Shown here in pieces: positions 1 to 64,000 of a DNA stretch of 64,000 nucleotides. The notes under the pieces were generated by a model, which searched no databases, was not told the origin of the DNA, and was given only the letters and a program-made list of their open reading frames with translations. The stretch spans positions 1,184,001-1,248,000 of the forward strand of contig OZ245046.1 in assembly GCA_965224245.1 (NCBI GenBank), written 5' to 3'. The stretch's first letter is position 1. Each line of letters opens with the position of its first letter. The translations under genes were made by a program, and so were the position numbers. Source of the DNA: Candidatus Eiseniibacteriota bacterium. GTDB taxonomy: Bacteria > Eisenbacteria > RBG-16-71-46 > CAZAMP01.

Positions 1-1587
1 GGAGCGAAGGACGGCTCGCTGGGCAGCGACGCGTCGGACATCCCGATGCGCGAGCCCTTCAAGTGGAACGCGGTGGCCGGCCCGCCGATGTCGAACTACT
101 ACGCGGCGAACCCCGGCGCCTACGCGGCCAGCGTCTCGCATGACCACGACGGCCGGAGCGTCGAGGAGCAGCTGGGCGTCCCGGGATCGCTTCTCGAGGC
201 TTACCGGCAGCTCATCGGCATTCGGGCCGACAACGTGGCGCTTCGTCGGGGAGCGTATCTACCGGTTACCACGACGTCGATGCGCGCCTGGGCCTTCGTG
301 CGTGATCATCCCGACCAGCAGGTCCTGGTCGCCGTCAACGTATCTGGCAGTCCCGCGTCGTTCACGGCGGACCTGAGCGCGTACGGTATCCCCGGGGGAA
401 GCACCACGCCGATCGACCTCGTGAGCGGGGCATCGCTGCCACCATTGACCGATGCGAACAAGTCCGCTTACGCGATCAGCCTCGCCCCGTACCAGGTCCT
501 GATCCTCGACGTGGATCTGGCGGCGCCGGAGCCACCGGTGAGCCTGGTCGACGGTCGCGACATCCCGGACGAGTTCGGCGCCGGCGCCCACGTCGCGACG
601 CAGGACACGCCCACGTCCCTCGGCGACAACCTCTCGGAGCTGGACGAGCTCTACGTGCGGCGCGAGGGCGAGGTCGTGTTCGTGGGCGCCACCGGTAACC
701 TCGCACTCGACGGCACGGGCTTCGCGCTCCTCGTGGACGCGATGGCGGGCGGACAGAACGTCCTCGACATGACGGGCGCGAGCCCGCCGCCGTCGGGGCC
801 CGAGGCCCTGACCGGCATGCGGCTCGACGCCGGCTTCGAGCCCGAGCGCATGCTCTTCGTGAACGCGTTCGGGGGAAACGTCTACGTCGACGAGTATCGC
901 CTGCTGACCGGGGGCGGGACCACGAAGACGTATCGCGGGGTCGGACTCGTGAACGCCGGGAACGGCTTCCTGTCGGGCGGCGTGAACCCGAACGGCCTCG
1001 AGGTGGCGCTCGACGACACGAACGTCGATGGCGTGACCGACACCGACGCGTCCGGCGCCGCCACCGCGACGACCGGCTTCGAGCTGGCGATCCCCGTCGA
1101 AGATCTGGAGCTGCCGCCCGACGCCGAGACGATGGGCGTCGCCGCGTTTCTGCTTCTGACCTCGGGCGAGGTCTCGAACCAGTGGCTGCCGGGGGTCGGC
1201 GGCATCATGGGTCTCCTGGGCGTGGCGCCCGACATGACCGCCATTGCGGGAGATCAGTTCGGGATCGCGACGCTGGACGACCTGGCCGCCACGCCGCCCG
1301 GCGCGGCCGGCGGTTCGAGGCTCACGGTCTCGGCGAGAATGACCCGAGGCCCCCTGGCCCGGATCCGCATCGCGTCGCCCCGGGCCGGGTCGGTTCGGGT
1401 CACGATCACCGACGTGGCCGGGCGCGAGGTCGCAGAGCTCCGGCGCGACGTCGCCGGACCCGGTGACGTCGTCTTCACGTGGGCCGGTGACGACGTTCAC
1501 GGACGTTCGGTGGGGGCCGGCGTCTATCTCGTACGCGCGCAGCTCGGGCGCGACGCCGCCACGACACGGATCGTGTGGATCCCGTGA
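1..1587 (+). CDS. Secreted GH13 alpha-amylase family protein, C-terminal part (5'-truncated), with CBM9/DOMON-like domain and FlgD/T9SS-like CTD
   Basis: Frame is open from base 1. Has the GH13 tail motifs MREPFKW and SVEEQ..PGSLLEAYRQLIGIR...ALRRG, and a C-terminal ITDVAGREV..W.G.D..G..VGAGVYLVR. Confidence 0.75.
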   Translation, partial: GAKDGSLGSDASDIPMREPFKWNAVAGPPMSNYYAANPGAYAASVSHDHDGRSVEEQLGVPGSLLEAYRQLIGIRADNVALRRGAYLPVTTTSMRAWAFVRDHPDQQVLVAVNVSGSPASFTADLSAYGIPGGSTTPIDLVSGASLPPLTDANKSAYAISLAPYQVLILDVDLAAPEPPVSLVDGRDIPDEFGAGAHVATQDTPTSLGDNLSELDELYVRREGEVVFVGATGNLALDGTGFALLVDAMAGGQNVLDMTGASPPPSGPEALTGMRLDAGFEPERMLFVNAFGGNVYVDEYRLLTGGGTTKTYRGVGLVNAGNGFLSGGVNPNGLEVALDDTNVDGVTDTDASGAATATTGFELAIPVEDLELPPDAETMGVAAFLLLTSGEVSNQWLPGVGGIMGLLGVAPDMTAIAGDQFGIATLDDLAATPPGAAGGSRLTVSARMTRGPLARIRIASPRAGSVRVTITDVAGREVAELRRDVAGPGDVVFTWAGDDVHGRSVGAGVYLVRAQLGRDAATTRIVWIP

Positions 1588-2138
1588 AGCGTGTCGACGC
1601 GATCGCCAGGCATCGGCGGTCGGTCTGGCGCCTCGTCGTCCTCGCGGTCGCGTTCGCGCACGCGGGGTGTGCCGTCGATCGCGGCCGCGCCGCCGGGGCC
1701 GAGGACGTCGCGGCCCTCTACGCGTCGTATCGCCGCGCGTTCCCCGACGTCCCCGAGATCTCGGTCGAGGCGCTGATGGCCGCGCGCGACGAGGCCCGGC
1801 CCGGCGAGGGCGAGGTCGTCCTGGTGGACGTGCGCGACGCATCCGAGCGCGCGGTCTCGGTGATTCCCGGTGCGATCTCGGTGGAGGAGCTCCAGGCGGC
1901 GGGTGACGTGATTCAGGATCGGCTCGTCGTCACCTACTGCACGATCGGCTATCGCAGCGGGCGTTACGCCGAGCGGCTCCTGGAGCGCGACTTCCGGGTG
2001 GCGAACCTCGAGGGGAGCCTTCTGGCCTGGATCCATGCTGGCGGGGCGCTGGTCGACGCCGAGGGACCCACGCGACGGGTACACGTGTACGGAAAGCGAT
2101 GGAATCTGCTGCCGGCCGGGTACGAGCCGGTCTGGTAG
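1584..2138 (+). CDS. Rhodanese-like domain protein, possibly a lipoprotein
   Basis: GTGA overlap with the upstream stop. Motifs VLVDVR..E..VS.IPGA, YCTIGYRS active-site loop and NLEGSLLAW. Hydrophobic N-terminus ends in AHAGC. Confidence 0.85.
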   Translation: MKRVDAIARHRRSVWRLVVLAVAFAHAGCAVDRGRAAGAEDVAALYASYRRAFPDVPEISVEALMAARDEARPGEGEVVLVDVRDASERAVSVIPGAISVEELQAAGDVIQDRLVVTYCTIGYRSGRYAERLLERDFRVANLEGSLLAWIHAGGALVDAEGPTRRVHVYGKRWNLLPAGYEPVW

Positions 2139-2175
2139 ATCGACGAGCGGATGGGCCGAGAGGGGACGTTCCGGG

Positions 2176-2925
2176 ATGCGACTGACGACACGCCTGACCG
2201 CGATGCTGGCCACGTGGGCGGTGCTGGGCGCGACGTCGCCGGCCGGGTCGTCCATCGCGGCGGGTGGCGCCGATGTGCCCGACGTGTGGCCACCCCGGGT
2301 GCTGGCGGCGCTCCCCGCCGCGGATCCGCCCCCGGCGGGGTGGCCGGTTCTCCTGATGCTTCACGGCTACGGCGTGAACAAGGACGACTTCGACGACGTG
2401 GCCGGGTCGCTGTCGGACCACGGGGTGGCGGTCGTCGCGATCGACGGACCCGAGGATCTGGGCGGTGGTCGCCGGCAGTGGGGTCCTGCGTCGGACGTGA
2501 GTCGAACTCACGAGTACGTCCGGGACCGGCTCACGCCGCTCGCGGACGATGCGCGCTTCGACTGGTCGGCCCTCCACGTCGGCGGATTCTCGCAGGGTGC
2601 AACCCACGCGATCTTCCTCGCGCTCACCCATCCGGAGACCTACGACGGCGTGCTGGCGATCTCGCCCGCCGGGGGCAACGTCCCCGAATCCTGGGAGCCG
2701 GGCCCCGGGGCGCACCGGCTCTTCCTCGTCCTCGGCGAGGCCGAGCACGCCGGCATCGAGCGATCGGTCGCGAGCGCGCAGGCCCTGTGGACGACGGCCG
2801 GCCGGGATGTCCGGATCCATCGGCATCCCGGTGGTCACCACTTTCCACCCGACTGGCCGGCGGTCCTCGGCGAAGCCGTGGAGTGGCTGGCCGGGATCGA
2901 GCCGACGGCCGCCGGCAGCCGGTGA
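2176..2925 (+). CDS. Secreted alpha/beta hydrolase (phospholipase/carboxylesterase family)
   Basis: LMLHGYG, GFSQGA nucleophile elbow, GGHH catalytic His, signal peptide. Confidence 0.85.
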   Translation: MRLTTRLTAMLATWAVLGATSPAGSSIAAGGADVPDVWPPRVLAALPAADPPPAGWPVLLMLHGYGVNKDDFDDVAGSLSDHGVAVVAIDGPEDLGGGRRQWGPASDVSRTHEYVRDRLTPLADDARFDWSALHVGGFSQGATHAIFLALTHPETYDGVLAISPAGGNVPESWEPGPGAHRLFLVLGEAEHAGIERSVASAQALWTTAGRDVRIHRHPGGHHFPPDWPAVLGEAVEWLAGIEPTAAGSR

Positions 2926-2927
2926 CC

Positions 2928-2967
2928 GCGCAGGGCGCGCTGCGCACGGCGCGCTGCGCACGGCGCG
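2928..2967. repeat. Short tandem repeat, 14-bp unit gcgca(g/c)ggcgcgct x ~2.9
   Basis: Read directly in the gap between convergent genes. Confidence 0.7.
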
Positions 2968-2973
2968 GGCGAC

Positions 2974-4878
2974 TCAGTCCAGGATGACGACCTTTCGCCG
3001 GAACGTGTCGGTCTCGTCTCGCGCGCGGATGACGTAGATGCCGGCGGCCACGCGAGCCCCCGTGCCGTCGGTCGCGTCCCACGCGAGGCGGACCCAGCCG
3101 CGAACCCGGCGACCGTCGTCCAGTGTCCGCACGCGTCGCCCGCTCACGTCGAGCACGTCCACGGTCACGCGCCCCGACCGCGGGACGTGGAGCGAGACGT
3201 CCACGCCGTCCCGAGATGGGCTGACGATCGGGCTCATGCGCAGCCCGCCGCCCGGTACGACCGGAGGAACACCGACGGTGACCGGCTGGGGGTGAACGCC
3301 GTCGCGGCCGGGGCCGTACCGAACCATGGGCATCTGCACGTCGGCGGTGACGCCCGACGGCGCGAGGTTCCACACGTAGACCGTGTACTGCGGCTCGAGC
3401 GCCAGCCCGGAGACGACGGCCAGCTCGACGTCGCCGTCGGCGTCGACGTCGCCGAACGCGACCGAGTTGTTGAACGGCGAGCCGACCGTGTGAAGCGGCC
3501 ATCCGGCGACCGGCGTGCCGTCGTGGTGGTAGGCGAACAGCCGACCGGTCAGATCCGCGTACTCGGCGTTGTCGCCCCACACGAGCTCGGGATCCCCGTC
3601 GCCGTCCATGTCGGCCACGCTGATCTGTCCGAAGACCGCGTACATCGGCCCCACGGGCCAGCCGTCCACGGGCGTGCCGTCGTGGTGCCACGCATGCACG
3701 TAGTTGATGGGGGCGCCCAGGACGATGTCGGCGGCGATGATCTCGAGATCGTTGTCGCCGTCGAGATCGGAGAACGTCGGCGGCGTGTACACCCACTCGT
3801 CCACGAACACCGGCCAGCCCGGCATCGTGTGCCCGTTGGCGTCGAACACCCAGACCGCGCCGCGTCGTCCGAGGCTCGACAGGCGGTGGGCGCCCACGGC
3901 GATCTCGGGCCGCCCGTCGCCGTCGAGGTCCGCAAAGGTCGGCGTGGCGTAGGAGAACACGTCGCCGCCGAGCGGCGTGAACGGGAACCCCGGGAGCGGG
4001 GTTCCGTCGATGCGGAAGGCATGGAGCCGCACGTAGGTCTCGAAGAAGATCTCGCGCACGCCGTCACCGTCCACGTCGACGGCCCCCGGTGATCCGCCCG
4101 GCAGCCACTCGAACCCGACCGGCCACCCCGGCAGGAGGGCCCCCGTACCGTCGAAGACGTACAGCCGTCCCGAGGGGTAGGTCTTCTCGGTGACCAGGAT
4201 CTCGGCGGCGCCGTCGCCGTCCAGATCCACGACGACCGGGGACCCGACGACGTCGCCCGCGGTCTCCACCGGGAAGCCGGGCACGATCGAGCCGTCGGTC
4301 TCGAACGCATAGGTCCACGCGATCGTGCCGTTCGGCTGCCGGTCGGAGGTCGCGACCACCTCGCCCCGCCCGTCGCCGTCCACGTCGCCGAACGACGCGC
4401 CCCAGAGCGAGAACGTCCCCGTCGGGATCGTGAGCGGCCACCCGGGCAGCGGCGTGCCGTCGGTATCGAGAAGTCGCAGGCGCCGCTCGTCCTTGCCGGA
4501 CGACACGAGCAGCTCGAGCGCGTCGTCGTCGTCGGCCTGGACGAGCACGAGACCCCCGCGTGGACGCCACTCGTCGATCGTGACCGGCCAGCCGGCGAGG
4601 TCGGGGGGCAGAGCCCCCGAGACGCGACCGAGAGCGGCCGATGCGTGCTCGTCGCCCGTCGACGGGAGTCCCGGTCCGACGATCGGCACGAGCCCCGTCA
4701 CGTCGGCCGCCGGGTGGTCGGGACGGGCGATCTCGCGGACGTTCGCGGCGGACGCGGGGCCCACCGACGCGATCGTCACGAGGACGGCCGTGAGCGCGGC
4801 GAGTCCCTCTCGCACCGGCGTCGAGCCCGGGACACGGGTCGCGAGACGGCGACCGGCGGCGGCTTCGTGCGACGTCAT
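2974..4878 (-). CDS. FG-GAP/VCBS repeat beta-propeller protein with FlgD/T9SS-like CTD
   Basis: Repeated D(L/V/M)DGDG..EI and PG(W/F)P motifs; CTD VLDVSGRRVRTL..WDATD..G.RVAAGIYVIR. ATG at 4878 overlaps the upstream stop (ATGA). Confidence 0.85.
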   Translation of the reverse strand: MTSHEAAAGRRLATRVPGSTPVREGLAALTAVLVTIASVGPASAANVREIARPDHPAADVTGLVPIVGPGLPSTGDEHASAALGRVSGALPPDLAGWPVTIDEWRPRGGLVLVQADDDDALELLVSSGKDERRLRLLDTDGTPLPGWPLTIPTGTFSLWGASFGDVDGDGRGEVVATSDRQPNGTIAWTYAFETDGSIVPGFPVETAGDVVGSPVVVDLDGDGAAEILVTEKTYPSGRLYVFDGTGALLPGWPVGFEWLPGGSPGAVDVDGDGVREIFFETYVRLHAFRIDGTPLPGFPFTPLGGDVFSYATPTFADLDGDGRPEIAVGAHRLSSLGRRGAVWVFDANGHTMPGWPVFVDEWVYTPPTFSDLDGDNDLEIIAADIVLGAPINYVHAWHHDGTPVDGWPVGPMYAVFGQISVADMDGDGDPELVWGDNAEYADLTGRLFAYHHDGTPVAGWPLHTVGSPFNNSVAFGDVDADGDVELAVVSGLALEPQYTVYVWNLAPSGVTADVQMPMVRYGPGRDGVHPQPVTVGVPPVVPGGGLRMSPIVSPSRDGVDVSLHVPRSGRVTVDVLDVSGRRVRTLDDGRRVRGWVRLAWDATDGTGARVAAGIYVIRARDETDTFRRKVVILD

Positions 4879-6170
4879 CGCGTCACCACGCGGTGAAGGC
4901 CGGTGCCGTCGGGGGTGACCAGCCGGAGATACCGAACGCCGGCCGGGCCCCCGGCGCCGTCCCAGGCCACGCGATGGCGCCCCGGCGAGAGCCGGCGATC
5001 GACGAGGACGTCCAGGCGGCGACCGCTCACGTCGAACACCTCGAGGCGGGCGTGTCCCCCGTGGACGAGTTCGAGGGTCACAGTCGCCGCACCGCGCACC
5101 GGGTGGGGGCTGACCGCGAGCAGAGCCGACGGGGAGGAGACGCCCGGGGGCACGTCGATCGTGCCGGGTACGAAGCGCGTTCGGAACACGCCGCTGGTCC
5201 GCGTCGCCACGTAGACCGAGTCGCCGACCACGGTCGCGTCGAGCACGTCGAGGCCGGCCAGGTTGCCGGTCTCGTCGTGGAAGCCAGCCGGCGCGAACGA
5301 CGAGAACGCCACCGTACCGGACGTCGTGACGAGGACCGAGGGCTGGAGGATCCCGCGCGCGGTGATGGACTCCTCGCCGACCCACATGTTGCGACCGGGC
5401 AGCGTGGATACCTGGCTCCACTCGCTCTCGTCCGTGCGGCGCATGAACGTGCCGGCGCTGGAGCCGGTGTAGATCGACGTGTCGCCGCCGAGAGGAGGCA
5501 GCGGCGCCGGCTGCCACGCGGCCACGAAGTTGGTCACGGCACCGGGAAGCCCCGTGGACCACGACGTCCAGGAGGCACCGCCGTCGGTACTCCTGGAGAT
5601 CGGCGCGTCCCCGCTCAGGTACACGGAGTTCGCCTGATCCACCATCACCGACGTCATGCCGAACTGACCCGTCCCGAACAGCGTGGTCCACGTCTCACCG
5701 CCGTCGAGCGACCGCAGGAACTCCCCGGGCGAGACGTCCGGCAGGCTACACGCGTAGTAGCGATCGCGATCGAAGCCGTCGCGGGCGAGACCGGTCACGA
5801 GCCCGCCGTCGATGGGGTGGAAGTAGTCGCCGTTCTCGTCGAGACTGTCGCTGGTCTCGACGTATCCCTTGAAGAACGCGTTGACGCGCCCGGTGATCAC
5901 CCGGCTGGGCCGCATCTGGTGACCGATGATCGCGCCGACGTGGCGACCGATCCAGTCCTCCTCGTCGTGCTCCGCCCAGGTGTGCGTCGCGAAGTCGTAG
6001 ACGTGGAATCCCTCGATCGTTCCCACGAGCAGCCGTTCGTGCCACGGATCGTACGTGAGGCTCGTACACGAGATACCGCTCATGCCGGCGAGCTCCCAGT
6101 CGGCCGACCGGGAGCGCTCGGCCACGAGCGTCGAGAGGGTCAGAACGGCGAGCGCGACGGCGAGACGCAT
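4875..6170 (-). CDS. Secreted BNR/Asp-box beta-propeller protein with T9SS-like CTD
   Basis: Signal peptide; Asp-boxes RSLDGGETW and RSTDGGASW; CTD SPHP..VFDVSGRRL..WDG..GVRYLR. Confidence 0.8.
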   Translation of the reverse strand: MRLAVALAVLTLSTLVAERSRSADWELAGMSGISCTSLTYDPWHERLLVGTIEGFHVYDFATHTWAEHDEEDWIGRHVGAIIGHQMRPSRVITGRVNAFFKGYVETSDSLDENGDYFHPIDGGLVTGLARDGFDRDRYYACSLPDVSPGEFLRSLDGGETWTTLFGTGQFGMTSVMVDQANSVYLSGDAPISRSTDGGASWTSWSTGLPGAVTNFVAAWQPAPLPPLGGDTSIYTGSSAGTFMRRTDESEWSQVSTLPGRNMWVGEESITARGILQPSVLVTTSGTVAFSSFAPAGFHDETGNLAGLDVLDATVVGDSVYVATRTSGVFRTRFVPGTIDVPPGVSSPSALLAVSPHPVRGAATVTLELVHGGHARLEVFDVSGRRLDVLVDRRLSPGRHRVAWDGAGGPAGVRYLRLVTPDGTGLHRVVTR

Positions 6171-6359
6171 GATGACCTCCAGCGTAGAGGAACGCGATGG
6201 CCGACGAGTATGGTATCACGGACACGGTCGTCGCTCGACCCCGCATCCGGCCACGGAAAGGGCAACCTGTCGCGCACGATCGCGTACGCTTCGGGGTTGT
6301 CCAGCACGTTCACGGCGAGCGCGGGGACACGACATCTGAATCTGCGAGGTGAGCCTGAA

Positions 6360-8993
6360 ATGCGGTTGCTCCACTCGGTCATCGGCATCGCCGTCCTGAC
6401 GGCGCTCTCGACGTCGTCACCGACGACGGCGCTCGCCGAGGTACGGTCGTACACGACCACCCGAACGCCGCGGCCCCCGCGCATCGACGGCGTGCTCGAC
6501 GATGCCGAGTGGAACGCGGTCCCGTGGGCCGGCGAGTTCACACAGTTCGAGCCGACCGAGGGCGCGGCGCCGAGCGCCGACACGCGGTTCAAGATCCTCT
6601 ACGACGATGCGAACCTGTACATCGCGTACCGGGCCTTCGATGCCGAGCCCGCTGAGATCGCCAGCGTTCTGAGTCGCCGCGACGAGTTCCCGGGCGACTG
6701 GGTGGAGATCAACATCGACAGCTACCACGATCACCGGACGGCGTTCTCGTTCACCGCGAGCGTATCGGGTACGCAGGGCGACGAGTTCATCTCCGAGGAC
6801 GGCGACAGCTGGGACGGCAACTGGGATCCGGTCTGGGAGCACGAGGCGCGCATCGACCGCGAGGGGTGGACGGCCGAGGTCCGTATCCCGCTCAGTCAGC
6901 TCCGCTACGGCAACCACGACGAGCACGTGTGGGGCATCCAGGTGCAGCGCCGCATCTACCGGTACGAAGAGCGCTCGGTCTGGCAGCCCATTTCCCGGGA
7001 CGAAGAGGGCTGGGTCAGCAAGTTCGGCGAGCTCCGGGGAATCCGCGGCATCCGGGCTCAGCGCCGGCTGGAGGTGCTCCCGTACACGGTCGCGCGCGCC
7101 GAGCGCGTCGAGCGAATGGACGGGAATCCCTTCGCCGACGGCAGCGAGAACCGGCTCTCGGCCGGGCTCGACGGGAAGATCGGGGTCACGAGCGACCTGA
7201 CCCTCGATCTGACGGTGAACCCCGATTTCGGTCAGGTGGAGGCCGATCCCTCGGTGGTGAACCTCACCGCCTTCGAGACGTTCTTCTCCGAGAAGCGGCC
7301 GTTCTTCATCGAGGGGGCCAACATCTTCTCGTCGCGACTGGCCCCGTCGGTGGCGTTCGGGACGCACACCCAGGACCGGATCTTCTACTCGCGACGGATC
7401 GGTCGCCCACCTCAGGCCGAGCCCCGCGTCGACGGGTTCGTCGATCAGCCGGACAACACGTCCATCCTCGGGGCGGCCAAGCTGACCGGCAAGACCACGG
7501 GCGGCTGGTCCATCGGGCTCCTGGAGAGCGTGACCGCGCGCGAGCGAGCGGACGTGGAGGAGGACGGGGAGCGCGGCCAGGTCACGGTGGAGCCCGCGAC
7601 GAACTACCTGGTAGGCCGGGTCCAGAAGGACTTCCGGCGCGGACAGACACGCATCGGTGCGATGGTGACCGGCGTCAACCGCGACGTCGGGGATCCGGAG
7701 GTCGCGTTCCTCCACTCGAGCGCCACCGTGGGAGGTGTCGACTTCTTCCACTACGTCGACGAACGACGGTACTACGTGGCCCTGAACGCGGCGGCGAGCC
7801 GTGTGCACGGGGGCGAGGACGCGATCCTCAGGACGCAGCTGGCTCCCGCACGGTACTACCAGCGCCCCGACAACCGCGGTCAGGTGGTTGACACCACGCG
7901 CACGTCGCTGGTCGGCCACGGCGGGTCGCTCCGGCTGGGGAAGTCCTCAGGCAAGCTGAACGCCGAGGTCGGCGTGGCCTGGCGCTCACCGGGGTTCGAG
8001 CTCAACGACGTCGGCTATCTCCGAAACGCAGACGAGGTCAACCAGTTCGCCTGGGCCGGCTACTCCATCCGGAACCCGGTGGGGATCCTCCGCCGCATGT
8101 CGTTCAACGTGAACCAGTGGCTGGACTTCGAGTACGGGGGCGAGAACCTCTACCAGGCCGCGAACTTCAACACGAACGCCACGTTCCTGAACAACTGGAG
8201 CACCAACGCCTCGATCACGCGCGAGAACGAGCGCATCTCCGTGCACGAGCTCCGGGGCGGACCCTCGATGCGACTGCCGGGCTCGGTCAGCGCGAACGCC
8301 GAGCTGAACACCGACTGGCGCCGGACGCTGTCGGGGGGCGTGGGGGGCAGCGTCACGCGTCTCGACGACGACGCCGGCGATTCCAACGACCTGTGGTCCT
8401 GGGTGGCGTGGCGACCGAGCAACGCGATGCGATTGGAGCTGAGCACGTCGTACGGGCGAAACCGGCCCGAGCTCCAGTACGTGACGACCGCCGACCGGGC
8501 CGGGGAGGCCGCCTACGTGTTCGCGCGTCTCGAGCAGGAGACGCTGGATCTCTCGCTGCGCTTCGACTATGCGATCACGCCCGATCTCACCGTGCAGTAC
8601 TACGGGGCGCCGTTCGTGTCCGCCGGGACGTACGACGCGTTCAAGCGCATCGTCGACCCGCGGGCCGGCGAGTACGGTGACCGCTTCGTCGAGCTCGGCG
8701 AGGTGGCGAGGGACGACGCGTCGGCCGGGGTCTACACGGTCGACGAGGACGGCGACGGAGCCGAGGACTATCGCTTCAGCCAGCCGAACTTCGACGTCCG
8801 CGACTTCAACTCGAACCTGGTCGTTCGCTGGCAGTACTCGCCCGGCTCCAGCGTCTTCCTGGTGTGGTCTCAGGCCCGATTCGGCTTCGATCGCACCGGG
8901 CGGTTCGCGGCCGCCGACGACCTCGACGCGCTCTTCGATCGCCATCCGGACGACGTCTTTCTGATCAAGATCAACCGCTGGCTGGACCTGTAG
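6360..8993 (+). CDS. CBM9-like + DUF5916 protein, putative outer-membrane beta-barrel
   Basis: PRIDGVLDDAEW, YDDANLY, GWTAEVRIP, LDLTVNPDFGQVEAD, FETFFSEKRPFFIEG, FYSRRIG; signal peptide; C-terminal FLIKINRWLDL. Confidence 0.85.
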   Translation: MRLLHSVIGIAVLTALSTSSPTTALAEVRSYTTTRTPRPPRIDGVLDDAEWNAVPWAGEFTQFEPTEGAAPSADTRFKILYDDANLYIAYRAFDAEPAEIASVLSRRDEFPGDWVEINIDSYHDHRTAFSFTASVSGTQGDEFISEDGDSWDGNWDPVWEHEARIDREGWTAEVRIPLSQLRYGNHDEHVWGIQVQRRIYRYEERSVWQPISRDEEGWVSKFGELRGIRGIRAQRRLEVLPYTVARAERVERMDGNPFADGSENRLSAGLDGKIGVTSDLTLDLTVNPDFGQVEADPSVVNLTAFETFFSEKRPFFIEGANIFSSRLAPSVAFGTHTQDRIFYSRRIGRPPQAEPRVDGFVDQPDNTSILGAAKLTGKTTGGWSIGLLESVTARERADVEEDGERGQVTVEPATNYLVGRVQKDFRRGQTRIGAMVTGVNRDVGDPEVAFLHSSATVGGVDFFHYVDERRYYVALNAAASRVHGGEDAILRTQLAPARYYQRPDNRGQVVDTTRTSLVGHGGSLRLGKSSGKLNAEVGVAWRSPGFELNDVGYLRNADEVNQFAWAGYSIRNPVGILRRMSFNVNQWLDFEYGGENLYQAANFNTNATFLNNWSTNASITRENERISVHELRGGPSMRLPGSVSANAELNTDWRRTLSGGVGGSVTRLDDDAGDSNDLWSWVAWRPSNAMRLELSTSYGRNRPELQYVTTADRAGEAAYVFARLEQETLDLSLRFDYAITPDLTVQYYGAPFVSAGTYDAFKRIVDPRAGEYGDRFVELGEVARDDASAGVYTVDEDGDGAEDYRFSQPNFDVRDFNSNLVVRWQYSPGSSVFLVWSQARFGFDRTGRFAAADDLDALFDRHPDDVFLIKINRWLDL

Positions 8994-9040
8994 CCCATCG
9001 CCGGGCGAGGTCGCGCTCCGGGGGCGCCAGAGGGCGGCCG

Positions 9041-9059
9041 CAGGGCGCTCGGCGCCCTG
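9041..9059 (+). terminator. GC-rich hairpin after the DUF5916 gene, possible terminator
   Basis: cagggcgc-tcg-gcgccctg stem-loop; no U-tract. Confidence 0.35.
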
Positions 9060-9306
9060 GCGGGCCGGCTCCCCGGCGTCGGTGTTGGGCGGGAACCCGA
9101 TCCTCGTGGATTCTGGACATTGTGGAGGACACGATCATTCTATATTCTTGACCAATGATGTTCTCATAGACACCGAGTGTGTCCCCTTTGCGGCAATCGG
9201 GCGCCGGTCCACACGCCGATCCTCGCGTGACCGCGCGGGGTCGAAGTTCTCCGGTCGAATGGCCGGGTCGGCGCCGGTGGCCGATCGACGAGGGGCTACG
9301 ACATCC

Positions 9307-10419
9307 ATGGCAAGCGTCCCTGAGCCAAGACGGGTCCTGACGGTCTGGTTGGGCATCGGGCTCCTCCTCGGCGCGGTGGTGGTGACCAGCGCCGTCGTCG
9401 ACGTCGATCGGCGCGTCTCCGGTCGATGCCGCCTGCGTCCGCTCGCGCAGTGGACCCTGGTCGAGCTGCGTCCGGGAACGCTCGAGTCGAAGGCCATCGA
9501 CTACACCACGGGACAGACGCTTCACTACCAGCTCTACCAGTTCGAGCGCGACGCGTTCGTGGAGCTGCAGCTTCCCCAGTTCGAGTCCGAGGTCGATTCG
9601 CGCATTCACTACGACAGCGGCCGCCCGCTCGCGCACATCGAAGCCTCGTCGCTCGCCCTGATGATGGCCGAGCGACGCACCGCGTTGGAGCGGGCACGAG
9701 CGCGTCTGGCCGCCCTGGAGGCCGGAGCGAAGCCGGAGGAGCGCCGTCGGGCCGAGGTGGCCCTCGAGCAGGCGCGCGCTTCCCTGGAAGCATACCGGCC
9801 CCGGTACCAGCGCCAGCAGGGGCTGCATGCCGAGCGCCTCGTCAGCGACGACGTCTGGGAGGAGATCGAAGCCACGTATCGCCTGCGCGAGCTGGACGTC
9901 GAGCTGGCCCGGCGCGAGCTGGACGTGATCACGAGCGGCGCGCGCCCCGAGGAGATCGAGGCGGCAAGGGTGCTGGTAAACAACCTCGAGAGCGAGCTGG
10001 ATGTGCAGTCGCGGATGATGTCGGCACAGGAGGTGTCCTCGCCGGTCTCCGGCTGGCTGCGCGTCGGTGGACCCGACCAGGCGATGGTGACCGTGACCGA
10101 TCTCGATTCGATGGTCGTGGAGATCGCACTGCCCCAGCGCCACAGCGGTCGCCCGGAGCCCGGCAACCCCGTCCAGGTGTGGGTTCCCGGGCTCACGCGT
10201 GACGTGATCGACGGATGTGTCCTTCGTGTGGATCGGCGCGCGGCGTTGACGGCGCGGGGCGCGTACGTGACGGTGTGTGCCGCGATTCCGAACCCCGGGG
10301 GCATTCTCGAAGAGGGGCTGGAGGGGCGTGCCACGATCCGCTGCGGCCGGACATCGCTTCTGACGCAGTGGATGGACGACCTCTCCACGCTCGTCCGGCG
10401 CGAGCTGGCCGGGCTCTGA
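9307..10419 (+). CDS. HlyD-family periplasmic adaptor (membrane fusion protein)
   Basis: N-terminal TM helix, long coiled-coil hairpin with GAKPEE and GARPEEIEAA, lipoyl-like VSSPVSG, beta-barrel tail NPGGILEEGLEG. Confidence 0.8.
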   Translation: MASVPEPRRVLTVWLGIGLLLGAVVVTSAVVDVDRRVSGRCRLRPLAQWTLVELRPGTLESKAIDYTTGQTLHYQLYQFERDAFVELQLPQFESEVDSRIHYDSGRPLAHIEASSLALMMAERRTALERARARLAALEAGAKPEERRRAEVALEQARASLEAYRPRYQRQQGLHAERLVSDDVWEEIEATYRLRELDVELARRELDVITSGARPEEIEAARVLVNNLESELDVQSRMMSAQEVSSPVSGWLRVGGPDQAMVTVTDLDSMVVEIALPQRHSGRPEPGNPVQVWVPGLTRDVIDGCVLRVDRRAALTARGAYVTVCAAIPNPGGILEEGLEGRATIRCGRTSLLTQWMDDLSTLVRRELAGL

Positions 10420-10423
10420 CCGC

Positions 10424-11185
10424 GTGGATGCCCGGCGCCGGAACGGCGGAGCCTATACCCGGCACGAGCTCAAGTTCCCACTACCGGTCGCGCTCGTCGA
10501 CGAGATCCGATCGCGAGTGGAGAGCCACGTGGAGCCGGACCCCAACGCCGCCGGAGACGGCCGCGCCGTGTACACCGTGCGGAGTATCTACTTCGACACC
10601 GAGGATCTTCGCTTCTACTTCGAGAAGATCGACGGGCGCCGCACGCGCCGGAAGCTTCGCATCCGGACGTACGGCTCGAAGGCATCGGCGACGAACGCGT
10701 TCCTCGAGATCAAGCGCAAGCTGGACCGCACGTCGTTCAAGGAACGCGCCCGGGTCCCGGTGGCGGCCGTTTCGGCCATCCTGTCCTCGCGCTGGCCGGA
10801 TCCGCCGGACGCCGCCGCGCTCGACCGCGTGGGGGAGCGCGAAAGACGGGTGATCGAGAAGTTCCGGTACAACATGGACGTGTGCGAGCTCCGGCCCAGC
10901 GTGCTCGTGACCTACGATCGCGAGCCCTACGTCGCCACGCGCGGCGACATGGCGCGCGTGACATTCGACATGAACCTGCGTAGTCTCATCCGGCCCGGGC
11001 CGGACGATCTCTTCTCCGAGCGCCCGTTGCGCGAGTTTCACTCGGGGGGCTTCGTGCTGGAGCTGAAGTTCGACGAGTTCATGCCGCGCTGGATGGCCGA
11101 TCTCATGTCGGCCTTCAATCTCCGATCTCGAGCGTTCTCGAAGTACTGCCACGGCATCGACGCCTGGGAATGTCACGCCAAATGA
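10424..11185 (+). CDS. VTC-domain (polyphosphate polymerase / TTM tunnel fold) protein
   Basis: RHELKF, VRSIYFDT..LRFY.EK..G...RRKLRIRTY, FLEIKRK, YDREPY, RVTFD, VLELKF, FSKYC. Confidence 0.9.
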   Translation: MDARRRNGGAYTRHELKFPLPVALVDEIRSRVESHVEPDPNAAGDGRAVYTVRSIYFDTEDLRFYFEKIDGRRTRRKLRIRTYGSKASATNAFLEIKRKLDRTSFKERARVPVAAVSAILSSRWPDPPDAAALDRVGERERRVIEKFRYNMDVCELRPSVLVTYDREPYVATRGDMARVTFDMNLRSLIRPGPDDLFSERPLREFHSGGFVLELKFDEFMPRWMADLMSAFNLRSRAFSKYCHGIDAWECHAK

Positions 11186-11212
11186 CCGAGACTCCGCGCC
11201 GAGACGGCAGAG

Positions 11213-11911
11213 GTGACCTCCTTGGATGACTTCCTGCAAGGTCTGGCGATCCAGCCCGAGCCGTGGACGGTTCCCCAGATCGGGGTCAACATCGGGGTCG
11301 CGTTCGTCCTGGGCGTGTTGATCTCCTGGGTCTACCGGAGTACGCACCGCCAGCTCGCGGTGTCGTTCTCGCTGATGAACACGCTCGTGCTCCTGGCCAT
11401 GATCATGTCCATGGTCATGATGGTGATCGGCAACGACATCGCTCGTGCGTTCGGTCTGGCCGGCGCCATGTCGATCATCCGCTTCCGGACCGTGGTCAAA
11501 GACACCCGCGACACGGCATTCGTGTTCTTCGCGATCGGCGCCGGGATGGCGGCGGGCACCGGCAACCTCAAGATCGCCGTCGCGGGCACGCTGCTCATCT
11601 CGATCGGCGCCGAGATCCTCCACTGGACCCGACACGGGGCCGCGGCACGACGCTCGTATCTGCTCACCTTCGACGTGGCTCCCGAGCAGGCAGAGAGCGG
11701 CGCGGAGGTGTTCCGCGGCGTGTTCGACGCGCAGCTGGCGCGGCAGTCCCTGGTGAGCGTGAAGTCGGTCCGCATGGGACAGTTCCTGTCGCTCACCTAC
11801 CAGGTGGAGCTGCAGCCGCGCGCCACTTCGGAGCGCCTGGTGGCCGAGCTCTCGGCGCTCGAAGGCGTGCACCGCGTGACGCTCTCGTTCGGGGAAGAGG
11901 CCGAGAACTAG
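11213..11911 (+). CDS. DUF4956 membrane protein (MgtC-like TM region + ACT-like C-terminal domain)
   Basis: GNDIARAFGLAGAMSIIRFRTVVKDTRDTAFVFFAIGAGMAAG signature; several TM helices. Confidence 0.9.
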   Translation: MTSLDDFLQGLAIQPEPWTVPQIGVNIGVAFVLGVLISWVYRSTHRQLAVSFSLMNTLVLLAMIMSMVMMVIGNDIARAFGLAGAMSIIRFRTVVKDTRDTAFVFFAIGAGMAAGTGNLKIAVAGTLLISIGAEILHWTRHGAAARRSYLLTFDVAPEQAESGAEVFRGVFDAQLARQSLVSVKSVRMGQFLSLTYQVELQPRATSERLVAELSALEGVHRVTLSFGEEAEN

Positions 11912-11936
11912 CGTCGTCCAGGGTCGTGGGCGCCGG

Positions 11937-14015
11937 TCAATCCATCCGTACGATGGGCAACGTCGACGTCCGGCCGCCGCCGTCGACGCGAATCAGATAG
12001 CGACCGGCCGCCGCCGTTCGTCCGTCGTCGTCGCGCCCGTCCCAGTCGAGCGCATGCTCTCCGGACTCCAGCCTTCCCGCGAACAAGCGGCGTACCCGGC
12101 GGCCCGAGACGTCGAACACGTCGATGGCCAGGTCCGCGGGGTCGAGAAGCGAAAGCGACAGCCGCACGGAGCGAAGGCCCGGATTGGGGGCGGCATGGAG
12201 GACGAGCACCGCCGGCCCGTTCGATCCGGGGCTGATACCCAGCGGCTCGGGATTCGGGCCGCCGGGCGTGGGGGTGGTGAGCGCGGTCCAGCTGGCGACC
12301 CCGTTGGGCACGCGGCCCTCGCTCACGTCGGGCTCTTGTGGTCCATAGTCGTAGTAGTCCTGGACGGTCGTGCTGTCGGCGCCGGTGAGCATGACGACCT
12401 CCGATCCGCTCGACGAGAGGCTGAACCCGAGCGCCGTCTCGAACACCACGAGATACTCGTTCTCGCCGATCGTGGTACCCGCAGGGAAGCGGTACTTCAT
12501 CGGCTCGTCGGCATCGTCGGTGAGTCCCCACGCGCCGATGCCGACGGCGCTGTCTCCGCGGTTGTAGATCTCGATCCAGTCGTCCACGCCACCGATCGCA
12601 CTGGTCGTGAGCAGCTCGTTGAGGCACACCGCCGAGAAGAGCTGCGAGGTGTCGTTCGGCGTCCCCGGGGTCGGCGAGAGCAGATACTCCGGCGCGGTGG
12701 CGTCTCCCTCGGGGAAGTAGCCGAACGAGACGTCTTCTTGCTGTGGACCGAAGGACATCGCGTCCACCACGGTGTTGCCGTACGTCGCGGCGTCGAACAG
12801 GAAGAGTGACTCGCCCCCGGCGGATAGCCGAAACGTCGTGTGGCGCGGGCCATCTGCGGGGTCGCCGTCCGCCCAGAACATCACACGCTCACCGGGCGCG
12901 AGCGGGGTCGATGGAACGGCCCACATCTGCGTCTCGCCTGCGTCGTCGGACAGGTACATCCCGCCGAGGTCGACGCTGACCGCGTCGACGTTGAGGATCT
13001 CGATCCAGTCGTCGTAGTCGCCGGCCTCGTCCGAGGCCGTGGTGGCGTTGTCGGCCACGATCTCGTTGATTCGAACGCGCGGCGGCGTGTAGCCGACGAC
13101 ATAGCCCAGCACCGTTGTGGGCGCCCCCGCCGGGACGTTCGTGCGCCGACCGCCGCCGTCGACCGCGCTGACGAAGTACCGGACCGCGGTCCCCGTCGCG
13201 CGGGGGGCGATGACGGCCGTGTACACCGAATCGCCGGCCACGGCGTCGCCGAGCATGCCGTCGTCGCGCATCGCGGTCGGTGAGTAGCCGCCACCGTCGG
13301 AGACGAAGACGGCCGTGCTCACCACGACGTCGTCGTCCACGATGCGCGCCGCGATCGTCACGACGTCCGAGTCGATCGGCAGCCCGGGAACTCGGGTGAG
13401 GTCGGAGATCACGGGCGGGCGTGCGACGAGCACCGTGTTCGGGGCTCCGGGCGTGCCCGCGGGGTAGCCGTTGAGGCTGACCCCCCAGGAGGAGGCGAGC
13501 CCGTTGTCCGAGGCGGGATCGATCAGCTCCAGCGACGGGCCATCTCCGTCGGCCTCGGGCGGCCAGGGCGGGTCGTCGTCGTATGCGACGTCGTCGACCA
13601 TCGTCGAGCCGTCGTCGAAGAGCCGCACCGCGTCGCCGCCGTTGCCGAGTCCGAAGTCGAGGTTTCCGACCACCGGCACCGCCCCGCCGTACCTGGCGCG
13701 CATGCCGATCGTATCGGCCGAGACCACGAGGAAGCTCCCGGGCGCCAGGGCGACACCGCCAGGGATCGTGAACACGTGGGCGTCGTCGTCGTCCCGGAGC
13801 GACCATCCCGCGAGATCGATCGTGCTGGTTCCCGCGTTGAAGAGCTCCACGTACTCGGTGTCCACGTCGGCGCTGTTGTACATGATCTCGTTGATCACGA
13901 TGTCGCCGGGAGCGGAAGGAGCGGGGGCGTCGCTCCCCGGCGCCGCGGGCGCCGCGATGCGGACTGCGGCGCACAGGGACGCGATCGAGATGAGGGAGAC
14001 GACTCGGCGGTGCAT
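11937..14015 (-). CDS. Secreted protein with three lamin-tail domains and FlgD/T9SS-like CTD; no kinase domain
   Basis: GAGGAG RBS before ATG 14015. IVINEIMYN, VRINEIVADN and VCLNELL units with E/DWIE and (T/S)PG.PN motifs; MRDDG..GD..AGD motif; CTD. Confidence 0.85.
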   Translation of the reverse strand: MHRRVVSLISIASLCAAVRIAAPAAPGSDAPAPSAPGDIVINEIMYNSADVDTEYVELFNAGTSTIDLAGWSLRDDDDAHVFTIPGGVALAPGSFLVVSADTIGMRARYGGAVPVVGNLDFGLGNGGDAVRLFDDGSTMVDDVAYDDDPPWPPEADGDGPSLELIDPASDNGLASSWGVSLNGYPAGTPGAPNTVLVARPPVISDLTRVPGLPIDSDVVTIAARIVDDDVVVSTAVFVSDGGGYSPTAMRDDGMLGDAVAGDSVYTAVIAPRATGTAVRYFVSAVDGGGRRTNVPAGAPTTVLGYVVGYTPPRVRINEIVADNATTASDEAGDYDDWIEILNVDAVSVDLGGMYLSDDAGETQMWAVPSTPLAPGERVMFWADGDPADGPRHTTFRLSAGGESLFLFDAATYGNTVVDAMSFGPQQEDVSFGYFPEGDATAPEYLLSPTPGTPNDTSQLFSAVCLNELLTTSAIGGVDDWIEIYNRGDSAVGIGAWGLTDDADEPMKYRFPAGTTIGENEYLVVFETALGFSLSSSGSEVVMLTGADSTTVQDYYDYGPQEPDVSEGRVPNGVASWTALTTPTPGGPNPEPLGISPGSNGPAVLVLHAAPNPGLRSVRLSLSLLDPADLAIDVFDVSGRRVRRLFAGRLESGEHALDWDGRDDDGRTAAAGRYLIRVDGGGRTSTLPIVRMD

Positions 14016-14386
14016 GAGTCTCCTCGGAAGCGTGCGACACGCCAGTGGATCGAGATCAAGCATACCACGACCGTCTGCGTGTCCCGGCGGGCCACGGTGA
14101 CCGCCGGCCGCGCCGGCTGCGCACCGGGTGCGCTGCGGAGCTGCCGCATCGATGGCGTGCCGCCGGGGCGCCTCCCATCTCATCGAGCGGCACGTTTCCG
14201 ACCACCACGTCCACGGACCGGGCATCCGACCGGCACGTCGATGGTGATTGCGCGAGTGCCCGGCGAGCAGGTCGGACCGTGGTGCCGTGAGGAGATCCCT
14301 GCTAGAATCCTGCCATTCGCCACTCGCCCGGTACCGGGGACGACCCGTGCCGTCGTCGACGTCCAGTGGCAGGAACGGGGGCGGGA

Positions 14387-17300
14387 ATGACCGGTCTTCG
14401 GTCCTTGCTGATCGGTGCCACGCTTGTCTTCGCCTGCGCAGCGCACGGCTACGAGCAGCGCTTCAACTGCGGTGGGCCGGCTTACACCGCCGTGTCCGGC
14501 GACCTGTTCGCCGCCGACCAGCCCTACTCGGCCGGCGGCGCCGGCTACGTGTGGAGCGCGTTCGCCGACGACACCTGGGAGCCCATCCGCGGCACCCCGG
14601 ACGACTTTCTCTACGAGACCGTCCGGATGGGCAGCTACCGGTTCGACGTACCGAACGGCTGGTACCTGCTCACGGTTCACGTTTGCGACTTCTGGAGCCA
14701 CGGCCCACGCCAGAACCAGTACGACGTGCTGGCAGATGGTACCCAGGTGATCGCCGATCTCGACATCTATGCCGAGGTCGGCAAGGACCACCCGATGGTG
14801 TTCCGGTTCGCCGTCGAGATCACCGACGGCGCGCTGGACGTCGACACGCACGTCGACCGTCGCCACGCCTACCTCAACGCGCTCGAGGTCGAGTCGATCG
14901 TCCCCGACTCCGATGCTCCCGCGATTCCGGTCGGCCTGGTCGGGTACGACGGCTACAACCGGACCTCGCTTCGCTGGGATCCGAACACCGAGTCCGATCT
15001 GGCGGGCTACCGCGTGTACCGGAAGACCGAGCCCGCGGGGTCGTGGGTGCTCCTGACGGCGACGCCGCGCGTGGCCACGTGGTACCACGACGACACGGCC
15101 GTGGTCGGCACGTCCTACCGCTACCGGATCCGCGCGATCGACGTCTTCGGCAACCAGAGCGCCGACTCGCCGGACACGCCGGCGTCGCCCCGATCGATCG
15201 CCACGTCGACGCGTCCGGTGTACGAGATCTTCATGGATCTCGCCGATCTCGACGTGCTCAACACCGACGAGGCCACGCAGGGCGACGAGTACTTCCCGGC
15301 CACGTTCGTGGCGGGCGGCCAGGTGTTCCAGAACGTCGGCGTCCGGTACCGCGGAAACATCACGCGGACGCTTCCCAAGAAGTCCTGGAAGGTCCGGTTC
15401 AACGACGACGAGCTCTTCACCGCGACGGACCGGCTCAACCTGATCGCCGAGTACCCGGACATGTCGTTCATGCGCGAGTATCTCGCGTACGAGATGCTCC
15501 GCGAGAGCGGTCTCCCGTCGTCCACCAGCCGGATGATCAACCTGATGCTGAACGGCGAGTACATGGGCGTCTTCAACGACGTCCAGCAGGTCGACGAGAT
15601 ATACCTGCTCGAGAACGGCTTCACCGTGGGCGGCGACCTCTACAAGTGCGAGTCCGACTTCTCGGTGCTCCCCGACACGACCGCCTACGAGGCGGCGTAC
15701 GAGAACGAGACGAACCCCGGCGAGGGATACGGCGACCTGATCGACCTGATCCTCCGCGTGAACGAGACCCCGACCGACGTTCTCTGGCAGGCGCTGGCGC
15801 CTGATCTGGACATTCAGAACGCGGTCATGTGGTACAGCATCAACGTGTTCCTGGCGAACATGGACTTCCGATACAAGAACTACTACGTCTACCACGACGA
15901 GTCCGCCGATCGCTGGTCGTTCATCCCGTGGGACGTCGACTTCACCTTCGGCAAGGTCGCCATCTTCGATCAGAGCTACTACTCCGCGTCGTCGCTCTTT
16001 CTCGGAAGCGCCCACAAGTGGGCCTCGCGCATCCAGTCCACGCCGGCGCTGCGACGACTGCACCTCGAGAACATGACCTGGCTCGCGAACGACATACTCA
16101 CACCGGCGGTGTGGGTGCCCCGGATCCAGGCACTGCACGCCGATCTCACCGGGGACGTGACCATCGACTGGAGCAAGTTCGCGGTGACCGACCTCGCGGC
16201 GTTCGAGGCCGGGGAGCTCGGGATCGAGACCTTCCTCACGGATCGGGGACAGTTCGTCAGGGACAGCGCACCCGCGGTGGTCACGGACGACGGCCTGGTG
16301 ATCAACGAGTTCATGGCCCGGAACGCGACCACGGTTTTCGACGAGGCCGGAGAGCCCGAGGACTGGATCGAGATCTACAACGGATCGCCCGGCGCCAAGG
16401 ATCTCACCGGGATGTACCTGACCGACGATCCGGAGAACACCACCAAGTGGCCCATCCCACCGCTGGTGCTGGAGCCGGGGGGCTACGCGCTCTTCTGGGC
16501 CGACGACAGCGTGGCCGCCGGGCCGATGCACACGAACTTCCGGCTCGACGGCGACGGCGAGTTCGTGGGACTGTTCGAGTCGCTGGCGGCCGCGAACGTC
16601 CCACTCGACGTGCAGTACTTCGGCCCACAGCTCGTCGACGTCTCGCGTGGACGGTACGGCGAAGGCGAGCTGTACTGGACCGCGTTCGGCAATCCCTCTC
16701 CCGGGGGCGCGGCGAACGGTCCACCCAACGATCCGCCGGTCATCTCGGGGACGACACACACGCCCGCGTTTCCGGGCGCGATGGATCCCATCGACGTGTC
16801 GGCCTCGATTCAGGACCCGGACGGGATCGTGGAGGCGCTCGTCGTGTTCTCCGACGGTGCCGTGGTCGACTCGCTGGCGATGGCGGACGACGGAGCGAGC
16901 GGCGATGGCGAAGCCGGGGACGGGGTGTTCGGGGCCACGATTCCCGCGCAGCCCGACGGCACGACGCTCGACTACTTCATCCACGCACGGGATGGGGCGG
17001 GTGTGTCGGCCACCGATCCGATCGGCGCACCGGGCGAGACGTACGTCGTCGCCGTGGGCTACGCGCCACCGCCGTTGACCGTGAACGAGTTCATGGCCGA
17101 CAACACGGCCAGCTACGCGGACGAGTCCGGGGACTTCGACGACTGGGTCGAGATCCACAACGGCGGCACGACTCCGGTTCAGCTGGGCGACATGACGCTC
17201 ACCGACGATCTCCTCGTGCCCACGAAGTGGGCGTTTCCGGACACGATCCTGGCCCCCGGCGGTTTTCTCGTCGTCTTCTGCGACAACGAGCCGGGAGAGG

Positions 17301-18595
17301 GGCCGCTCCACGCGACCTTCCGGCTCGGGGCCGACGGCGAGGAGATCGGGCTATTCGAGCGCGTCGCGCTGGGAGGCGGACAGCTCGATGCGATCACGTT
17401 CGGCGCGCAGCGTCCCGACATCTCGTACGGACGCTACCCCGATGGCGGTGCCGCGCTGCAGTTCTTCGGGATTCCCACGCCGGGCGCGCCGAACGAGCCC
17501 GGCAACGCACCCCCGAACATCACCGACGTGGCCATCTCTCCGGATCCACCGGCGGCTGACTCCCCGGTCGTGGTCACGGCGGAGATCGTGGACGATGCGT
17601 CGGTCGCGGAAGCACACCTGCTCTACGACGCGACGGGGGCCGAGGAGTTCGTGCCGGTTCGGATGTGGGACGACGGCCTCCACGGGGATGGCGTCGGTGG
17701 CGATCGGGTGTACGGCGCGTCCATTCCCGGGTATCCCGATGGCACCGTGGTGCGGTTCTACCTGGAGGCCGAGGACGGAGAGGGGCTGGTCACCGCCGAC
17801 CCACCCGCGGGCGCGGAGGCCCCCTACGGATACCAGATCGGATACGTGTCACCGGCGCTCGCCGTCAACGAGATCATGGCCCTCAACACGACCACGATCG
17901 CCGACGAGATGGGGGAGTTCGACGACTGGGTCGAGATCCTGAACGACGGTCCGGACGCGGTCGATCTGGGGGGGCTGTACCTCTCCGACGATCTCGAGGC
18001 GCCGACGGCGTGGGCGTTGCCGGAGACGACGCTGGCCCCGGGCGGGTTCCTGCTCGTGTGGTGCGATGCGACGCCCGAGCAGGGTCCCCTCCACGCGTCC
18101 TTCCGACTGTCCGCCGACGGCGAGGAGATCGGGCTCTTCGAGTCGGAGAGTCAGTTCTTCGCACTGATCGACGGGTTCTCGTTCGCGGCGCAGATGCCGG
18201 ATACCTCCTACGGGCGGTTCCCCGACGGGTCTGGCGCGCTGCGCTACATGCCCATCCCGACTCCGGGCGCTCCGAACGAGCTGATCGGTGCTCCGGAGTC
18301 GCCGGGCATGCCGGGTGCGTTCACGATGCACGCGGCCTCACCCAATCCCTTCCGGAGCCGGGTGGCCCTGTCGTTCGATCTGCCCGAGGAGCGGGCCGAG
18401 GTTCGTCTCATGATCTACGACGTCGCGGGACGCCGGGTTCGCACGCTCGTCTCCGAGCCTCGGCGGCCGGGTCGCCATCTCGTCGTGTGGAACGGTCGCA
18501 CCGAGGACGGGCTCTCGTGCCGGCCCGGCGTGTACTTCGTGCGCCTGACCGCCGGCGCGGACCGTGCCTTGCGAAAGCTCATCAAGCTCGAGTAG
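14387..18595 (+). CDS. Secreted CotH-family kinase: malectin-like, FN3, CotH, three lamin-tail domains, FlgD/T9SS-like CTD
   Basis: RFNCGG malectin-like start; WDPNTESDLAGYRVYR FN3; CotH motifs VRYRGN, KKSWKVRF, MREYLAY, NMD..KNYYVY, IPWDVD; three (I/V)NE(F/I)MA LTD units; CTD SPNPF..IYDVAGRRVRTL. Confidence 0.9.
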   Translation: MTGLRSLLIGATLVFACAAHGYEQRFNCGGPAYTAVSGDLFAADQPYSAGGAGYVWSAFADDTWEPIRGTPDDFLYETVRMGSYRFDVPNGWYLLTVHVCDFWSHGPRQNQYDVLADGTQVIADLDIYAEVGKDHPMVFRFAVEITDGALDVDTHVDRRHAYLNALEVESIVPDSDAPAIPVGLVGYDGYNRTSLRWDPNTESDLAGYRVYRKTEPAGSWVLLTATPRVATWYHDDTAVVGTSYRYRIRAIDVFGNQSADSPDTPASPRSIATSTRPVYEIFMDLADLDVLNTDEATQGDEYFPATFVAGGQVFQNVGVRYRGNITRTLPKKSWKVRFNDDELFTATDRLNLIAEYPDMSFMREYLAYEMLRESGLPSSTSRMINLMLNGEYMGVFNDVQQVDEIYLLENGFTVGGDLYKCESDFSVLPDTTAYEAAYENETNPGEGYGDLIDLILRVNETPTDVLWQALAPDLDIQNAVMWYSINVFLANMDFRYKNYYVYHDESADRWSFIPWDVDFTFGKVAIFDQSYYSASSLFLGSAHKWASRIQSTPALRRLHLENMTWLANDILTPAVWVPRIQALHADLTGDVTIDWSKFAVTDLAAFEAGELGIETFLTDRGQFVRDSAPAVVTDDGLVINEFMARNATTVFDEAGEPEDWIEIYNGSPGAKDLTGMYLTDDPENTTKWPIPPLVLEPGGYALFWADDSVAAGPMHTNFRLDGDGEFVGLFESLAAANVPLDVQYFGPQLVDVSRGRYGEGELYWTAFGNPSPGGAANGPPNDPPVISGTTHTPAFPGAMDPIDVSASIQDPDGIVEALVVFSDGAVVDSLAMADDGASGDGEAGDGVFGATIPAQPDGTTLDYFIHARDGAGVSATDPIGAPGETYVVAVGYAPPPLTVNEFMADNTASYADESGDFDDWVEIHNGGTTPVQLGDMTLTDDLLVPTKWAFPDTILAPGGFLVVFCDNEPGEGPLHATFRLGADGEEIGLFERVALGGGQLDAITFGAQRPDISYGRYPDGGAALQFFGIPTPGAPNEPGNAPPNITDVAISPDPPAADSPVVVTAEIVDDASVAEAHLLYDATGAEEFVPVRMWDDGLHGDGVGGDRVYGASIPGYPDGTVVRFYLEAEDGEGLVTADPPAGAEAPYGYQIGYVSPALAVNEIMALNTTTIADEMGEFDDWVEILNDGPDAVDLGGLYLSDDLEAPTAWALPETTLAPGGFLLVWCDATPEQGPLHASFRLSADGEEIGLFESESQFFALIDGFSFAAQMPDTSYGRFPDGSGALRYMPIPTPGAPNELIGAPESPGMPGAFTMHAASPNPFRSRVALSFDLPEERAEVRLMIYDVAGRRVRTLVSEPRRPGRHLVVWNGRTEDGLSCRPGVYFVRLTAGADRALRKLIKLE

Positions 18596-18688
18596 CGCGC
18601 AGGAGACCCCGTCGGGCGGCGGGATCTCTCCACACCAACCGCGCCCGTCCCCGCGGCTGCCGGACTCGGCACGCAGTCTCGCCCGAGG

Positions 18689-19726
18689 TCACCGGACGAG
18701 CGAGATCCGCCGTGTCACGACGGCACCCGGCCGATCGAGCCGTTCCACGCGAACGAAGTAGCAGCCGGAGGGGGCCCGGTCCCCGGGCGCCCAGGCGAGA
18801 ACGTGCCGGCCCGGCGCCACCGCTCCCGACGCGAGCTCGGCCACCCGGCGTCCGGCGGCATCGAAGACGTCCGCGCGGACCGCGAGAGCCTGCTCGGCAT
18901 CGAGGGCCACCCGAACGTCCGCACGCGCCGGATTGGGGCCGACCGAGAGCACGCGAAGTCCTTTCGGTGCCGCGTCGGCGAAGCCGACACCGACGGTCCC
19001 CCGGAAGTCGTCGTACAGCTCCTGCAGGAGATCGATCGGGTTCTGACTGGACGTCGTGCTGTTGACGTTGAGATCCATCCAGAGGTCGGATACCGCATCC
19101 CCGGGCTTCGCCACGCGGATGAACGCGGAGATCGCCGGCTTCGACGTGCAGCGGGTGTCGGCGCCCGGCACGTTCGCGGCCTGAAGCGCGGCCATCAGCT
19201 TGTCGGCGAGATCGCCCGGCGTCGTCTGGAACGCGGTGGCCATGTCGTCGAGGATCACCTGGCCCAGGAGGATGTTGCCGGCCACGACGAACGTGGGGAA
19301 CAGGTCGTGCCCCTTGTAGTCGTAGCAGTTCTCCCCGGTGAACCCCGCGGTGCGGCCACCATCCACGAGGTCGACGATTCCGTACTGCCGGACGGTCGGA
19401 TCGCCCTGAGCGTCGTTGACCACGAGCGAATCGATGATGTCCTCGGGAGCGAAGCCGGCGTCCATCAGGGCGCGTGCGTAGGCCTGATTGGTACCGTTCC
19501 AGAACGACTGGGTGTGGATCACACCCAGATCCGGGTGCACGTCGCTGAGGATGATCGACCCCGAGATGCAGGATGCCCCGGCGCTGCCGACCTCTCCGGT
19601 CGCGGGATCCACCGCCGCGATCGAGAACGTGGCGTGCGCCGATGGGGCCCATGTCGCCAGAGCCGCGGCGAGGAGAAGCGGCTCGAGGCGTGACGGGCGC
19701 GAGAGCGATGGATGCAGGCGAAACAT
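18689..19726 (-). CDS. Secreted DUF1028 (Ntn-hydrolase-like) protein with T9SS-like CTD
   Basis: AHA|TFSIAAVDPATGEVG, RQYGIVD..G.TAGFTG, VAGNIL; CTD GPNP..VFDAAGRRV. Confidence 0.85.
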   Translation of the reverse strand: MFRLHPSLSRPSRLEPLLLAAALATWAPSAHATFSIAAVDPATGEVGSAGASCISGSIILSDVHPDLGVIHTQSFWNGTNQAYARALMDAGFAPEDIIDSLVVNDAQGDPTVRQYGIVDLVDGGRTAGFTGENCYDYKGHDLFPTFVVAGNILLGQVILDDMATAFQTTPGDLADKLMAALQAANVPGADTRCTSKPAISAFIRVAKPGDAVSDLWMDLNVNSTTSSQNPIDLLQELYDDFRGTVGVGFADAAPKGLRVLSVGPNPARADVRVALDAEQALAVRADVFDAAGRRVAELASGAVAPGRHVLAWAPGDRAPSGCYFVRVERLDRPGAVVTRRISLVR

Positions 19727-20045
19727 GGCGGACTCCAGTCGGCCCCGGCGGGCCGTGCTCGAAACGGCGAGGGCGCGAGGCTCGACTATACCGCATTCCT
19801 CCGGCCTCCGATCACCAGAAGGCGGCGGAGACACCGGGCGAGCCCGCGTGCATGGATCTCCACCGGACGCCCCGGACGAGACCACGAGCGGACGGACCTG
19901 GGAGTGGCAACACGCCGGCTCCCTCGCGAGCCGCATCCGCGGGACCGCCGCCGCCCACCGCGTTCCCGAGAAGCCCCGGTGACTGATACACTCGTGGGCC
20001 TGGATGGGTGGTTCTAACGTCCTTGCGTCACACGAGGAGGGAATC

Positions 20046-20894
20046 GTGTTTGCATCCGCAGCTCGCGCAGCGGTGGTGACCGCGATGGGAATTGCGGTGG
20101 CCGGCCCCGGGGTCGCCATGCCCACGTCGATCACCGACACGACGGCGGGTACCGCCACAAACGACGGCACGATCGGCGGCGGTGAGTACGTGGGCTCGTC
20201 GCTGGGCATCAACTCCGGCTTCGGGAACGTGATCGGAGATCTCTCCGAGCTGTTCATCGATTCCGACACCGGCGGTGCGGTCAACCTCGGCCTGCGCACC
20301 GGTGGCGGCGGTCTGTTCGACGCCGTCGTCATCTATCTCGACGTCACACCCGGCGGGTTCGGCGACACGACCCCGTTCGACGACATTGCCGACGGCCTGC
20401 GCCGCGCAATCTCCGCGACAGACGGTACGAACCGCTCGGACATCACGTTCGCGCCGGGTTTCGAGGCCGACTACGCGATCGGAATCGAGCAGAACTTCGC
20501 GGGTGTCTGGAGCCTCGTCGGGGGAGGGAGCCACACGTTCCTGACCTCGGCCAACCTGACCCCGACCGGGAACCCGAGCGCCGGCGAGTTCGAGATCGAC
20601 TTCGACCTGTCGACCATCGGCCTGTCACCCGGCGACTCGTTCGACTACGTCGTGACGTACTTGAACTCCGGCAACGCGTTCCGGTCCGACGAGTTCCACG
20701 GCGTGGCCTCGTCGACGGTCCCGCCGGGTAACCCGGGCCAGAACCCGACGACGCTGGCGTCGGGCGACTTCAACACGTTCACGTCCGTCGCACCGTCGGA
20801 CGGTGTCCGCGCACCGGCAATGGCGCCGGTGACCGTGCTCCTGGTCACGGGGGCGATGGGGCTGGCCGCGCGCCGGCGCCTCCGCCGCCGCTAG
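20046..20894 (+). CDS. Secreted protein with C-terminal TM + poly-Arg sorting tail (IPTL/PEP-CTERM-like)
   Basis: GAGGAGG RBS before GTG 20046; signal peptide; ends APAMAPVTVLLVTGAMGLAARRRLRRR. Confidence 0.75.
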   Translation: MFASAARAAVVTAMGIAVAGPGVAMPTSITDTTAGTATNDGTIGGGEYVGSSLGINSGFGNVIGDLSELFIDSDTGGAVNLGLRTGGGGLFDAVVIYLDVTPGGFGDTTPFDDIADGLRRAISATDGTNRSDITFAPGFEADYAIGIEQNFAGVWSLVGGGSHTFLTSANLTPTGNPSAGEFEIDFDLSTIGLSPGDSFDYVVTYLNSGNAFRSDEFHGVASSTVPPGNPGQNPTTLASGDFNTFTSVAPSDGVRAPAMAPVTVLLVTGAMGLAARRRLRRR

Positions 20895-20920
20895 GCGAAC
20901 GTCCCGATATCACACGAACG

Positions 20921-20959
20921 GGGCCGGCGTCACCCTCGGTGGCGCCGGCCCTTCGTCTT
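20921..20959 (+). terminator. Intrinsic terminator hairpin between convergent genes
   Basis: gggccggcgtcacc-ctc-ggtggcgccggccc 14-bp stem followed by ttcgtctt. Confidence 0.7.
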
Positions 20960-21074
20960 GCACGGTCCTCGGTGTTTCGTGGACACGACGTCGTCCGGAC
21001 GCGGGCCTCCGGCGGGTCTGACGGGGGACCGGTGGTGGAGCGCATCGCCAACCGGTCGAGCCGACCCGGATCGG

Positions 21075-22988
21075 CTAGCGGGACACGACGAACTTGCCCG
21101 ATGCGATCGACGTGCCGTTCGCCGTGATCTTGTACACGTAGACCCCCGGCGTCACCGCGACGTCTCCATCGGTCCGTCCGTTCCATCCGATGATGCCCGA
21201 GCCGCCGCCCGCGTTCACGCGGCTGTGGTGGACGAGCCGGCCCGACGGCTCGAAGACCGACATCTCGAGCGTCGCCGCCTCATCCAGCGAGTACGGCACG
21301 GTGAACAGGGCTCGGCTCGGATTGGGATACGGCGCACCGAGGGTGATGTCCGGCGCCCCGCCGGCGGTCGGCGTCGAGAGCGCGCCCCGCTCGTAGGTGA
21401 CGACCTGATCCGCCGCGACGTCCGAGTGGGACTCGACGAACCCGTCCGCCCAGTGGATCTCGAGCGTCGTGACGAGGGTCTCGGCACCGAGGCCGAAATG
21501 CACCTCGGACGGCGTGCCGACCAGGTAGCTGTCACCGTGAACGATGTCACGCCGTTTCGTGACCCCACCGATCGTGGCATACACGCGGGCGCCGACGGCC
21601 TTGGCGTCGGGCTTCAGGCGTACCTCGAGCCAGTGCCCCTGGTTTAGCGTGATGTTCTCGTACAGACGGACGGTATCGTCGATGTTCGTGGTCAAGATGT
21701 CGAGATCCCCGTCCCGGTCGAAGTCGAACGTCACGAGTCCGCGGCCGTCGTCTTTCTGCTGGAGTCCCGTGAAGAGTGCACGGGTGAAGTTGCCGCTGCC
21801 GTCGTTCACGAGTAGCACCGTCGGCGTGTCGTAGATGGGGGAGAACTCGTCCTCCAGTGCGAGGATCATGTCCTCCATGCCGGTGGCCGCGACGAGATCC
21901 ACGTCGCCGTCGTTCTCGGCGTCGAACCACTCAACACCCCAGCCCCAGTACGTGTCGTGCACGCCGTGGGCGAGGGCCTCGTCCTCGAACCAGACCGTTC
22001 CGCCCATCTCGGCCGTCTTGTTGACGTACAGGCAGTTGTACTGCGTGCTCCCGAACGCACCGGAAGGATCCGTGATGTTCGTGGTGTAGATGTCGAGGTC
22101 GCCGTCATCGTCGAAGTCGCACGCGGTGGCGCCCATGTCGTTCCCGAAGTGGTCGAGCTGGACGTCGTCGGTTCCGATGACGAAGGTGCCGGCTTCGTTC
22201 CACCAGTAGACGTCGTCTCGGTTGTCGATGGCCTGGTAGAGGTCGAAGTCTCCATCGTCGTCGAAGTCGGAGAAGATCGCCGAGAAGCAGTCGCGTGTGT
22301 ACTCGCCGAATCCCGCCGCCACCGAGACGTCCTGGAAGATCATCCCGCCCTGGTTCTCGTGAAGGGTGTTGTATCCCGGGAACGCGGGAGGACCGAAGAG
22401 CCCGTAGAGAATCCACACGGTGGCGTAGATGTCGAGCTGACCATCGAGGTTGTAATCGGTGATCGCGGTGCCGCAGTGGAGGTACCCCACCGGCGCGAAT
22501 CCCGATCCGGTGGTGACGTCGTTGAAGACGCCGTCGTCGTTCCGGTAGATCACACTCGTGGCCGTGCCACCGCCCTCGCCGAACGAATCGTTCACGAGCA
22601 GGAGATCGAGGTCGTCGTCGTCGTCTAGATCGACGAAGTGGGCCGAGCGAGACATGTCGGTGTTCGCGAGCGCCGGCGTGGTCACGTCCACGAAGGTCTT
22701 GGTCCCGAGGTCGAGCTCGTTTCGATAGAGCTTGTTCGCGGAACCGAGCTGCCCGCAGAAATAGATGTCGAGGTCGCCGTCGTCGTCGTAGTCGCCGACG
22801 GCCGCGCCGTTGCCCATGGTCTGGACCATCAGCTCCTTGAGACCGCTCTCGCCCGGGATGTCGGCCGGTACGACGTTCGTGAACGAGATTCCGGCGCTCG
22901 GGGTGATGTCCGTGAACAGCGGTGCGGCAGTCAGCCCGCCGGCCGCGCAGACCGACAGGACGGTGACCGTTGATGCGATGCGTCTCAT
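21075..22988 (-). CDS. CRTAC1-like FG-GAP + ASPIC/UnbV protein with T9SS-like CTD
   Basis: Repeated D(Y/F)DDDGDLDIY; GHWLEVRL..AVGARV; EVHFGLG..LEIHWADG (UnbV); CTD YPNP. Confidence 0.88.
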   Translation of the reverse strand: MRRIASTVTVLSVCAAGGLTAAPLFTDITPSAGISFTNVVPADIPGESGLKELMVQTMGNGAAVGDYDDDGDLDIYFCGQLGSANKLYRNELDLGTKTFVDVTTPALANTDMSRSAHFVDLDDDDDLDLLLVNDSFGEGGGTATSVIYRNDDGVFNDVTTGSGFAPVGYLHCGTAITDYNLDGQLDIYATVWILYGLFGPPAFPGYNTLHENQGGMIFQDVSVAAGFGEYTRDCFSAIFSDFDDDGDFDLYQAIDNRDDVYWWNEAGTFVIGTDDVQLDHFGNDMGATACDFDDDGDLDIYTTNITDPSGAFGSTQYNCLYVNKTAEMGGTVWFEDEALAHGVHDTYWGWGVEWFDAENDGDVDLVAATGMEDMILALEDEFSPIYDTPTVLLVNDGSGNFTRALFTGLQQKDDGRGLVTFDFDRDGDLDILTTNIDDTVRLYENITLNQGHWLEVRLKPDAKAVGARVYATIGGVTKRRDIVHGDSYLVGTPSEVHFGLGAETLVTTLEIHWADGFVESHSDVAADQVVTYERGALSTPTAGGAPDITLGAPYPNPSRALFTVPYSLDEAATLEMSVFEPSGRLVHHSRVNAGGGSGIIGWNGRTDGDVAVTPGVYVYKITANGTSIASGKFVVSR

Positions 22989-23550
22989 GCGAATCCCCCT
23001 GGGGCGCGACCGCCGTGCCGGCGTCCTGGCGGCTCTCCCCTTCCGAAACGTGGCGTTTTGCAGTGGTGTGACCGGGTGAATCGTACAGTGGATGATCGCG
23101 CCGGGGCAACCGGCTGCGATCAGCCGCCGGCGCCACGAATGGAACGCGCGTTAGAGCGCATGCGAGCGAGTTCGAGCACGACTCCGATCCCGATCGCCGA
23201 TCCCGCGGGCGGGAGCACGCGACGCGCCGTCGAGCGGCATCCGCGATCCGTGTGCGACACGTCCTCGCGCGAAACCGTGTGCCCGCACGCGCGTGTCGGA
23301 TCGAGGCTCCGTCGCCACCGGGCGTCGGGCGTCCCCGCGGGCGATCCTCGTCCGAGCGCGCCGGAAAGTGGGTGACGTGGCGGTGCGATCCGGCTCCACG
23401 GATGCTCCCCGCTCGGGGGCGGGGCGGTGAGGCGGCCTTCTACGTGACGAGCTGCGCGACGGGGCGATCACGACGATCGAGGGCCGGTGGGGGGAGCGTC
23501 GAGGCACCTGCCGTCGGGGCCCGTCGTACGGCGCGGTGAGCGATAAAAAA

Positions 23551-23589
23551 ATCAATTCAGACATTGATAAAATCAATAATACAATTGAT
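23551..23589. promoter_or_regulatory. Two tandem ATCAAT-N6-ATTGAT palindromes, putative operator
   Basis: Copies at 23551-23568 and 23572-23589, 21-bp period, in a sharply AT-rich island just upstream of DUF2089. Confidence 0.7.
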
Positions 23590-23614
23590 TATTATGTCAA
23601 CGGGGAGGTGTCGG

Positions 23615-23965
23615 ATGGACGTTTCACAATCCAGATGTTCGAGCTGCGGACGCCCGATGGAGGTGACTCGGTTCTCCTGCGACCGGTGTGACGTCACGGT
23701 CGAGGGCCGCTTCGACATCCCGGCGCTCGCCCGCCTGTCGCTCGACGACCAGGTCTTCGTGGTCGCGTTCGTGCGTCACCACGGGTCGATCAAGCAGATG
23801 GAGCGTGTCTTCGGCATCAGCTATCCCACCGTCAAGAACCGTCTCAACGCGATCATTGCCGAGTTGGACAAGAGCTTCGCGGCGCCATCACCCAATCTAC
23901 TCGTGCTCGAACGGCTCGAGCGGGGAGAGATCGGAGTCGACGACGCACTCGACCTGCTCGAATGA
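23615..23965 (+). CDS. DUF2089 family zinc-ribbon/HTH protein
   Basis: GGAGG RBS; CSSCG..M....CDRC; GSIKQME..FGISYPTVKNRL. Confidence 0.9.
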   Translation: MDVSQSRCSSCGRPMEVTRFSCDRCDVTVEGRFDIPALARLSLDDQVFVVAFVRHHGSIKQMERVFGISYPTVKNRLNAIIAELDKSFAAPSPNLLVLERLERGEIGVDDALDLLE

Positions 23966-23978
23966 GAGGAGAGCCCAC

Positions 23979-24434
23979 ATGTCGTTGGAGCGAAAGAAGA
24001 TTCTCGATCTCCTGGCCAGCGGGAAGATCTCGCCAGAGGAGGCCGACCGCCTCTTGGGGCGCCTCGATGCGTCGAGTGGGCGGGGCCCCGGTCCGTCCTC
24101 GCATGCCGGCGACGGGGCCGCGACCTCGGCGCATGCGGTCTCGGTGGTCGCCTCGCCCCAGGGAACTCGGCGACGGCTTCGCTTCCTCCGCATCCTGGTC
24201 ACGGGCTCCCGCGGCGATGTCGTGAACGTCCGGGTGCCGCTGGATCTGGTCAGAGCCGGAGTCAAGCTCACCGCCGCGCTCCCTCAGGAAGCGAAGGACA
24301 AGCTGGCCGCGCGCGGAGTGGATCTGGACCACCTGTGCGGACTCGACGGCGAGAGCCTGATCGACGCCCTTCGCGAGCTCTCGATCGACGTGGACAGCGA
24401 CGACGGCGATACCGTGCGGATCTTCTGCGAGTGA
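23979..24434 (+). CDS. DUF2089-associated SHOCT-like domain protein
   Basis: ERKKILDLLASGKISPEEADRLL; RFLRILV....DVVNVRVPL; DGDTVRIFCE; GAGGAG RBS. Confidence 0.8.
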   Translation: MSLERKKILDLLASGKISPEEADRLLGRLDASSGRGPGPSSHAGDGAATSAHAVSVVASPQGTRRRLRFLRILVTGSRGDVVNVRVPLDLVRAGVKLTAALPQEAKDKLAARGVDLDHLCGLDGESLIDALRELSIDVDSDDGDTVRIFCE

Positions 24435-24486
24435 TGGGGGGAGAGTCGCGGCGCACCGAGAGTGTCGGGACAGACGGTGCCGGAGA

Positions 24487-24520
24487 CCGGCGCGCCGCTC
24501 GGATCCGAGCGGCGCGCCGG
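24487..24520. repeat. Perfect 34-bp palindrome between convergent genes (possible bidirectional terminator or REP-like element)
   Basis: ccggcgcgccgctcgga|tccgagcggcgcgccgg, flanked by gacggt (24473) and accgtc (24523). Confidence 0.75.
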
Positions 24521-24608
24521 AGACCGTCATGTGACGTTCGAGCGCGTTGCCGCGACGGAGCGCGGCTTCACGGTCCGGGCGCGCGGCGTCGCCGCGCGAA
24601 CCGGGGGC

Positions 24609-24875
24609 CTACCAGCGATCGCGCCGTTCGCCGCGCGGCCGGGCCTCGTTGATGTTGAGGTTGCGCCCGTCCATCTGATAGCCGGCGAGCGCCGCGATGG
24701 CAGCATCGGCCGCTGCATCCTCCATCTCGACGAATCCAAAGCCGCGCGGCCGTCCGGTCTCGCGATCCTCGATCAGCGCCACGGACAGGACCGTGCCGTG
24801 CTGCTCGAACAGCGCCCGGACCTCGTCTTCCGTCGCCGAAAAGGGCAGGTTTCCAACGTAGATTCTCTTGGCCAT
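24609..24875 (-). CDS. RNA recognition motif (RRM) RNA-binding protein
   Basis: RNP2 IYVGNL, RNP1 RGFGFVEM, DRETGR, NINEARPR. Confidence 0.95.
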   Translation of the reverse strand: MAKRIYVGNLPFSATEDEVRALFEQHGTVLSVALIEDRETGRPRGFGFVEMEDAAADAAIAALAGYQMDGRNLNINEARPRGERRDRW

Positions 24876-25066
24876 GGATTCGTTCCTTCTCGCCTCAACA
24901 CCGTCGAGGACACCAGAGACCACCCCGCTCTCGCGAACGGAGCATCGCAACCGCGTGTTACGGCGTTCGTGAGTCGGTGGAAGGGAGACTCGTCAGGAAA
25001 GCTCGCGAAGGCCTCTCGAAGTCCGCTGACGCCAACGAACGGCGCACGCCACGCCACACCAAAGAA

Positions 25067-25096
25067 ACGCTAGCGCGGCAGCGGGCGCGCCGTCAA
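25067..25096 (-). promoter_or_regulatory. Putative sigma70 promoter of the RRM gene
   Basis: Minus strand TTGACG-N18-TAGCGT, about 185 nt upstream of the ATG. Confidence 0.45.
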
Positions 25097-25221
25097 GCGT
25101 CAGTTGTGTGAGATCCCGTCGCGCCGGCCCATTCCGGGTATCGATGTTTTGCTATCCAGCAGTCGGCGGAGCGCGGCGAGGTCGGCAGGCCAAGGTGGCA
25201 CCGCACGCTGCACGGAGCCGG

Positions 25222-25695
25222 TCAGCGTCCGTCGTTCCGCGGCTCGTCGAGCGCGTCGGGCACGGACGCCTTCGGGGCCAGCTCCGTGCCCAGTCCGACC
25301 CCCGGAAACCCGACGTTCCGCAGGATGTCGAGCACCTGCACGATCTCACCGTGACGAACACCCGCCTCGGCCTCGAGCATCACGGGGCGATCGGGCGCGG
25401 CGGCGTGTGCGGCGCGCAGCCGGGACTCCAGCTCGGATGCGTCGATGGCCAGGCCGTCCAGCGCGTAGCCGCCGGCCTCGGTCACGACCAGCTCGAGCTG
25501 TCCGCCGGACCCGCCCGGATCCGCGGCGGTGGCGGTCTCCGAGGACGGCAGGCGAAGCTCGAGCTCGCCGAAACGCTTGAAGGTGCCGGTCAGCATGAAG
25601 AAGATGATCAGGAGGAACAGCACGTCGATCAGCGGGGTCACGCTCAGATGGACGGCCTCGCGTCCGCGCCTGGCCCTGAACTCCATCGCGCTCAT
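25222..25695 (-). CDS. exbD: ExbD/TolR biopolymer transport protein
   Basis: VTPLIDVLFLLIIFFML; LEAEAGVRHGEIVQVLD; ATGA overlap with the exbB stop. Confidence 0.9.
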   Translation of the reverse strand: MSAMEFRARRGREAVHLSVTPLIDVLFLLIIFFMLTGTFKRFGELELRLPSSETATAADPGGSGGQLELVVTEAGGYALDGLAIDASELESRLRAAHAAAPDRPVMLEAEAGVRHGEIVQVLDILRNVGFPGVGLGTELAPKASVPDALDEPRNDGR

Positions 25696-26324
25696 CGCGC
25701 GGGCCCCTTCGTGGACGACGCGGCATCGGGGCGCAGTCGCGCGACCAGACGACTCGCGTGCGCCTCGATCTCGGTGATGAGGCTCTCCGCACGCGCGGCC
25801 AGGAGGTTGTACGCGACGAGGGTGGGGATGCCGACGGCCAGCCCGACGGCCGTCGTGATCATCGCTTCGCTGATCCCTTCCGAGAGTGCCCCGGGATCCC
25901 CCAACCCCGAGATCGAGATCGACGCGAAGACCTTGATCATGCCCAGGACGGTGCCCAGGAGCCCCAGGAGCGGGGCGGCCTGGGCAATGGTCTGAAGCCA
26001 CACGAGATGCCGATCCAGCACCGTCGTCTCCTGCCGTCCCGCGTCGAGCACGGCGTCCCGGACGACGTCCCAGGGCTGATGGGCCTGCGTCAGGCCGACG
26101 CACATGATGTCCGAGAACGCACCCGGGTTTCGCCGGCACACGTCGATCGCGACGCTCAGGTCGCGACCGGGTCGGACCGCCTCCACGACCTCGATGATCT
26201 CCCGCCGAAGCACGCGACCGCGGCGGAGCGCCAGGAGCCGTTCGATCGTGATCGTCATGGCCAGAAGGCTGCACGCGGCGAGTGGGTAGATGATCGGACC
26301 GGCCTGTTCCAGGAACTCCAGCAT
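25692..26324 (-). CDS. exbB: MotA/TolQ/ExbB proton channel protein
   Basis: APLLGLLGTVLGMI; GISEAMITTAVGLAVGIP. Confidence 0.92.
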   Translation of the reverse strand: MLEFLEQAGPIIYPLAACSLLAMTITIERLLALRRGRVLRREIIEVVEAVRPGRDLSVAIDVCRRNPGAFSDIMCVGLTQAHQPWDVVRDAVLDAGRQETTVLDRHLVWLQTIAQAAPLLGLLGTVLGMIKVFASISISGLGDPGALSEGISEAMITTAVGLAVGIPTLVAYNLLAARAESLITEIEAHASRLVARLRPDAASSTKGPAR

Positions 26325-26368
26325 CGAAGATCGCTCCTCGTTGAGTGCGCCCGCGCGGTCGCGGTGGG

Positions 26369-27331
26369 TCAGCGGCGAAGATCCGGATAGATCAGCGTGA
26401 TGTCGAGGACCAGCGCGTCCTCGGGGAAATCGGCCGGCAACGGTGGAAACGGGCTGGCGGCCTCGAACGCGCGCACGCTCGCGTTACGAAGCTCGCGGTG
26501 CCCTTCCTCGTCGATCACGGCGAGCTCGAGCATCTGGCCGCTCGGCGCGATGCGGACCCGAACCCGCGTCCACCCGTGAATGAGCCCGTACAGGTGGCCC
26601 GAAGGTGACAGCCAGCGCGGCATGAAGTCGCGCCGGAACTGCCGCATCCACTCACCCCATGCCCAGCGCGTCGTGTTGAGACTGATGTCGCCGGCGAGAC
26701 GGACGCTCCCGGCCGGGTTCGACACCGAGGCCTGTCTGAGATCACCCGGTGCGATCGGATGCACGATCTCGTCCTCGAGCGAGCGAGCAGGTGCGGACGC
26801 GGTCGGCGTGGCGACCGGAGCGGCGCGAGAGCCGGGCTGATCGACCGCGACGGCGTCACGTGGCACCGGAGTGGAGGTCACGTCCGCCTCGGCGGTCTCG
26901 GTCTCCGGCTCGTCGTCCGGCTCCTCGAGGGGCGGGGTGACGGCGTCGGGAGAGCCGTCGGAGATCTCGACCTGGGCGATCTCGGCGAGTCCGTCAGACT
27001 CGGGCACGACGTCGTCGTCGGTGTGGTCGGAGTGGTCGCGGGCGCGACTGTCGACGTTGCTCAGGAAGTCGGCCCGTTCCGGCGGCTCGTCCGCGCGATC
27101 CTCGGGCAGCTCGGTGAACGTCGCGGGCTCGGCCGCCGGGAGCGGCTCCGGCGCGAACACGAGGCGGATCGGGTCGGGGGCGGCGTCGGCGAGCGGGGTC
27201 GGCGACAACGGATCGATCGCGACGATCGCGCCGATGACGAGCGCGTGGGCGAGCAACGTGGCCGCGAAGGCCGCGGCCCACATGCGTGTCCGCGTCTCCC
27301 GTCTCCCGATGCCGCCCAAGACCCCTCCCAT
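26369..27331 (-). CDS. TonB/TolA-like energy transducer
   Basis: TM helix with ATLLAH, Pro/acidic linker, TonB_2-like C-terminus (IAPSGQ..G...L.NASVRAFEAASPFPPLP); upstream of exbBD. Start codon uncertain. Confidence 0.75.
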   Translation of the reverse strand: MGGVLGGIGRRETRTRMWAAAFAATLLAHALVIGAIVAIDPLSPTPLADAAPDPIRLVFAPEPLPAAEPATFTELPEDRADEPPERADFLSNVDSRARDHSDHTDDDVVPESDGLAEIAQVEISDGSPDAVTPPLEEPDDEPETETAEADVTSTPVPRDAVAVDQPGSRAAPVATPTASAPARSLEDEIVHPIAPGDLRQASVSNPAGSVRLAGDISLNTTRWAWGEWMRQFRRDFMPRWLSPSGHLYGLIHGWTRVRVRIAPSGQMLELAVIDEEGHRELRNASVRAFEAASPFPPLPADFPEDALVLDITLIYPDLRR

Positions 27332-27843
27332 GTGTGACCCACGACCGGCGCCGCGTCTCCCTCGTCACACCGCGCATGTGGCACGAGTGTGGCAACGTCG
27401 AGACAGAGTGCGTTACGCCGGGGCCGACGTGCAACGTCGCGATGTCCGGCGGCGAGTGGGAAGCGCTCACGACGGGCGAGCGTCCCTCGCCAGATGGCCG
27501 TCCGCGGTGCGTGTCGTGAACCCCGGCCGTCGGTCCGAGGTTTCGCCGCTCCGCGCGGGGCTCGGGCCGGCCGCCGCCACCGGCCCCCAGGATGTCCGCA
27601 AGTGCCTCGACGTGAAGCATGGTAGTCTCGTTCGACTTCGTGACGACCGGCCGGGCACGCGACCCGCCACGGCGTCTGCCGAGAGCTCGGCTACGGTCAG
27701 GGCGAGGCGACCCGGATCCGACGGCCTCGTCCGGAGCCAGGAGGGCACCGAACGTGACGCATCCACGCGACCGCGAGAGACGCGCTCGTCGCGAGACGGG
27801 GCTCGCCTCCAGCATCCGTTCGATCCCGACCGGAGGTGACTGA

Positions 27844-28425
27844 GTGTCGAGCCGATCCGAGGTCACCAGGATCCTGACGTCGCTCGCCCGTGGGGAAGCC
27901 CCCGTCGGCGCCGACGAGAAGCTCATGGATCTCGTGTACGTCGAGCTGCGCCGCATGGCGGCGGGGTTCCTCCGGCGCGAGCGAGAGGGACACACGCTCC
28001 AGCCGACCGCGCTGGTGAACGAGGTGTACCTCAAGCTCGTGGACCCGGGCCAGTCGACGTGGGCCGACCGGGCGCACTTCATGCGGGTCGCCGCGCGGGC
28101 GATGCGTCAGATCTTGATCGACCACGCACGTCGCAAGCGGGCGGCTCGCCGCGGTGGCGACTGGCAGCGCGTCACGTTCGACGAGGCCGTGGGGCTCGCG
28201 GTGAACGACGCCGACGAGCTGATCGCGCTCAACGACGCCCTCGAGGCGTTCGCGGAGCTCGATCCACGCGCCGCGAAGGTCGTCGAGCTGCGAGTGTTCG
28301 GCGGCATGACGGTCAAGGAGGCGGCCGAGGTGCTCGAGGTGTCGCCTCGCACCGTGGACGGCGACTGGGCGATGGCGCTGGCCTGGCTGGGGCGCGAGCT
28401 GAGCGGCGACGACGCGACGTCCTGA
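27844..28425 (+). CDS. ECF sigma-70 factor of the TIGR02999-like, Ser/Thr-kinase-associated type
   Basis: GGAGG RBS; EVTRIL, VYVELRRMA, HTLQPTALVNEVY, HF..AARAMRQILIDHAR, VELRVFGG.T..E.A, RTV..DW.MALAWL. Confidence 0.92.
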   Translation: MSSRSEVTRILTSLARGEAPVGADEKLMDLVYVELRRMAAGFLRREREGHTLQPTALVNEVYLKLVDPGQSTWADRAHFMRVAARAMRQILIDHARRKRAARRGGDWQRVTFDEAVGLAVNDADELIALNDALEAFAELDPRAAKVVELRVFGGMTVKEAAEVLEVSPRTVDGDWAMALAWLGRELSGDDATS

Positions 28426-28474
28426 CGTGCGTTCGCGGGCCGCCCGGGGCCGGATCGACATCGTCACCCGCCTC

Positions 28475-28687
28475 TCACCGCCGTCGGAGCGCACTCCGAA
28501 CGCTCTCGATCCAGTCGCGATCTCGAATGAGACGCGGTGGCGGCTGCTCGAGCAGCGCCTCGACGTCCCGCCGGAGGGCGGCGTCCCGGCCGCACTCGCG
28601 TTCGAGGAACGCCGCGCGTTCGGTCGGGGCGATCGCGAGAGCGTCGAGCAGAACTCGCTTGAGCCGCCGGTATCGCAGTACGTGCAT
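28475..28687 (-). CDS. 70-aa protein resembling the N-terminal module of ECF-associated Ser/Thr kinases, stand-alone
   Basis: GAGAGGG upstream of ATG; RYRRLKRVLLDALAIAPTERAAFLERECGRDAALRRDVEALL. Confidence 0.7.
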   Translation of the reverse strand: MHVLRYRRLKRVLLDALAIAPTERAAFLERECGRDAALRRDVEALLEQPPPRLIRDRDWIESVRSALRRR

Positions 28688-28956
28688 CGGAGCCCTCTCG
28701 GGTCTCGTTGGACTCGTCGTGATGTCGAGCGAAGTCTGTACCCTGGAAAGCGTGTCCGGACGCCGAAACACGCAGTGCGCGCCCCAAAAGTGGGGAGCCA
28801 CGTCGTGACGTCACGCCGGGACCGCGGTACAGTGCGCCGACGGTGCGCGACCGGCGACCCGAGCTCGCCCGGGTCGCCCACGTCGGACCGACGGTGAGTA
28901 GCTCGAAGCCGCGTTCGCCCGGCTCGGAGTGCGTTCATTCAGACAGGAGACCCGCG

Positions 28957-31900
28957 ATGGGATCCCAGCGCAGTCGCTTGCGTCGCCCCGTGTGGAGCGG
29001 CGTGCTCGGAGTGTCCATCGCCGCCGCACTCCTTCCCGCATCGGCCGGGGACGAACCCCCGGCCGAGCGTGCCGACTGGGTCGCCGACGGCGAGCAGGAC
29101 GGCTCGCTCTTCGGGTGGGACGTCTCGATCGGCGGTGACGTGAACGGTGACGGCTACGCCGACGCGGCCGTGGGGGCTCCGCTCTTCGACAGCCAGGAGG
29201 TCGACGGCGTACCGGACGTCGGGGCCGTCTACGTGTACCACGGATCGTCCGCCGGCCTCGGCCTGAACCCCGCACGCCGCCTCGACGGCTACGCCTTCGA
29301 CCCGGAGGCGCTCGGCCGCGCCGTCGCCCTCGGCGACGTGAACGGCGACGGCTACGCGGACCTCGTCGCGGGCCGGCCGTACGCGTCGGTCAAGGGGTTC
29401 GAGGAGGGTGCGGTCTCGATCTATCGCGGGTCTCCCGAGGGGGTCGACGGCTTCCCGAGCACCGATCTGTACAGCTTCTCGACCGGGGCCTGGTTCGGAG
29501 AGTCGGTGGCCACGCTCGACGCCAACGGGGATCGAATCGCCGACGTGCTCGTCGGGTCGCCGCTCCATACGAGTCGCATCGAGGGCGCCGGCGCAGCCTA
29601 CCTGTACCTCGGGTCCACCGATGGCGTCTCCGCCAACGAGTTCTGGTCGTACTTCGGGGCCGAGACCGGCGCCCAGCTCGGGTTCGACGTGAACGGTGCG
29701 GGCGACGTCAACGGCGACGGCGTTGACGACATCCTCGTGGGTGCGTACCTCGCCGGCGTCGACGATCGCGGACTGGCGATGCTGTTCCTGGGGAGCCGGA
29801 GCGGGATCGCGACCGAGCCCGACTGGGTCTTCGCCGGGGGACAGCCCGGGGAGGAGCTCGGCGTGTCGGTCTCGTCGGCCGGTGACGTCGACGCCGACGG
29901 CTACGACGACGTCGTCATCGGTGCCTGGAACTTCGACGGACGCGTGGGGCAGGACTGCGGCCGTGTGCTGTGGTTTCGCGGAGGGCCCGACGGCCTGGAG
30001 CCGGCGGGGACCACGCTGGCCGAAGGGGAGACCGTCGGCGCGGCCTTCGGACGATGCGTGGCCGCGGTCGGTGACGTGAACGGAGACGGCTACGACGACG
30101 TCGCCGTCGGGGCGCCGACGCACACCGGGCCGCTCGGCGCCGCCGCCGGCCGCGTCTACGTGTTCCCCGGCGGTCCCGCGGGCCTGGCGGGCGCGCCGCT
30201 CTGGGTCCTGGACGCGACGGCGCCGACGTCGGTCCTTGGCGCCTCGGTGGCGGGACGTGGCGATGTGAACGGAGACGGCTACCCGGACGTGATCTCCGGC
30301 GCGATCCTGGCCAGCTCCCTGGGCGCACAGACCGGTCGGGCCGAGCTGGTTCACGGGGGGCTTCCCCTCGTCTCCGGCTTCGGCGTGGCTCTCGACATGG
30401 TGACCGAGAGCGCCGACGCGCCGCCGTTCTTCGTCACGATCACGTACACGCTGGCCAACCTCGGCAACGGTCCGCTGACGGCCCTCGATCTCGCGAACGA
30501 CCTGAGCGAGGTCTTCGGCGCCGGACGGTACGAGGTTCTCGGCCCGCCCCGGCTCCTGACCGACTCGCCGATCCTCGTGAACGGCGGCTTCGACGGCGGC
30601 GCGTCGACCTCGATCACGTCGCCGCCGGCGTCGGCGCTGTTCGCGGGCGAGCTGGCCCGGATCGCGGTCGACGTCGAGGTATTCGAGTCCGGACGGTTCA
30701 CCAACCAGGTCGTCGCGACGTGTCAGGACGGGGATGGCGTGCTCCTGAGCGACGCCTCCACTCGCGGCATTCTCCCCGACCCGGACGGGGACGGTGACGC
30801 CGACGAGGCGGAGCCCACGACGATCTCGCTGGGTGCCTCGACCACGTCGCGAACCGTGCCCGACATGCCGCTGGCCAGCTGGCACCTGTGGTCGGTGCCG
30901 CTCGAGGTCGCCGCCAGCGACCCGATGGACCCGCCACGCCTCGAGCCCACGCTCCGCCGCGTGTTCGATCGTCCGTCGGACATCCGCACGTGGCTCGCGT
31001 ACGCCCAGATGGACTCCCTGATCGAGGATCCGATCCTGGCCGCCGGACAGGCCTACTGGGTGAACTCGCGATACCCGGTGACGCCGAGCCGCGTCAGCGG
31101 CATCGAGCGCCCCGCCGCCGAGCTGGAGCTCGTCCCCGGCTGGAACGCGGTGGGATGCCCGTCGGGGGAGGCCGCGGCATTCTCGACGATGCGGCTCCGG
31201 CGCGTGCGCGTGCCGAGCGAGGCCCTGACGCTGGGCCAGGCCCGCGATCTCGGTCTCATCGACGGCTTCTTCCGCCACTACGAGGACGACTCGCCCGATC
31301 TCCTGAACAACGGGGTCTGGCGGTCCGAGTCGGTGAGCTCGGTCACCCCGGGTGCGGCGATCGAGCCCTGGGGCGGGCGTCTCCTCCGTGTCTTCGGTGA
31401 TCCCCTCGTACTGTCGTTCGGCCGGAGCGCCTCCGATACGCTCGATGCACGGCCCGCGGCGCCCGCGTGGTCCCTGACGATCACGGCGCGGTCCGGGGGG
31501 CACCGCTCGTCGGTCGTGCTCTCGGGGGTCGACGGCGCGAGTGCGCGCTGGGACGTCTTCGACGTGGCGGCGCCTCCGAGCTGGTCGGACGCGCTAGGGC
31601 TGAGCGTGGCTCCCACCGACTGGGGCGTTCATGCAGGCCCGTTCGAGCGGTCGGCGGTGGATCCGAGCCTGACCACGCCGGCCAAGTTCCCGCTCGCGCT
31701 GGAGTCGGCGGCCAGAGCGACGCTCTCGCTGGCCGTGGACGGAGTCGACGGCATCGATGCCGTCGATGCCGGGCTCCAGGTTCACCTCCTGCTCGAGAGC
31801 GGCGTCGGCATCGACCTCGGAAGACGACCGGTCGCGTTCGAGGCCGGCACGCACCGCGTCACGATCCGGGTTGCCCGCACGGCCTGGCCGGGGCCGACGG

Positions 31901-32187
31901 CGACGAGCATCCGCGGCGGCGTGACCGCGGTCGCGCCGACGGTGTCGTGGGGGCCGTTCCACGTGCGATACGAGCTGACGTGGCCCACAGACGCCGCGCA
32001 GATGATCGTGTACGACGTCAGGGGACGGAAGGTGCACGACACGAGCCTCCCCTCCGCGATCGGCACGCACGAGTGGACATGGGACTCCCGGGACGCGTCG
32101 GGCCGAAAGGTCGGACCGGGCCGCTACATCCTGGAGTTCAGGGCGGGCGGCGTGCGCGAGCGCCGTTCGGTCACCGTCCTCGGATAG
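28957..32187 (+). CDS. Integrin-alpha/FG-GAP repeat surface protein with FlgD/T9SS-like CTD
   Basis: About seven GDVNGDG(Y)xD..VGA blades; LELVPGWNAVG; CTD VYDVRGRKV..WDSRDASGRKVGPGRYIL. Confidence 0.88.
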   Translation: MGSQRSRLRRPVWSGVLGVSIAAALLPASAGDEPPAERADWVADGEQDGSLFGWDVSIGGDVNGDGYADAAVGAPLFDSQEVDGVPDVGAVYVYHGSSAGLGLNPARRLDGYAFDPEALGRAVALGDVNGDGYADLVAGRPYASVKGFEEGAVSIYRGSPEGVDGFPSTDLYSFSTGAWFGESVATLDANGDRIADVLVGSPLHTSRIEGAGAAYLYLGSTDGVSANEFWSYFGAETGAQLGFDVNGAGDVNGDGVDDILVGAYLAGVDDRGLAMLFLGSRSGIATEPDWVFAGGQPGEELGVSVSSAGDVDADGYDDVVIGAWNFDGRVGQDCGRVLWFRGGPDGLEPAGTTLAEGETVGAAFGRCVAAVGDVNGDGYDDVAVGAPTHTGPLGAAAGRVYVFPGGPAGLAGAPLWVLDATAPTSVLGASVAGRGDVNGDGYPDVISGAILASSLGAQTGRAELVHGGLPLVSGFGVALDMVTESADAPPFFVTITYTLANLGNGPLTALDLANDLSEVFGAGRYEVLGPPRLLTDSPILVNGGFDGGASTSITSPPASALFAGELARIAVDVEVFESGRFTNQVVATCQDGDGVLLSDASTRGILPDPDGDGDADEAEPTTISLGASTTSRTVPDMPLASWHLWSVPLEVAASDPMDPPRLEPTLRRVFDRPSDIRTWLAYAQMDSLIEDPILAAGQAYWVNSRYPVTPSRVSGIERPAAELELVPGWNAVGCPSGEAAAFSTMRLRRVRVPSEALTLGQARDLGLIDGFFRHYEDDSPDLLNNGVWRSESVSSVTPGAAIEPWGGRLLRVFGDPLVLSFGRSASDTLDARPAAPAWSLTITARSGGHRSSVVLSGVDGASARWDVFDVAAPPSWSDALGLSVAPTDWGVHAGPFERSAVDPSLTTPAKFPLALESAARATLSLAVDGVDGIDAVDAGLQVHLLLESGVGIDLGRRPVAFEAGTHRVTIRVARTAWPGPTATSIRGGVTAVAPTVSWGPFHVRYELTWPTDAAQMIVYDVRGRKVHDTSLPSAIGTHEWTWDSRDASGRKVGPGRYILEFRAGGVRERRSVTVLG

Positions 32188-32239
32188 GCCGACGCCGACT
32201 GTCCGCCGGGCACCCCGGGGCGGACAGTTCCAACACGAC

Positions 32240-32278
32240 ACGACCCCCTTCCGGACATCCGGAGAGGGGGTCGTTTCT
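32240..32278 (+). terminator. Intrinsic terminator hairpin
   Basis: acgaccccct-tccgg-acat-ccgga-g-agggggtcgt followed by ttct. Confidence 0.65.
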
Positions 32279-32291
32279 GAAGTCGCTCCGC

Positions 32292-32332
32292 GTCGGCGAC
32301 ATGCCGTGTCGGTGACATGCCGTGTCGGTGAC
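32292..32332. repeat. Short tandem repeat, 16-bp unit gtcgg(c/t)gacatgccgt x ~2.5
   Basis: Read directly in the gap between convergent genes. Confidence 0.7.
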
Positions 32333-32360
32333 CCGCGCGCCGGTCGTGCCGATCCGCGCG

Positions 32361-33746
32361 TCAACGCAAGAGGATCATCGACCGGGACAGCGTCACGCCG
32401 CGCGACTCGAGCCGGTACAGATACACACCCGACGACATCTCGGCCCCGCGATCGTCACGACCGTCCCAGGTGATCACGTGATCGCCGGAGGCGAGATAGT
32501 CGCCCTCGAGCAGGGTGCGCACGAGGCGCCCCGACTCGTCGTAGATGCGGATGCTCGTACGGTCGCCCACGTCCAGGTTGAACTGGATGTGCGTGGTCGG
32601 ATTGAACGGGTTCGGGCTGTTCCAGAGGTTCAGACGCTGATGGATCGGCGCCTGCGTGTCCTCGACGGCCACCGTCAGGTCGCAGACGTCCTCGTCGCCG
32701 AACGACGGGACGCCCTGCTTGAACTGCGGTGCGTTGTGATAGACCTTCGCGAACGTGCTGCGGGCATTGAGACCCTCGACGTACGAGCAGCGGATCGCGT
32801 TGAAGCCGATCCCCTCGCCGATCGACACGGGGGTCGTGATCGGGTTGACGGTGTAGAGGCCGTTCGAGTCGATCGCGCCCAGTGACGACGTGTAGGGGTA
32901 CGTCGCGTTGGTCAGTCCCCACGCACCCTCGAGCGTCCAGCCGTCGGTCCCCGACTCGAAGTCGTCCGAGAAGACCGGGACGCCGTCCAGCACCAGGTGC
33001 ACGTCGTCGATGAACCAGCCGTCGTCGTTCGCCGACGAGCTCGTCGAGAATCGGAACCGGAAGCGGACGTCGGACTGGCCGAGGAGGCCGGCCAGGTCCA
33101 CCTCGCCGCGCTTGAACTGATGGTGGTCACCGAGATACGTCTGGTAGTGGGCGCCGGTCGGGGTGTCCTCCGGATCGAGCGCGAACCAGCCGCTGCCCGT
33201 GTTCGCCTCGACGTAGCCCTTGTCCTGCGTCGAGCTCCAGCGCAGATGGTGATGGTGGAAGAAGATCAGCTTCGCGATGGACGCACTGGAGAGGTCGAAG
33301 GCCTGGTCGATCGTCGCGCTGATGTTCTGGCTGCCCGAGTACGTCCCGTTCGGGCTGTCGGCCAGCGCGCGACCGCCCGACGCCGCGTCCGGCGCGCCGG
33401 AAACGACCGTCCACGTCGTGTTCCCGTCGAGCGTCGTCGTCTCGCCGAGGCAAACGTCGTCGCCGGTGCCGTACTCCGCGATGCCGTTCGCCCCGACCGT
33501 GTAGCCGTAAGCCACGAACTGGTAGGAGTGCCGCTCGATCCAGCCACCGCCGGACGCGTCCCGGATGTGGACCAGTGCCTGCGAAAACTGCCACGTGCCA
33601 TTGCCGCTCGGACCCCGCTCGTCGCGGGTCGACTGGCAGCGCTCGAGCATGATGTAGTCCGGAAGCTCGGCCGCCGCGATGGATGCGACCGTCGTCAGTG
33701 CGGCGGCCAGCGTGGCCGAGCGGATGACCTCGTGCGTGCTTCGCAT
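32361..33746 (-). CDS. Secreted protein with InhA/MAM-like beta-sandwich and canonical FlgD-Ig CTD
   Basis: Signal peptide; ADSPNGTY, FDLS, VRFRFRF..DDGWFIDDV, FSDDFE; SPNPFNPTT..WDGRDDRG..SSGVYLYRL. Confidence 0.8.
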   Translation of the reverse strand: MRSTHEVIRSATLAAALTTVASIAAAELPDYIMLERCQSTRDERGPSGNGTWQFSQALVHIRDASGGGWIERHSYQFVAYGYTVGANGIAEYGTGDDVCLGETTTLDGNTTWTVVSGAPDAASGGRALADSPNGTYSGSQNISATIDQAFDLSSASIAKLIFFHHHHLRWSSTQDKGYVEANTGSGWFALDPEDTPTGAHYQTYLGDHHQFKRGEVDLAGLLGQSDVRFRFRFSTSSSANDDGWFIDDVHLVLDGVPVFSDDFESGTDGWTLEGAWGLTNATYPYTSSLGAIDSNGLYTVNPITTPVSIGEGIGFNAIRCSYVEGLNARSTFAKVYHNAPQFKQGVPSFGDEDVCDLTVAVEDTQAPIHQRLNLWNSPNPFNPTTHIQFNLDVGDRTSIRIYDESGRLVRTLLEGDYLASGDHVITWDGRDDRGAEMSSGVYLYRLESRGVTLSRSMILLR

Positions 33747-34098
33747 AAGCCCTCACCCTGGATGCGCGAAAGTGCGCGCTCGAGCGCGCGAGTGGTCGGC
33801 CGAGACCGGCAGGCGAGGGCACGCCATGACGCGCGAGCACACCCCCATGGAGCTCCGACTCGGAACGAATGAACGAAGGCGAAGTATACCAGCGTCTTAG
33901 GCCATTCGCCCACCCATTATCGATCCGAGGTCGGCCCGAGGCATCAAACAGAGTCATCAAGGAGTAGGGGCTGTGTTATTGGCGCCTCGATGTCCGGCCG
34001 ACTCGTCGGACGGCTTTGCGCGGTGGCGTGCGCTTGACCCCGGGCGCTCATTGCGAACACTATCCCGTCGACACCTCGCAGCATCACGGGAGAGCGAC

Positions 34099-35712
34099 AT
34101 GAGAGCGCGGCGCGCTCGGCAGCTGATCGCCCTGACGATCGCCGCCATCGGCATCCTCGGAGCGTGTGACGGATCGCGTATGTCCGATCCGGTCGCCGGC
34201 CTGTCCGACGACCCCCGGGACGACGGGGATGGAAGCCTGCTGGACGGCGGGGCGTCCGATTCCACGGGCTCGCCGTCGGACTCCACCGAGTCGCCCTCGG
34301 ACTCGACGTACGTGCCCGGCGACGATGACCCGGGAGACGACGACGGAACCGGAGACGGAGACGACGGCGGAGTCGGCGACGACCCTGGAGACGGCGATGG
34401 CGGCGGTGAGGGAGACGGCGACGACGATGCACCACCCGCCTGGGGATTACCTGGAGACGGACCCTCGAGCGTCGAGACGTTTCCGAAGCTCGCGACCCTC
34501 ATCGGGAGCTGGGATGCCTACTCGCCGGTCGATCAGGATCGGATCGCCCGGTTCGACCTGATCTCGCTCGCGGCATCCCCGCCGACGGTCGCCGACATCC
34601 GCGGACGCAATCCGTCCGTCACGCTGTACTACCGCGTGATGCCCCAGGCGGTCGCGGCTCGCGCCTGGGGGCGCTCGTGGTCGTGGATGGACGTCGTACG
34701 CGACTACTGCGAGAAGAACGACTGGATCCTCCGCCACGACACCGGAGGTGAGGCGATCGCGAAGGGGTGGGGTGGCTACTGGCGGTGGGGTGACTTCACG
34801 TCACGGTGTCCCGAGGGCACGTACTTCGATCCGGAGCTGCCCGAGCTGGACAGCCGCGGCCTGAGGCTGGCCGACTGGATGGCACGGCGCTTCGTTCCGT
34901 GGTTCGTCTCGCACCGGATGGTCGGGTACGACGGGCTCTGGTGGGAGGTCGTCGTGCAGCGCGCCAACAGCTACTGGTGGCACGACGACACGCCCGGTCC
35001 CGACGGCGGCTATCTCGACTGGGATCGCAACGGCGTGGCCGACGTCGTCGAGGGCGGTGCGGCAGCGATCGAGGCGTTCCGTGACGACTGGCGCGCCACC
35101 ACGAATCGCTGGATGCTCGAGGTGCGAGCGCGGCTGGGTGCACGCGTTCCGATCATCGGCGGCGGGGACGCGTTCGCGCCGCCGCTGGCGAACTTCGAGG
35201 GCTTCAAGAACGAGGACTTTCTGCATCGTAATCGGAGCCATGGTCCCCGCTGGGACTGGTGGGACGAGTTCTACTCGTCCTCGCCGAGCCACCCGAGACG
35301 CGGATACGTGTATCAGCGGGATCGTGCCCGCGCCGGATGGTCGCTGTCGATCAACCAGGTCCAGTGGTCCGACGACGCGTCCTGGAGCTTCTCCGATCCG
35401 GTCGAACGGGATCGGGTGCTGCGGCTGGCGTTCGGGACCACGCTTTTGGGGGACGGCTACTTCTGCTACCTCGACTACGAGCATCCGATCGGAAGTCATC
35501 CGCGCGTGCCGTGGGTTCCGGAGCTGTACGAGCGGCGTCTGGGCACGCACGCCTATCCGTTCGAGCGGTACGTGTCCGGGCGGGATACCCTGTACACCCG
35601 CTACTTTCACGACGGGACGGGCCGCGTGACCGGCTTCGTCGCGGTCAATCCGAATGACCGGTCCATCGAGGGGATCCCACCCGAGGACGCCCTCATCGAG
35701 GTGTACGAATGA
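34099..35712 (+). CDS. Lipoprotein with Asp/Gly-rich linker and putative glycoside-hydrolase-like TIM barrel
   Basis: Lipobox ILGA|C; acidic linker; ARFDLI, RGRNPSV, YDGLWWE, RLAFGTTLLGDGYF, W.PE....LG. Confidence 0.65.
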   Translation: MRARRARQLIALTIAAIGILGACDGSRMSDPVAGLSDDPRDDGDGSLLDGGASDSTGSPSDSTESPSDSTYVPGDDDPGDDDGTGDGDDGGVGDDPGDGDGGGEGDGDDDAPPAWGLPGDGPSSVETFPKLATLIGSWDAYSPVDQDRIARFDLISLAASPPTVADIRGRNPSVTLYYRVMPQAVAARAWGRSWSWMDVVRDYCEKNDWILRHDTGGEAIAKGWGGYWRWGDFTSRCPEGTYFDPELPELDSRGLRLADWMARRFVPWFVSHRMVGYDGLWWEVVVQRANSYWWHDDTPGPDGGYLDWDRNGVADVVEGGAAAIEAFRDDWRATTNRWMLEVRARLGARVPIIGGGDAFAPPLANFEGFKNEDFLHRNRSHGPRWDWWDEFYSSSPSHPRRGYVYQRDRARAGWSLSINQVQWSDDASWSFSDPVERDRVLRLAFGTTLLGDGYFCYLDYEHPIGSHPRVPWVPELYERRLGTHAYPFERYVSGRDTLYTRYFHDGTGRVTGFVAVNPNDRSIEGIPPEDALIEVYE

Positions 35713-35728
35713 CGATGCGAGGAGCCCG

Positions 35729-36364
35729 GTGACGCCGTCGGAGGTCCGCGCCGCCGTGGCCGGGACGATCCGGTCGCGGCGGACGCGAAAGATCCTCGAC
35801 GGTCCCCGACGATCCGATCCCCCACAGACGCGCGAGGCGTTCCGGGCGACCCTGTCCGAGGTGATCGCGCTGGCCGGATGGGCACCGTTCCACTACCCGG
35901 TCCACCCCGAGGTGCCCGAGCCGTGGCGTTTCTACGTGCTCGACAACGCCGAGCTGGCGGCGCTGGCCGCCCGCTGTCCCGAGGCGATCGTCGGGAAGCT
36001 CCCGGACATCTTCGCCGGCGCCGGCGCGATGGTTCAGGTCACGCACGTGTGCGAGACCGACGAGAAGACCGCTGCGCGTGACGCCGAGCATGCAGCAGCG
36101 ACTGCCGCCGCGGTTCAGACCCTGCTCCTCGCGGCCGAGGTCTACGGGCTCGGGAGCTACTGGTGTACGGCGAAGACCCTGACCGCGCCCGACGTGGCGG
36201 AGGCCATCGGCGTCTCGCCGGCCGAGGTGGTCGTGGGCTCGATCTTCCTCGGTCGACCGCTGGACGCCGCCGACGAGGCGACACGGGGCATCGGCGGCAA
36301 GCTCCGGGACCGGCGCACCGCTCCGGACGCCGGCTGGTGTCGATGGGTTCGTGTGGGTCGATGA
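35729..36364 (+). CDS. Nitroreductase family protein
   Basis: GAGGAG RBS before GTG; IRSRRTRK, WAPFH, EPWRF, AAVQTLLLAA...GLGSYWCT. Confidence 0.85.
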   Translation: MTPSEVRAAVAGTIRSRRTRKILDGPRRSDPPQTREAFRATLSEVIALAGWAPFHYPVHPEVPEPWRFYVLDNAELAALAARCPEAIVGKLPDIFAGAGAMVQVTHVCETDEKTAARDAEHAAATAAAVQTLLLAAEVYGLGSYWCTAKTLTAPDVAEAIGVSPAEVVVGSIFLGRPLDAADEATRGIGGKLRDRRTAPDAGWCRWVRVGR

Positions 36365-36383
36365 TCGGGGTCGGCCGCGATTC

Positions 36384-37280
36384 TCACGCGCGTCGCCGCC
36401 CGAGGCGGGCCCCGATCCAGGCATGCACGGCCTCGGGATCCGCGAAGAGTACGTAGCTCGCCATCATCACCAGCGAGAACGTGAGGATGTGCATCGTGAC
36501 ACTGATCCCCAGGTGGAATCCGACGCCCAGCACGACCGCCACCCGGCGCGTTCTCGGGATCCACAGACCGAGCGGCAACAGGAGCTCCAGCGCGACCGTG
36601 CCGATCGCCACCGGTGCGAGGTTTCTCGGCTCTCCGATCGCGGTCTGAAGCGACGCCATCGTCTCGGTCGACAGGAACGACGAGAGCCACCGCCAGAACG
36701 GCGTCGTGGGAAAGGACAGTCCGAAGAAGTACGAGAGTGTCTCGCCGCGGAAGTACGCCGGATGGATCTTGTGAAGCGCCGCGTACACGTAGATCACGGT
36801 GACCTGAAACGGAATGAGTCGGGCCACGATGCGAGGGGCGTCGCGGCCGAGGAGCGCGGTGAGTCGCCGCTCGCGCAGGACCCGCACGAGCGAGAATGCA
36901 TCGGATGCCGGGGTGCACGCGAACAACGCCAGCAGCACCAGGAACACGTACGGGTGGTTTCGGAAGTTCAGCTGATCGGCGAAGAAGAGGTAGCCCTGCA
37001 GGCCCACGAGCACCACGGCCGAGACGCGGACGGCGACCCCCAGCGTGAAGGTGGCGATGAACGGGATCTGGAGCCAGTGGAGAAGACGGTACACGGGCTC
37101 GCTCACCAGTGGGAGCGCAACCGTGTACGGCAGGTGGAACCCGCCGGCGATCGCGAACCTCTGCTTCTCCAGCGACGTGGTCAGCTCGATGGCCAGCGCC
37201 ACCCCGAAGAGCACGCGGAACACGCCGAGAGCCGTCGTCGGGGCGGGGGCGTACCAGAAGCGCTCCCAGGCGCTCCTCAT
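36384..37280 (-). CDS. HTTM-domain membrane protein (N-terminal half of vitamin-K-dependent gamma-carboxylase-like protein)
   Basis: LGVFRVLFG, FRNHPY, FSL, IYVYAALHK, FHL....I.TFS..M. Confidence 0.8.
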   Translation of the reverse strand: MRSAWERFWYAPAPTTALGVFRVLFGVALAIELTTSLEKQRFAIAGGFHLPYTVALPLVSEPVYRLLHWLQIPFIATFTLGVAVRVSAVVLVGLQGYLFFADQLNFRNHPYVFLVLLALFACTPASDAFSLVRVLRERRLTALLGRDAPRIVARLIPFQVTVIYVYAALHKIHPAYFRGETLSYFFGLSFPTTPFWRWLSSFLSTETMASLQTAIGEPRNLAPVAIGTVALELLLPLGLWIPRTRRVAVVLGVGFHLGISVTMHILTFSLVMMASYVLFADPEAVHAWIGARLGRRRA

Positions 37281-37687
37281 TCGTCCCTCACGCCGTGGTT
37301 CGGTGCGGTGCACACGTCCGGCTCGTCCACCAGCACGGTGAGCTCGCCGCCGTCCTGGCGACACGCGACGCGGACGCTCACCGGCCCGAAGCGCCCATCC
37401 CGCCGGAGCTCGCGGCACAGCCAGGCGTGGAACACGGGAAGCACGTCGCGGTGGAGAACACGGTGTACCTGTCCGGTGCGGTGGAGGTAGGCGTCGAGGT
37501 CGATGCGCTCGGGCTCGTGTCCGGGCTCGGTGATGGCATACGTGATCTCACAGCCGTATTCGTGCGCGTACATGTTCCACGTGAAGTTGTCCCGCGAGTC
37601 GACCTTGCTCCCGAGCAGCGCGGGAATGGGGATGACGATCTGCAGGGCCACGTACGTCGCGACCAGGATCGATTTCCAAATCGGCAT
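37277..37687 (-). CDS. Small protein resembling the C-terminal TM and lumenal half of gamma-carboxylase-like proteins
   Basis: QIVIP..., NFTWNM, RIDLDAYL, DVLPVFHAWLCREL, VSVRVAC..DG...LVD; ATGA-coupled to the HTTM gene. Confidence 0.65.
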   Translation of the reverse strand: MPIWKSILVATYVALQIVIPIPALLGSKVDSRDNFTWNMYAHEYGCEITYAITEPGHEPERIDLDAYLHRTGQVHRVLHRDVLPVFHAWLCRELRRDGRFGPVSVRVACRQDGGELTVLVDEPDVCTAPNHGVRDE

Positions 37688-37848
37688 GGCGGGCGTCCTC
37701 GCTGGGTGGACACTAGCACTTTCTCCTGGAACAGCTTACACGGTTTTGTGCGGCGCGATCACTTGCACGTGCCGCACCCTCCGCCGTATCCTCGGACGCT
37801 CGAAATCCGATCACACTCGGCCGTCGTCCAACGTGAGTGGAGCGATCG

Positions 37849-39441
37849 ATGAAGGTCCGAACCCGTTTCGCGCCCAGTCCCACCGGATATCTCCACATCG
37901 GGGGCGTCCGCACGGCACTGTTCAACTGGCTCTACGCGCGCCGCCACGGCGGCACGTTCGTGCTCCGGATCGACGACACCGACCAGGTGCGCAACGTGCA
38001 GGCCGCGCTTCAGCCAATCCTCGACGGCTTCCGCTGGCTCGGGATCGACTGGGACGAGGGCCCCGAGGTCGGGGGTGACCTCGGTCCGTACTTCCAGTCT
38101 CAGCGTTCGGATCGGTATCGGCGAGCGGTGGCGACGCTGCTGGAGCGCGGCGTCGCCTACCGCGACTACGCGACCACGGACGAGCTGGCCGCCGAACGCG
38201 ATGCCGCGCAGCGCGCGAAGCGGAACTTCATCTACAGCCGGCGCTACATGGCCGAGACGGACGCCCAGTGCCGGTCCTTCGAGGCCGAGGGACGACACGG
38301 TGTCGTCCGGCTGAAGATGCCGCGCGAGGGTGCGTGCGTGGTCTCCGATCTCGTCCGCGGCGTCGTGGAGTTCGAGTGGGCGCGCGAGCAGGACCACGTG
38401 ATCCAGCGGGCCGACGGGTCGTGCCTGTACCATCTGGCGAGTGTCGTGGACGACCACGAGATGGAGATCAGCCACGTGATCCGGGCCGAGGAGCACCTCT
38501 CGAACACGCCGCGCCAGATGTTCATCGCCGAGGGGCTGGGGATCGAGCCGCCCACGTTCGCGCATCTGCCGGTCGTGGCCGAGCCCGGATCGAAGAACAA
38601 GCTCAGCAAGCGCAAGATCGAGAAGTACCTCAAGCACGCCGACTTCGCGAAGCTCAACGCGCGCGGGGTCGCGATCGCGGAGGCGATCGGTCGCGACGTC
38701 ACGTCCGAGTCGTTCAACCCGGTGCTGGTCGGCTTCTACGCGAGCACGGGGTTCCTGCCGGACGCCGTGGTCAACTACCTCCTTCTGCTGGGGTGGTCGC
38801 TCGACGACCGCACCGAGATCATGTCCCGCCGCGAGATGATCGAGAGCTTCTCGCTCGACCGGGTGAACAAGGCGGCGGCCAGCTTCGATCCGGCCAAGCT
38901 GCTCGCGTTCCAAGAGCGGTACATGGGGGCTCTCGACGTCGACATGCGGACCGAGCACGTCCTGCCGTTCCTGGTTCGCGGCGGGCTCCTGCCCGAGCCG
39001 GTGACCGACGAGGCGAGGGACAGGGTTCGCCGGGTGGTCGCGGCCGCCGACGATCGGATCAAGATCGCCGGTGACGTGCTCGAGTACGCGACGTTCTTCC
39101 AGCCCCCCGATGCCGTCGAGTACGACGAGGCCGCGCTCACCAAGCGGCTGCGGAAGCCGGAGGATGCGCCGAGGCTGCTCCGGGCGTTCCGGGATCGACT
39201 CGGCGGACTCGACGCGTTCGACCCCGACACGCTGGAACACGCGCTCACGGACTTCGTCGAGAGCGAGGGCATCGGGATCGGACGGATCATCCATGCGCTA
39301 CGGGTGGCCACGACGGGCTCGGCCGTGGGGTTCGGCATGTACGAGGCGCTGGCCATCCTCGGCAAGGACCAGGTGCTGGCCCGAGTGGATCGCGCGCTCC
39401 GGCTCGCGAAGGGTCCCCGAAGAGGCGAGGCGGTGTCATGA
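37849..39441 (+). CDS. gltX: Glutamate--tRNA ligase
   Basis: [47 protein letters not shown]. Confidence 0.95.
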
Positions 39442-41168
39442 GCGACTCCAGAACGACGAGGACCGAGGGCGCGCCCGGAACGCCTCCACACTTCATCCAC
39501 CAGGCGATCGTCCGGCACAACCAGGAGGGACGCTTCGGCGGGAAGGTGCTGACGCGCTTTCCGCCCGAGCCCAACGGGTTTCTCCACATCGGGCATGCCA
39601 AGGCGATCGCGGTGAGCTTCACGGTGGCCGAACGCTTCGGCGGCAACACCAACCTGCGGTTAGACGACACCAACCCGCTGAAGGAGGACGACATGTTCGT
39701 CGAGGCGATCCAGCGGGACATTCGCTGGCTCGGCTTCGACTGGTGCGATCGTCTGTTCTTCGCCTCGGACTACTTCGAGACGCTGTACGAGTACGCGGTG
39801 CGCCTGATCGAGGCAGGCAAGGCCTTCGTGTGCGATCTCTCGGCCGCCGAGATCCGCGAGACCCGCGGCACGCTGACCGAGGCCGGACGGAACAGCCCGT
39901 ATCGCGATCGGTCGATCGAGGAGAGCCTGGATCTGTTCGCACGCATGCGCCGGGGCGAGTTCCCCGACGGCACCCGCACGCTGCGTGCCAAGATCGACAT
40001 GGCGGCCGGCAACCTCAACCTGCGCGACCCCGTGATGTACCGCATCTCTCACGCGCGGCATCATCGGACCGGGAACGCCTGGTGCATCTATCCCACGTAC
40101 GACTGGGCGCACGGACAGTCGGACTCGATCGAGGGCATCACGCACTCGCTGTGCAGTCTCGAGTTCGAGGACCATCGCCCGCTCTACGACTGGTTTCTGG
40201 ATCAGCTCGGCATCCACCACCCGCAGCAGATCGAGTTCGCGCGGCTGAACCTCAACTACACGGTCATGAGCAAGCGCATGCTGCGGCAGCTGGTCGAGGA
40301 CGGGCACGTCGACGGCTGGGATGATCCCCGCATGCCCACGCTGGCCGGGATGCGACGCCGGGGCTACACTCCCGAGGCCATCCGGAACTTCTGCGAGATC
40401 ATCGGTGTGGCCAAGCAGAACAGCACCGTCGACATCGCGCTGCTCGAGCACTGCGTCCGCGAGCACCTCAACCAGGTCGCCACACGTCTGATGGTGGTGC
40501 TGCGACCACTCAAGGTCGTGCTGACGAACTACCCCGAGGGACAGGTCGAAGAGCTCGACTGCATCAACAACCCCGAGGACCCCGTCGGGGGCGGCTCTCG
40601 CCGCGTGCCGTTCTCGCGCGAGCTCTACATCGAGAACGCCGACTTCCGCGAGGATCCGCCGAGGAAGTTCTTCCGCCTGGCCCCGGGTCGCGAGGTGAGG
40701 CTCCGCTACGCGTACTTCATCACCTGCGAGGAGGTCGTCAAGGACGCCGACGGCAACGTCGTCGAGCTTCGCTGCCGCTACGATCCGGCCACCCGCGGCG
40801 GCGACGCGCCCGATGGCCGGCGCGTCAAGGCCACGCTGCACTGGGTTTCCGCGCCGCACGCGGTCCCTTTGACGGTTCGGCTCTACGAGCGGCTGTTCTC
40901 GGTCGAGGATCCGACCGACGTGCCCGAAGGCGGGTCGTTCCTCGACCATCTCGATCCGGGCTCGGTCGAGACGCTGACCGGGTGCATGGGCGAGCCGGCC
41001 GTCGGCGAGGCCACGCCCGATGACCGCATCCAGTTCGAGCGTCAGGGCTACTTCGCGCTCGACACGAGACAGGACGCAGAGCCACCGGTCTGGCTGCGCA
41101 CGGTGTCGCTCCGGGACAGCTGGGCGAAGATCGAGCGTGCGCTGAAGGGTGGGCAGGGAGGGGCATGA
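39438..41168 (+). CDS. glnS: Glutamine--tRNA ligase
   Basis: [48 protein letters not shown]. Confidence 0.95.
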
Positions 41169-43303
41169 GCGAGACGTTGCCCGACCGCTCAGGCGAGCTC
41201 CTCCGGGTTCCGGCCCGGTTCCCCACGCGCGTGGTGAAGATCGGGGATCTCGCCATCGGTGGGGAATACCCGATCCTCGTGCAGTCGATGACGATCTCGG
41301 ACACGATGCGCACCGACGACGTCGTGGCCGAGATCCGCGCGCTCGTCGACGCGGGGTGTCCGCTGGTGCGACTCACGGCGCCATCGAAGGCCGACGCCCA
41401 GAACATCCGCGAGATCCGGCGCCGACTCGATCGCGACGGTGTGCGCGTGCCGCTGGTTGCGGACATTCACTTCACGCCGAGCGCGGCGCTCGTGGCCGCG
41501 GAGATCGTGGAGAAGGTCCGCATCAACCCCGGCAACTACGCCGATCGGAAGAAGTTCGAGGTCTTCGAGATCTCCGACGCTGCGTACGCGTCCGAGCTCG
41601 CGCGCATCCGCGAGCGCGTCCTGCCCCTGGTGCGCCGTCTGAAGGACACCGGCGCCGCGCTCCGGATCGGCACGAACCACGGCTCGCTGTCCGACCGCAT
41701 CCTCAACCGCTACGGCGACACGCCCGAGGGCATGGTCGAGTCGGCGCTCGAGTTCGTGCGCATCTGCGAGGACGAGTCGTATCACGACATCGTGCTCTCG
41801 ATGAAGTCCTCGATCCCCAGCGTGATGATCGCCGCCTACCGCCTCCTGGTGCAGCGCATGTCGGCCGAGGGCATGAGCTACCCCATTCACCTGGGTGTGA
41901 CCGAGGCCGGCGACGGGATCGAGGGGCGGATCAAGAGCGCAATCGGGATCGGCTCGCTGCTCGCGTCGGGCATCGGGGACACGATCCGCGTGTCGCTCAC
42001 CGAGGATTCCCATCACGAGATTCCGGCCGCGCGGAACATCCTGGAGGCGATCGCGATCGAGCGCGATCGGGCCCTGGCGGATGGGGACCGGGAGGCCGAG
42101 TCGGCGGTGCACGCAGCCGGGGCCGCGCTCCCGAACCGTGTGGACCGGGCCGAGGTCGAGAGCTGGAGAACGCTCTCCACCCTCGCGTGGTCGACCCGGC
42201 GGCGGAGCGGCGTCTGGGACCTCCCCGGAGTCTCGATCGGGGGGACGCACCCGATCCGGATCGAGCGCCGCGTCCACACCGAGGTGCCCGGCGCATCGGA
42301 TGCCGACGCGACCGCGCTCCTGGGTGCCGAGGCCGCGGCCGGCCGCCCGGCGGAGCTGATGTCGATCGTGCTCGATCCGGCGGCCTCATCGCCCGCGGAG
42401 GCGAACGACGCCGTTCGCCAAGCCCGCGAGGCGGCGCCCGGCGTTTCGGTGCTCGTCGAGTGCGCGACCCGACCCGACCCGGCCTGGATCGCGGCGCTCG
42501 CGTCCGGCGTCGACGCGGTCGGGCTTCACGCGGTGGACGCGAGCGACGTACTCATGGAGGCACTCTCGCCGCTGGGATGTCCGATCCGCTGGCGCCTGGC
42601 TACCGGCGTCGATCCGGCGCCGACCGTTCGGGAGATCCTCGGGCGGGCGGGCGGCCGATCCATGCCCACGGGCTTCGTGCTCACCCCGGGACCCGGATAC
42701 GTGTCGCGGGGTCGCGCGCTCGGGGACGCACTCGCGGAGAGCGACGCGCTCGTGTTCCTGGAGGCGCCGGCCGACGGTGCGAGCCTCCCGGTCGCCGCGG
42801 GCACGCTGATCACCGAGGGGATCGGTGACGCGATCTGCCTGGTCACGCACCACCCCGACGGCCGGGTGCTGGTGGCCGCGCCGCCCTGGCCGGCCGGCGG
42901 AGTGCCCTGGACGCGCGATCCGGTGTCCGATGCCTACCGGCTTCTTCAGGCGTGTCGGGTCCGGCTCACGCGCGCCGAGTTCATTGCCTGTCCATCCTGC
43001 GGGCGCACGCAGTTCGATCTGCAGGCGACCACGGCGAGGATCCGCCGGCGAACCCAGCATCTCGAGGGCGTGAAGATCGCCATCATGGGATGCATCGTGA
43101 ACGGACCGGGCGAGATGGCCGACGCCGATTTTGGCTACGTGGGCAGCGGTCGCGGTCGGGTGGACCTGTACGTCGGAAAGGAACGCGTGGCGAGGAACAT
43201 CCCCGCTGACGAGGCCGAGGATCGACTCGTCGACCTGCTCGACGCGCACGGCGCATGGGTATCGCCGCCGGAGCCGGACGGCGGCGCCGAGGCGCCCGTG
43301 TGA
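41165..43303 (+). CDS. ispG: 4-hydroxy-3-methylbut-2-en-1-yl diphosphate synthase, long form with central insert
   Basis: [61 protein letters not shown]. Confidence 0.95.
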
Positions 43304-43305
43304 GT

Positions 43306-43662
43306 CTAGCCCGTGCCCTTCGGGGCGAAGTCGGCCAGCGCGTCGGCCTCGCTGGCATGCACCTCGAAGATCGCGATCAGCCCGGTCACGAGCAGCACCT
43401 TCTTGACGCGCTCGCTGGCGTTGACCAGCCGCAGTCGGCCCTGGTTGTTCTTGAGCGTGGTGTAGACGCGGGTCAGGATGCCGATGCCTCCCGAGCTCAT
43501 CCAGGGAACACCGGCGAGGTCGGCCAGGATGTGGTGGTGCCCGCTCGAGATGGCGTCCGCGACGGCGGCGGTGATCTGATCGGACTCGGGACCGCCCAGC
43601 ATCTCGCCCTCGAGGCGCAAGATGACGACGCCGTCGGCGGTCAGTTCGCGTGTGATCTCCAT
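43306..43662 (-). CDS. STAS-domain anti-sigma factor antagonist
   Basis: GGAGG RBS; ILRLEGE, DLAGVPWMSSGGIG, VKKVLLVTGL..IF. Confidence 0.9.
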   Translation of the reverse strand: MEITRELTADGVVILRLEGEMLGGPESDQITAAVADAISSGHHHILADLAGVPWMSSGGIGILTRVYTTLKNNQGRLRLVNASERVKKVLLVTGLIAIFEVHASEADALADFAPKGTG

Positions 43663-43869
43663 CTCGTTCCCTCCGGTCGGCCGTCCGTGAGGCATCCATC
43701 GACTCCTCGCGCAGTGTGCTACGAGTTCGGATCGGGTGCAAGGCTCGGTGGTCGCTCCGGGGAGCGGTGCTTGTCTCCGACGTCCGGGAGTTCCTATACT
43801 GCAGACGCTCACCGTCGCCGATCCGCCGCGCCCGAGCGCGGCCTTCCCGATGCACGCGCGAGGCCGTGA

Positions 43870-45609
43870 ATGAGACCAGACGATCTGGACTTCGACACGC
43901 TGCGGTCCCAGATCATCGGCGTGGATTCCACGTTCTGGACGCCGTTCGGCGAGCGCATGCTGATCTACTGCGACTACACCGCTAGCGGACGCTGTCTTCA
44001 CTTCATCGAACGCTACCTGATGAACCTCCAGCGCCGGTACGCCAACACGCACACCGAGGACGACGTCACCGGGCGTAGCATGACGCGCCTGCTCCACGAT
44101 GCCGAGCACTCGATCAAGCGCTCGCTCAACGCGGGGCCGGGGGGGCGCATCATCGCCTGCGGGACCGGGGCCACCGCGGCCATCGACAAGCTCCAGCAGA
44201 TGCTCGGCGTGGCGATCCCGCCGGCGACGCGCGCGCGGTTGCTCGACGTCGCGACCGAGACCTTCGGGCCGGAGGGCGGCGCGCGGTTTCGGGACGCAGT
44301 CGGGACGCGACAGCCCGTCGTCTTCGTGGGGCCTTACGAGCACCACTCCAACGAGGTCACCTGGCGCGAGGGGCTGGCCACGGTCGTCGAGGTCCGGCTC
44401 ACGCACGACGGCTCGGTGTGCCTCGATCATCTGGAGGCGCAGCTGACCGATGCCGCGTACCGGGGTCGCCCGAAGATCGGCTCGTTCAGCGCCGCCTCCA
44501 ACGTGACCGGCATGGTGACGCCCGTGCACGAGGTGGCCCGCAGCCTCCATCGCCATGGTGCGATCGCGTGCTTCGACTACGCGGCGAGCGGTCCCTACGT
44601 GAAGATCGACATGAACCCCGCCGACGACCCCGAGGCGTCGCTGGACGCGGTGTTCATCTCGCCGCACAAGTTCCTGGGGGGGCCGGGCTCGTCGGGGATC
44701 CTCGTGTTCAACGAGCGTCTCTACCACCGTGAGCTGCCCCCGACCGTCGGTGGGGGCGGCACCGTCGACTACGTCGGATACGACACGCACGATTTCATCG
44801 ACGACATCGAGGAGCGTGAGAAGGCGGGCACGCCCGGAGTGCTCCAGCTCCTGAAGGCGTCGCTCGCCTTCCAGGTGAAGGACGCGATCGGCGTGGAGCG
44901 CATCGATCGGCGCGAGCGCGAGCTCATGCGTCGAGCGATGGCGGGCTGGTCGTCTCACGACCACATCGAGATCCTGGGCAACCCGGACGCGTCGCGCCGT
45001 GTGGCCATCGTCAGCTTCAACGTGACCGCGCCCGACGGGTCGTACCTTCATCCGAAGTTCGTGACCACGCTCGCCAACGACCTCTTCGGCGTCCAGTCCC
45101 GCGCGGGCTGCTCGTGCGCGGGACCGTACGGGCACCGCCTCCTGCACATCGACCGGCCGACCTCGGATCGGTATCGCCGGTGGATTCGCAAGGGATACCA
45201 GGGCATCAAGCCCGGCTGGTGCCGCATCGGGTTTCACTACGTCATGGACGACGCCGAGGCCGACTTCGTCATCGATGCGGTCCGGTTCATCGCCGATCAC
45301 GGGCATCTGTTCCTGCCGCTGTACGACTTCGACGTCGCCACCGGCGCCTGGAACCATCGCGAGCCGCAGCCGGACGATCACGCGTTCTCGCTCGAGCGCG
45401 CGCTGAGCGCAGCGGAGACCACGGTCACGGCGCGGGCGCTGCCCGAGCGTGAGGCTGACTACTCCCGGTATCTGGCAGAGGCTCACGCCTGGGCCTCGCG
45501 ACTGGGTGGCCAGGCCGAAGGGGCGACCACGCGGCTCGACGGAGAGGTCGGCGAGCTCCAGTACTTCCGGCTGCCCAGCTGCTCGTGCGTCCGCAAGCAT
45601 CCCGTCTGA
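43870..45609 (+). CDS. Aminotransferase class V PLP enzyme (cysteine-desulfurase-like)
   Basis: YCDYTASGR, YANTHT, GPYEHHSN, SAASNVTG, SPHKFLGGPG, QSRAGCSCAGPY. Confidence 0.9.
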   Translation: MRPDDLDFDTLRSQIIGVDSTFWTPFGERMLIYCDYTASGRCLHFIERYLMNLQRRYANTHTEDDVTGRSMTRLLHDAEHSIKRSLNAGPGGRIIACGTGATAAIDKLQQMLGVAIPPATRARLLDVATETFGPEGGARFRDAVGTRQPVVFVGPYEHHSNEVTWREGLATVVEVRLTHDGSVCLDHLEAQLTDAAYRGRPKIGSFSAASNVTGMVTPVHEVARSLHRHGAIACFDYAASGPYVKIDMNPADDPEASLDAVFISPHKFLGGPGSSGILVFNERLYHRELPPTVGGGGTVDYVGYDTHDFIDDIEEREKAGTPGVLQLLKASLAFQVKDAIGVERIDRRERELMRRAMAGWSSHDHIEILGNPDASRRVAIVSFNVTAPDGSYLHPKFVTTLANDLFGVQSRAGCSCAGPYGHRLLHIDRPTSDRYRRWIRKGYQGIKPGWCRIGFHYVMDDAEADFVIDAVRFIADHGHLFLPLYDFDVATGAWNHREPQPDDHAFSLERALSAAETTVTARALPEREADYSRYLAEAHAWASRLGGQAEGATTRLDGEVGELQYFRLPSCSCVRKHPV

Positions 45610-45632
45610 ACCGCGCTTTTCCGGTACTCGCG

Positions 45633-45661
45633 TTGACCGTGCGCACCCCGACTGTGACAAT
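45633..45661 (+). promoter_or_regulatory. Putative sigma70 promoter of scoAB
   Basis: TTGACC-N17-GACAAT with an extended -10 TG. Confidence 0.5.
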
Positions 45662-45704
45662 ACCCGCCGTCCGGGCGCCGGGGCGCTCGCTGAAACAGGA
45701 GTGA

Positions 45705-46418
45705 ATGTCGATGAAGAAGGTGGTGCGCGACGCGCACGAAGCGCTCGAGCGATCGGGCATGGGGGACGGTGCCGTCGTCATGGCGGGCGGGTTCGGGCTC
45801 TGCGGCATCCCCGAGAACGCGATCTCGGCGATCCGTGACGAGGGCTGGAAGAACCTCACGATCATCAGCAACAACTGCGGCGTGGACGACTTCGGTCTCG
45901 GTCTTCTCTTGCAGACGCGGCAGATCAAGAAGATGGTCTCCAGCTACGTCGGCGAGAACGCGGAGTTCGAGCGCCAGTTCCTCGCGGGGGAGCTCGAGGT
46001 CGATCTGGTGCCGCAGGGGACGCTGGCCGAGCGGTGTCGGGCGGCCGCGGCCGGGATACCCGGGTTCTTCACGCCGACCGGCGTGGGAACCGTGGTGGCC
46101 GAGGGAAAGGAGCACCGCGAGTTCGGTGGGCGCACGTACATCCTCGAGGAGGCGCTCCACGCCGAGTTCGCCGTCGTCAAGGCGTACGCCGGGGATCACT
46201 CGGGCAACCTCGTCTACCGCAAGACCGCGCGCAACTTCAACCCGATGATGGCCCAGGCGGCCACGATCACGATCGCCGAGGTCGAGACGCTCGTTCCCAC
46301 GGGCGAGATCGATCCCGATCACGTTCACACGCCCGGCGTCTACGTCGACTTCATCTTCCAGGGTACGAACTATGAAAAGCGTATCGAGCAGAGAACGAAT
46401 CGTCCTGCGGGCAGCTAG
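45705..46418 (+). CDS. scoA: 3-oxoacid CoA-transferase subunit A
   Basis: [39 protein letters not shown]. Confidence 0.92.
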
Positions 46419-47034
46419 AGAGCTGAAGGACGGGTTCTACGTCAACCTCGGCATCGGCATGCCGACGCTCGTCGCGAATCACATTCCCGAGGGCGTCGAG
46501 ATCGTGCTGGAATCGGAGAATGGGCTCCTCGGCATCGGCCCCTTTCCGTTCGAGGGGGAAGAAGATGCCGATCTGATCAACGCCGGCAAGCAGACCATCA
46601 CCGAGGTTCCCGGCTCGTCTTACTTCTCGTCGAGCGAGAGCTTCGAGATGATCCGGGGCGGCCACGTCGACCTCACGATCATGGGAGGGATGGAGGTCAG
46701 CCAGGCCGGCGATCTGGCCAACTGGATGATTCCCGGAAAGATGGTCAAGGGCATGGGCGGCGGGATGGACCTCGTGGCGAGCGCGAAGAAGGTCGTCATC
46801 ATCATGACGCACACCAACAAGGTGGGTGAGTCGAAGGTCCTCCGCGAGTGCCGGCTTCCCCTGACCGGCGTCGGCTGCGTCAACCGGCTGATCACCGATC
46901 ACGCGGTGTTCGACTTCGAGGACGGTCGGATGATCCTGCGCGAGCTGGCGCCCGGTACCACGCTGGACGCGCTGCGCGAGATCACAGAGGCGTCGTTCAC
47001 GGTGCCGGACGACGTGATCGAGATGCCGATCTGA
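46372..47034 (+). CDS. scoB: 3-oxoacid CoA-transferase subunit B
   Basis: [14 protein letters not shown] (catalytic Glu), [20 protein letters not shown]. Confidence 0.92.
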
Positions 47035-47063
47035 TCCACCGACCCGCACAGATGTCGACGTAT

Positions 47064-47102
47064 CCCGCCGCCCGGTGCCCCACGCCGTGCGGCGGGGTCT
47101 TT
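47064..47102 (+). terminator. Putative terminator after scoB
   Basis: cccgccgc...gcggcggg stem with a long loop, followed by gtcttt. Confidence 0.4.
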
Positions 47103-47260
47103 GCGTCGCCCGCGCGGGTCCGGAGAGGCGACGGGCGACGAGGACGGCATGGGGTCGGCTCACGCGGCCCCTGTCTCCCAAAAAGTCCCTGGTTGACGCA
47201 GGCGACTCGGCGCTAGAATCGGCCATGATGCGCGAGCCACCTCGGCCTGGGAGCTGAATC

Positions 47261-48838
47261 GTGCCGACCAGAATGCTGACCGTTCTCCTCGCCGTGTCGT
47301 TGCTTCCCACCTCGGCTTCCGCCGATCTCGTTCGGGAGCTGGATCCGAGCCCGCCAGTACGGACCGATCGCGACGCATTCGGATGCGAGGGCGACATTCG
47401 CTGGGAGAGCCCGGTCAGCGCCGGGACGATCGCGTCCCAGTACGACGTTTGCTATCCATTCGATGCCGAGGCGGCCGCCTCCTTCGTCGGCGATGGTGGT
47501 GACGTGGTCGGTTTCGGATGGTGGGGAGCCGAGCAGGCGGGCGTCGCCCCGGGGGCGTTTCGCTTCACGATCTACGCGTCCGCAGCCGACGGAGACGTCG
47601 AGGTTCCAGGAGAGATGCTCTTCACCGAGACCACGAGCGACGTCACGAGGACGCCGGGGTCGACGGCGTCCTACTGCGCGAACCTCGCCGACGTCTTCTC
47701 CACGCTCGCCGGGGAGACGTACTGGCTCGTCGTTCAGGCCGTGAGCTGCTTCGAGGAGGATGGACAGTGGTTCCGGCGCTACTCCACCGAATGTACGTGG
47801 GGAACGTACCTCCGCGCGGAGGCCTTCGGGACACCCGACTGGGAGCTCGTCAACCCGCACGACGCGGCCTTCGTCGTCTACTACGCGACGGACCCCGTGC
47901 CGCTGACGACGCCGAGAGCGAGTGTCCACACACGCCGCGTGACCGGCGGCGACACCCACGCGCGCGCGCTCGGTGTGGCGTGTGACGAGGGAGTCCTCGT
48001 CTGGGAGCAGCTGCCGTCACTCACCGACGGCATGTCCAGTCAGGACGACGTCTGCTATCCGTTCACGTCCGAGGTGGCGGATGGCTTCGTCGGCATATCG
48101 GGGCAGATCGTCGCAGTCGAGTGGTGGGGGGGGTTCTGGAACGGCTCGCCGGTTCCGATCGATCAGTTCCGGATCCGGCTGTATCAGCCCGACGGTGAGT
48201 GTCCCGGCGCGCCCCTCGCCGATGTTCTGATCGACACCTACGATGCCGCCGAGGTGGAGCCCGGGAGCACGTACTACCACTACTGTGCATCGCTTCCGAC
48301 CCCGCTCGTCACGGGGGCGGTTCCCTACGACATCAGCATCCAGGCCGTCCACTGCTTCCCGCCTCAATGGGGCTGGGTCACCTCGCCGCTCACGCCCGGA
48401 CAGTGTGGCGTGGAAGGCGAGGCGTGTTTCCGTTCGGTGTTCTTCGACTTCGAGGAGTGGACCCCGAGCGGCTTCGTGTTCGGGGTCTCGTACGATGCCG
48501 CGTTCTCGCTCTACTACGACGAGGATCCCATCGCGGTGGGCGACGTCGGCACGACTCCCGACGTCGAGGTCGCTGGCCCGAGGCCCAACCCCGCGCGGAT
48601 CGGCTCGCGAGTCGCCATCGACGTGGAGGGCGTCCACGGGCTCGTCGACGCGTCGATCTACGATGCGGCCGGTCGGGCCATCCGACGACTGGCGCCGGTT
48701 CGGGTGGTCGACGGCGGCGCGGTGCTCACCTGGGATCTCACGTCGCGCTCGGGTGAGCCGGTCCCGGTTGGCGTTTACGTCGTGCGGATCGGCGGCGCGG
48801 GAGCCGTCTCCGCTCGGCGGCTGATCGTCCTTCGGTGA
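47261..48838 (+). CDS. Secreted protein with two tandem Cys-containing beta-sandwich-like repeats and T9SS-like CTD
   Basis: Signal peptide; SQ(Y/D)DVCYPF..E....F.G......WWG duplicated; CTD RPNP..IYDAAGRAIRRL..WD...GVYVVR. Confidence 0.75.
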   Translation: MPTRMLTVLLAVSLLPTSASADLVRELDPSPPVRTDRDAFGCEGDIRWESPVSAGTIASQYDVCYPFDAEAAASFVGDGGDVVGFGWWGAEQAGVAPGAFRFTIYASAADGDVEVPGEMLFTETTSDVTRTPGSTASYCANLADVFSTLAGETYWLVVQAVSCFEEDGQWFRRYSTECTWGTYLRAEAFGTPDWELVNPHDAAFVVYYATDPVPLTTPRASVHTRRVTGGDTHARALGVACDEGVLVWEQLPSLTDGMSSQDDVCYPFTSEVADGFVGISGQIVAVEWWGGFWNGSPVPIDQFRIRLYQPDGECPGAPLADVLIDTYDAAEVEPGSTYYHYCASLPTPLVTGAVPYDISIQAVHCFPPQWGWVTSPLTPGQCGVEGEACFRSVFFDFEEWTPSGFVFGVSYDAAFSLYYDEDPIAVGDVGTTPDVEVAGPRPNPARIGSRVAIDVEGVHGLVDASIYDAAGRAIRRLAPVRVVDGGAVLTWDLTSRSGEPVPVGVYVVRIGGAGAVSARRLIVLR

Positions 48839-48907
48839 TCTGAGGCGACCCCGTCCACGAGCCGGATGGAGAGCCCGCGCCGCCTGCGGGCGCGGGCCGA
48901 CGCCACG

Positions 48908-49927
48908 CTAGCGGACCGTGTAGCGAATCGAGTGGGAGATCGACGCCAGCGGAACCCCGTCCGCCTCGGCGTAGCCGCTCACCGGCAAGTAGTTGAGCGG
49001 CTGCCCGTGCATACCGGGCAGCACGACGTCCCGACCGGTCGAGAACGTGACGCGGTCGGCACCGAGGTTTCCGTAATAGAACCCCGCACGCTCGGGGTGC
49101 TTGTCGGCCTCCGAGATGTCGACGGGAACCCACGCACCATCCGTGTGGAACCACGCCCAGCAGTGATAGCCGCTCGTGTGGCCGGGCTCGGGGCCCGGCT
49201 CGATCGTGATCCCCATGTCGAACCTGGCCGGGATGCCGTTCGCTCGCGCCAGCGAGATGAACAGCGAGTGGAAGTCGGTGCAGTTCCCGAGCCCGACGTC
49301 GCAGGCGCGCTCGGTGTCTCCGCGTCCCCAGCCCGGGGCAGATTTGTCGTAGCGCATGTGGTCGAGCACGTAGCCATAGAGGGCACGGGGCTCGGCGCCG
49401 ACCGAGTCGGCCAGTGCGCGCACCCGGTCGCTGAGCGTCACGAGCGCCTCCTGGCGAAGGTACAGCTCGTGCTCGCGAGGCTCGAGCTCCTGCGGCACCG
49501 GCGCCCGGACCGACGATCGGTGGATCCGGGCCGAGAGCGCGATCTCGATCGCGGGCGGCGGATCGGTCGCGGTCAGTCGAGCCACCCGATTGCCGAAGTC
49601 TCTGTCGTACAACATGTTCCAAGGATGATCGCAGGTAATCTGGAGGTTCGTGACGTGCTGCTCGGGCCGGACCTGGGGAAGCGCGACCCAGATCACGGCC
49701 TCGGAGGTCTTCTCGGGGATGTCGGAGACGGTCACGGTCCACTCGAGATGGATGCGTTGCAGGCCGGGAACGTCGTCGGCGAGCGTGGCCGGAACCGGAG
49801 CCGCGGGAGATGCGTCGACGATGGGGGTCGCTACCGCGACGAGCCCTGCCGCGACGAGGACGAGGCCTGCTCTCCCGTGGACCCCGCGAGCCACTCGCGG
49901 CCGTTCGTCGATCTTCGTGTCGGTCAT
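48908..49927 (-). CDS. Exported transglutaminase-like protein
   Basis: GNCTDFH, YHCWA and PVD give the Cys-His-Asp triad; N-terminal hydrophobic segment. Start codon uncertain. Confidence 0.85.
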   Translation of the reverse strand: MTDTKIDERPRVARGVHGRAGLVLVAAGLVAVATPIVDASPAAPVPATLADDVPGLQRIHLEWTVTVSDIPEKTSEAVIWVALPQVRPEQHVTNLQITCDHPWNMLYDRDFGNRVARLTATDPPPAIEIALSARIHRSSVRAPVPQELEPREHELYLRQEALVTLSDRVRALADSVGAEPRALYGYVLDHMRYDKSAPGWGRGDTERACDVGLGNCTDFHSLFISLARANGIPARFDMGITIEPGPEPGHTSGYHCWAWFHTDGAWVPVDISEADKHPERAGFYYGNLGADRVTFSTGRDVVLPGMHGQPLNYLPVSGYAEADGVPLASISHSIRYTVR

Positions 49928-50044
49928 GTAGCCTGCCCCTGGGACGTTCGGGTGCAAATCCAGTCGACTCGACAGTCGAACCCCGCCGCCGGCCCCGAGG
50001 TTTCCCGCCACCGCGGCCGCTCGGGAGTGCTGGCGACCGCCGGC

Positions 50045-51679
50045 CTAGTCGGCCTCCAGGAACGGGTATCGGTAGTCGGTGGGCGGAACGAACGTCTCCT
50101 TGATCGTCCTCGGTGAGACCCACCTGATGAGATTCAGGTGGCTCCCCGCCTTGTCGTTCGTCCCGGATGCCCGGGCGCCCCCGAACGGCTGCTGGCCCAC
50201 GACGGCTCCGGTCGGCTTGTCGTTGACGTAGAAGTTGCCCGCCGCGTTCACGAGCGCCTCGCGCGCCTCGATGATCGCCCGGCGATCGCGGGCGAACACC
50301 GCACCGGTGAGCGCGTAGGGGCTCGTGGTGTCGACGAGCTCGAGCGTCTTCGACCAGTCGCGCGTGGCGTAGACGTACACCGTCAGCACGGGTCCGAAGA
50401 TCTCCTCCTCCATGAGCTTGAACCGGGGATCCTCGGCCAGGACCACGGTGGGCTCGATGAAGTAGCCCATCGAGTCATCGGATCCACCGCCGAACAGGAT
50501 CTCGGCCTTGCGAGAGCGCTTCGCGAAGTCGATGTACCTGGTGATGCTCGAGAACGCGGCCCGATCGATGACCGCGTTCACGAAGTTCGTGAAGTCGCGG
50601 GGATCGCCCATCGTGATCTCGGCGAGCATGCGGCGCATCTGCTTCTGGACCTTCGGCCACAGGCTCTTGGGAACGTAGGCGCGACTGGCCGCCGAGCACT
50701 TCTGGCCCTGGTACTCGAACGCACCGCGCACGAGCGCGGTGGCCAGGGCGTCGGGATCGGCCGAGGCATGGGCCACGACGAAGTCCTTGCCGCCGGTCTC
50801 GCCGACAATCCGCGGATACGACTCGTATGAGGCGATGTTCCCGCCGATCGTCTGCCACATCGACTGGAAGACGCCCGTGGAGCCGGTGAAGTGCACACCG
50901 GCCAGCTTCGGGTGGGCCAGCACGAGCGGCCCGACCGCGCGGCCGGATCCGGGCACGAAGTTGATGACGCCGTCGGGCACGCCGGCTTCCCGGAAGAGCT
51001 CCATCAGGTAGTGGGCGCTGTAGAGCGCGCTGGAGGCCGGCTTCCACACGACGGTGTTACCCATCATCGCCGGCGCGGTGGGGAGGTTTCCCGCGATCGA
51101 CGTGAAGTTGAACGGGGTGACCGCGAACACGAAGCCCTCCAGCGGGCGGTGCTCGAGCTGGTTCCAGGTTCCCTGCGGGCTGTAGGGAGGCTGCTCGGCG
51201 TAGATCGACTCCATGTACGACGTGTTGAAGTTCAGGAAATCGACGAGCTCGGCGGCAGCGTCGATCTCGGCCTGGAAGACGTTCTTGCTCTGACCGAGCA
51301 TCGTGGCTGCGTTGATCCGATCGCGCCAGGGACCGGAGAGCAGCTCGGCCGCCCGCCGGAAGATCGCCGCGCGTTCCTGCCACGGCATGCGGGCCCAGTC
51401 GTGGCGGGCGGCCAGCGCCGCGTCGATGGCCTGCCGGACCTCCTTCTCGCCGGCCTGGTGACACTCGCCGAGCACGTGCCGGTGGTCGTGAGGCATGGCC
51501 AGCGTGGTGAGCTTGCCGGTCCTCACGGGCTTGCCACCGATGAGGAGGGGGGCCTCGATCCGCTCGGCCGCCATCGCGTCGAGGGTCCGCGACAGCGAGA
51601 CGCGCTCGTGGCTGCCCGGCCGGTACTCGAGCACCGGCTCGTTGACCGGCTCCGGAAGCGTGAAAATGCCGTGCGACAT
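50045..51679 (-). CDS. pruA: L-glutamate gamma-semialdehyde (P5C) dehydrogenase
   Basis: NEPVL.Y, TMLGQSKN..QAEIDA, ETGGKDF, FEYQGQKCSA, DKPTGAVVGQQPFGGARASGTNDKAG. Confidence 0.95.
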   Translation of the reverse strand: MSHGIFTLPEPVNEPVLEYRPGSHERVSLSRTLDAMAAERIEAPLLIGGKPVRTGKLTTLAMPHDHRHVLGECHQAGEKEVRQAIDAALAARHDWARMPWQERAAIFRRAAELLSGPWRDRINAATMLGQSKNVFQAEIDAAAELVDFLNFNTSYMESIYAEQPPYSPQGTWNQLEHRPLEGFVFAVTPFNFTSIAGNLPTAPAMMGNTVVWKPASSALYSAHYLMELFREAGVPDGVINFVPGSGRAVGPLVLAHPKLAGVHFTGSTGVFQSMWQTIGGNIASYESYPRIVGETGGKDFVVAHASADPDALATALVRGAFEYQGQKCSAASRAYVPKSLWPKVQKQMRRMLAEITMGDPRDFTNFVNAVIDRAAFSSITRYIDFAKRSRKAEILFGGGSDDSMGYFIEPTVVLAEDPRFKLMEEEIFGPVLTVYVYATRDWSKTLELVDTTSPYALTGAVFARDRRAIIEAREALVNAAGNFYVNDKPTGAVVGQQPFGGARASGTNDKAGSHLNLIRWVSPRTIKETFVPPTDYRYPFLEAD

Positions 51680-52010
51680 GGTGTGGTCTCCCTGAGGCTG
51701 GCCCGCTGCACGAGCCGAAGGTGGCCGTTCGACGCCGGGTCGGCGTCAAGGTGTCGCTCGCCGGTCTAGGCCGATGCGGCCACCGGGAACGCGCACGTGG
51801 AATCATGCAGAAATGGCGCGGGGTTGCAAGTCGGCCCGGGGCCGCCCTGTGCAGGCGCGGGCATTCGCCTTTCGCCGGGCCCGGTACACGGGTATCATCG
51901 CGCGCTTCTCGGGGGCGGCGCGGACGACCGGTCAACCGACCGAACGATGGTCGGCGGTGCGCACCGAACCTGATCAACGAAACTCGCGCGCGACGCGTTC
52001 ACGGGACGAC

Positions 52011-54686
52011 ATGATGAGCGAGCGTTGGGAGAAACCCGTCGACATCGCGGTCGCGACCGGGCTGACGCTGGTCGCTCTGATCGTGTACTGCCTCACGCTG
52101 ACGCCGACGGTCGCGTTCTGGGACTCCGGTGAGTTCATCGCGACGTCGTACGTGCTGGGCATCCCGCACCCCCCCGGCACTCCGCTCTACGTGCTGATCG
52201 GGAGAGTCTTCACGCTCCTTCCGGTGGCGCTTTCGGTGGCGGCGAAGGTGAACCTCCTCAGCGCCGTCACGTCCGCGCTCGCGGTGGGGCTATCGTACCT
52301 GACAACCGCACGCATTCTGGCTCACTGTGGGGAGAGCTTCGGCACACCGGGCTGGCCGCCCCGTCCCACGTGGATCGCGCGGGTCGGCGCGGGGGTGGGC
52401 GCGGGGCTGATGGCATTCTCCGACTCCTACTGGACCAACGCGATCGAGAGCGAGGTCTACGCCCTGTCGTCGCTGGTGATGGTGGGAGCGGTGTACGTCA
52501 TGCTCAAATGGCGTGACATGCGTCACCAGGGCGAGCCCTACTCGGCGCACGCGACGAAGCTCGTGGTCCTCGTGTTCTACGCACTGGCGCTCTCCATCGC
52601 CTTCCACATGGGCGCCTTCATGGTCTTCCTGCCGCTGGTGCTGTTCTTCCTGTCGGACTTCTATCCGTCACTCTCCCATCGAGACTTCGTGGTGTCGGCG
52701 ACGCTGCTGGTGGTCCTCTCGTTCTTCCTGGGGCTCGACGGAGTCCGACTGGCGATCTCCGGCGTGATCGTGGCGGTGCTGCTGCTCCTGAACTACCGGA
52801 TTGCCGGAGGCCGCAACGTGGCGGCCATCGCGGTGGCCCTCGGGCTCATGGTGCTCTGGGTCCTGATGATGCGCGAGATGGGTGGCGCGATGGGCTCGGT
52901 GGTCGGTCTGGTACTGGCCGCCGCCGTGTTCTGGGCGGCCCAGCAGCGCCTGGTGCGCAACAACCTCGGCTTCTGGATCGCGGTGGTGTTCGTGCTGGGG
53001 CTGAGCGTGCACCTGTACCTGCCCATTCGTGCAGCCCTCGACCCCCCGATCAACGAGGCCGATCCGTCCACGCTCGACAACTTCCTGAAGGTGCTCAGTC
53101 GCGATCAGTACAAGCCGGTCGATCCCTGGCACTTCCGGGCGAGCCTGGCCACGAAGTTCGACAGGCACTTCTGGCAGTACTGGAAGCCCCAGTACGAGCT
53201 GGGCATCCGGATCTTCGATCGCAATCTCCTGGCCGGGCTCCCGTTCGTCCTGGGGGCGCTCGGGGCCGCACTCAACTTCGTGCGGTCGCGCCGCACGTTC
53301 CTGCTGATGGGCTTCATCATCCTGGTGACGTCGATCGGTCTCATCTGGCACCTGAACTTCGCGGAGTACGAGGTGCGCAGCCGCGACTACTTCTTCGTGG
53401 CGCTCTTTCATTTCTTCACCATCTGGATCGGGATCGGCGTGGCCGGCCTCCTGTACCTGGTCAAGACCTCGATCGGCAGGCCCGGGGCGGCCCGCATCGG
53501 GGTGATCGGGGCGGCCGCCCTGCTCGCACTCTTGCCCATCGCCGAGCTGCGCGCGATGTGGTTCAGCCACGATCGGTCCGACTTCTACATCGCTCGCGAC
53601 TACGCGTACAACATCCTCCAGCCGCTGGAGCGGGACGCGATCATCTTCACCAACGGCGACAACGACACGTTTCCGCTCTGGTACCTGCAGGAGGTCGAGG
53701 GCATCCGCAAGGACGTCCGCGTCGCGTGCCTGAGCTTGTTGAACACCGACTGGTACATTCAGCAGTGCCGGGATCAGGATCCCAAGGTGCCGATCTCCTG
53801 GACCGACGCCCAGATCTCGCAGCTGTATCCGTTCATCACCGCCGACTACGATACCGTCCTCATCAAGGACATCGCGGTCAACGAGATCGTCCGGTCCAAC
53901 CGCTGGCAGCGCCCGCTCTACATCGCGGTATCCGTCCCCGACCTGATGGGCTTCGACGAGCGCGACCAGGTTCAGATGGAGGGGCTGGTGTGGCGCCTCA
54001 CCCCTCAGCCCGTGGCCGAGAACGTCGACGTCGAGATCCTTCGCCGGAACCTGGACGAGGTCTTCGAGTGGGATGGCCTCCTGACCGCCGATGGCAAGCT
54101 GGACTCGACCGTCTATCGCGACGAGAACACCAGCCGGCTCTGCCAGAACTACGCCGCCGCGTTCGTGCGGCTCGGCGAGGCGTACGACCGGGAGGCCCGG
54201 CGCCTGCGACAGAGTGGCGACGTGGAAGGCTACCGGCGCGCATCGCAGGACGCGATCGATCGGCTGATGACGGCCCATCAGTTCTACTCGTCACCGATCA
54301 CGCTGGCCGCCCTGGCCGCGGCCACGGTGTACTACCAGCTCGGTGAGGATGCCGTGGCCGACTCGATGTGGACGTCGATGATCGACGCATACTTCGAGGA
54401 CCCCTCGCGCGATCGCAACGGTCTCATCGTCGAGCTGCTCTGGCGCCGCGGGTCGCTCCGACTCGAGAACCAGATGACGCAGGCGGCCATGGAGGACTTC
54501 ACGACGCTCGCCGCGCTCGTTCCCGAGCTCTGGGAAGCGTGGGAGGGGCAGGCAAACTGCTACCTCGCGCTGGGCCAGCCGGAACGAGCGCTGGAGATCG
54601 TGAGGGCGTTCGTGGGCCGCCAGCCCAATCATCCCGCTGCGCGCGCGTACCTCGACACACTCCAGGCGCGTCTCGGGGAGCCGTGA
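52011..54686 (+). CDS. DUF2723/TMEM260-like GT-C membrane glycosyltransferase with C-terminal TPR-like helices
   Basis: FWDSGEFI..LGIPHPPGTPLY, ESEVY, EVRSRDYFF, FTNGDNDTFPLWY; many TM helices. Confidence 0.88.
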   Translation: MMSERWEKPVDIAVATGLTLVALIVYCLTLTPTVAFWDSGEFIATSYVLGIPHPPGTPLYVLIGRVFTLLPVALSVAAKVNLLSAVTSALAVGLSYLTTARILAHCGESFGTPGWPPRPTWIARVGAGVGAGLMAFSDSYWTNAIESEVYALSSLVMVGAVYVMLKWRDMRHQGEPYSAHATKLVVLVFYALALSIAFHMGAFMVFLPLVLFFLSDFYPSLSHRDFVVSATLLVVLSFFLGLDGVRLAISGVIVAVLLLLNYRIAGGRNVAAIAVALGLMVLWVLMMREMGGAMGSVVGLVLAAAVFWAAQQRLVRNNLGFWIAVVFVLGLSVHLYLPIRAALDPPINEADPSTLDNFLKVLSRDQYKPVDPWHFRASLATKFDRHFWQYWKPQYELGIRIFDRNLLAGLPFVLGALGAALNFVRSRRTFLLMGFIILVTSIGLIWHLNFAEYEVRSRDYFFVALFHFFTIWIGIGVAGLLYLVKTSIGRPGAARIGVIGAAALLALLPIAELRAMWFSHDRSDFYIARDYAYNILQPLERDAIIFTNGDNDTFPLWYLQEVEGIRKDVRVACLSLLNTDWYIQQCRDQDPKVPISWTDAQISQLYPFITADYDTVLIKDIAVNEIVRSNRWQRPLYIAVSVPDLMGFDERDQVQMEGLVWRLTPQPVAENVDVEILRRNLDEVFEWDGLLTADGKLDSTVYRDENTSRLCQNYAAAFVRLGEAYDREARRLRQSGDVEGYRRASQDAIDRLMTAHQFYSSPITLAALAAATVYYQLGEDAVADSMWTSMIDAYFEDPSRDRNGLIVELLWRRGSLRLENQMTQAAMEDFTTLAALVPELWEAWEGQANCYLALGQPERALEIVRAFVGRQPNHPAARAYLDTLQARLGEP

Positions 54687-54736
54687 TCGGAGGCACGGCG
54701 CGTTCGGATCGCGACGGGCCTCCGCCCGGGCGGGGA

Positions 54737-57700
54737 TCAGTCCAGGAAGACCAGCCGTCGCGTCGCGTCGTGGGTGCCCGCGCGCCAGGTCAGGAAGTAG
54801 ACGCCCGCCGGTAGGTGTGCACCCCGCGCGTCGCGGCGATCCCACTGGATCTCGTAGCGTCCGGCGGCCTGCCGGGCGTCCACGAGCCGCGCGACCTCGC
54901 GTCCGCCGACGTCGTAGAGCGAGAGGCGAACCGGCGCCGGCTCCGGCAGGTCGTAGGCGATGAGCGTCCAGCCGCGGGCCGGGTTGGGTCCGGCCCGACG
55001 GAGCGCGAATACCGTCGGCAACGGTAGCTCGTCCACGCCGACCACGCCCCCGATCGAGCTGGCGTCACTCTCGTTCCCGGAAAAGTCGCTCGTCGTGACA
55101 TGGTAGAACGCGAAGCTGGTCCCGGTGATGTCGAACAGAGGCTCGCTCGTCTGACCGAGCAGGGTCGCCTCCGGATCCAGCTCCTCGCTCTCCGAGCCGT
55201 AGATCGTGTACGTGTCGAAGTCCGCCTCGGACGCCGCTTCCCACTCGAGGAGGACCGGCGTGGTGAACGCGAGCCCGGCCGGCGGGTCCGGCGCGAGGTT
55301 GTCGACCGAGTACCCGCTGTCGGGCGGAGAGTCGAAGAAGGTCAGCGGATCGTCGGTCGTCGCTCGCACGAAGAAGACCGAGAAACACTGACCGTCGGCG
55401 ATCGTGGAGTCACAGAGTGTCGGCGCCACGGTCTGGTAGATGGCCTCGCCGTGCGCGGGTACCGTCGAGACGTAGTCCCAGCCCTCGAGCCGCGCGCCTT
55501 TGCGGAAGAGATCCTGACGCCGATAGAGCTCGTACCCCAGCACGTCCACGCCGTCGTCGGGGGCGTCGTAGAACGAGCGCTGCCACTTGAGACGGATCTG
55601 CCGTCCCTGGTCGTTGTCGACGTCCTCCAGCGACAGTAGCAGCGGCAGTGCATCGGCCAGTCCGAACGCACCGATCAGGCCGCAGGACGCTCCCGATGGG
55701 TGGTTGCCCGGCAGGCACGGGGAGCTTCCGAGGAGGTGGAAGTCGCCGGCGGCAGCGTTGATGAACTCGGGATCGAGCGAGAAGTTGCCTCCCAGATCTG
55801 CGCCGCAGAGTGCGTCCCCACCGGCGTTGCCGTACACGTCACAGCATGAGATCTGCGGCTCGTCGACCACGTCGCTGCACGAGATCGCATCGCCGATCGT
55901 GGCGAAGCTGAGGATGGACTGGGACAGCACGGGGTCCGAGTCGCCGACCGCGCGCACGTGCGCACCGGTGCCCGCGCGGTTCGCGTAGAACGTGCATCCC
56001 TGAAACGCGAGATGGGATTGGTTGAAGCACAGCACGCCGCCGCCCTGAGCGTCGGCGGCGTTGGTGTCGAAGACGCAGGCGTCGAACGTCGTGCCCGAGC
56101 CACCCTGAGACGCACCGCGCGCGTAGACTCCGCCGCCGTAGAAGGCCGAGTTACCCGAGAACGTGCACGCGGTGAAGGCCTGTGACGCAGCCTCCGTCGC
56201 ACCCTCTCCGAAGATGTAGGTGCCGCCGCCGAGCCCGACGCCGGCGTCGTTGCCGGAGATGGTCACGCTGTCGGCGTCCAGCGTCGAGAAGACCAGGTAG
56301 AGCCCACCACCGCGAGCCGTGGCCACGTTCGTGTCCACGGCGTCGCGCAGGAGCGAGAGCGAGCTGGAGAACGACGCGATGGCGCCGCCGTATCGGTCGG
56401 CGGTGTTGCCGTCGAAGCGGTTGTCCTCGAGCGTGGGAGAAGCACCGGACGACAGGTACGCACCGCCGCCGTCCCGGGTGGCGGCGTTCTCGTAGAAGCG
56501 GCTGCTGCGGACGATCGGGTTCCCGCCGTCGACGCGCATTCCCGCGCCGTCGACGGCTGCGCCGCCGGTGAACGCGAACCCGACCACGACGCCGGTGGAG
56601 TCGACGCCCGACAGGTCCAGACAGCGTCCCTGACCCTCGGCATCCACGGTGGTCAGCGCGGAACCGGACGTCGAGTGGAGAAGGACACCGGACTTCATGG
56701 TCAACATGCTGGGGCCAGAGGATGACTGCGAGGTCCACGTGTACGACCCGGCCTCGACGAGGACATCGTCGCCCGCGCGCGCCGAGTCGATCGCCGCCTG
56801 GATGGTGGGGGCGTCACCGAGACCGTCGTCGGTCACGAACCACGTCCGGGGGACGATGACGTCGCATCCCTGACCGAGTGCTCCGATCACACCGCAGCTC
56901 TCGCCGGCGGGGTGATTGCCGGGAAGGCACGGCGAGTTCTCGGCCAGAGAGAGATCGTTCGCCGGCGCATCGCAGAAGAGCGGGTCCGCGCTGAAGTTGG
57001 AGCTGAGGGTGTCCTGCAGCGCGATGCAGTCGACCCAGTCGCCGCCCAGGTTTCCGAACACGTTGGAGCACGCCAGGGTCGGTTCGCTCGTGCCCGAGCA
57101 TGCAACGGCGCCGCCGGCAGTGTTCTCGGCGATCAGCGTGCTGGAGAGCGTCGGTGAAGAGTCCTGACCGTGAATGGCGCCACCGCTCGGCGCCGCGTTT
57201 CCGTAGAACGTGCAGGACTCGATCACGACGTCGGAACTCTGGGCGCAAGCCAGCGCGCCGCCGGAGACCTCGGCGGTGTTGCCGTGGAACACCAGGCGAC
57301 GCAGCGTCGGCGTCGAGGTCGTGTCGGCCAGGATCGCACCGCCGGAGCTGGTCGTGTAACCCCCCGTCAGAGTCACGTTCGCGATGAGCGTGGCGCTCGT
57401 CTCGCCGGAGTGGAAGGTGAACACCCGATGCGGATCACCCGAGGATCCCTGCGCGTCGATCACCACCGACGCCGCATCGCCGCTGGCGCCGACGATGACC
57501 AGGTCCTTGCCACCGAGGTCGAGATCCCGGTTGCCGGCGCCGACGAACGTGCCGTCGCCCAGCGAGAGGGTGTCGCCGGCCAGCGCGGCATCGATGCCCG
57601 CCTGGAGCGTCGGGAAGTCCCCCAGCCCATCAGGGGTGATCACGAAGACCTGCTGGTCCGCCGCACACCCGACGCCCAGCGCGCCGACGTCCCCGCCGCA

Positions 57701-60700
57701 GCTCGCACCGCCCGGGTGGCTGCCGTCCACGCACGGGGAGTTGGCGGCGAGCGTGTAGTCCCCGGCACCGGCGTCACAGAACCGCGGATCGGCGGAGAAG
57801 TTGTCGTCGATCGCGTCGTCACCGGCCAGGCAGCCCACCCAGTCCCCGGCCGCGTTGCCGAACACGTCCGAGCAGGAGAGGCTCACGTCCCCGGTGCCCG
57901 CGCACCCCACGGGCTCGCCGGTGAGGTTACCGGCGATCAGTACCCGGGTACCCGACGGCACCGCATCGGTGGCCATGATCGCCGCCCCCACGGGAGCGTC
58001 GTTCTCGACGAACGTGCACGCCTCGAGCGTCAGGTCCGAGCCCATCGCGGCCGACAGCGCACCGCCGGAGACCTCGGCGGTGTTGCCGTGGAACACCAAC
58101 CGGCGCAGCGTCGGCGTCGAGGTCGTGTCGGCCAGGATCGCCCCCCCGGAGGCCGTCGTGTAGCCGCCGGTGAGCGTGAGGCTCTCGATGACGGTCGCGC
58201 TCGTCTCACCCGAGTGGAAGGTGAACACCCGGTGCGGATCACCCGACGATCCCTGGGCGTCGATCACCACCGACGCGGGATCGCCGCTGGCGCCGACGAT
58301 GACCAGGTCCTTGCCACCGAGGTCGAGATCGCGGTTGCCGGCGCCGACGAACGTGCCGTCGCCCAGCGAGAGGGTGTCGCCGGCGAGCGCAGCATCGATG
58401 CCCGCCTGGAGGGTCGGGAAGTCCCCCAGCCCATCAGGGGTGATCACGAAGACCTGCTGGTCCGCGGCACAGCCGACGCCCAGCGCGCCGACGTCCCCGC
58501 CGCAGCTCGCACCGCCCGGGTGGCTGCCGTCCACGCACGGGGAGTTGGCGGCGAGCGTGTAGTCCCCGGCACCGGCATCGCAGAACCGCGGGTCGGCGGA
58601 GAAGTTGTCGTCGATCGCGTCGTCACCGGCCAGGCAGCCCACCCAGTCCCCGGCCGCATTGCCGAACACGTCCGAGCAGGAGAGGCTCACGTCCCCGGTG
58701 CCCGCGCACCCCACGGGCTCGCCGGTGAGGTTACCGGCGATCAACACCCGGGTACCCGACGGCACCGCATCGGTGGCCATGATCGCCGCACCCACGGGAG
58801 CGTCGTTGTCGACGAACGTACACGCCTCGAGCGTCAGGTCCGAGCCCATCGCGGCCGACAGCGCACCGCCGGAGACCTCGGCCGTGTTGCCATGGAACAC
58901 CAGGCGACGCAGCGTCGGCGTCGAGGTGGTGTCGGCCAGGATCGCGCCGCCGGAGGCCGTCGTGTAGCCGCCGGTGAGCGTGAGGCTCTCGATGACGGTC
59001 GCGCTCGTCTCACCCGAGTGGAAGGTGAACGCCCGGTGCGGATCACCCGACGATCCCTGGGCGTCGATCACCACCGACGCGGGATCGCCGCTGGCGCCGA
59101 CGATGACCAGGTCCTTGCCGCCGAGGTCGAGATCGCGGTTGCCGGCGCCGACGAACGTGCCGTCACCCAGCGAGAGGGTGTCGCCGGCGAGCGCAGCATC
59201 GATGCCCGCCTGGAGGGTCGGGAAGTCCCCCAGCCCATCAGGGGTGATCACGAAGACCTGCTGGTCCGCGGCACAGCCGACGCCCAGCGCGCCGACGTCC
59301 CCGCCGCAGCTCGCACCGCCCGGGTGGCTGCCGTCCACGCACGGGGAGTTGGCGGCGAGCGTGTAGTCCCCGGCACCGGCATCGCAGAACCGCGGGTCGG
59401 CGGAGAAGTTGTCGTCGATCGCGTCGTCACCGGCCAGGCAGCCCACCCAGTCCCCGGCCGCATTGCCGAACACGTCCGAGCAGGAGAGGCTCACGTCCCC
59501 GGTGCCCGCGCACCCCACGGGCTCGCCGGTGAGGTTACCGGCGATCAGTACCCGGGTACCCGACGGCACCGCATCGGTGGCCATGATCGCCGCACCCACG
59601 GGAGCGTCGTTGTCGACGAACGTGCAGGCTTCCAACGCGACGTCCGAGCCCATCAGCGCAGCGAGCGCACCGCCGGAGACCTCGGCGGTGTTGCCGTGGA
59701 ACACCAACCGGCGCAGCGTCGGCGTCGAGGTCGTATCGGCGAGGACCGCACCCCCGGAGCTGGTCGTGTAGCCGCCGGTGAGCGTGAGGCTCTCGATGAC
59801 GGTCGCGCTCGTCTCACCCGAGTGGAACACGAAGGCCCGGTGCGGATCACCCGAGGATCCCTGGGCGTCGAGGATGACGGCCGCCGCATCGCCACTGGCG
59901 CCGACGATGACCAGGTCCTTGCCGCCGAGGTCGAGATCGCGGTTGCCGGCCCCGACGAACGTGCCGTCGCCCAGCGAGAGGGTGTCGCCGGCGAGCGCAG
60001 CATCGATGCCCGCCTGGAGGGTGGGGAAGTCCCCGAGCCCATCGGGGGTGATGCTGTACGCCAGGGAGATCGCGGCACAGCCGACGCCGAGCGCGCCGAC
60101 GTCGCCGCCACAGCTCGCACCGCCCGGGTGGCTGCCGTCCACACACGGAGAGTTGGCCGCGAGCGTGTAGTCCCCGGCACCGGCGTCACAGAACCGCGGA
60201 TCGGCGGAGAAGTTGTCGTCGATCGCGTCGTCACCGGCCAGGCAGCCCACCCAGTCCCCGGCCGCGTTGCCGAACACGTCCGAGCAGGAGAGGCTCACGT
60301 CCCCGGTGCCCGCGCACCCCACGGGCTCGCCGGTGAGGTTACCGGCGATCAGTACCCGGGTACCCGACGGCACCGCATCGGTGGCCATGATCGCCGCCCC
60401 CACGGGAGCGTCGTTCTCGACGAACGTGCACGCCTCGAGCGTCAGGTCCGAGCCCATCGCGGCCGACAGCGCACCGCCGGAGACCTCGGCGGTGTTGCCG
60501 TGGAACACCAACCGGCGCAGCGTCGGCGTCGAGGTCGTGTCGGCCAGGATCGCCCCCCCGGAGGCCGTCGTGTAGCCGCCGGTGAGCGTGAGGCTCTCGA
60601 TGACGGTCGCGCTCGTCTCACCCGAGTGGAAGGTGAACACCCGGTGCGGATCACCCGACGATCCCTGGGCGTCGATCACCACCGACGCGGGATCGCCGCT

Positions 60701-63700
60701 GGCGCCGACGATGACCAGGTCCTTGCCACCGAGGTCGAGATCGCGGTTGCCGGCCCCCACGAACGTGCCGTCACCCAGCGAGAGGGTGTCGCCGGCGAGC
60801 GCAGCATCGATGCCCGCCTGGAGGGTGGGGAAGTCCCCCAGCCCATCGGGGGTGATGCTGTACGCCAGGGAGATCGCGGCACAGCCGACGCCCAGCGCGC
60901 CGACGTCCCCGCCGCAGCTCGCACCGCCGGGGTGGCTGCCGTCCACGCACGGGGAGTTGGCGGCGAGCGTGTAGTCCCCGGCACCGGCGTCACAGAACCG
61001 CGGATCGGCGGAGAAGTTGTCGTCGATCGCGTCGTCACCGGCCAGGCAGCCCACCCAGTCCCCGGCCGCGTTGCCGAACACGTCCGAGCAGGAGAGGGTC
61101 ACGTCCCCGGTGCCGGCACAGGCCACGGGCTCGCTGGTGAGGTTACCGGCGATCAGTACCCGGGTACCGGTGAGGGTGGCATCGGTGGCCATGATCGCCG
61201 CCCCCGCGGGGGCGTCGTTGTCGACGAACGTGCACGCCTCGAGCGTCAGGTCCGAGCCCATCGCGGCCGACAGCGCACCGCCGGAGACCTCGGCGGTGTT
61301 GCCGTGGAACACCAGGCGGCGCAGCGTCGGCGTCGAGGTCGTGTCGGCCAGGATCGCCCCCCCGGAGGCCGTCGTGTAGCCGCCGGTGAGCGTGAGGCTC
61401 TCGATGACGGTCGCGCTCGTCTCACCCGAGTGGAAGGTGAACACCCGGTGCGGATCACCCGACGATCCCTGGGCGTCGATCACCACCGACGCGGGATCGC
61501 CGCTGGCGCCGACGATGACCAGGTCCTTGCCACCGAGGTCGAGATCGCGGTTGCCGGCGCCGACGAACGTGCCGTCGCCCAGCGAGAGGGTGTCGCCGGC
61601 CAGCGCAGCATCGATGCCCGCCTGGAGGGTCGGGAAGTCCCCCAGTCCATCAGGGGTGATCACGAAGACCTGCTGGTCCGCGGCACAGCCGACGCCCAGC
61701 GCGCCGACGTCCCCGCCGCAGCTCGCACCGCCCGGGTGGCTGCCGTCCACGCACGGGGAGTTGGCGGCGAGGGTGTAGTCGGCGGCGCCGGCATCGCAGA
61801 ACCGCGGGTCGGCGGAGAAGTTGTCGTCGATCGCGTCATCACCGGCCAGGCAGCCCACCCAGTCCCCGGCCGCGTTGCCGAACACGTCCGAGCAGGAGAG
61901 GCTCACGTCCCCGGTGCCCGCGCACCCCACGGGCTCGCCGGTGAGGTTACCGGCGATCAGTACCCGGGTACCCGACGGCACCGCATCGGTGGCCATGATC
62001 GCCGCCCCCACGGGAGCGTCGTTCTCGACGAACGTGCACGCCTCGAGCGTCAGGTCCGAGCCCATCGCGGCCGACAGCGCACCGCCGGAGACCTCGGCCG
62101 TGTTGCCGTGGAACAGCAGGCGACGCAGCGTCGGCGTCGAGGTCGTGTCGGCCAGGATCGCCCCCCCGGAGGCCGTCGTGTAGCCGCCGGTGAGCGTGAG
62201 GCTCTCGATGATGGTGGCGCTCGTCTCACCCGAGTGGAAGGTGAACACCCGGTGCGGATCACCCGACGATCCCTGGGCGTCGATCACCACCGACGCGGGA
62301 TCGCCACTGGCGCCGACGATGACCAGGTCCTTGCCACCGAGGTCGAGGTCGCGGTTGCCGGCGCCGACGAACGTGCCGTCGCCCAGCGAGAGGGTGTCGC
62401 CGGCCAGCGCGGCATCGATGCCCGCCTGGAGCGTCGGGAAGTCCCCCAGCCCATCAGGGGTGATCACGAAGACCTGCTGGTCCGCCGCACACCCGACGCT
62501 GTGCGCGCCGACGTCCCCGCCGCAGCTCGCACCGCCCGGGTGGCTGCCGTCCACGCACGGGGAGTTGGCGGCGAGCGTGTAGTCCCCGGCACCGGCGTCA
62601 CAGAACCGCGGATCGGCGGAGAAGTTGTCGTCGATCGCGTCGTCACCGGCCAGGCAGCCCACCCAGTCCCCGGCCGCGTTGCCGAACACGTCCGAGCAGG
62701 AGAGGCTCACGTCCCCGGTGCCCGCGCACCCCACGGGCTCGCCGGTGAGGTTACCGGCGATCAGTACCCGGGTACCGGTGAGGGTGGCATCGGTGGCCAT
62801 GATCGCCGCCCCCACGGGAGCGTCGTTGTCGACGAACGTGCACGCCTCGAGCGTCAGGTCCGAGCCCATCGCGGCCGACAGCGCACCGCCGGAGACCTCG
62901 GCGGTGTTGCCGTGGAACACCAGGCGGCGCAGCGTCGGCGTCGAGGTCGTGTCGGCCAGGATCGCCCCCCCGGAGGCCGTCGTGTAGCCGCCGGTGAGCG
63001 TGAGGCTCTCGATGACGGTCGCGCTCGTCTCACCCGAGTGGAACACGAAGGCCCGGTGCGGATCACCCGAGGATCCCTGGGCGTCGAGGATGACGGCCGC
63101 CGCATCGCCACTGGCGCCGACGATGACCAGGTCCTTGCCGCCGAGGTCGAGATCGCGGTTGCCGGCCCCCACGAACGTGCCGTCGCCCAGCGAGAGGGTG
63201 TCGCCGGCGAGCGCAGCATCGATGCCGGCCTGGAGGGTGGGGAAGTCCCCCAGCCCATCGGGGGTGATCACGAAGACCTGCTGGTCCGCGGCACAGCCGA
63301 CGCCCAGCGCGCCGACGTCCCCGCCGCAGCTCGCACCGCCGGGGTGGCTGCCGTCCACGCACGGGGAGTTGGCGGCGAGCGTGTAGTCCCCGGCACCGGC
63401 ATCGCAGAACCGCGGGTCGGCGGAGAAGTTGTCGTCGATCGCGTCATCACCGGCCAGGCAACCCACCCAGTCCCCGGCCGCATTGCCGAACACGTCCGAG
63501 CAGGAGAGGCTCACGTCCCCGGTGCCCGCACAGGCCACGGGCTCGCCGGTGAGGTTACCGGCGATCAGTACCCGGGTACCCGACGGCACCGCATCGGTGG
63601 CCATGATCGCCGCCCCCACGGGAGCGTCGTTCTCGACGAACGTGCACGCCTCGAGCGTCAGGTCCGAGCCCATCGCGGCCGACAGCGCACCGCCGGAGAC

Positions 63701-64000
63701 CTCGGCGGTGTTGCCGTGGAACACCAACCGGCGCAGCGTCGGCGTCGAGGTCGTATCGGCGAGGACCGCACCCCCGGAGCTGGTCGTGTAGCCGCCGGTG
63801 AGCGTGAGGCTCTCGATGACGGTCGCGCTCGTCTCACCCGAGTGGAACACGAAGGCCCGGTGCGGATCACCCGAGGATCCCTGGGCGTCGAGGATGACGG
63901 CCGCCGCATCGCCACTGGCGCCGACGATGACCAGGTCCTTGCCGCCGAGGTCGAGATCGCGGTTGCCGGCGCCGACGAACGTGCCGTCGCCCAGCGAGAG
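54737..64000 (-). CDS. Giant secreted right-handed beta-helix (pectin-lyase-like) repeat protein with FlgD/T9SS-like CTD, 5'-truncated (>3080 aa)
   Basis: Frame is open to the window edge. 268-aa repeats (GDFPTLQAGID..GDT..GGA..F.GN.A..NFSADPRFC); DNDQGRQI..YSVDNLAP domain; CTD GPNP..LYDVGGREV. Confidence 0.9.
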   Translation of the reverse strand, partial: LSLGDGTFVGAGNRDLDLGGKDLVIVGASGDAAAVILDAQGSSGDPHRAFVFHSGETSATVIESLTLTGGYTTSSGGAVLADTTSTPTLRRLVFHGNTAEVSGGALSAAMGSDLTLEACTFVENDAPVGAAIMATDAVPSGTRVLIAGNLTGEPVACAGTGDVSLSCSDVFGNAAGDWVGCLAGDDAIDDNFSADPRFCDAGAGDYTLAANSPCVDGSHPGGASCGGDVGALGVGCAADQQVFVITPDGLGDFPTLQAGIDAALAGDTLSLGDGTFVGAGNRDLDLGGKDLVIVGASGDAAAVILDAQGSSGDPHRAFVFHSGETSATVIESLTLTGGYTTASGGAILADTTSTPTLRRLVFHGNTAEVSGGALSAAMGSDLTLEACTFVDNDAPVGAAIMATDATLTGTRVLIAGNLTGEPVGCAGTGDVSLSCSDVFGNAAGDWVGCLAGDDAIDDNFSADPRFCDAGAGDYTLAANSPCVDGSHPGGASCGGDVGAHSVGCAADQQVFVITPDGLGDFPTLQAGIDAALAGDTLSLGDGTFVGAGNRDLDLGGKDLVIVGASGDPASVVIDAQGSSGDPHRVFTFHSGETSATIIESLTLTGGYTTASGGAILADTTSTPTLRRLLFHGNTAEVSGGALSAAMGSDLTLEACTFVENDAPVGAAIMATDAVPSGTRVLIAGNLTGEPVGCAGTGDVSLSCSDVFGNAAGDWVGCLAGDDAIDDNFSADPRFCDAGAADYTLAANSPCVDGSHPGGASCGGDVGALGVGCAADQQVFVITPDGLGDFPTLQAGIDAALAGDTLSLGDGTFVGAGNRDLDLGGKDLVIVGASGDPASVVIDAQGSSGDPHRVFTFHSGETSATVIESLTLTGGYTTASGGAILADTTSTPTLRRLVFHGNTAEVSGGALSAAMGSDLTLEACTFVDNDAPAGAAIMATDATLTGTRVLIAGNLTSEPVACAGTGDVTLSCSDVFGNAAGDWVGCLAGDDAIDDNFSADPRFCDAGAGDYTLAANSPCVDGSHPGGASCGGDVGALGVGCAAISLAYSITPDGLGDFPTLQAGIDAALAGDTLSLGDGTFVGAGNRDLDLGGKDLVIVGASGDPASVVIDAQGSSGDPHRVFTFHSGETSATVIESLTLTGGYTTASGGAILADTTSTPTLRRLVFHGNTAEVSGGALSAAMGSDLTLEACTFVENDAPVGAAIMATDAVPSGTRVLIAGNLTGEPVGCAGTGDVSLSCSDVFGNAAGDWVGCLAGDDAIDDNFSADPRFCDAGAGDYTLAANSPCVDGSHPGGASCGGDVGALGVGCAAISLAYSITPDGLGDFPTLQAGIDAALAGDTLSLGDGTFVGAGNRDLDLGGKDLVIVGASGDAAAVILDAQGSSGDPHRAFVFHSGETSATVIESLTLTGGYTTSSGGAVLADTTSTPTLRRLVFHGNTAEVSGGALAALMGSDVALEACTFVDNDAPVGAAIMATDAVPSGTRVLIAGNLTGEPVGCAGTGDVSLSCSDVFGNAAGDWVGCLAGDDAIDDNFSADPRFCDAGAGDYTLAANSPCVDGSHPGGASCGGDVGALGVGCAADQQVFVITPDGLGDFPTLQAGIDAALAGDTLSLGDGTFVGAGNRDLDLGGKDLVIVGASGDPASVVIDAQGSSGDPHRAFTFHSGETSATVIESLTLTGGYTTASGGAILADTTSTPTLRRLVFHGNTAEVSGGALSAAMGSDLTLEACTFVDNDAPVGAAIMATDAVPSGTRVLIAGNLTGEPVGCAGTGDVSLSCSDVFGNAAGDWVGCLAGDDAIDDNFSADPRFCDAGAGDYTLAANSPCVDGSHPGGASCGGDVGALGVGCAADQQVFVITPDGLGDFPTLQAGIDAALAGDTLSLGDGTFVGAGNRDLDLGGKDLVIVGASGDPASVVIDAQGSSGDPHRVFTFHSGETSATVIESLTLTGGYTTASGGAILADTTSTPTLRRLVFHGNTAEVSGGALSAAMGSDLTLEACTFVENDAPVGAAIMATDAVPSGTRVLIAGNLTGEPVGCAGTGDVSLSCSDVFGNAAGDWVGCLAGDDAIDDNFSADPRFCDAGAGDYTLAANSPCVDGSHPGGASCGGDVGALGVGCAADQQVFVITPDGLGDFPTLQAGIDAALAGDTLSLGDGTFVGAGNRDLDLGGKDLVIVGASGDAASVVIDAQGSSGDPHRVFTFHSGETSATLIANVTLTGGYTTSSGGAILADTTSTPTLRRLVFHGNTAEVSGGALACAQSSDVVIESCTFYGNAAPSGGAIHGQDSSPTLSSTLIAENTAGGAVACSGTSEPTLACSNVFGNLGGDWVDCIALQDTLSSNFSADPLFCDAPANDLSLAENSPCLPGNHPAGESCGVIGALGQGCDVIVPRTWFVTDDGLGDAPTIQAAIDSARAGDDVLVEAGSYTWTSQSSSGPSMLTMKSGVLLHSTSGSALTTVDAEGQGRCLDLSGVDSTGVVVGFAFTGGAAVDGAGMRVDGGNPIVRSSRFYENAATRDGGGAYLSSGASPTLEDNRFDGNTADRYGGAIASFSSSLSLLRDAVDTNVATARGGGLYLVFSTLDADSVTISGNDAGVGLGGGTYIFGEGATEAASQAFTACTFSGNSAFYGGGVYARGASQGGSGTTFDACVFDTNAADAQGGGVLCFNQSHLAFQGCTFYANRAGTGAHVRAVGDSDPVLSQSILSFATIGDAISCSDVVDEPQISCCDVYGNAGGDALCGADLGGNFSLDPEFINAAAGDFHLLGSSPCLPGNHPSGASCGLIGAFGLADALPLLLSLEDVDNDQGRQIRLKWQRSFYDAPDDGVDVLGYELYRRQDLFRKGARLEGWDYVSTVPAHGEAIYQTVAPTLCDSTIADGQCFSVFFVRATTDDPLTFFDSPPDSGYSVDNLAPDPPAGLAFTTPVLLEWEAASEADFDTYTIYGSESEELDPEATLLGQTSEPLFDITGTSFAFYHVTTSDFSGNESDASSIGGVVGVDELPLPTVFALRRAGPNPARGWTLIAYDLPEPAPVRLSLYDVGGREVARLVDARQAAGRYEIQWDRRDARGAHLPAGVYFLTWRAGTHDATRRLVFLD
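57250..64000 (-). repeat. Intragenic tandem array, 804-bp unit, about 8.4 near-identical copies visible
   Basis: Equivalent positions recur at 57801, 58605, 59409, 60213, 61017, 61821, 62625 and 63429, exactly 804 bp apart. Confidence 0.95.

Follow-up and report, generated by a model that had tools for sequence, protein, structure and literature searches.

A VTC-type enzyme with a dedicated periplasmic adaptor: a candidate for polyphosphate synthesis and secretion in two-membrane bacteria

Genes at the locus

Within the window, the whole 64,000-nucleotide stretch of contig OZ245046.1 from a Candidatus Eiseniibacteriota bacterium that we analyzed, three plus-strand genes form a tight trio. They encode a periplasmic adaptor, or membrane fusion protein (370 aa, 9307-10419; recognized by profiles, an AlphaFold model, and Foldseek), a cytoplasmic VTC tunnel-domain enzyme (253 aa, 10424-11185; Pfam VTC, 145 bits, and active-site alignment), and a DUF4956 membrane protein (232 aa, 11213-11911; Pfam DUF4956 and a structural model). 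The gaps are 4 nt and then 27 nt, and coordinates, strands, and spacing thus reproduce the operon described in an initial annotation of this DNA. That annotation had a secreted lamin-tail protein and a secreted CotH kinase follow the operon; both genes and their domains are real, but the lamin-tail gene (692 aa, 11937-14015; Pfam LTD, 169 bits) lies on the minus strand, convergent with the DUF4956 gene (the two stops are separated by 25 nt), and the CotH gene (1402 aa, 14387-18595; Pfam CotH, 177 bits) diverges from it on the plus strand across 371 nt. Thus, the five genes do not form one transcript, and operon membership is limited to adaptor, VTC, and DUF4956. The Pfam scores for VTC, DUF4956, CotH, and LTD all exceed their cut-offs, and signal peptides were inferred from hydrophobic N-terminal stretches.

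A single public contig spans region 6000-20500 with 0 differences, although it may be the source of the assembly and not an independent sequence. Scanning 8900-19000 for sigma-70 promoters and terminators returned 0 and 0 sites. Two candidate features were rejected. The upstream DUF5916/CBM9 gene (6360-8993, 313 nt from the trio) was considered as an outer-membrane partner; it has a homolog in 0 of 31 related loci, and the genome contains three other genes closely paralogous to it. An inversion between the lamin-tail and CotH genes was also considered; the inverted similarity of 70-79% reflects paralogous domains, and there is no inversion joint.

A Vtc4-type enzyme paired with an MgtC-like membrane protein

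The VTC protein consists of the VTC domain alone, with neither SPX nor membrane domain nor any hydrophobic segment. Aligned with yeast Vtc4, it keeps all nine active-site residues named in the accessible text of 10.1101/2023.01.27.525886: K17, R79, R81, K97, Y164, R166, E213, S239, and K240 correspond to Vtc4 K200, R264, R266, K281, Y359, R361, E426, S457, and K458. According to the same text, K458 sets active Vtc4 apart from Vtc2/3, and its equivalent is kept in the bacterial enzyme. Among 40 adaptor-type VTC homologs each of these residues is present in 40/40, except for the S457 equivalent (39/40), and the VTC family profile scores Vtc4 at 88 bits, Vtc2/3 at 40 to 56 bits, and the solved inorganic triphosphatase 5a60 at 12 bits (E = 0.86). 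The bacterial proteins have RxExK where Vtc4 has RxTxK (E15 versus T198), and E15 preserves an acidic residue of the tunnel-hydrolase motif. No bacterial VTC protein with measured activity was found in our literature search. The genome already encodes PPK1 and PPK2; an additional polymerase would therefore be easiest to explain if what it makes were destined for another place.

The DUF4956 protein is modeled, consistent with profile matches, as five helices followed by a C-terminal ACT-like domain, an arrangement resembling that of MgtC. Its best family is DUF4956 (60 bits versus a cut-off of 30.6), while the MgtC/SapB profiles stay below their cut-offs (Pfam, 19.5 versus 31.4 bits; NCBIfam, 31.5 versus 214). 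Structural matches of the model include 2lqj and 7qa5, which are C-terminal domains of MgtC, at Z = 9.2, a score that S6 and NikR also reach. Y41, R90, R92, and an acidic residue at position 100 are invariant, and the third helix is rich in Gly and Ala. No Vtc1-like match was listed in fold and sequence searches, in which the ACT domain filled the lists and the membrane part was barely probed. What also distinguishes this protein from MgtC/SapB is its obligate pairing with VTC: at 66/66 VTC loci in two phylum samples, a DUF4956 gene is encoded on the VTC strand no more than 4 kb away. Three genomes without a VTC hit carry a sister module of a DUF4956/MgtC-like protein, DUF3616, and an adaptor, accompanied by TolC in two of the three; thus, a DUF4956-type membrane protein and an adaptor can exist without the VTC enzyme.

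A periplasmic adaptor dedicated to VTC

The adaptor scores 21.5 bits against Pfam HlyD_3, just below the cut-off of 22.2. Nevertheless, its AlphaFold model (pLDDT 94) matches MacA, AcrA, and EmrA (Foldseek E = 2e-15 to 1e-12) and displays the features of membrane fusion proteins, namely, a long hairpin, lipoyl and beta-barrel domains, and an N-terminal membrane helix as anchor, supporting its annotation as a HlyD-type adaptor. It carries in addition an N-terminal beta insert with conserved W49 and R81. Profile A1, built solely from sequence homologs of the adaptor, found 15 full-length matches in 153 genomes and 20 in 251 genomes (404 in all), and every one lies directly upstream of VTC (35/35, or 33/33 without the two seed genomes). 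Other adaptors match A1 only from profile position ~88 and lack the subfamily-specific insert. We conclude that the adaptor belongs to a VTC-dedicated subfamily, so that the linkage with VTC proposed from a single locus is conserved in a gene-neighborhood survey. In a monoderm control, an adaptor was found at 0/15 Bacillota VTC loci (1.5-kb flanks), of which 14/15 have DUF4956.

The 31 VTC loci without an A1 adaptor include six whose adaptor is divergent (at L069, together with TolC), seven with a Porin_O_P gene, and seven with a DUF2490 gene, such that an envelope partner of some type occurs in 20/31; 11/66 VTC loci show none. The partner types track the VTC tree, which is a quick tree.

The pump that usually accompanies such adaptors is missing from the locus. 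A six-frame motif and profile search of the window found no ABC motif pair and no RND-profile match, as the initial annotation had stated, and the same kinds of search found no ABC exporter or RND pump beside any of the 35 adaptor loci, where three ABC-motif genes proved to be two of ABC-F type and one of SbcC type. A Pfam scan of near neighbors found no MFS pump at the locus. No TolC gene was found in the window, and each of the genome's nine TolC genes has an RND pump, an ABC gene, or another adaptor as its neighbor. TolC is adjacent at loci L069, L127, and L129. The local TolC profile is insensitive, recovering 2/9 of the genome's own TolC genes.

Proposed coupling of synthesis and export

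We propose, at a little under an even chance, that the trio couples polyphosphate synthesis to export through the inner and outer membranes. The VTC enzyme, judged by its active site, would make polyphosphate from ATP in its tunnel; the chain would enter the putative pore of a DUF4956 oligomer, whose R90 and R92 are predicted to face the cytoplasm; and the adaptor, assigned this role from its modeled fold and its gene linkage, would deliver the chain through the periplasm to a duct in the outer membrane, in this genome probably a TolC that belongs to another locus. The polymer would end at the surface, apart from the cytoplasmic PPK1/PPK2 pool, where the secreted lamin-tail and CotH proteins could be optional partners that bind or act alongside it, CotH not depending on it.

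The proposed machine resembles several known systems in part. Like the yeast VTC complex (Vtc4/Vtc3 or Vtc2/Vtc1; PDB 3g3q, 8i6v, and 7ytj), whose active site is named in the preprint cited above, it has a tunnel domain with all nine of those residues and a small membrane protein bearing conserved arginines, but its enzyme stands alone, without the SPX and membrane domains fused to the yeast catalytic chain, has RxExK, and is linked to a periplasmic adaptor, and its membrane partner, with five helices and an ACT domain, is MgtC-like rather than a recognized Vtc1, a subunit type with three helices that forms a basic pore. The adaptor fold and membrane anchor are shared with tripartite efflux systems (MacAB-TolC, AcrAB-TolC, and EmrAB-TolC), which differ in having an ABC, RND, or MFS pump and in lacking the VTC-linked insert. 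The proposed machine would also share its logic with synthase-dependent exopolysaccharide export, e.g., of alginate (Alg8-Alg44-AlgE), in which a polymer synthase in the inner membrane is combined with a periplasmic partner resembling an adaptor and an exit through the outer membrane; however, there is no glycosyltransferase here, and the candidate polymer is inorganic.

Some observations count against the export model. They are the acidic E15, the ACT-bearing, MgtC-like rather than recognizably Vtc1-like DUF4956 protein, the lack of TolC in the window with all nine genomic TolC genes lying beside other systems, the VTC loci without an envelope partner, the VTC-less sister module, and the deletion of the polymerase domain in Streptococcus intermedius, for which no aggregation defect is reported (PMC12345266).

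If coupled synthesis and export is correct, bacteria would have a route of polyphosphate synthesis besides PPK1/PPK2 and a dedicated polyphosphate secretion system, tripartite exporters would have a new inner-membrane class, two large uncharacterized families would gain a function, and the trio might resemble the ancestor of the VTC machine of eukaryotes. In the accessible part of a 2026 paper, VTC4 is listed as eukaryotic, and microbial polyphosphate is generally considered to be metabolized only intracellularly (PMC13318637). Surface polyphosphate does exist in bacteria, according to a source whose available text does not contain the words "export" and "transport" (PMC10237660). The trio, whose enzyme retains the full Vtc4-type active site and which has an adaptor to itself, is a small candidate for bacterial polyphosphate synthesis and secretion. 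We tentatively extend this to a widespread bacterial VTC-type synthase wired to an exporter, composed of an MgtC-like inner-membrane channel and, in two-membrane cells, a dedicated adaptor/TolC or a phosphate-porin-type barrel. VTC matches occur in 25/153, 38/251, and 13/121 genomes of three phylum samples; the system would, therefore, bear on environmental phosphorus cycling, surface metal binding, biomineralization, and the origin of eukaryotic VTC.

Alternatives to export

Transport in the opposite direction would make the trio part of phosphate acquisition or turnover: secreted enzymes would free phosphate or short polyphosphate outside, which would enter the cell by way of a porin or duct and then DUF4956, to be hydrolyzed by the tunnel enzyme or used by it to transfer phosphate to ADP. 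The company that VTC keeps suits this reading, including Porin_O_P at seven loci, a Pit transporter with a PhoU-like gene at one (L027), SdiA-regulated/phytase-like genes after the trio in 6/35 adaptor loci, and the weak phytase-like similarity of the DUF3616 genes in the VTC-less sister module, as does the retained E15. Yet in all the solved systems matched, MacA-type adaptors are established as serving outward transport, and the enzyme resembles Vtc4 far more than it does the solved triphosphatase and retains the K458 equivalent. In addition, a Pho-box-like repeat reached 11/14 matches in 0/39 regions upstream of adaptor genes, with no enrichment, in a crude test against a consensus. We consider uptake unlikely. 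The phosphate-porin, Pit/PhoU, and phytase-like neighbors are by themselves compatible with uptake as much as with export.

Similarly improbable is a reading with no bulk export at all. As one unit, the tunnel-domain enzyme and its MgtC-like, ACT-bearing partner would then sense phosphate or nucleotides, or carry out phosphotransfer, so as to modify or regulate a cell-surface polymer, and the adaptor would serve as a scaffold. The ACT domain and MgtC similarity would fit such a unit, as would carbohydrate-binding neighbors, e.g., Cthe_2159 and malectin, the lack of a dedicated TolC here, and the Gram-positive copies. In the available text of 10.1101/768473 and PMC12345266, cotH, a polyphosphate polymerase, and DUF4956 are accessory genes of Gram-positive pel loci, and the same three families sit side by side in Clostridium perfringens NELoc-2 (PMC2879425). 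In S. intermedius, deletion of the DUF4956-type gene raises Pel and lowers aggregation, and only this deletion and that of CotH, with opposite Pel changes, reduce aggregation (PMC12345266). However, polysaccharide synthesis genes are not conserved beside the 35 adaptor loci, and an adaptor that is one-to-one with VTC, swapped for porin-like genes in other clades, and absent from monoderm loci suggests a conduit rather than a scaffold.

The locus described here shares the three adjoining families with NELoc-2 and with the pel loci, in which they are contiguous with pelDEAFG and DUF4832, but it belongs to a two-membrane bacterium, has a dedicated adaptor, and gave no match to a pel-type family in the Pfam scan of its flanking genes; its CotH gene is separately transcribed, and the 1402-aa product combines malectin, lamin-tail, and T9SS-type domains. 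The co-occurrence of VTC, DUF4956, and CotH genes in other bacteria without established function, noted in the initial annotation, is in print for the Gram-positive pel loci. In contrast, the link of the adaptor to VTC/DUF4956 was not found in print, our literature search having covered the main texts of openly accessible papers. Contrary to the claim that the trio is not found outside pel loci (PMC12345266), VTC, DUF4956, and CotH occur together in many non-pel settings among the loci we surveyed.

CotH as a recurring neighbor

The CotH protein comprises malectin, the CotH domain (about 319-623), three lamin-tail domains, and a FlgD/T9SS-type tail. Its motifs NMD491, KNYY497, and WDVD515 align with those of Bacillus CotH (5jd9; E = 4e-21), and K332, D493, N498, and D516, which we take to be the conserved Lys, the catalytic-loop Asp and Asn, and the metal-binding Asp, are intact, bearing out the catalytic motifs noted in the initial annotation, and are conserved in 58 to 65 of 66 homologs. 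Q400 replaces a Glu found in 63/66 homologs, as it does in the ortholog of this protein. Bacillus CotH phosphorylates CotB and CotG, according to the accessible text of PMC11841064.

A CotH gene lies within ~10 kb in 8/25 own-phylum VTC loci versus 0.14 expected by chance (from 16 genomes holding both, in which kin are not independent), in 19/66 VTC loci overall, and directly adjacent in 6/15 Bacillota VTC loci. This enrichment, asked about when the locus was first annotated, far exceeds chance, and some functional tie between CotH and VTC is therefore likely. The VTC-adjacent CotH domains are polyphyletic, with at least seven independent changes on the CotH tree; different CotH lineages were recruited repeatedly beside VTC. 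We sought a polyphosphate-specialized CotH subfamily and rejected it, the Lys+Arg fraction being 0.104 versus 0.095 with no basic-enriched column.

The initial annotation went further: at the surface, with ATP in short supply, exported polyphosphate would be the phosphate donor of the CotH kinase. Enrichment, repeated recruitment, and intact catalytic residues are in its favor, but we judge it very unlikely, since CotH is within ~10 kb of only 12/35 adaptor loci (11/25 among those with ~20 kb seen), 3/15 own-phylum trio genomes have no CotH match, 14 of the 30 genomes that carry CotH in the phylum sample lack a VTC match, the neighbors are polyphyletic without basic enrichment, the ortholog occurs in a VTC-less genome, and the Streptococcus mutants do not phenocopy one another. 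That ortholog, the sister of the CotH protein here (support 98; 52% identity over 1402 aa), sits in genome G001 (97% complete, 110 contigs), where the searches gave 12 matches to CotH, none to VTC or DUF4956, and no full-length one to the adaptor. CotH thus looks like an optional operon neighbor rather than the proven consumer of the polymer. The lamin-tail gene is likewise a recurring but optional neighbor of the operon, and its product, with three lamin-tail domains and a FlgD/T9SS-type tail, lacks a kinase domain and is paralogous to the CotH protein over the C-terminal half of the latter.

A conserved adaptor-VTC-DUF4956 unit

Gene calls and Pfam scans place five genes in this region: an adaptor (9307-10419, +), a VTC-domain protein (10424-11185, +), a DUF4956 membrane protein (11213-11911, +), a lamin-tail protein (11937-14015, minus strand) and a 1402-aa CotH protein (14387-18595, +). 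Genes, intergenic distances (4 and 27 nt) and CotH motifs agree with the initial annotation, which had overlooked that the lamin-tail gene lies on the minus strand. Since this gene is convergent with DUF4956 and divergent from CotH, a single operon is possible for the first three genes only. The stretch is identical in one public contig, possibly the source of the assembly. Upstream lies a CBM9 + DUF5916 protein (6360-8993, +), whose gene is not conserved next to operon homologs; the genome encodes three close paralogs of it at other sites.

A gene-neighbourhood survey, suggested in the initial annotation, bore out the linkage of the trio. It covered all 25 VTC loci of an own-phylum sample and, from a second sample, 41 of 43 match rows (a locus and a fragment were omitted), and DUF4956 adjoins VTC in 66/66 loci, although such counts overstate the number of events because kin are not independent. 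The adaptor, whose model (pLDDT 94) matches MacA, AcrA and EmrA, was searched with a profile of 101 sequences, namely the query and the closest 100 of similar length among 150 listed homologs, made without regard to gene neighbours. With 13 candidates scored per genome, 153 genomes of its own phylum gave 15 full-length matches scoring 245 bits or more (one of them truncated at a contig end), the remaining matches among those listed starting at about profile position 88 or later and scoring at most 206 bits; 251 genomes of a Bacteroidota-centred sample gave 20. Each of the 35 immediately precedes a VTC gene (33/33 without the two seed genomes), and the adaptor belongs to a VTC-dedicated subfamily. 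In the Atlas, the clusters closest to it consist of hypothetical proteins without a name, and its next-closest relatives include 720-770-aa fusions (P0055, P0057, P0060, P0106, P0122 and P0130) with a weak N-terminal M50-peptidase domain, one with PqqD; similar long matches in the phylum do not adjoin VTC.

The VTC protein scores 145 bits with Pfam VTC, and a profile of 72 VTC homologs (A2) scores yeast Vtc4 at 88 bits, Vtc2/3 at 40-56 bits and the solved inorganic triphosphatase 5a60 at 12 bits. Nine Vtc4 residues are reported to bind triphosphate and Mn (10.1101/2023.01.27.525886), and they correspond to K17, R79, R81, K97, Y164, R166, E213, S239 and K240 here. The equivalent of K458, absent from Vtc2/3, is present, and the nine residues are kept in 40/40 adaptor-type homologs, except for one S457 change. 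Adaptor, VTC and DUF4956 form a conserved unit, and its enzyme keeps the Vtc4-type active site intact. However, bacterial VTC proteins carry RxExK (or RxDxK) where Vtc4 has RxTxK, which retains an acidic residue of the tunnel-hydrolase motif, so that the predicted polyphosphate (polyP) polymerase activity is likely rather than certain.

The DUF4956 model (pLDDT 88) consists of five helices followed by an ACT-like domain at the C terminus. This domain matches MgtC C-terminal domains, tied with many ACT and S6 folds, and fold and sequence searches for likeness to Vtc1 gave lists dominated by ACT-domain matches. In 71/71 homologs Y41, R90 and R92 are invariant and position 100 is acidic; these residues lie where a Gly/Ala-rich helix ends. 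With the ACT domain on the cytoplasmic side, the arginines would point toward the VTC enzyme, where they may line a pore as putative counterparts of the basic rings of the yeast channel.

Envelope partners and the proposed route

Among the 66 loci, 35 have the dedicated adaptor, 6 a divergent adaptor (including L069, classed manually on Pfam matches, where TolC is encoded between adaptor and VTC), 7 Porin_O_P (L025, L026, L027, L041, L042, L043 and L059, the last added after a later scan), 7 DUF2490 (L070, L071, L074, L076, L077, L079 and L081, in Bacteroidota-type genomes) and 11 no such partner, although one of those 11 abuts a contig end. DUF2490 we take to be an outer-membrane barrel. Partner type tracks a quick VTC tree, in which porin and DUF2490 loci group together (support 100) and carry Phe where Vtc4 has Y359. 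Among 15 Bacillota VTC loci with 1.5-kb flanks, DUF4956 is found in 14 and an adjacent CotH in 6, with no adaptor match. Trans-envelope transport draws its main support from this distribution, with a conduit gene where cells have two membranes and none where they have one.

As noted initially, the window holds neither an ABC motif pair nor an RND match; near adaptor loci, ABC-motif genes are of ABC-F or SbcC type only, and the sole RND gene seen (L059) has its own adaptor and TolC. The DUF4956-like protein is supported as the adaptor's membrane partner by a sister module in three genomes (L127:4238-8588, L128:5291-8189, L129:5945-10104), where a gene for a secreted DUF3616 protein and a DUF4956/MgtC-like gene are convergent with an adaptor and TolC is present in two of the three; these genomes gave no VTC match, and the pair does not require the VTC enzyme. 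No TolC gene was found within the window, and the genome's 9 TolC genes all adjoin other adaptors, RND pumps or ABC genes, so a shared duct has to be assumed. Because the local TolC profile recovered only 2/9 of these, TolC absence at other loci rests on a Pfam scan of 126 representative near neighbours.

Our tentative reading, plausible though short of an even chance, is that VTC would make polyP, which would pass a DUF4956 pore and be exported via a TolC borrowed from another locus. The trio would thereby resemble in its working both the yeast VTC complex and a tripartite duct, joined together, but is a member of neither. Uptake or turnover of phosphate or polyP is unlikely, but compatible with the Porin_O_P, Pit/PhoU and phytase-like neighbours: at L027, PhoU-like and Pit phosphate transporter genes come after three porin and two VTC genes, and SdiA-regulated/phytase-like genes directly follow the trio at L030, L036, L040, L047, L052 and L058. 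CotH matches are absent from the genomes of the first three. A 720-aa conserved protein without a clear Pfam family directly follows DUF4956 at L051 (11256-13478), L055 and L056.

Sensing or surface-polymer modification also seems improbable. In earlier reports, Gram-positive pel operons are flanked by cotH, DUF4956, DUF4832 and a gene for a polyphosphate polymerase (10.1101/768473), and C. perfringens NELoc-2 includes VTC and CotH genes (PMC2879425). No paper on the adaptor link or bacterial VTC activity was found in searches of open-access main texts.

CotH and the lamin-tail protein

The initial annotation had polyP supplying phosphate to CotH, which we consider very doubtful. CotH does lie near VTC beyond chance (8/25 own-phylum loci against 0.14 expected; 19/66 overall), but at only 12/35 adaptor loci, and 14/30 CotH-bearing genomes of the phylum sample have no VTC match. 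A tree was built from 66 CotH domains: 25 next to VTC, 24 whose genomes lack a VTC match and 17 distant ones (40 of 72 match rows fetched). The VTC-adjacent members are scattered over it, which takes 7 or more independent changes, and are not richer in basic residues. The sister of the window's CotH is a full-length ortholog (52% identity) in G001, a genome without VTC, DUF4956 or full-length adaptor matches and with no trio gene in the 20 kb retrieved with the ortholog; in this assembly (97% complete, 110 contigs) the lamin-tail ortholog is 568 nt away from a contig end, so the trio may have been left unassembled. In S. intermedius (PMC12345266), deletion of the DUF4956-type or CotH gene lowers aggregation, a drop not reported for the polymerase mutant, and Pel rises in one of the two mutants and falls in the other, a misfit with a linear VTC-DUF4956-CotH pathway for that readout.

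Close homologs of the lamin-tail protein flank VTC at three further loci. Both it and CotH end in a FlgD/T9SS-type tail, which makes a surface or extracellular location probable; this tail is common to hundreds of the genome's proteins (351 tblastn hits), and PorV matches are weak. A second malectin-CotH-lamin-tail gene of this genome (L028:6798-10286; at 2.04 Mb on C1), 35% identical, lies distant from the operon. A 296-aa secreted-looking protein (20004-20894, +) has a C-terminal sorting-like tail and no Pfam match, and a 3037-aa open frame (54737-63850, -) lies close to the window end.
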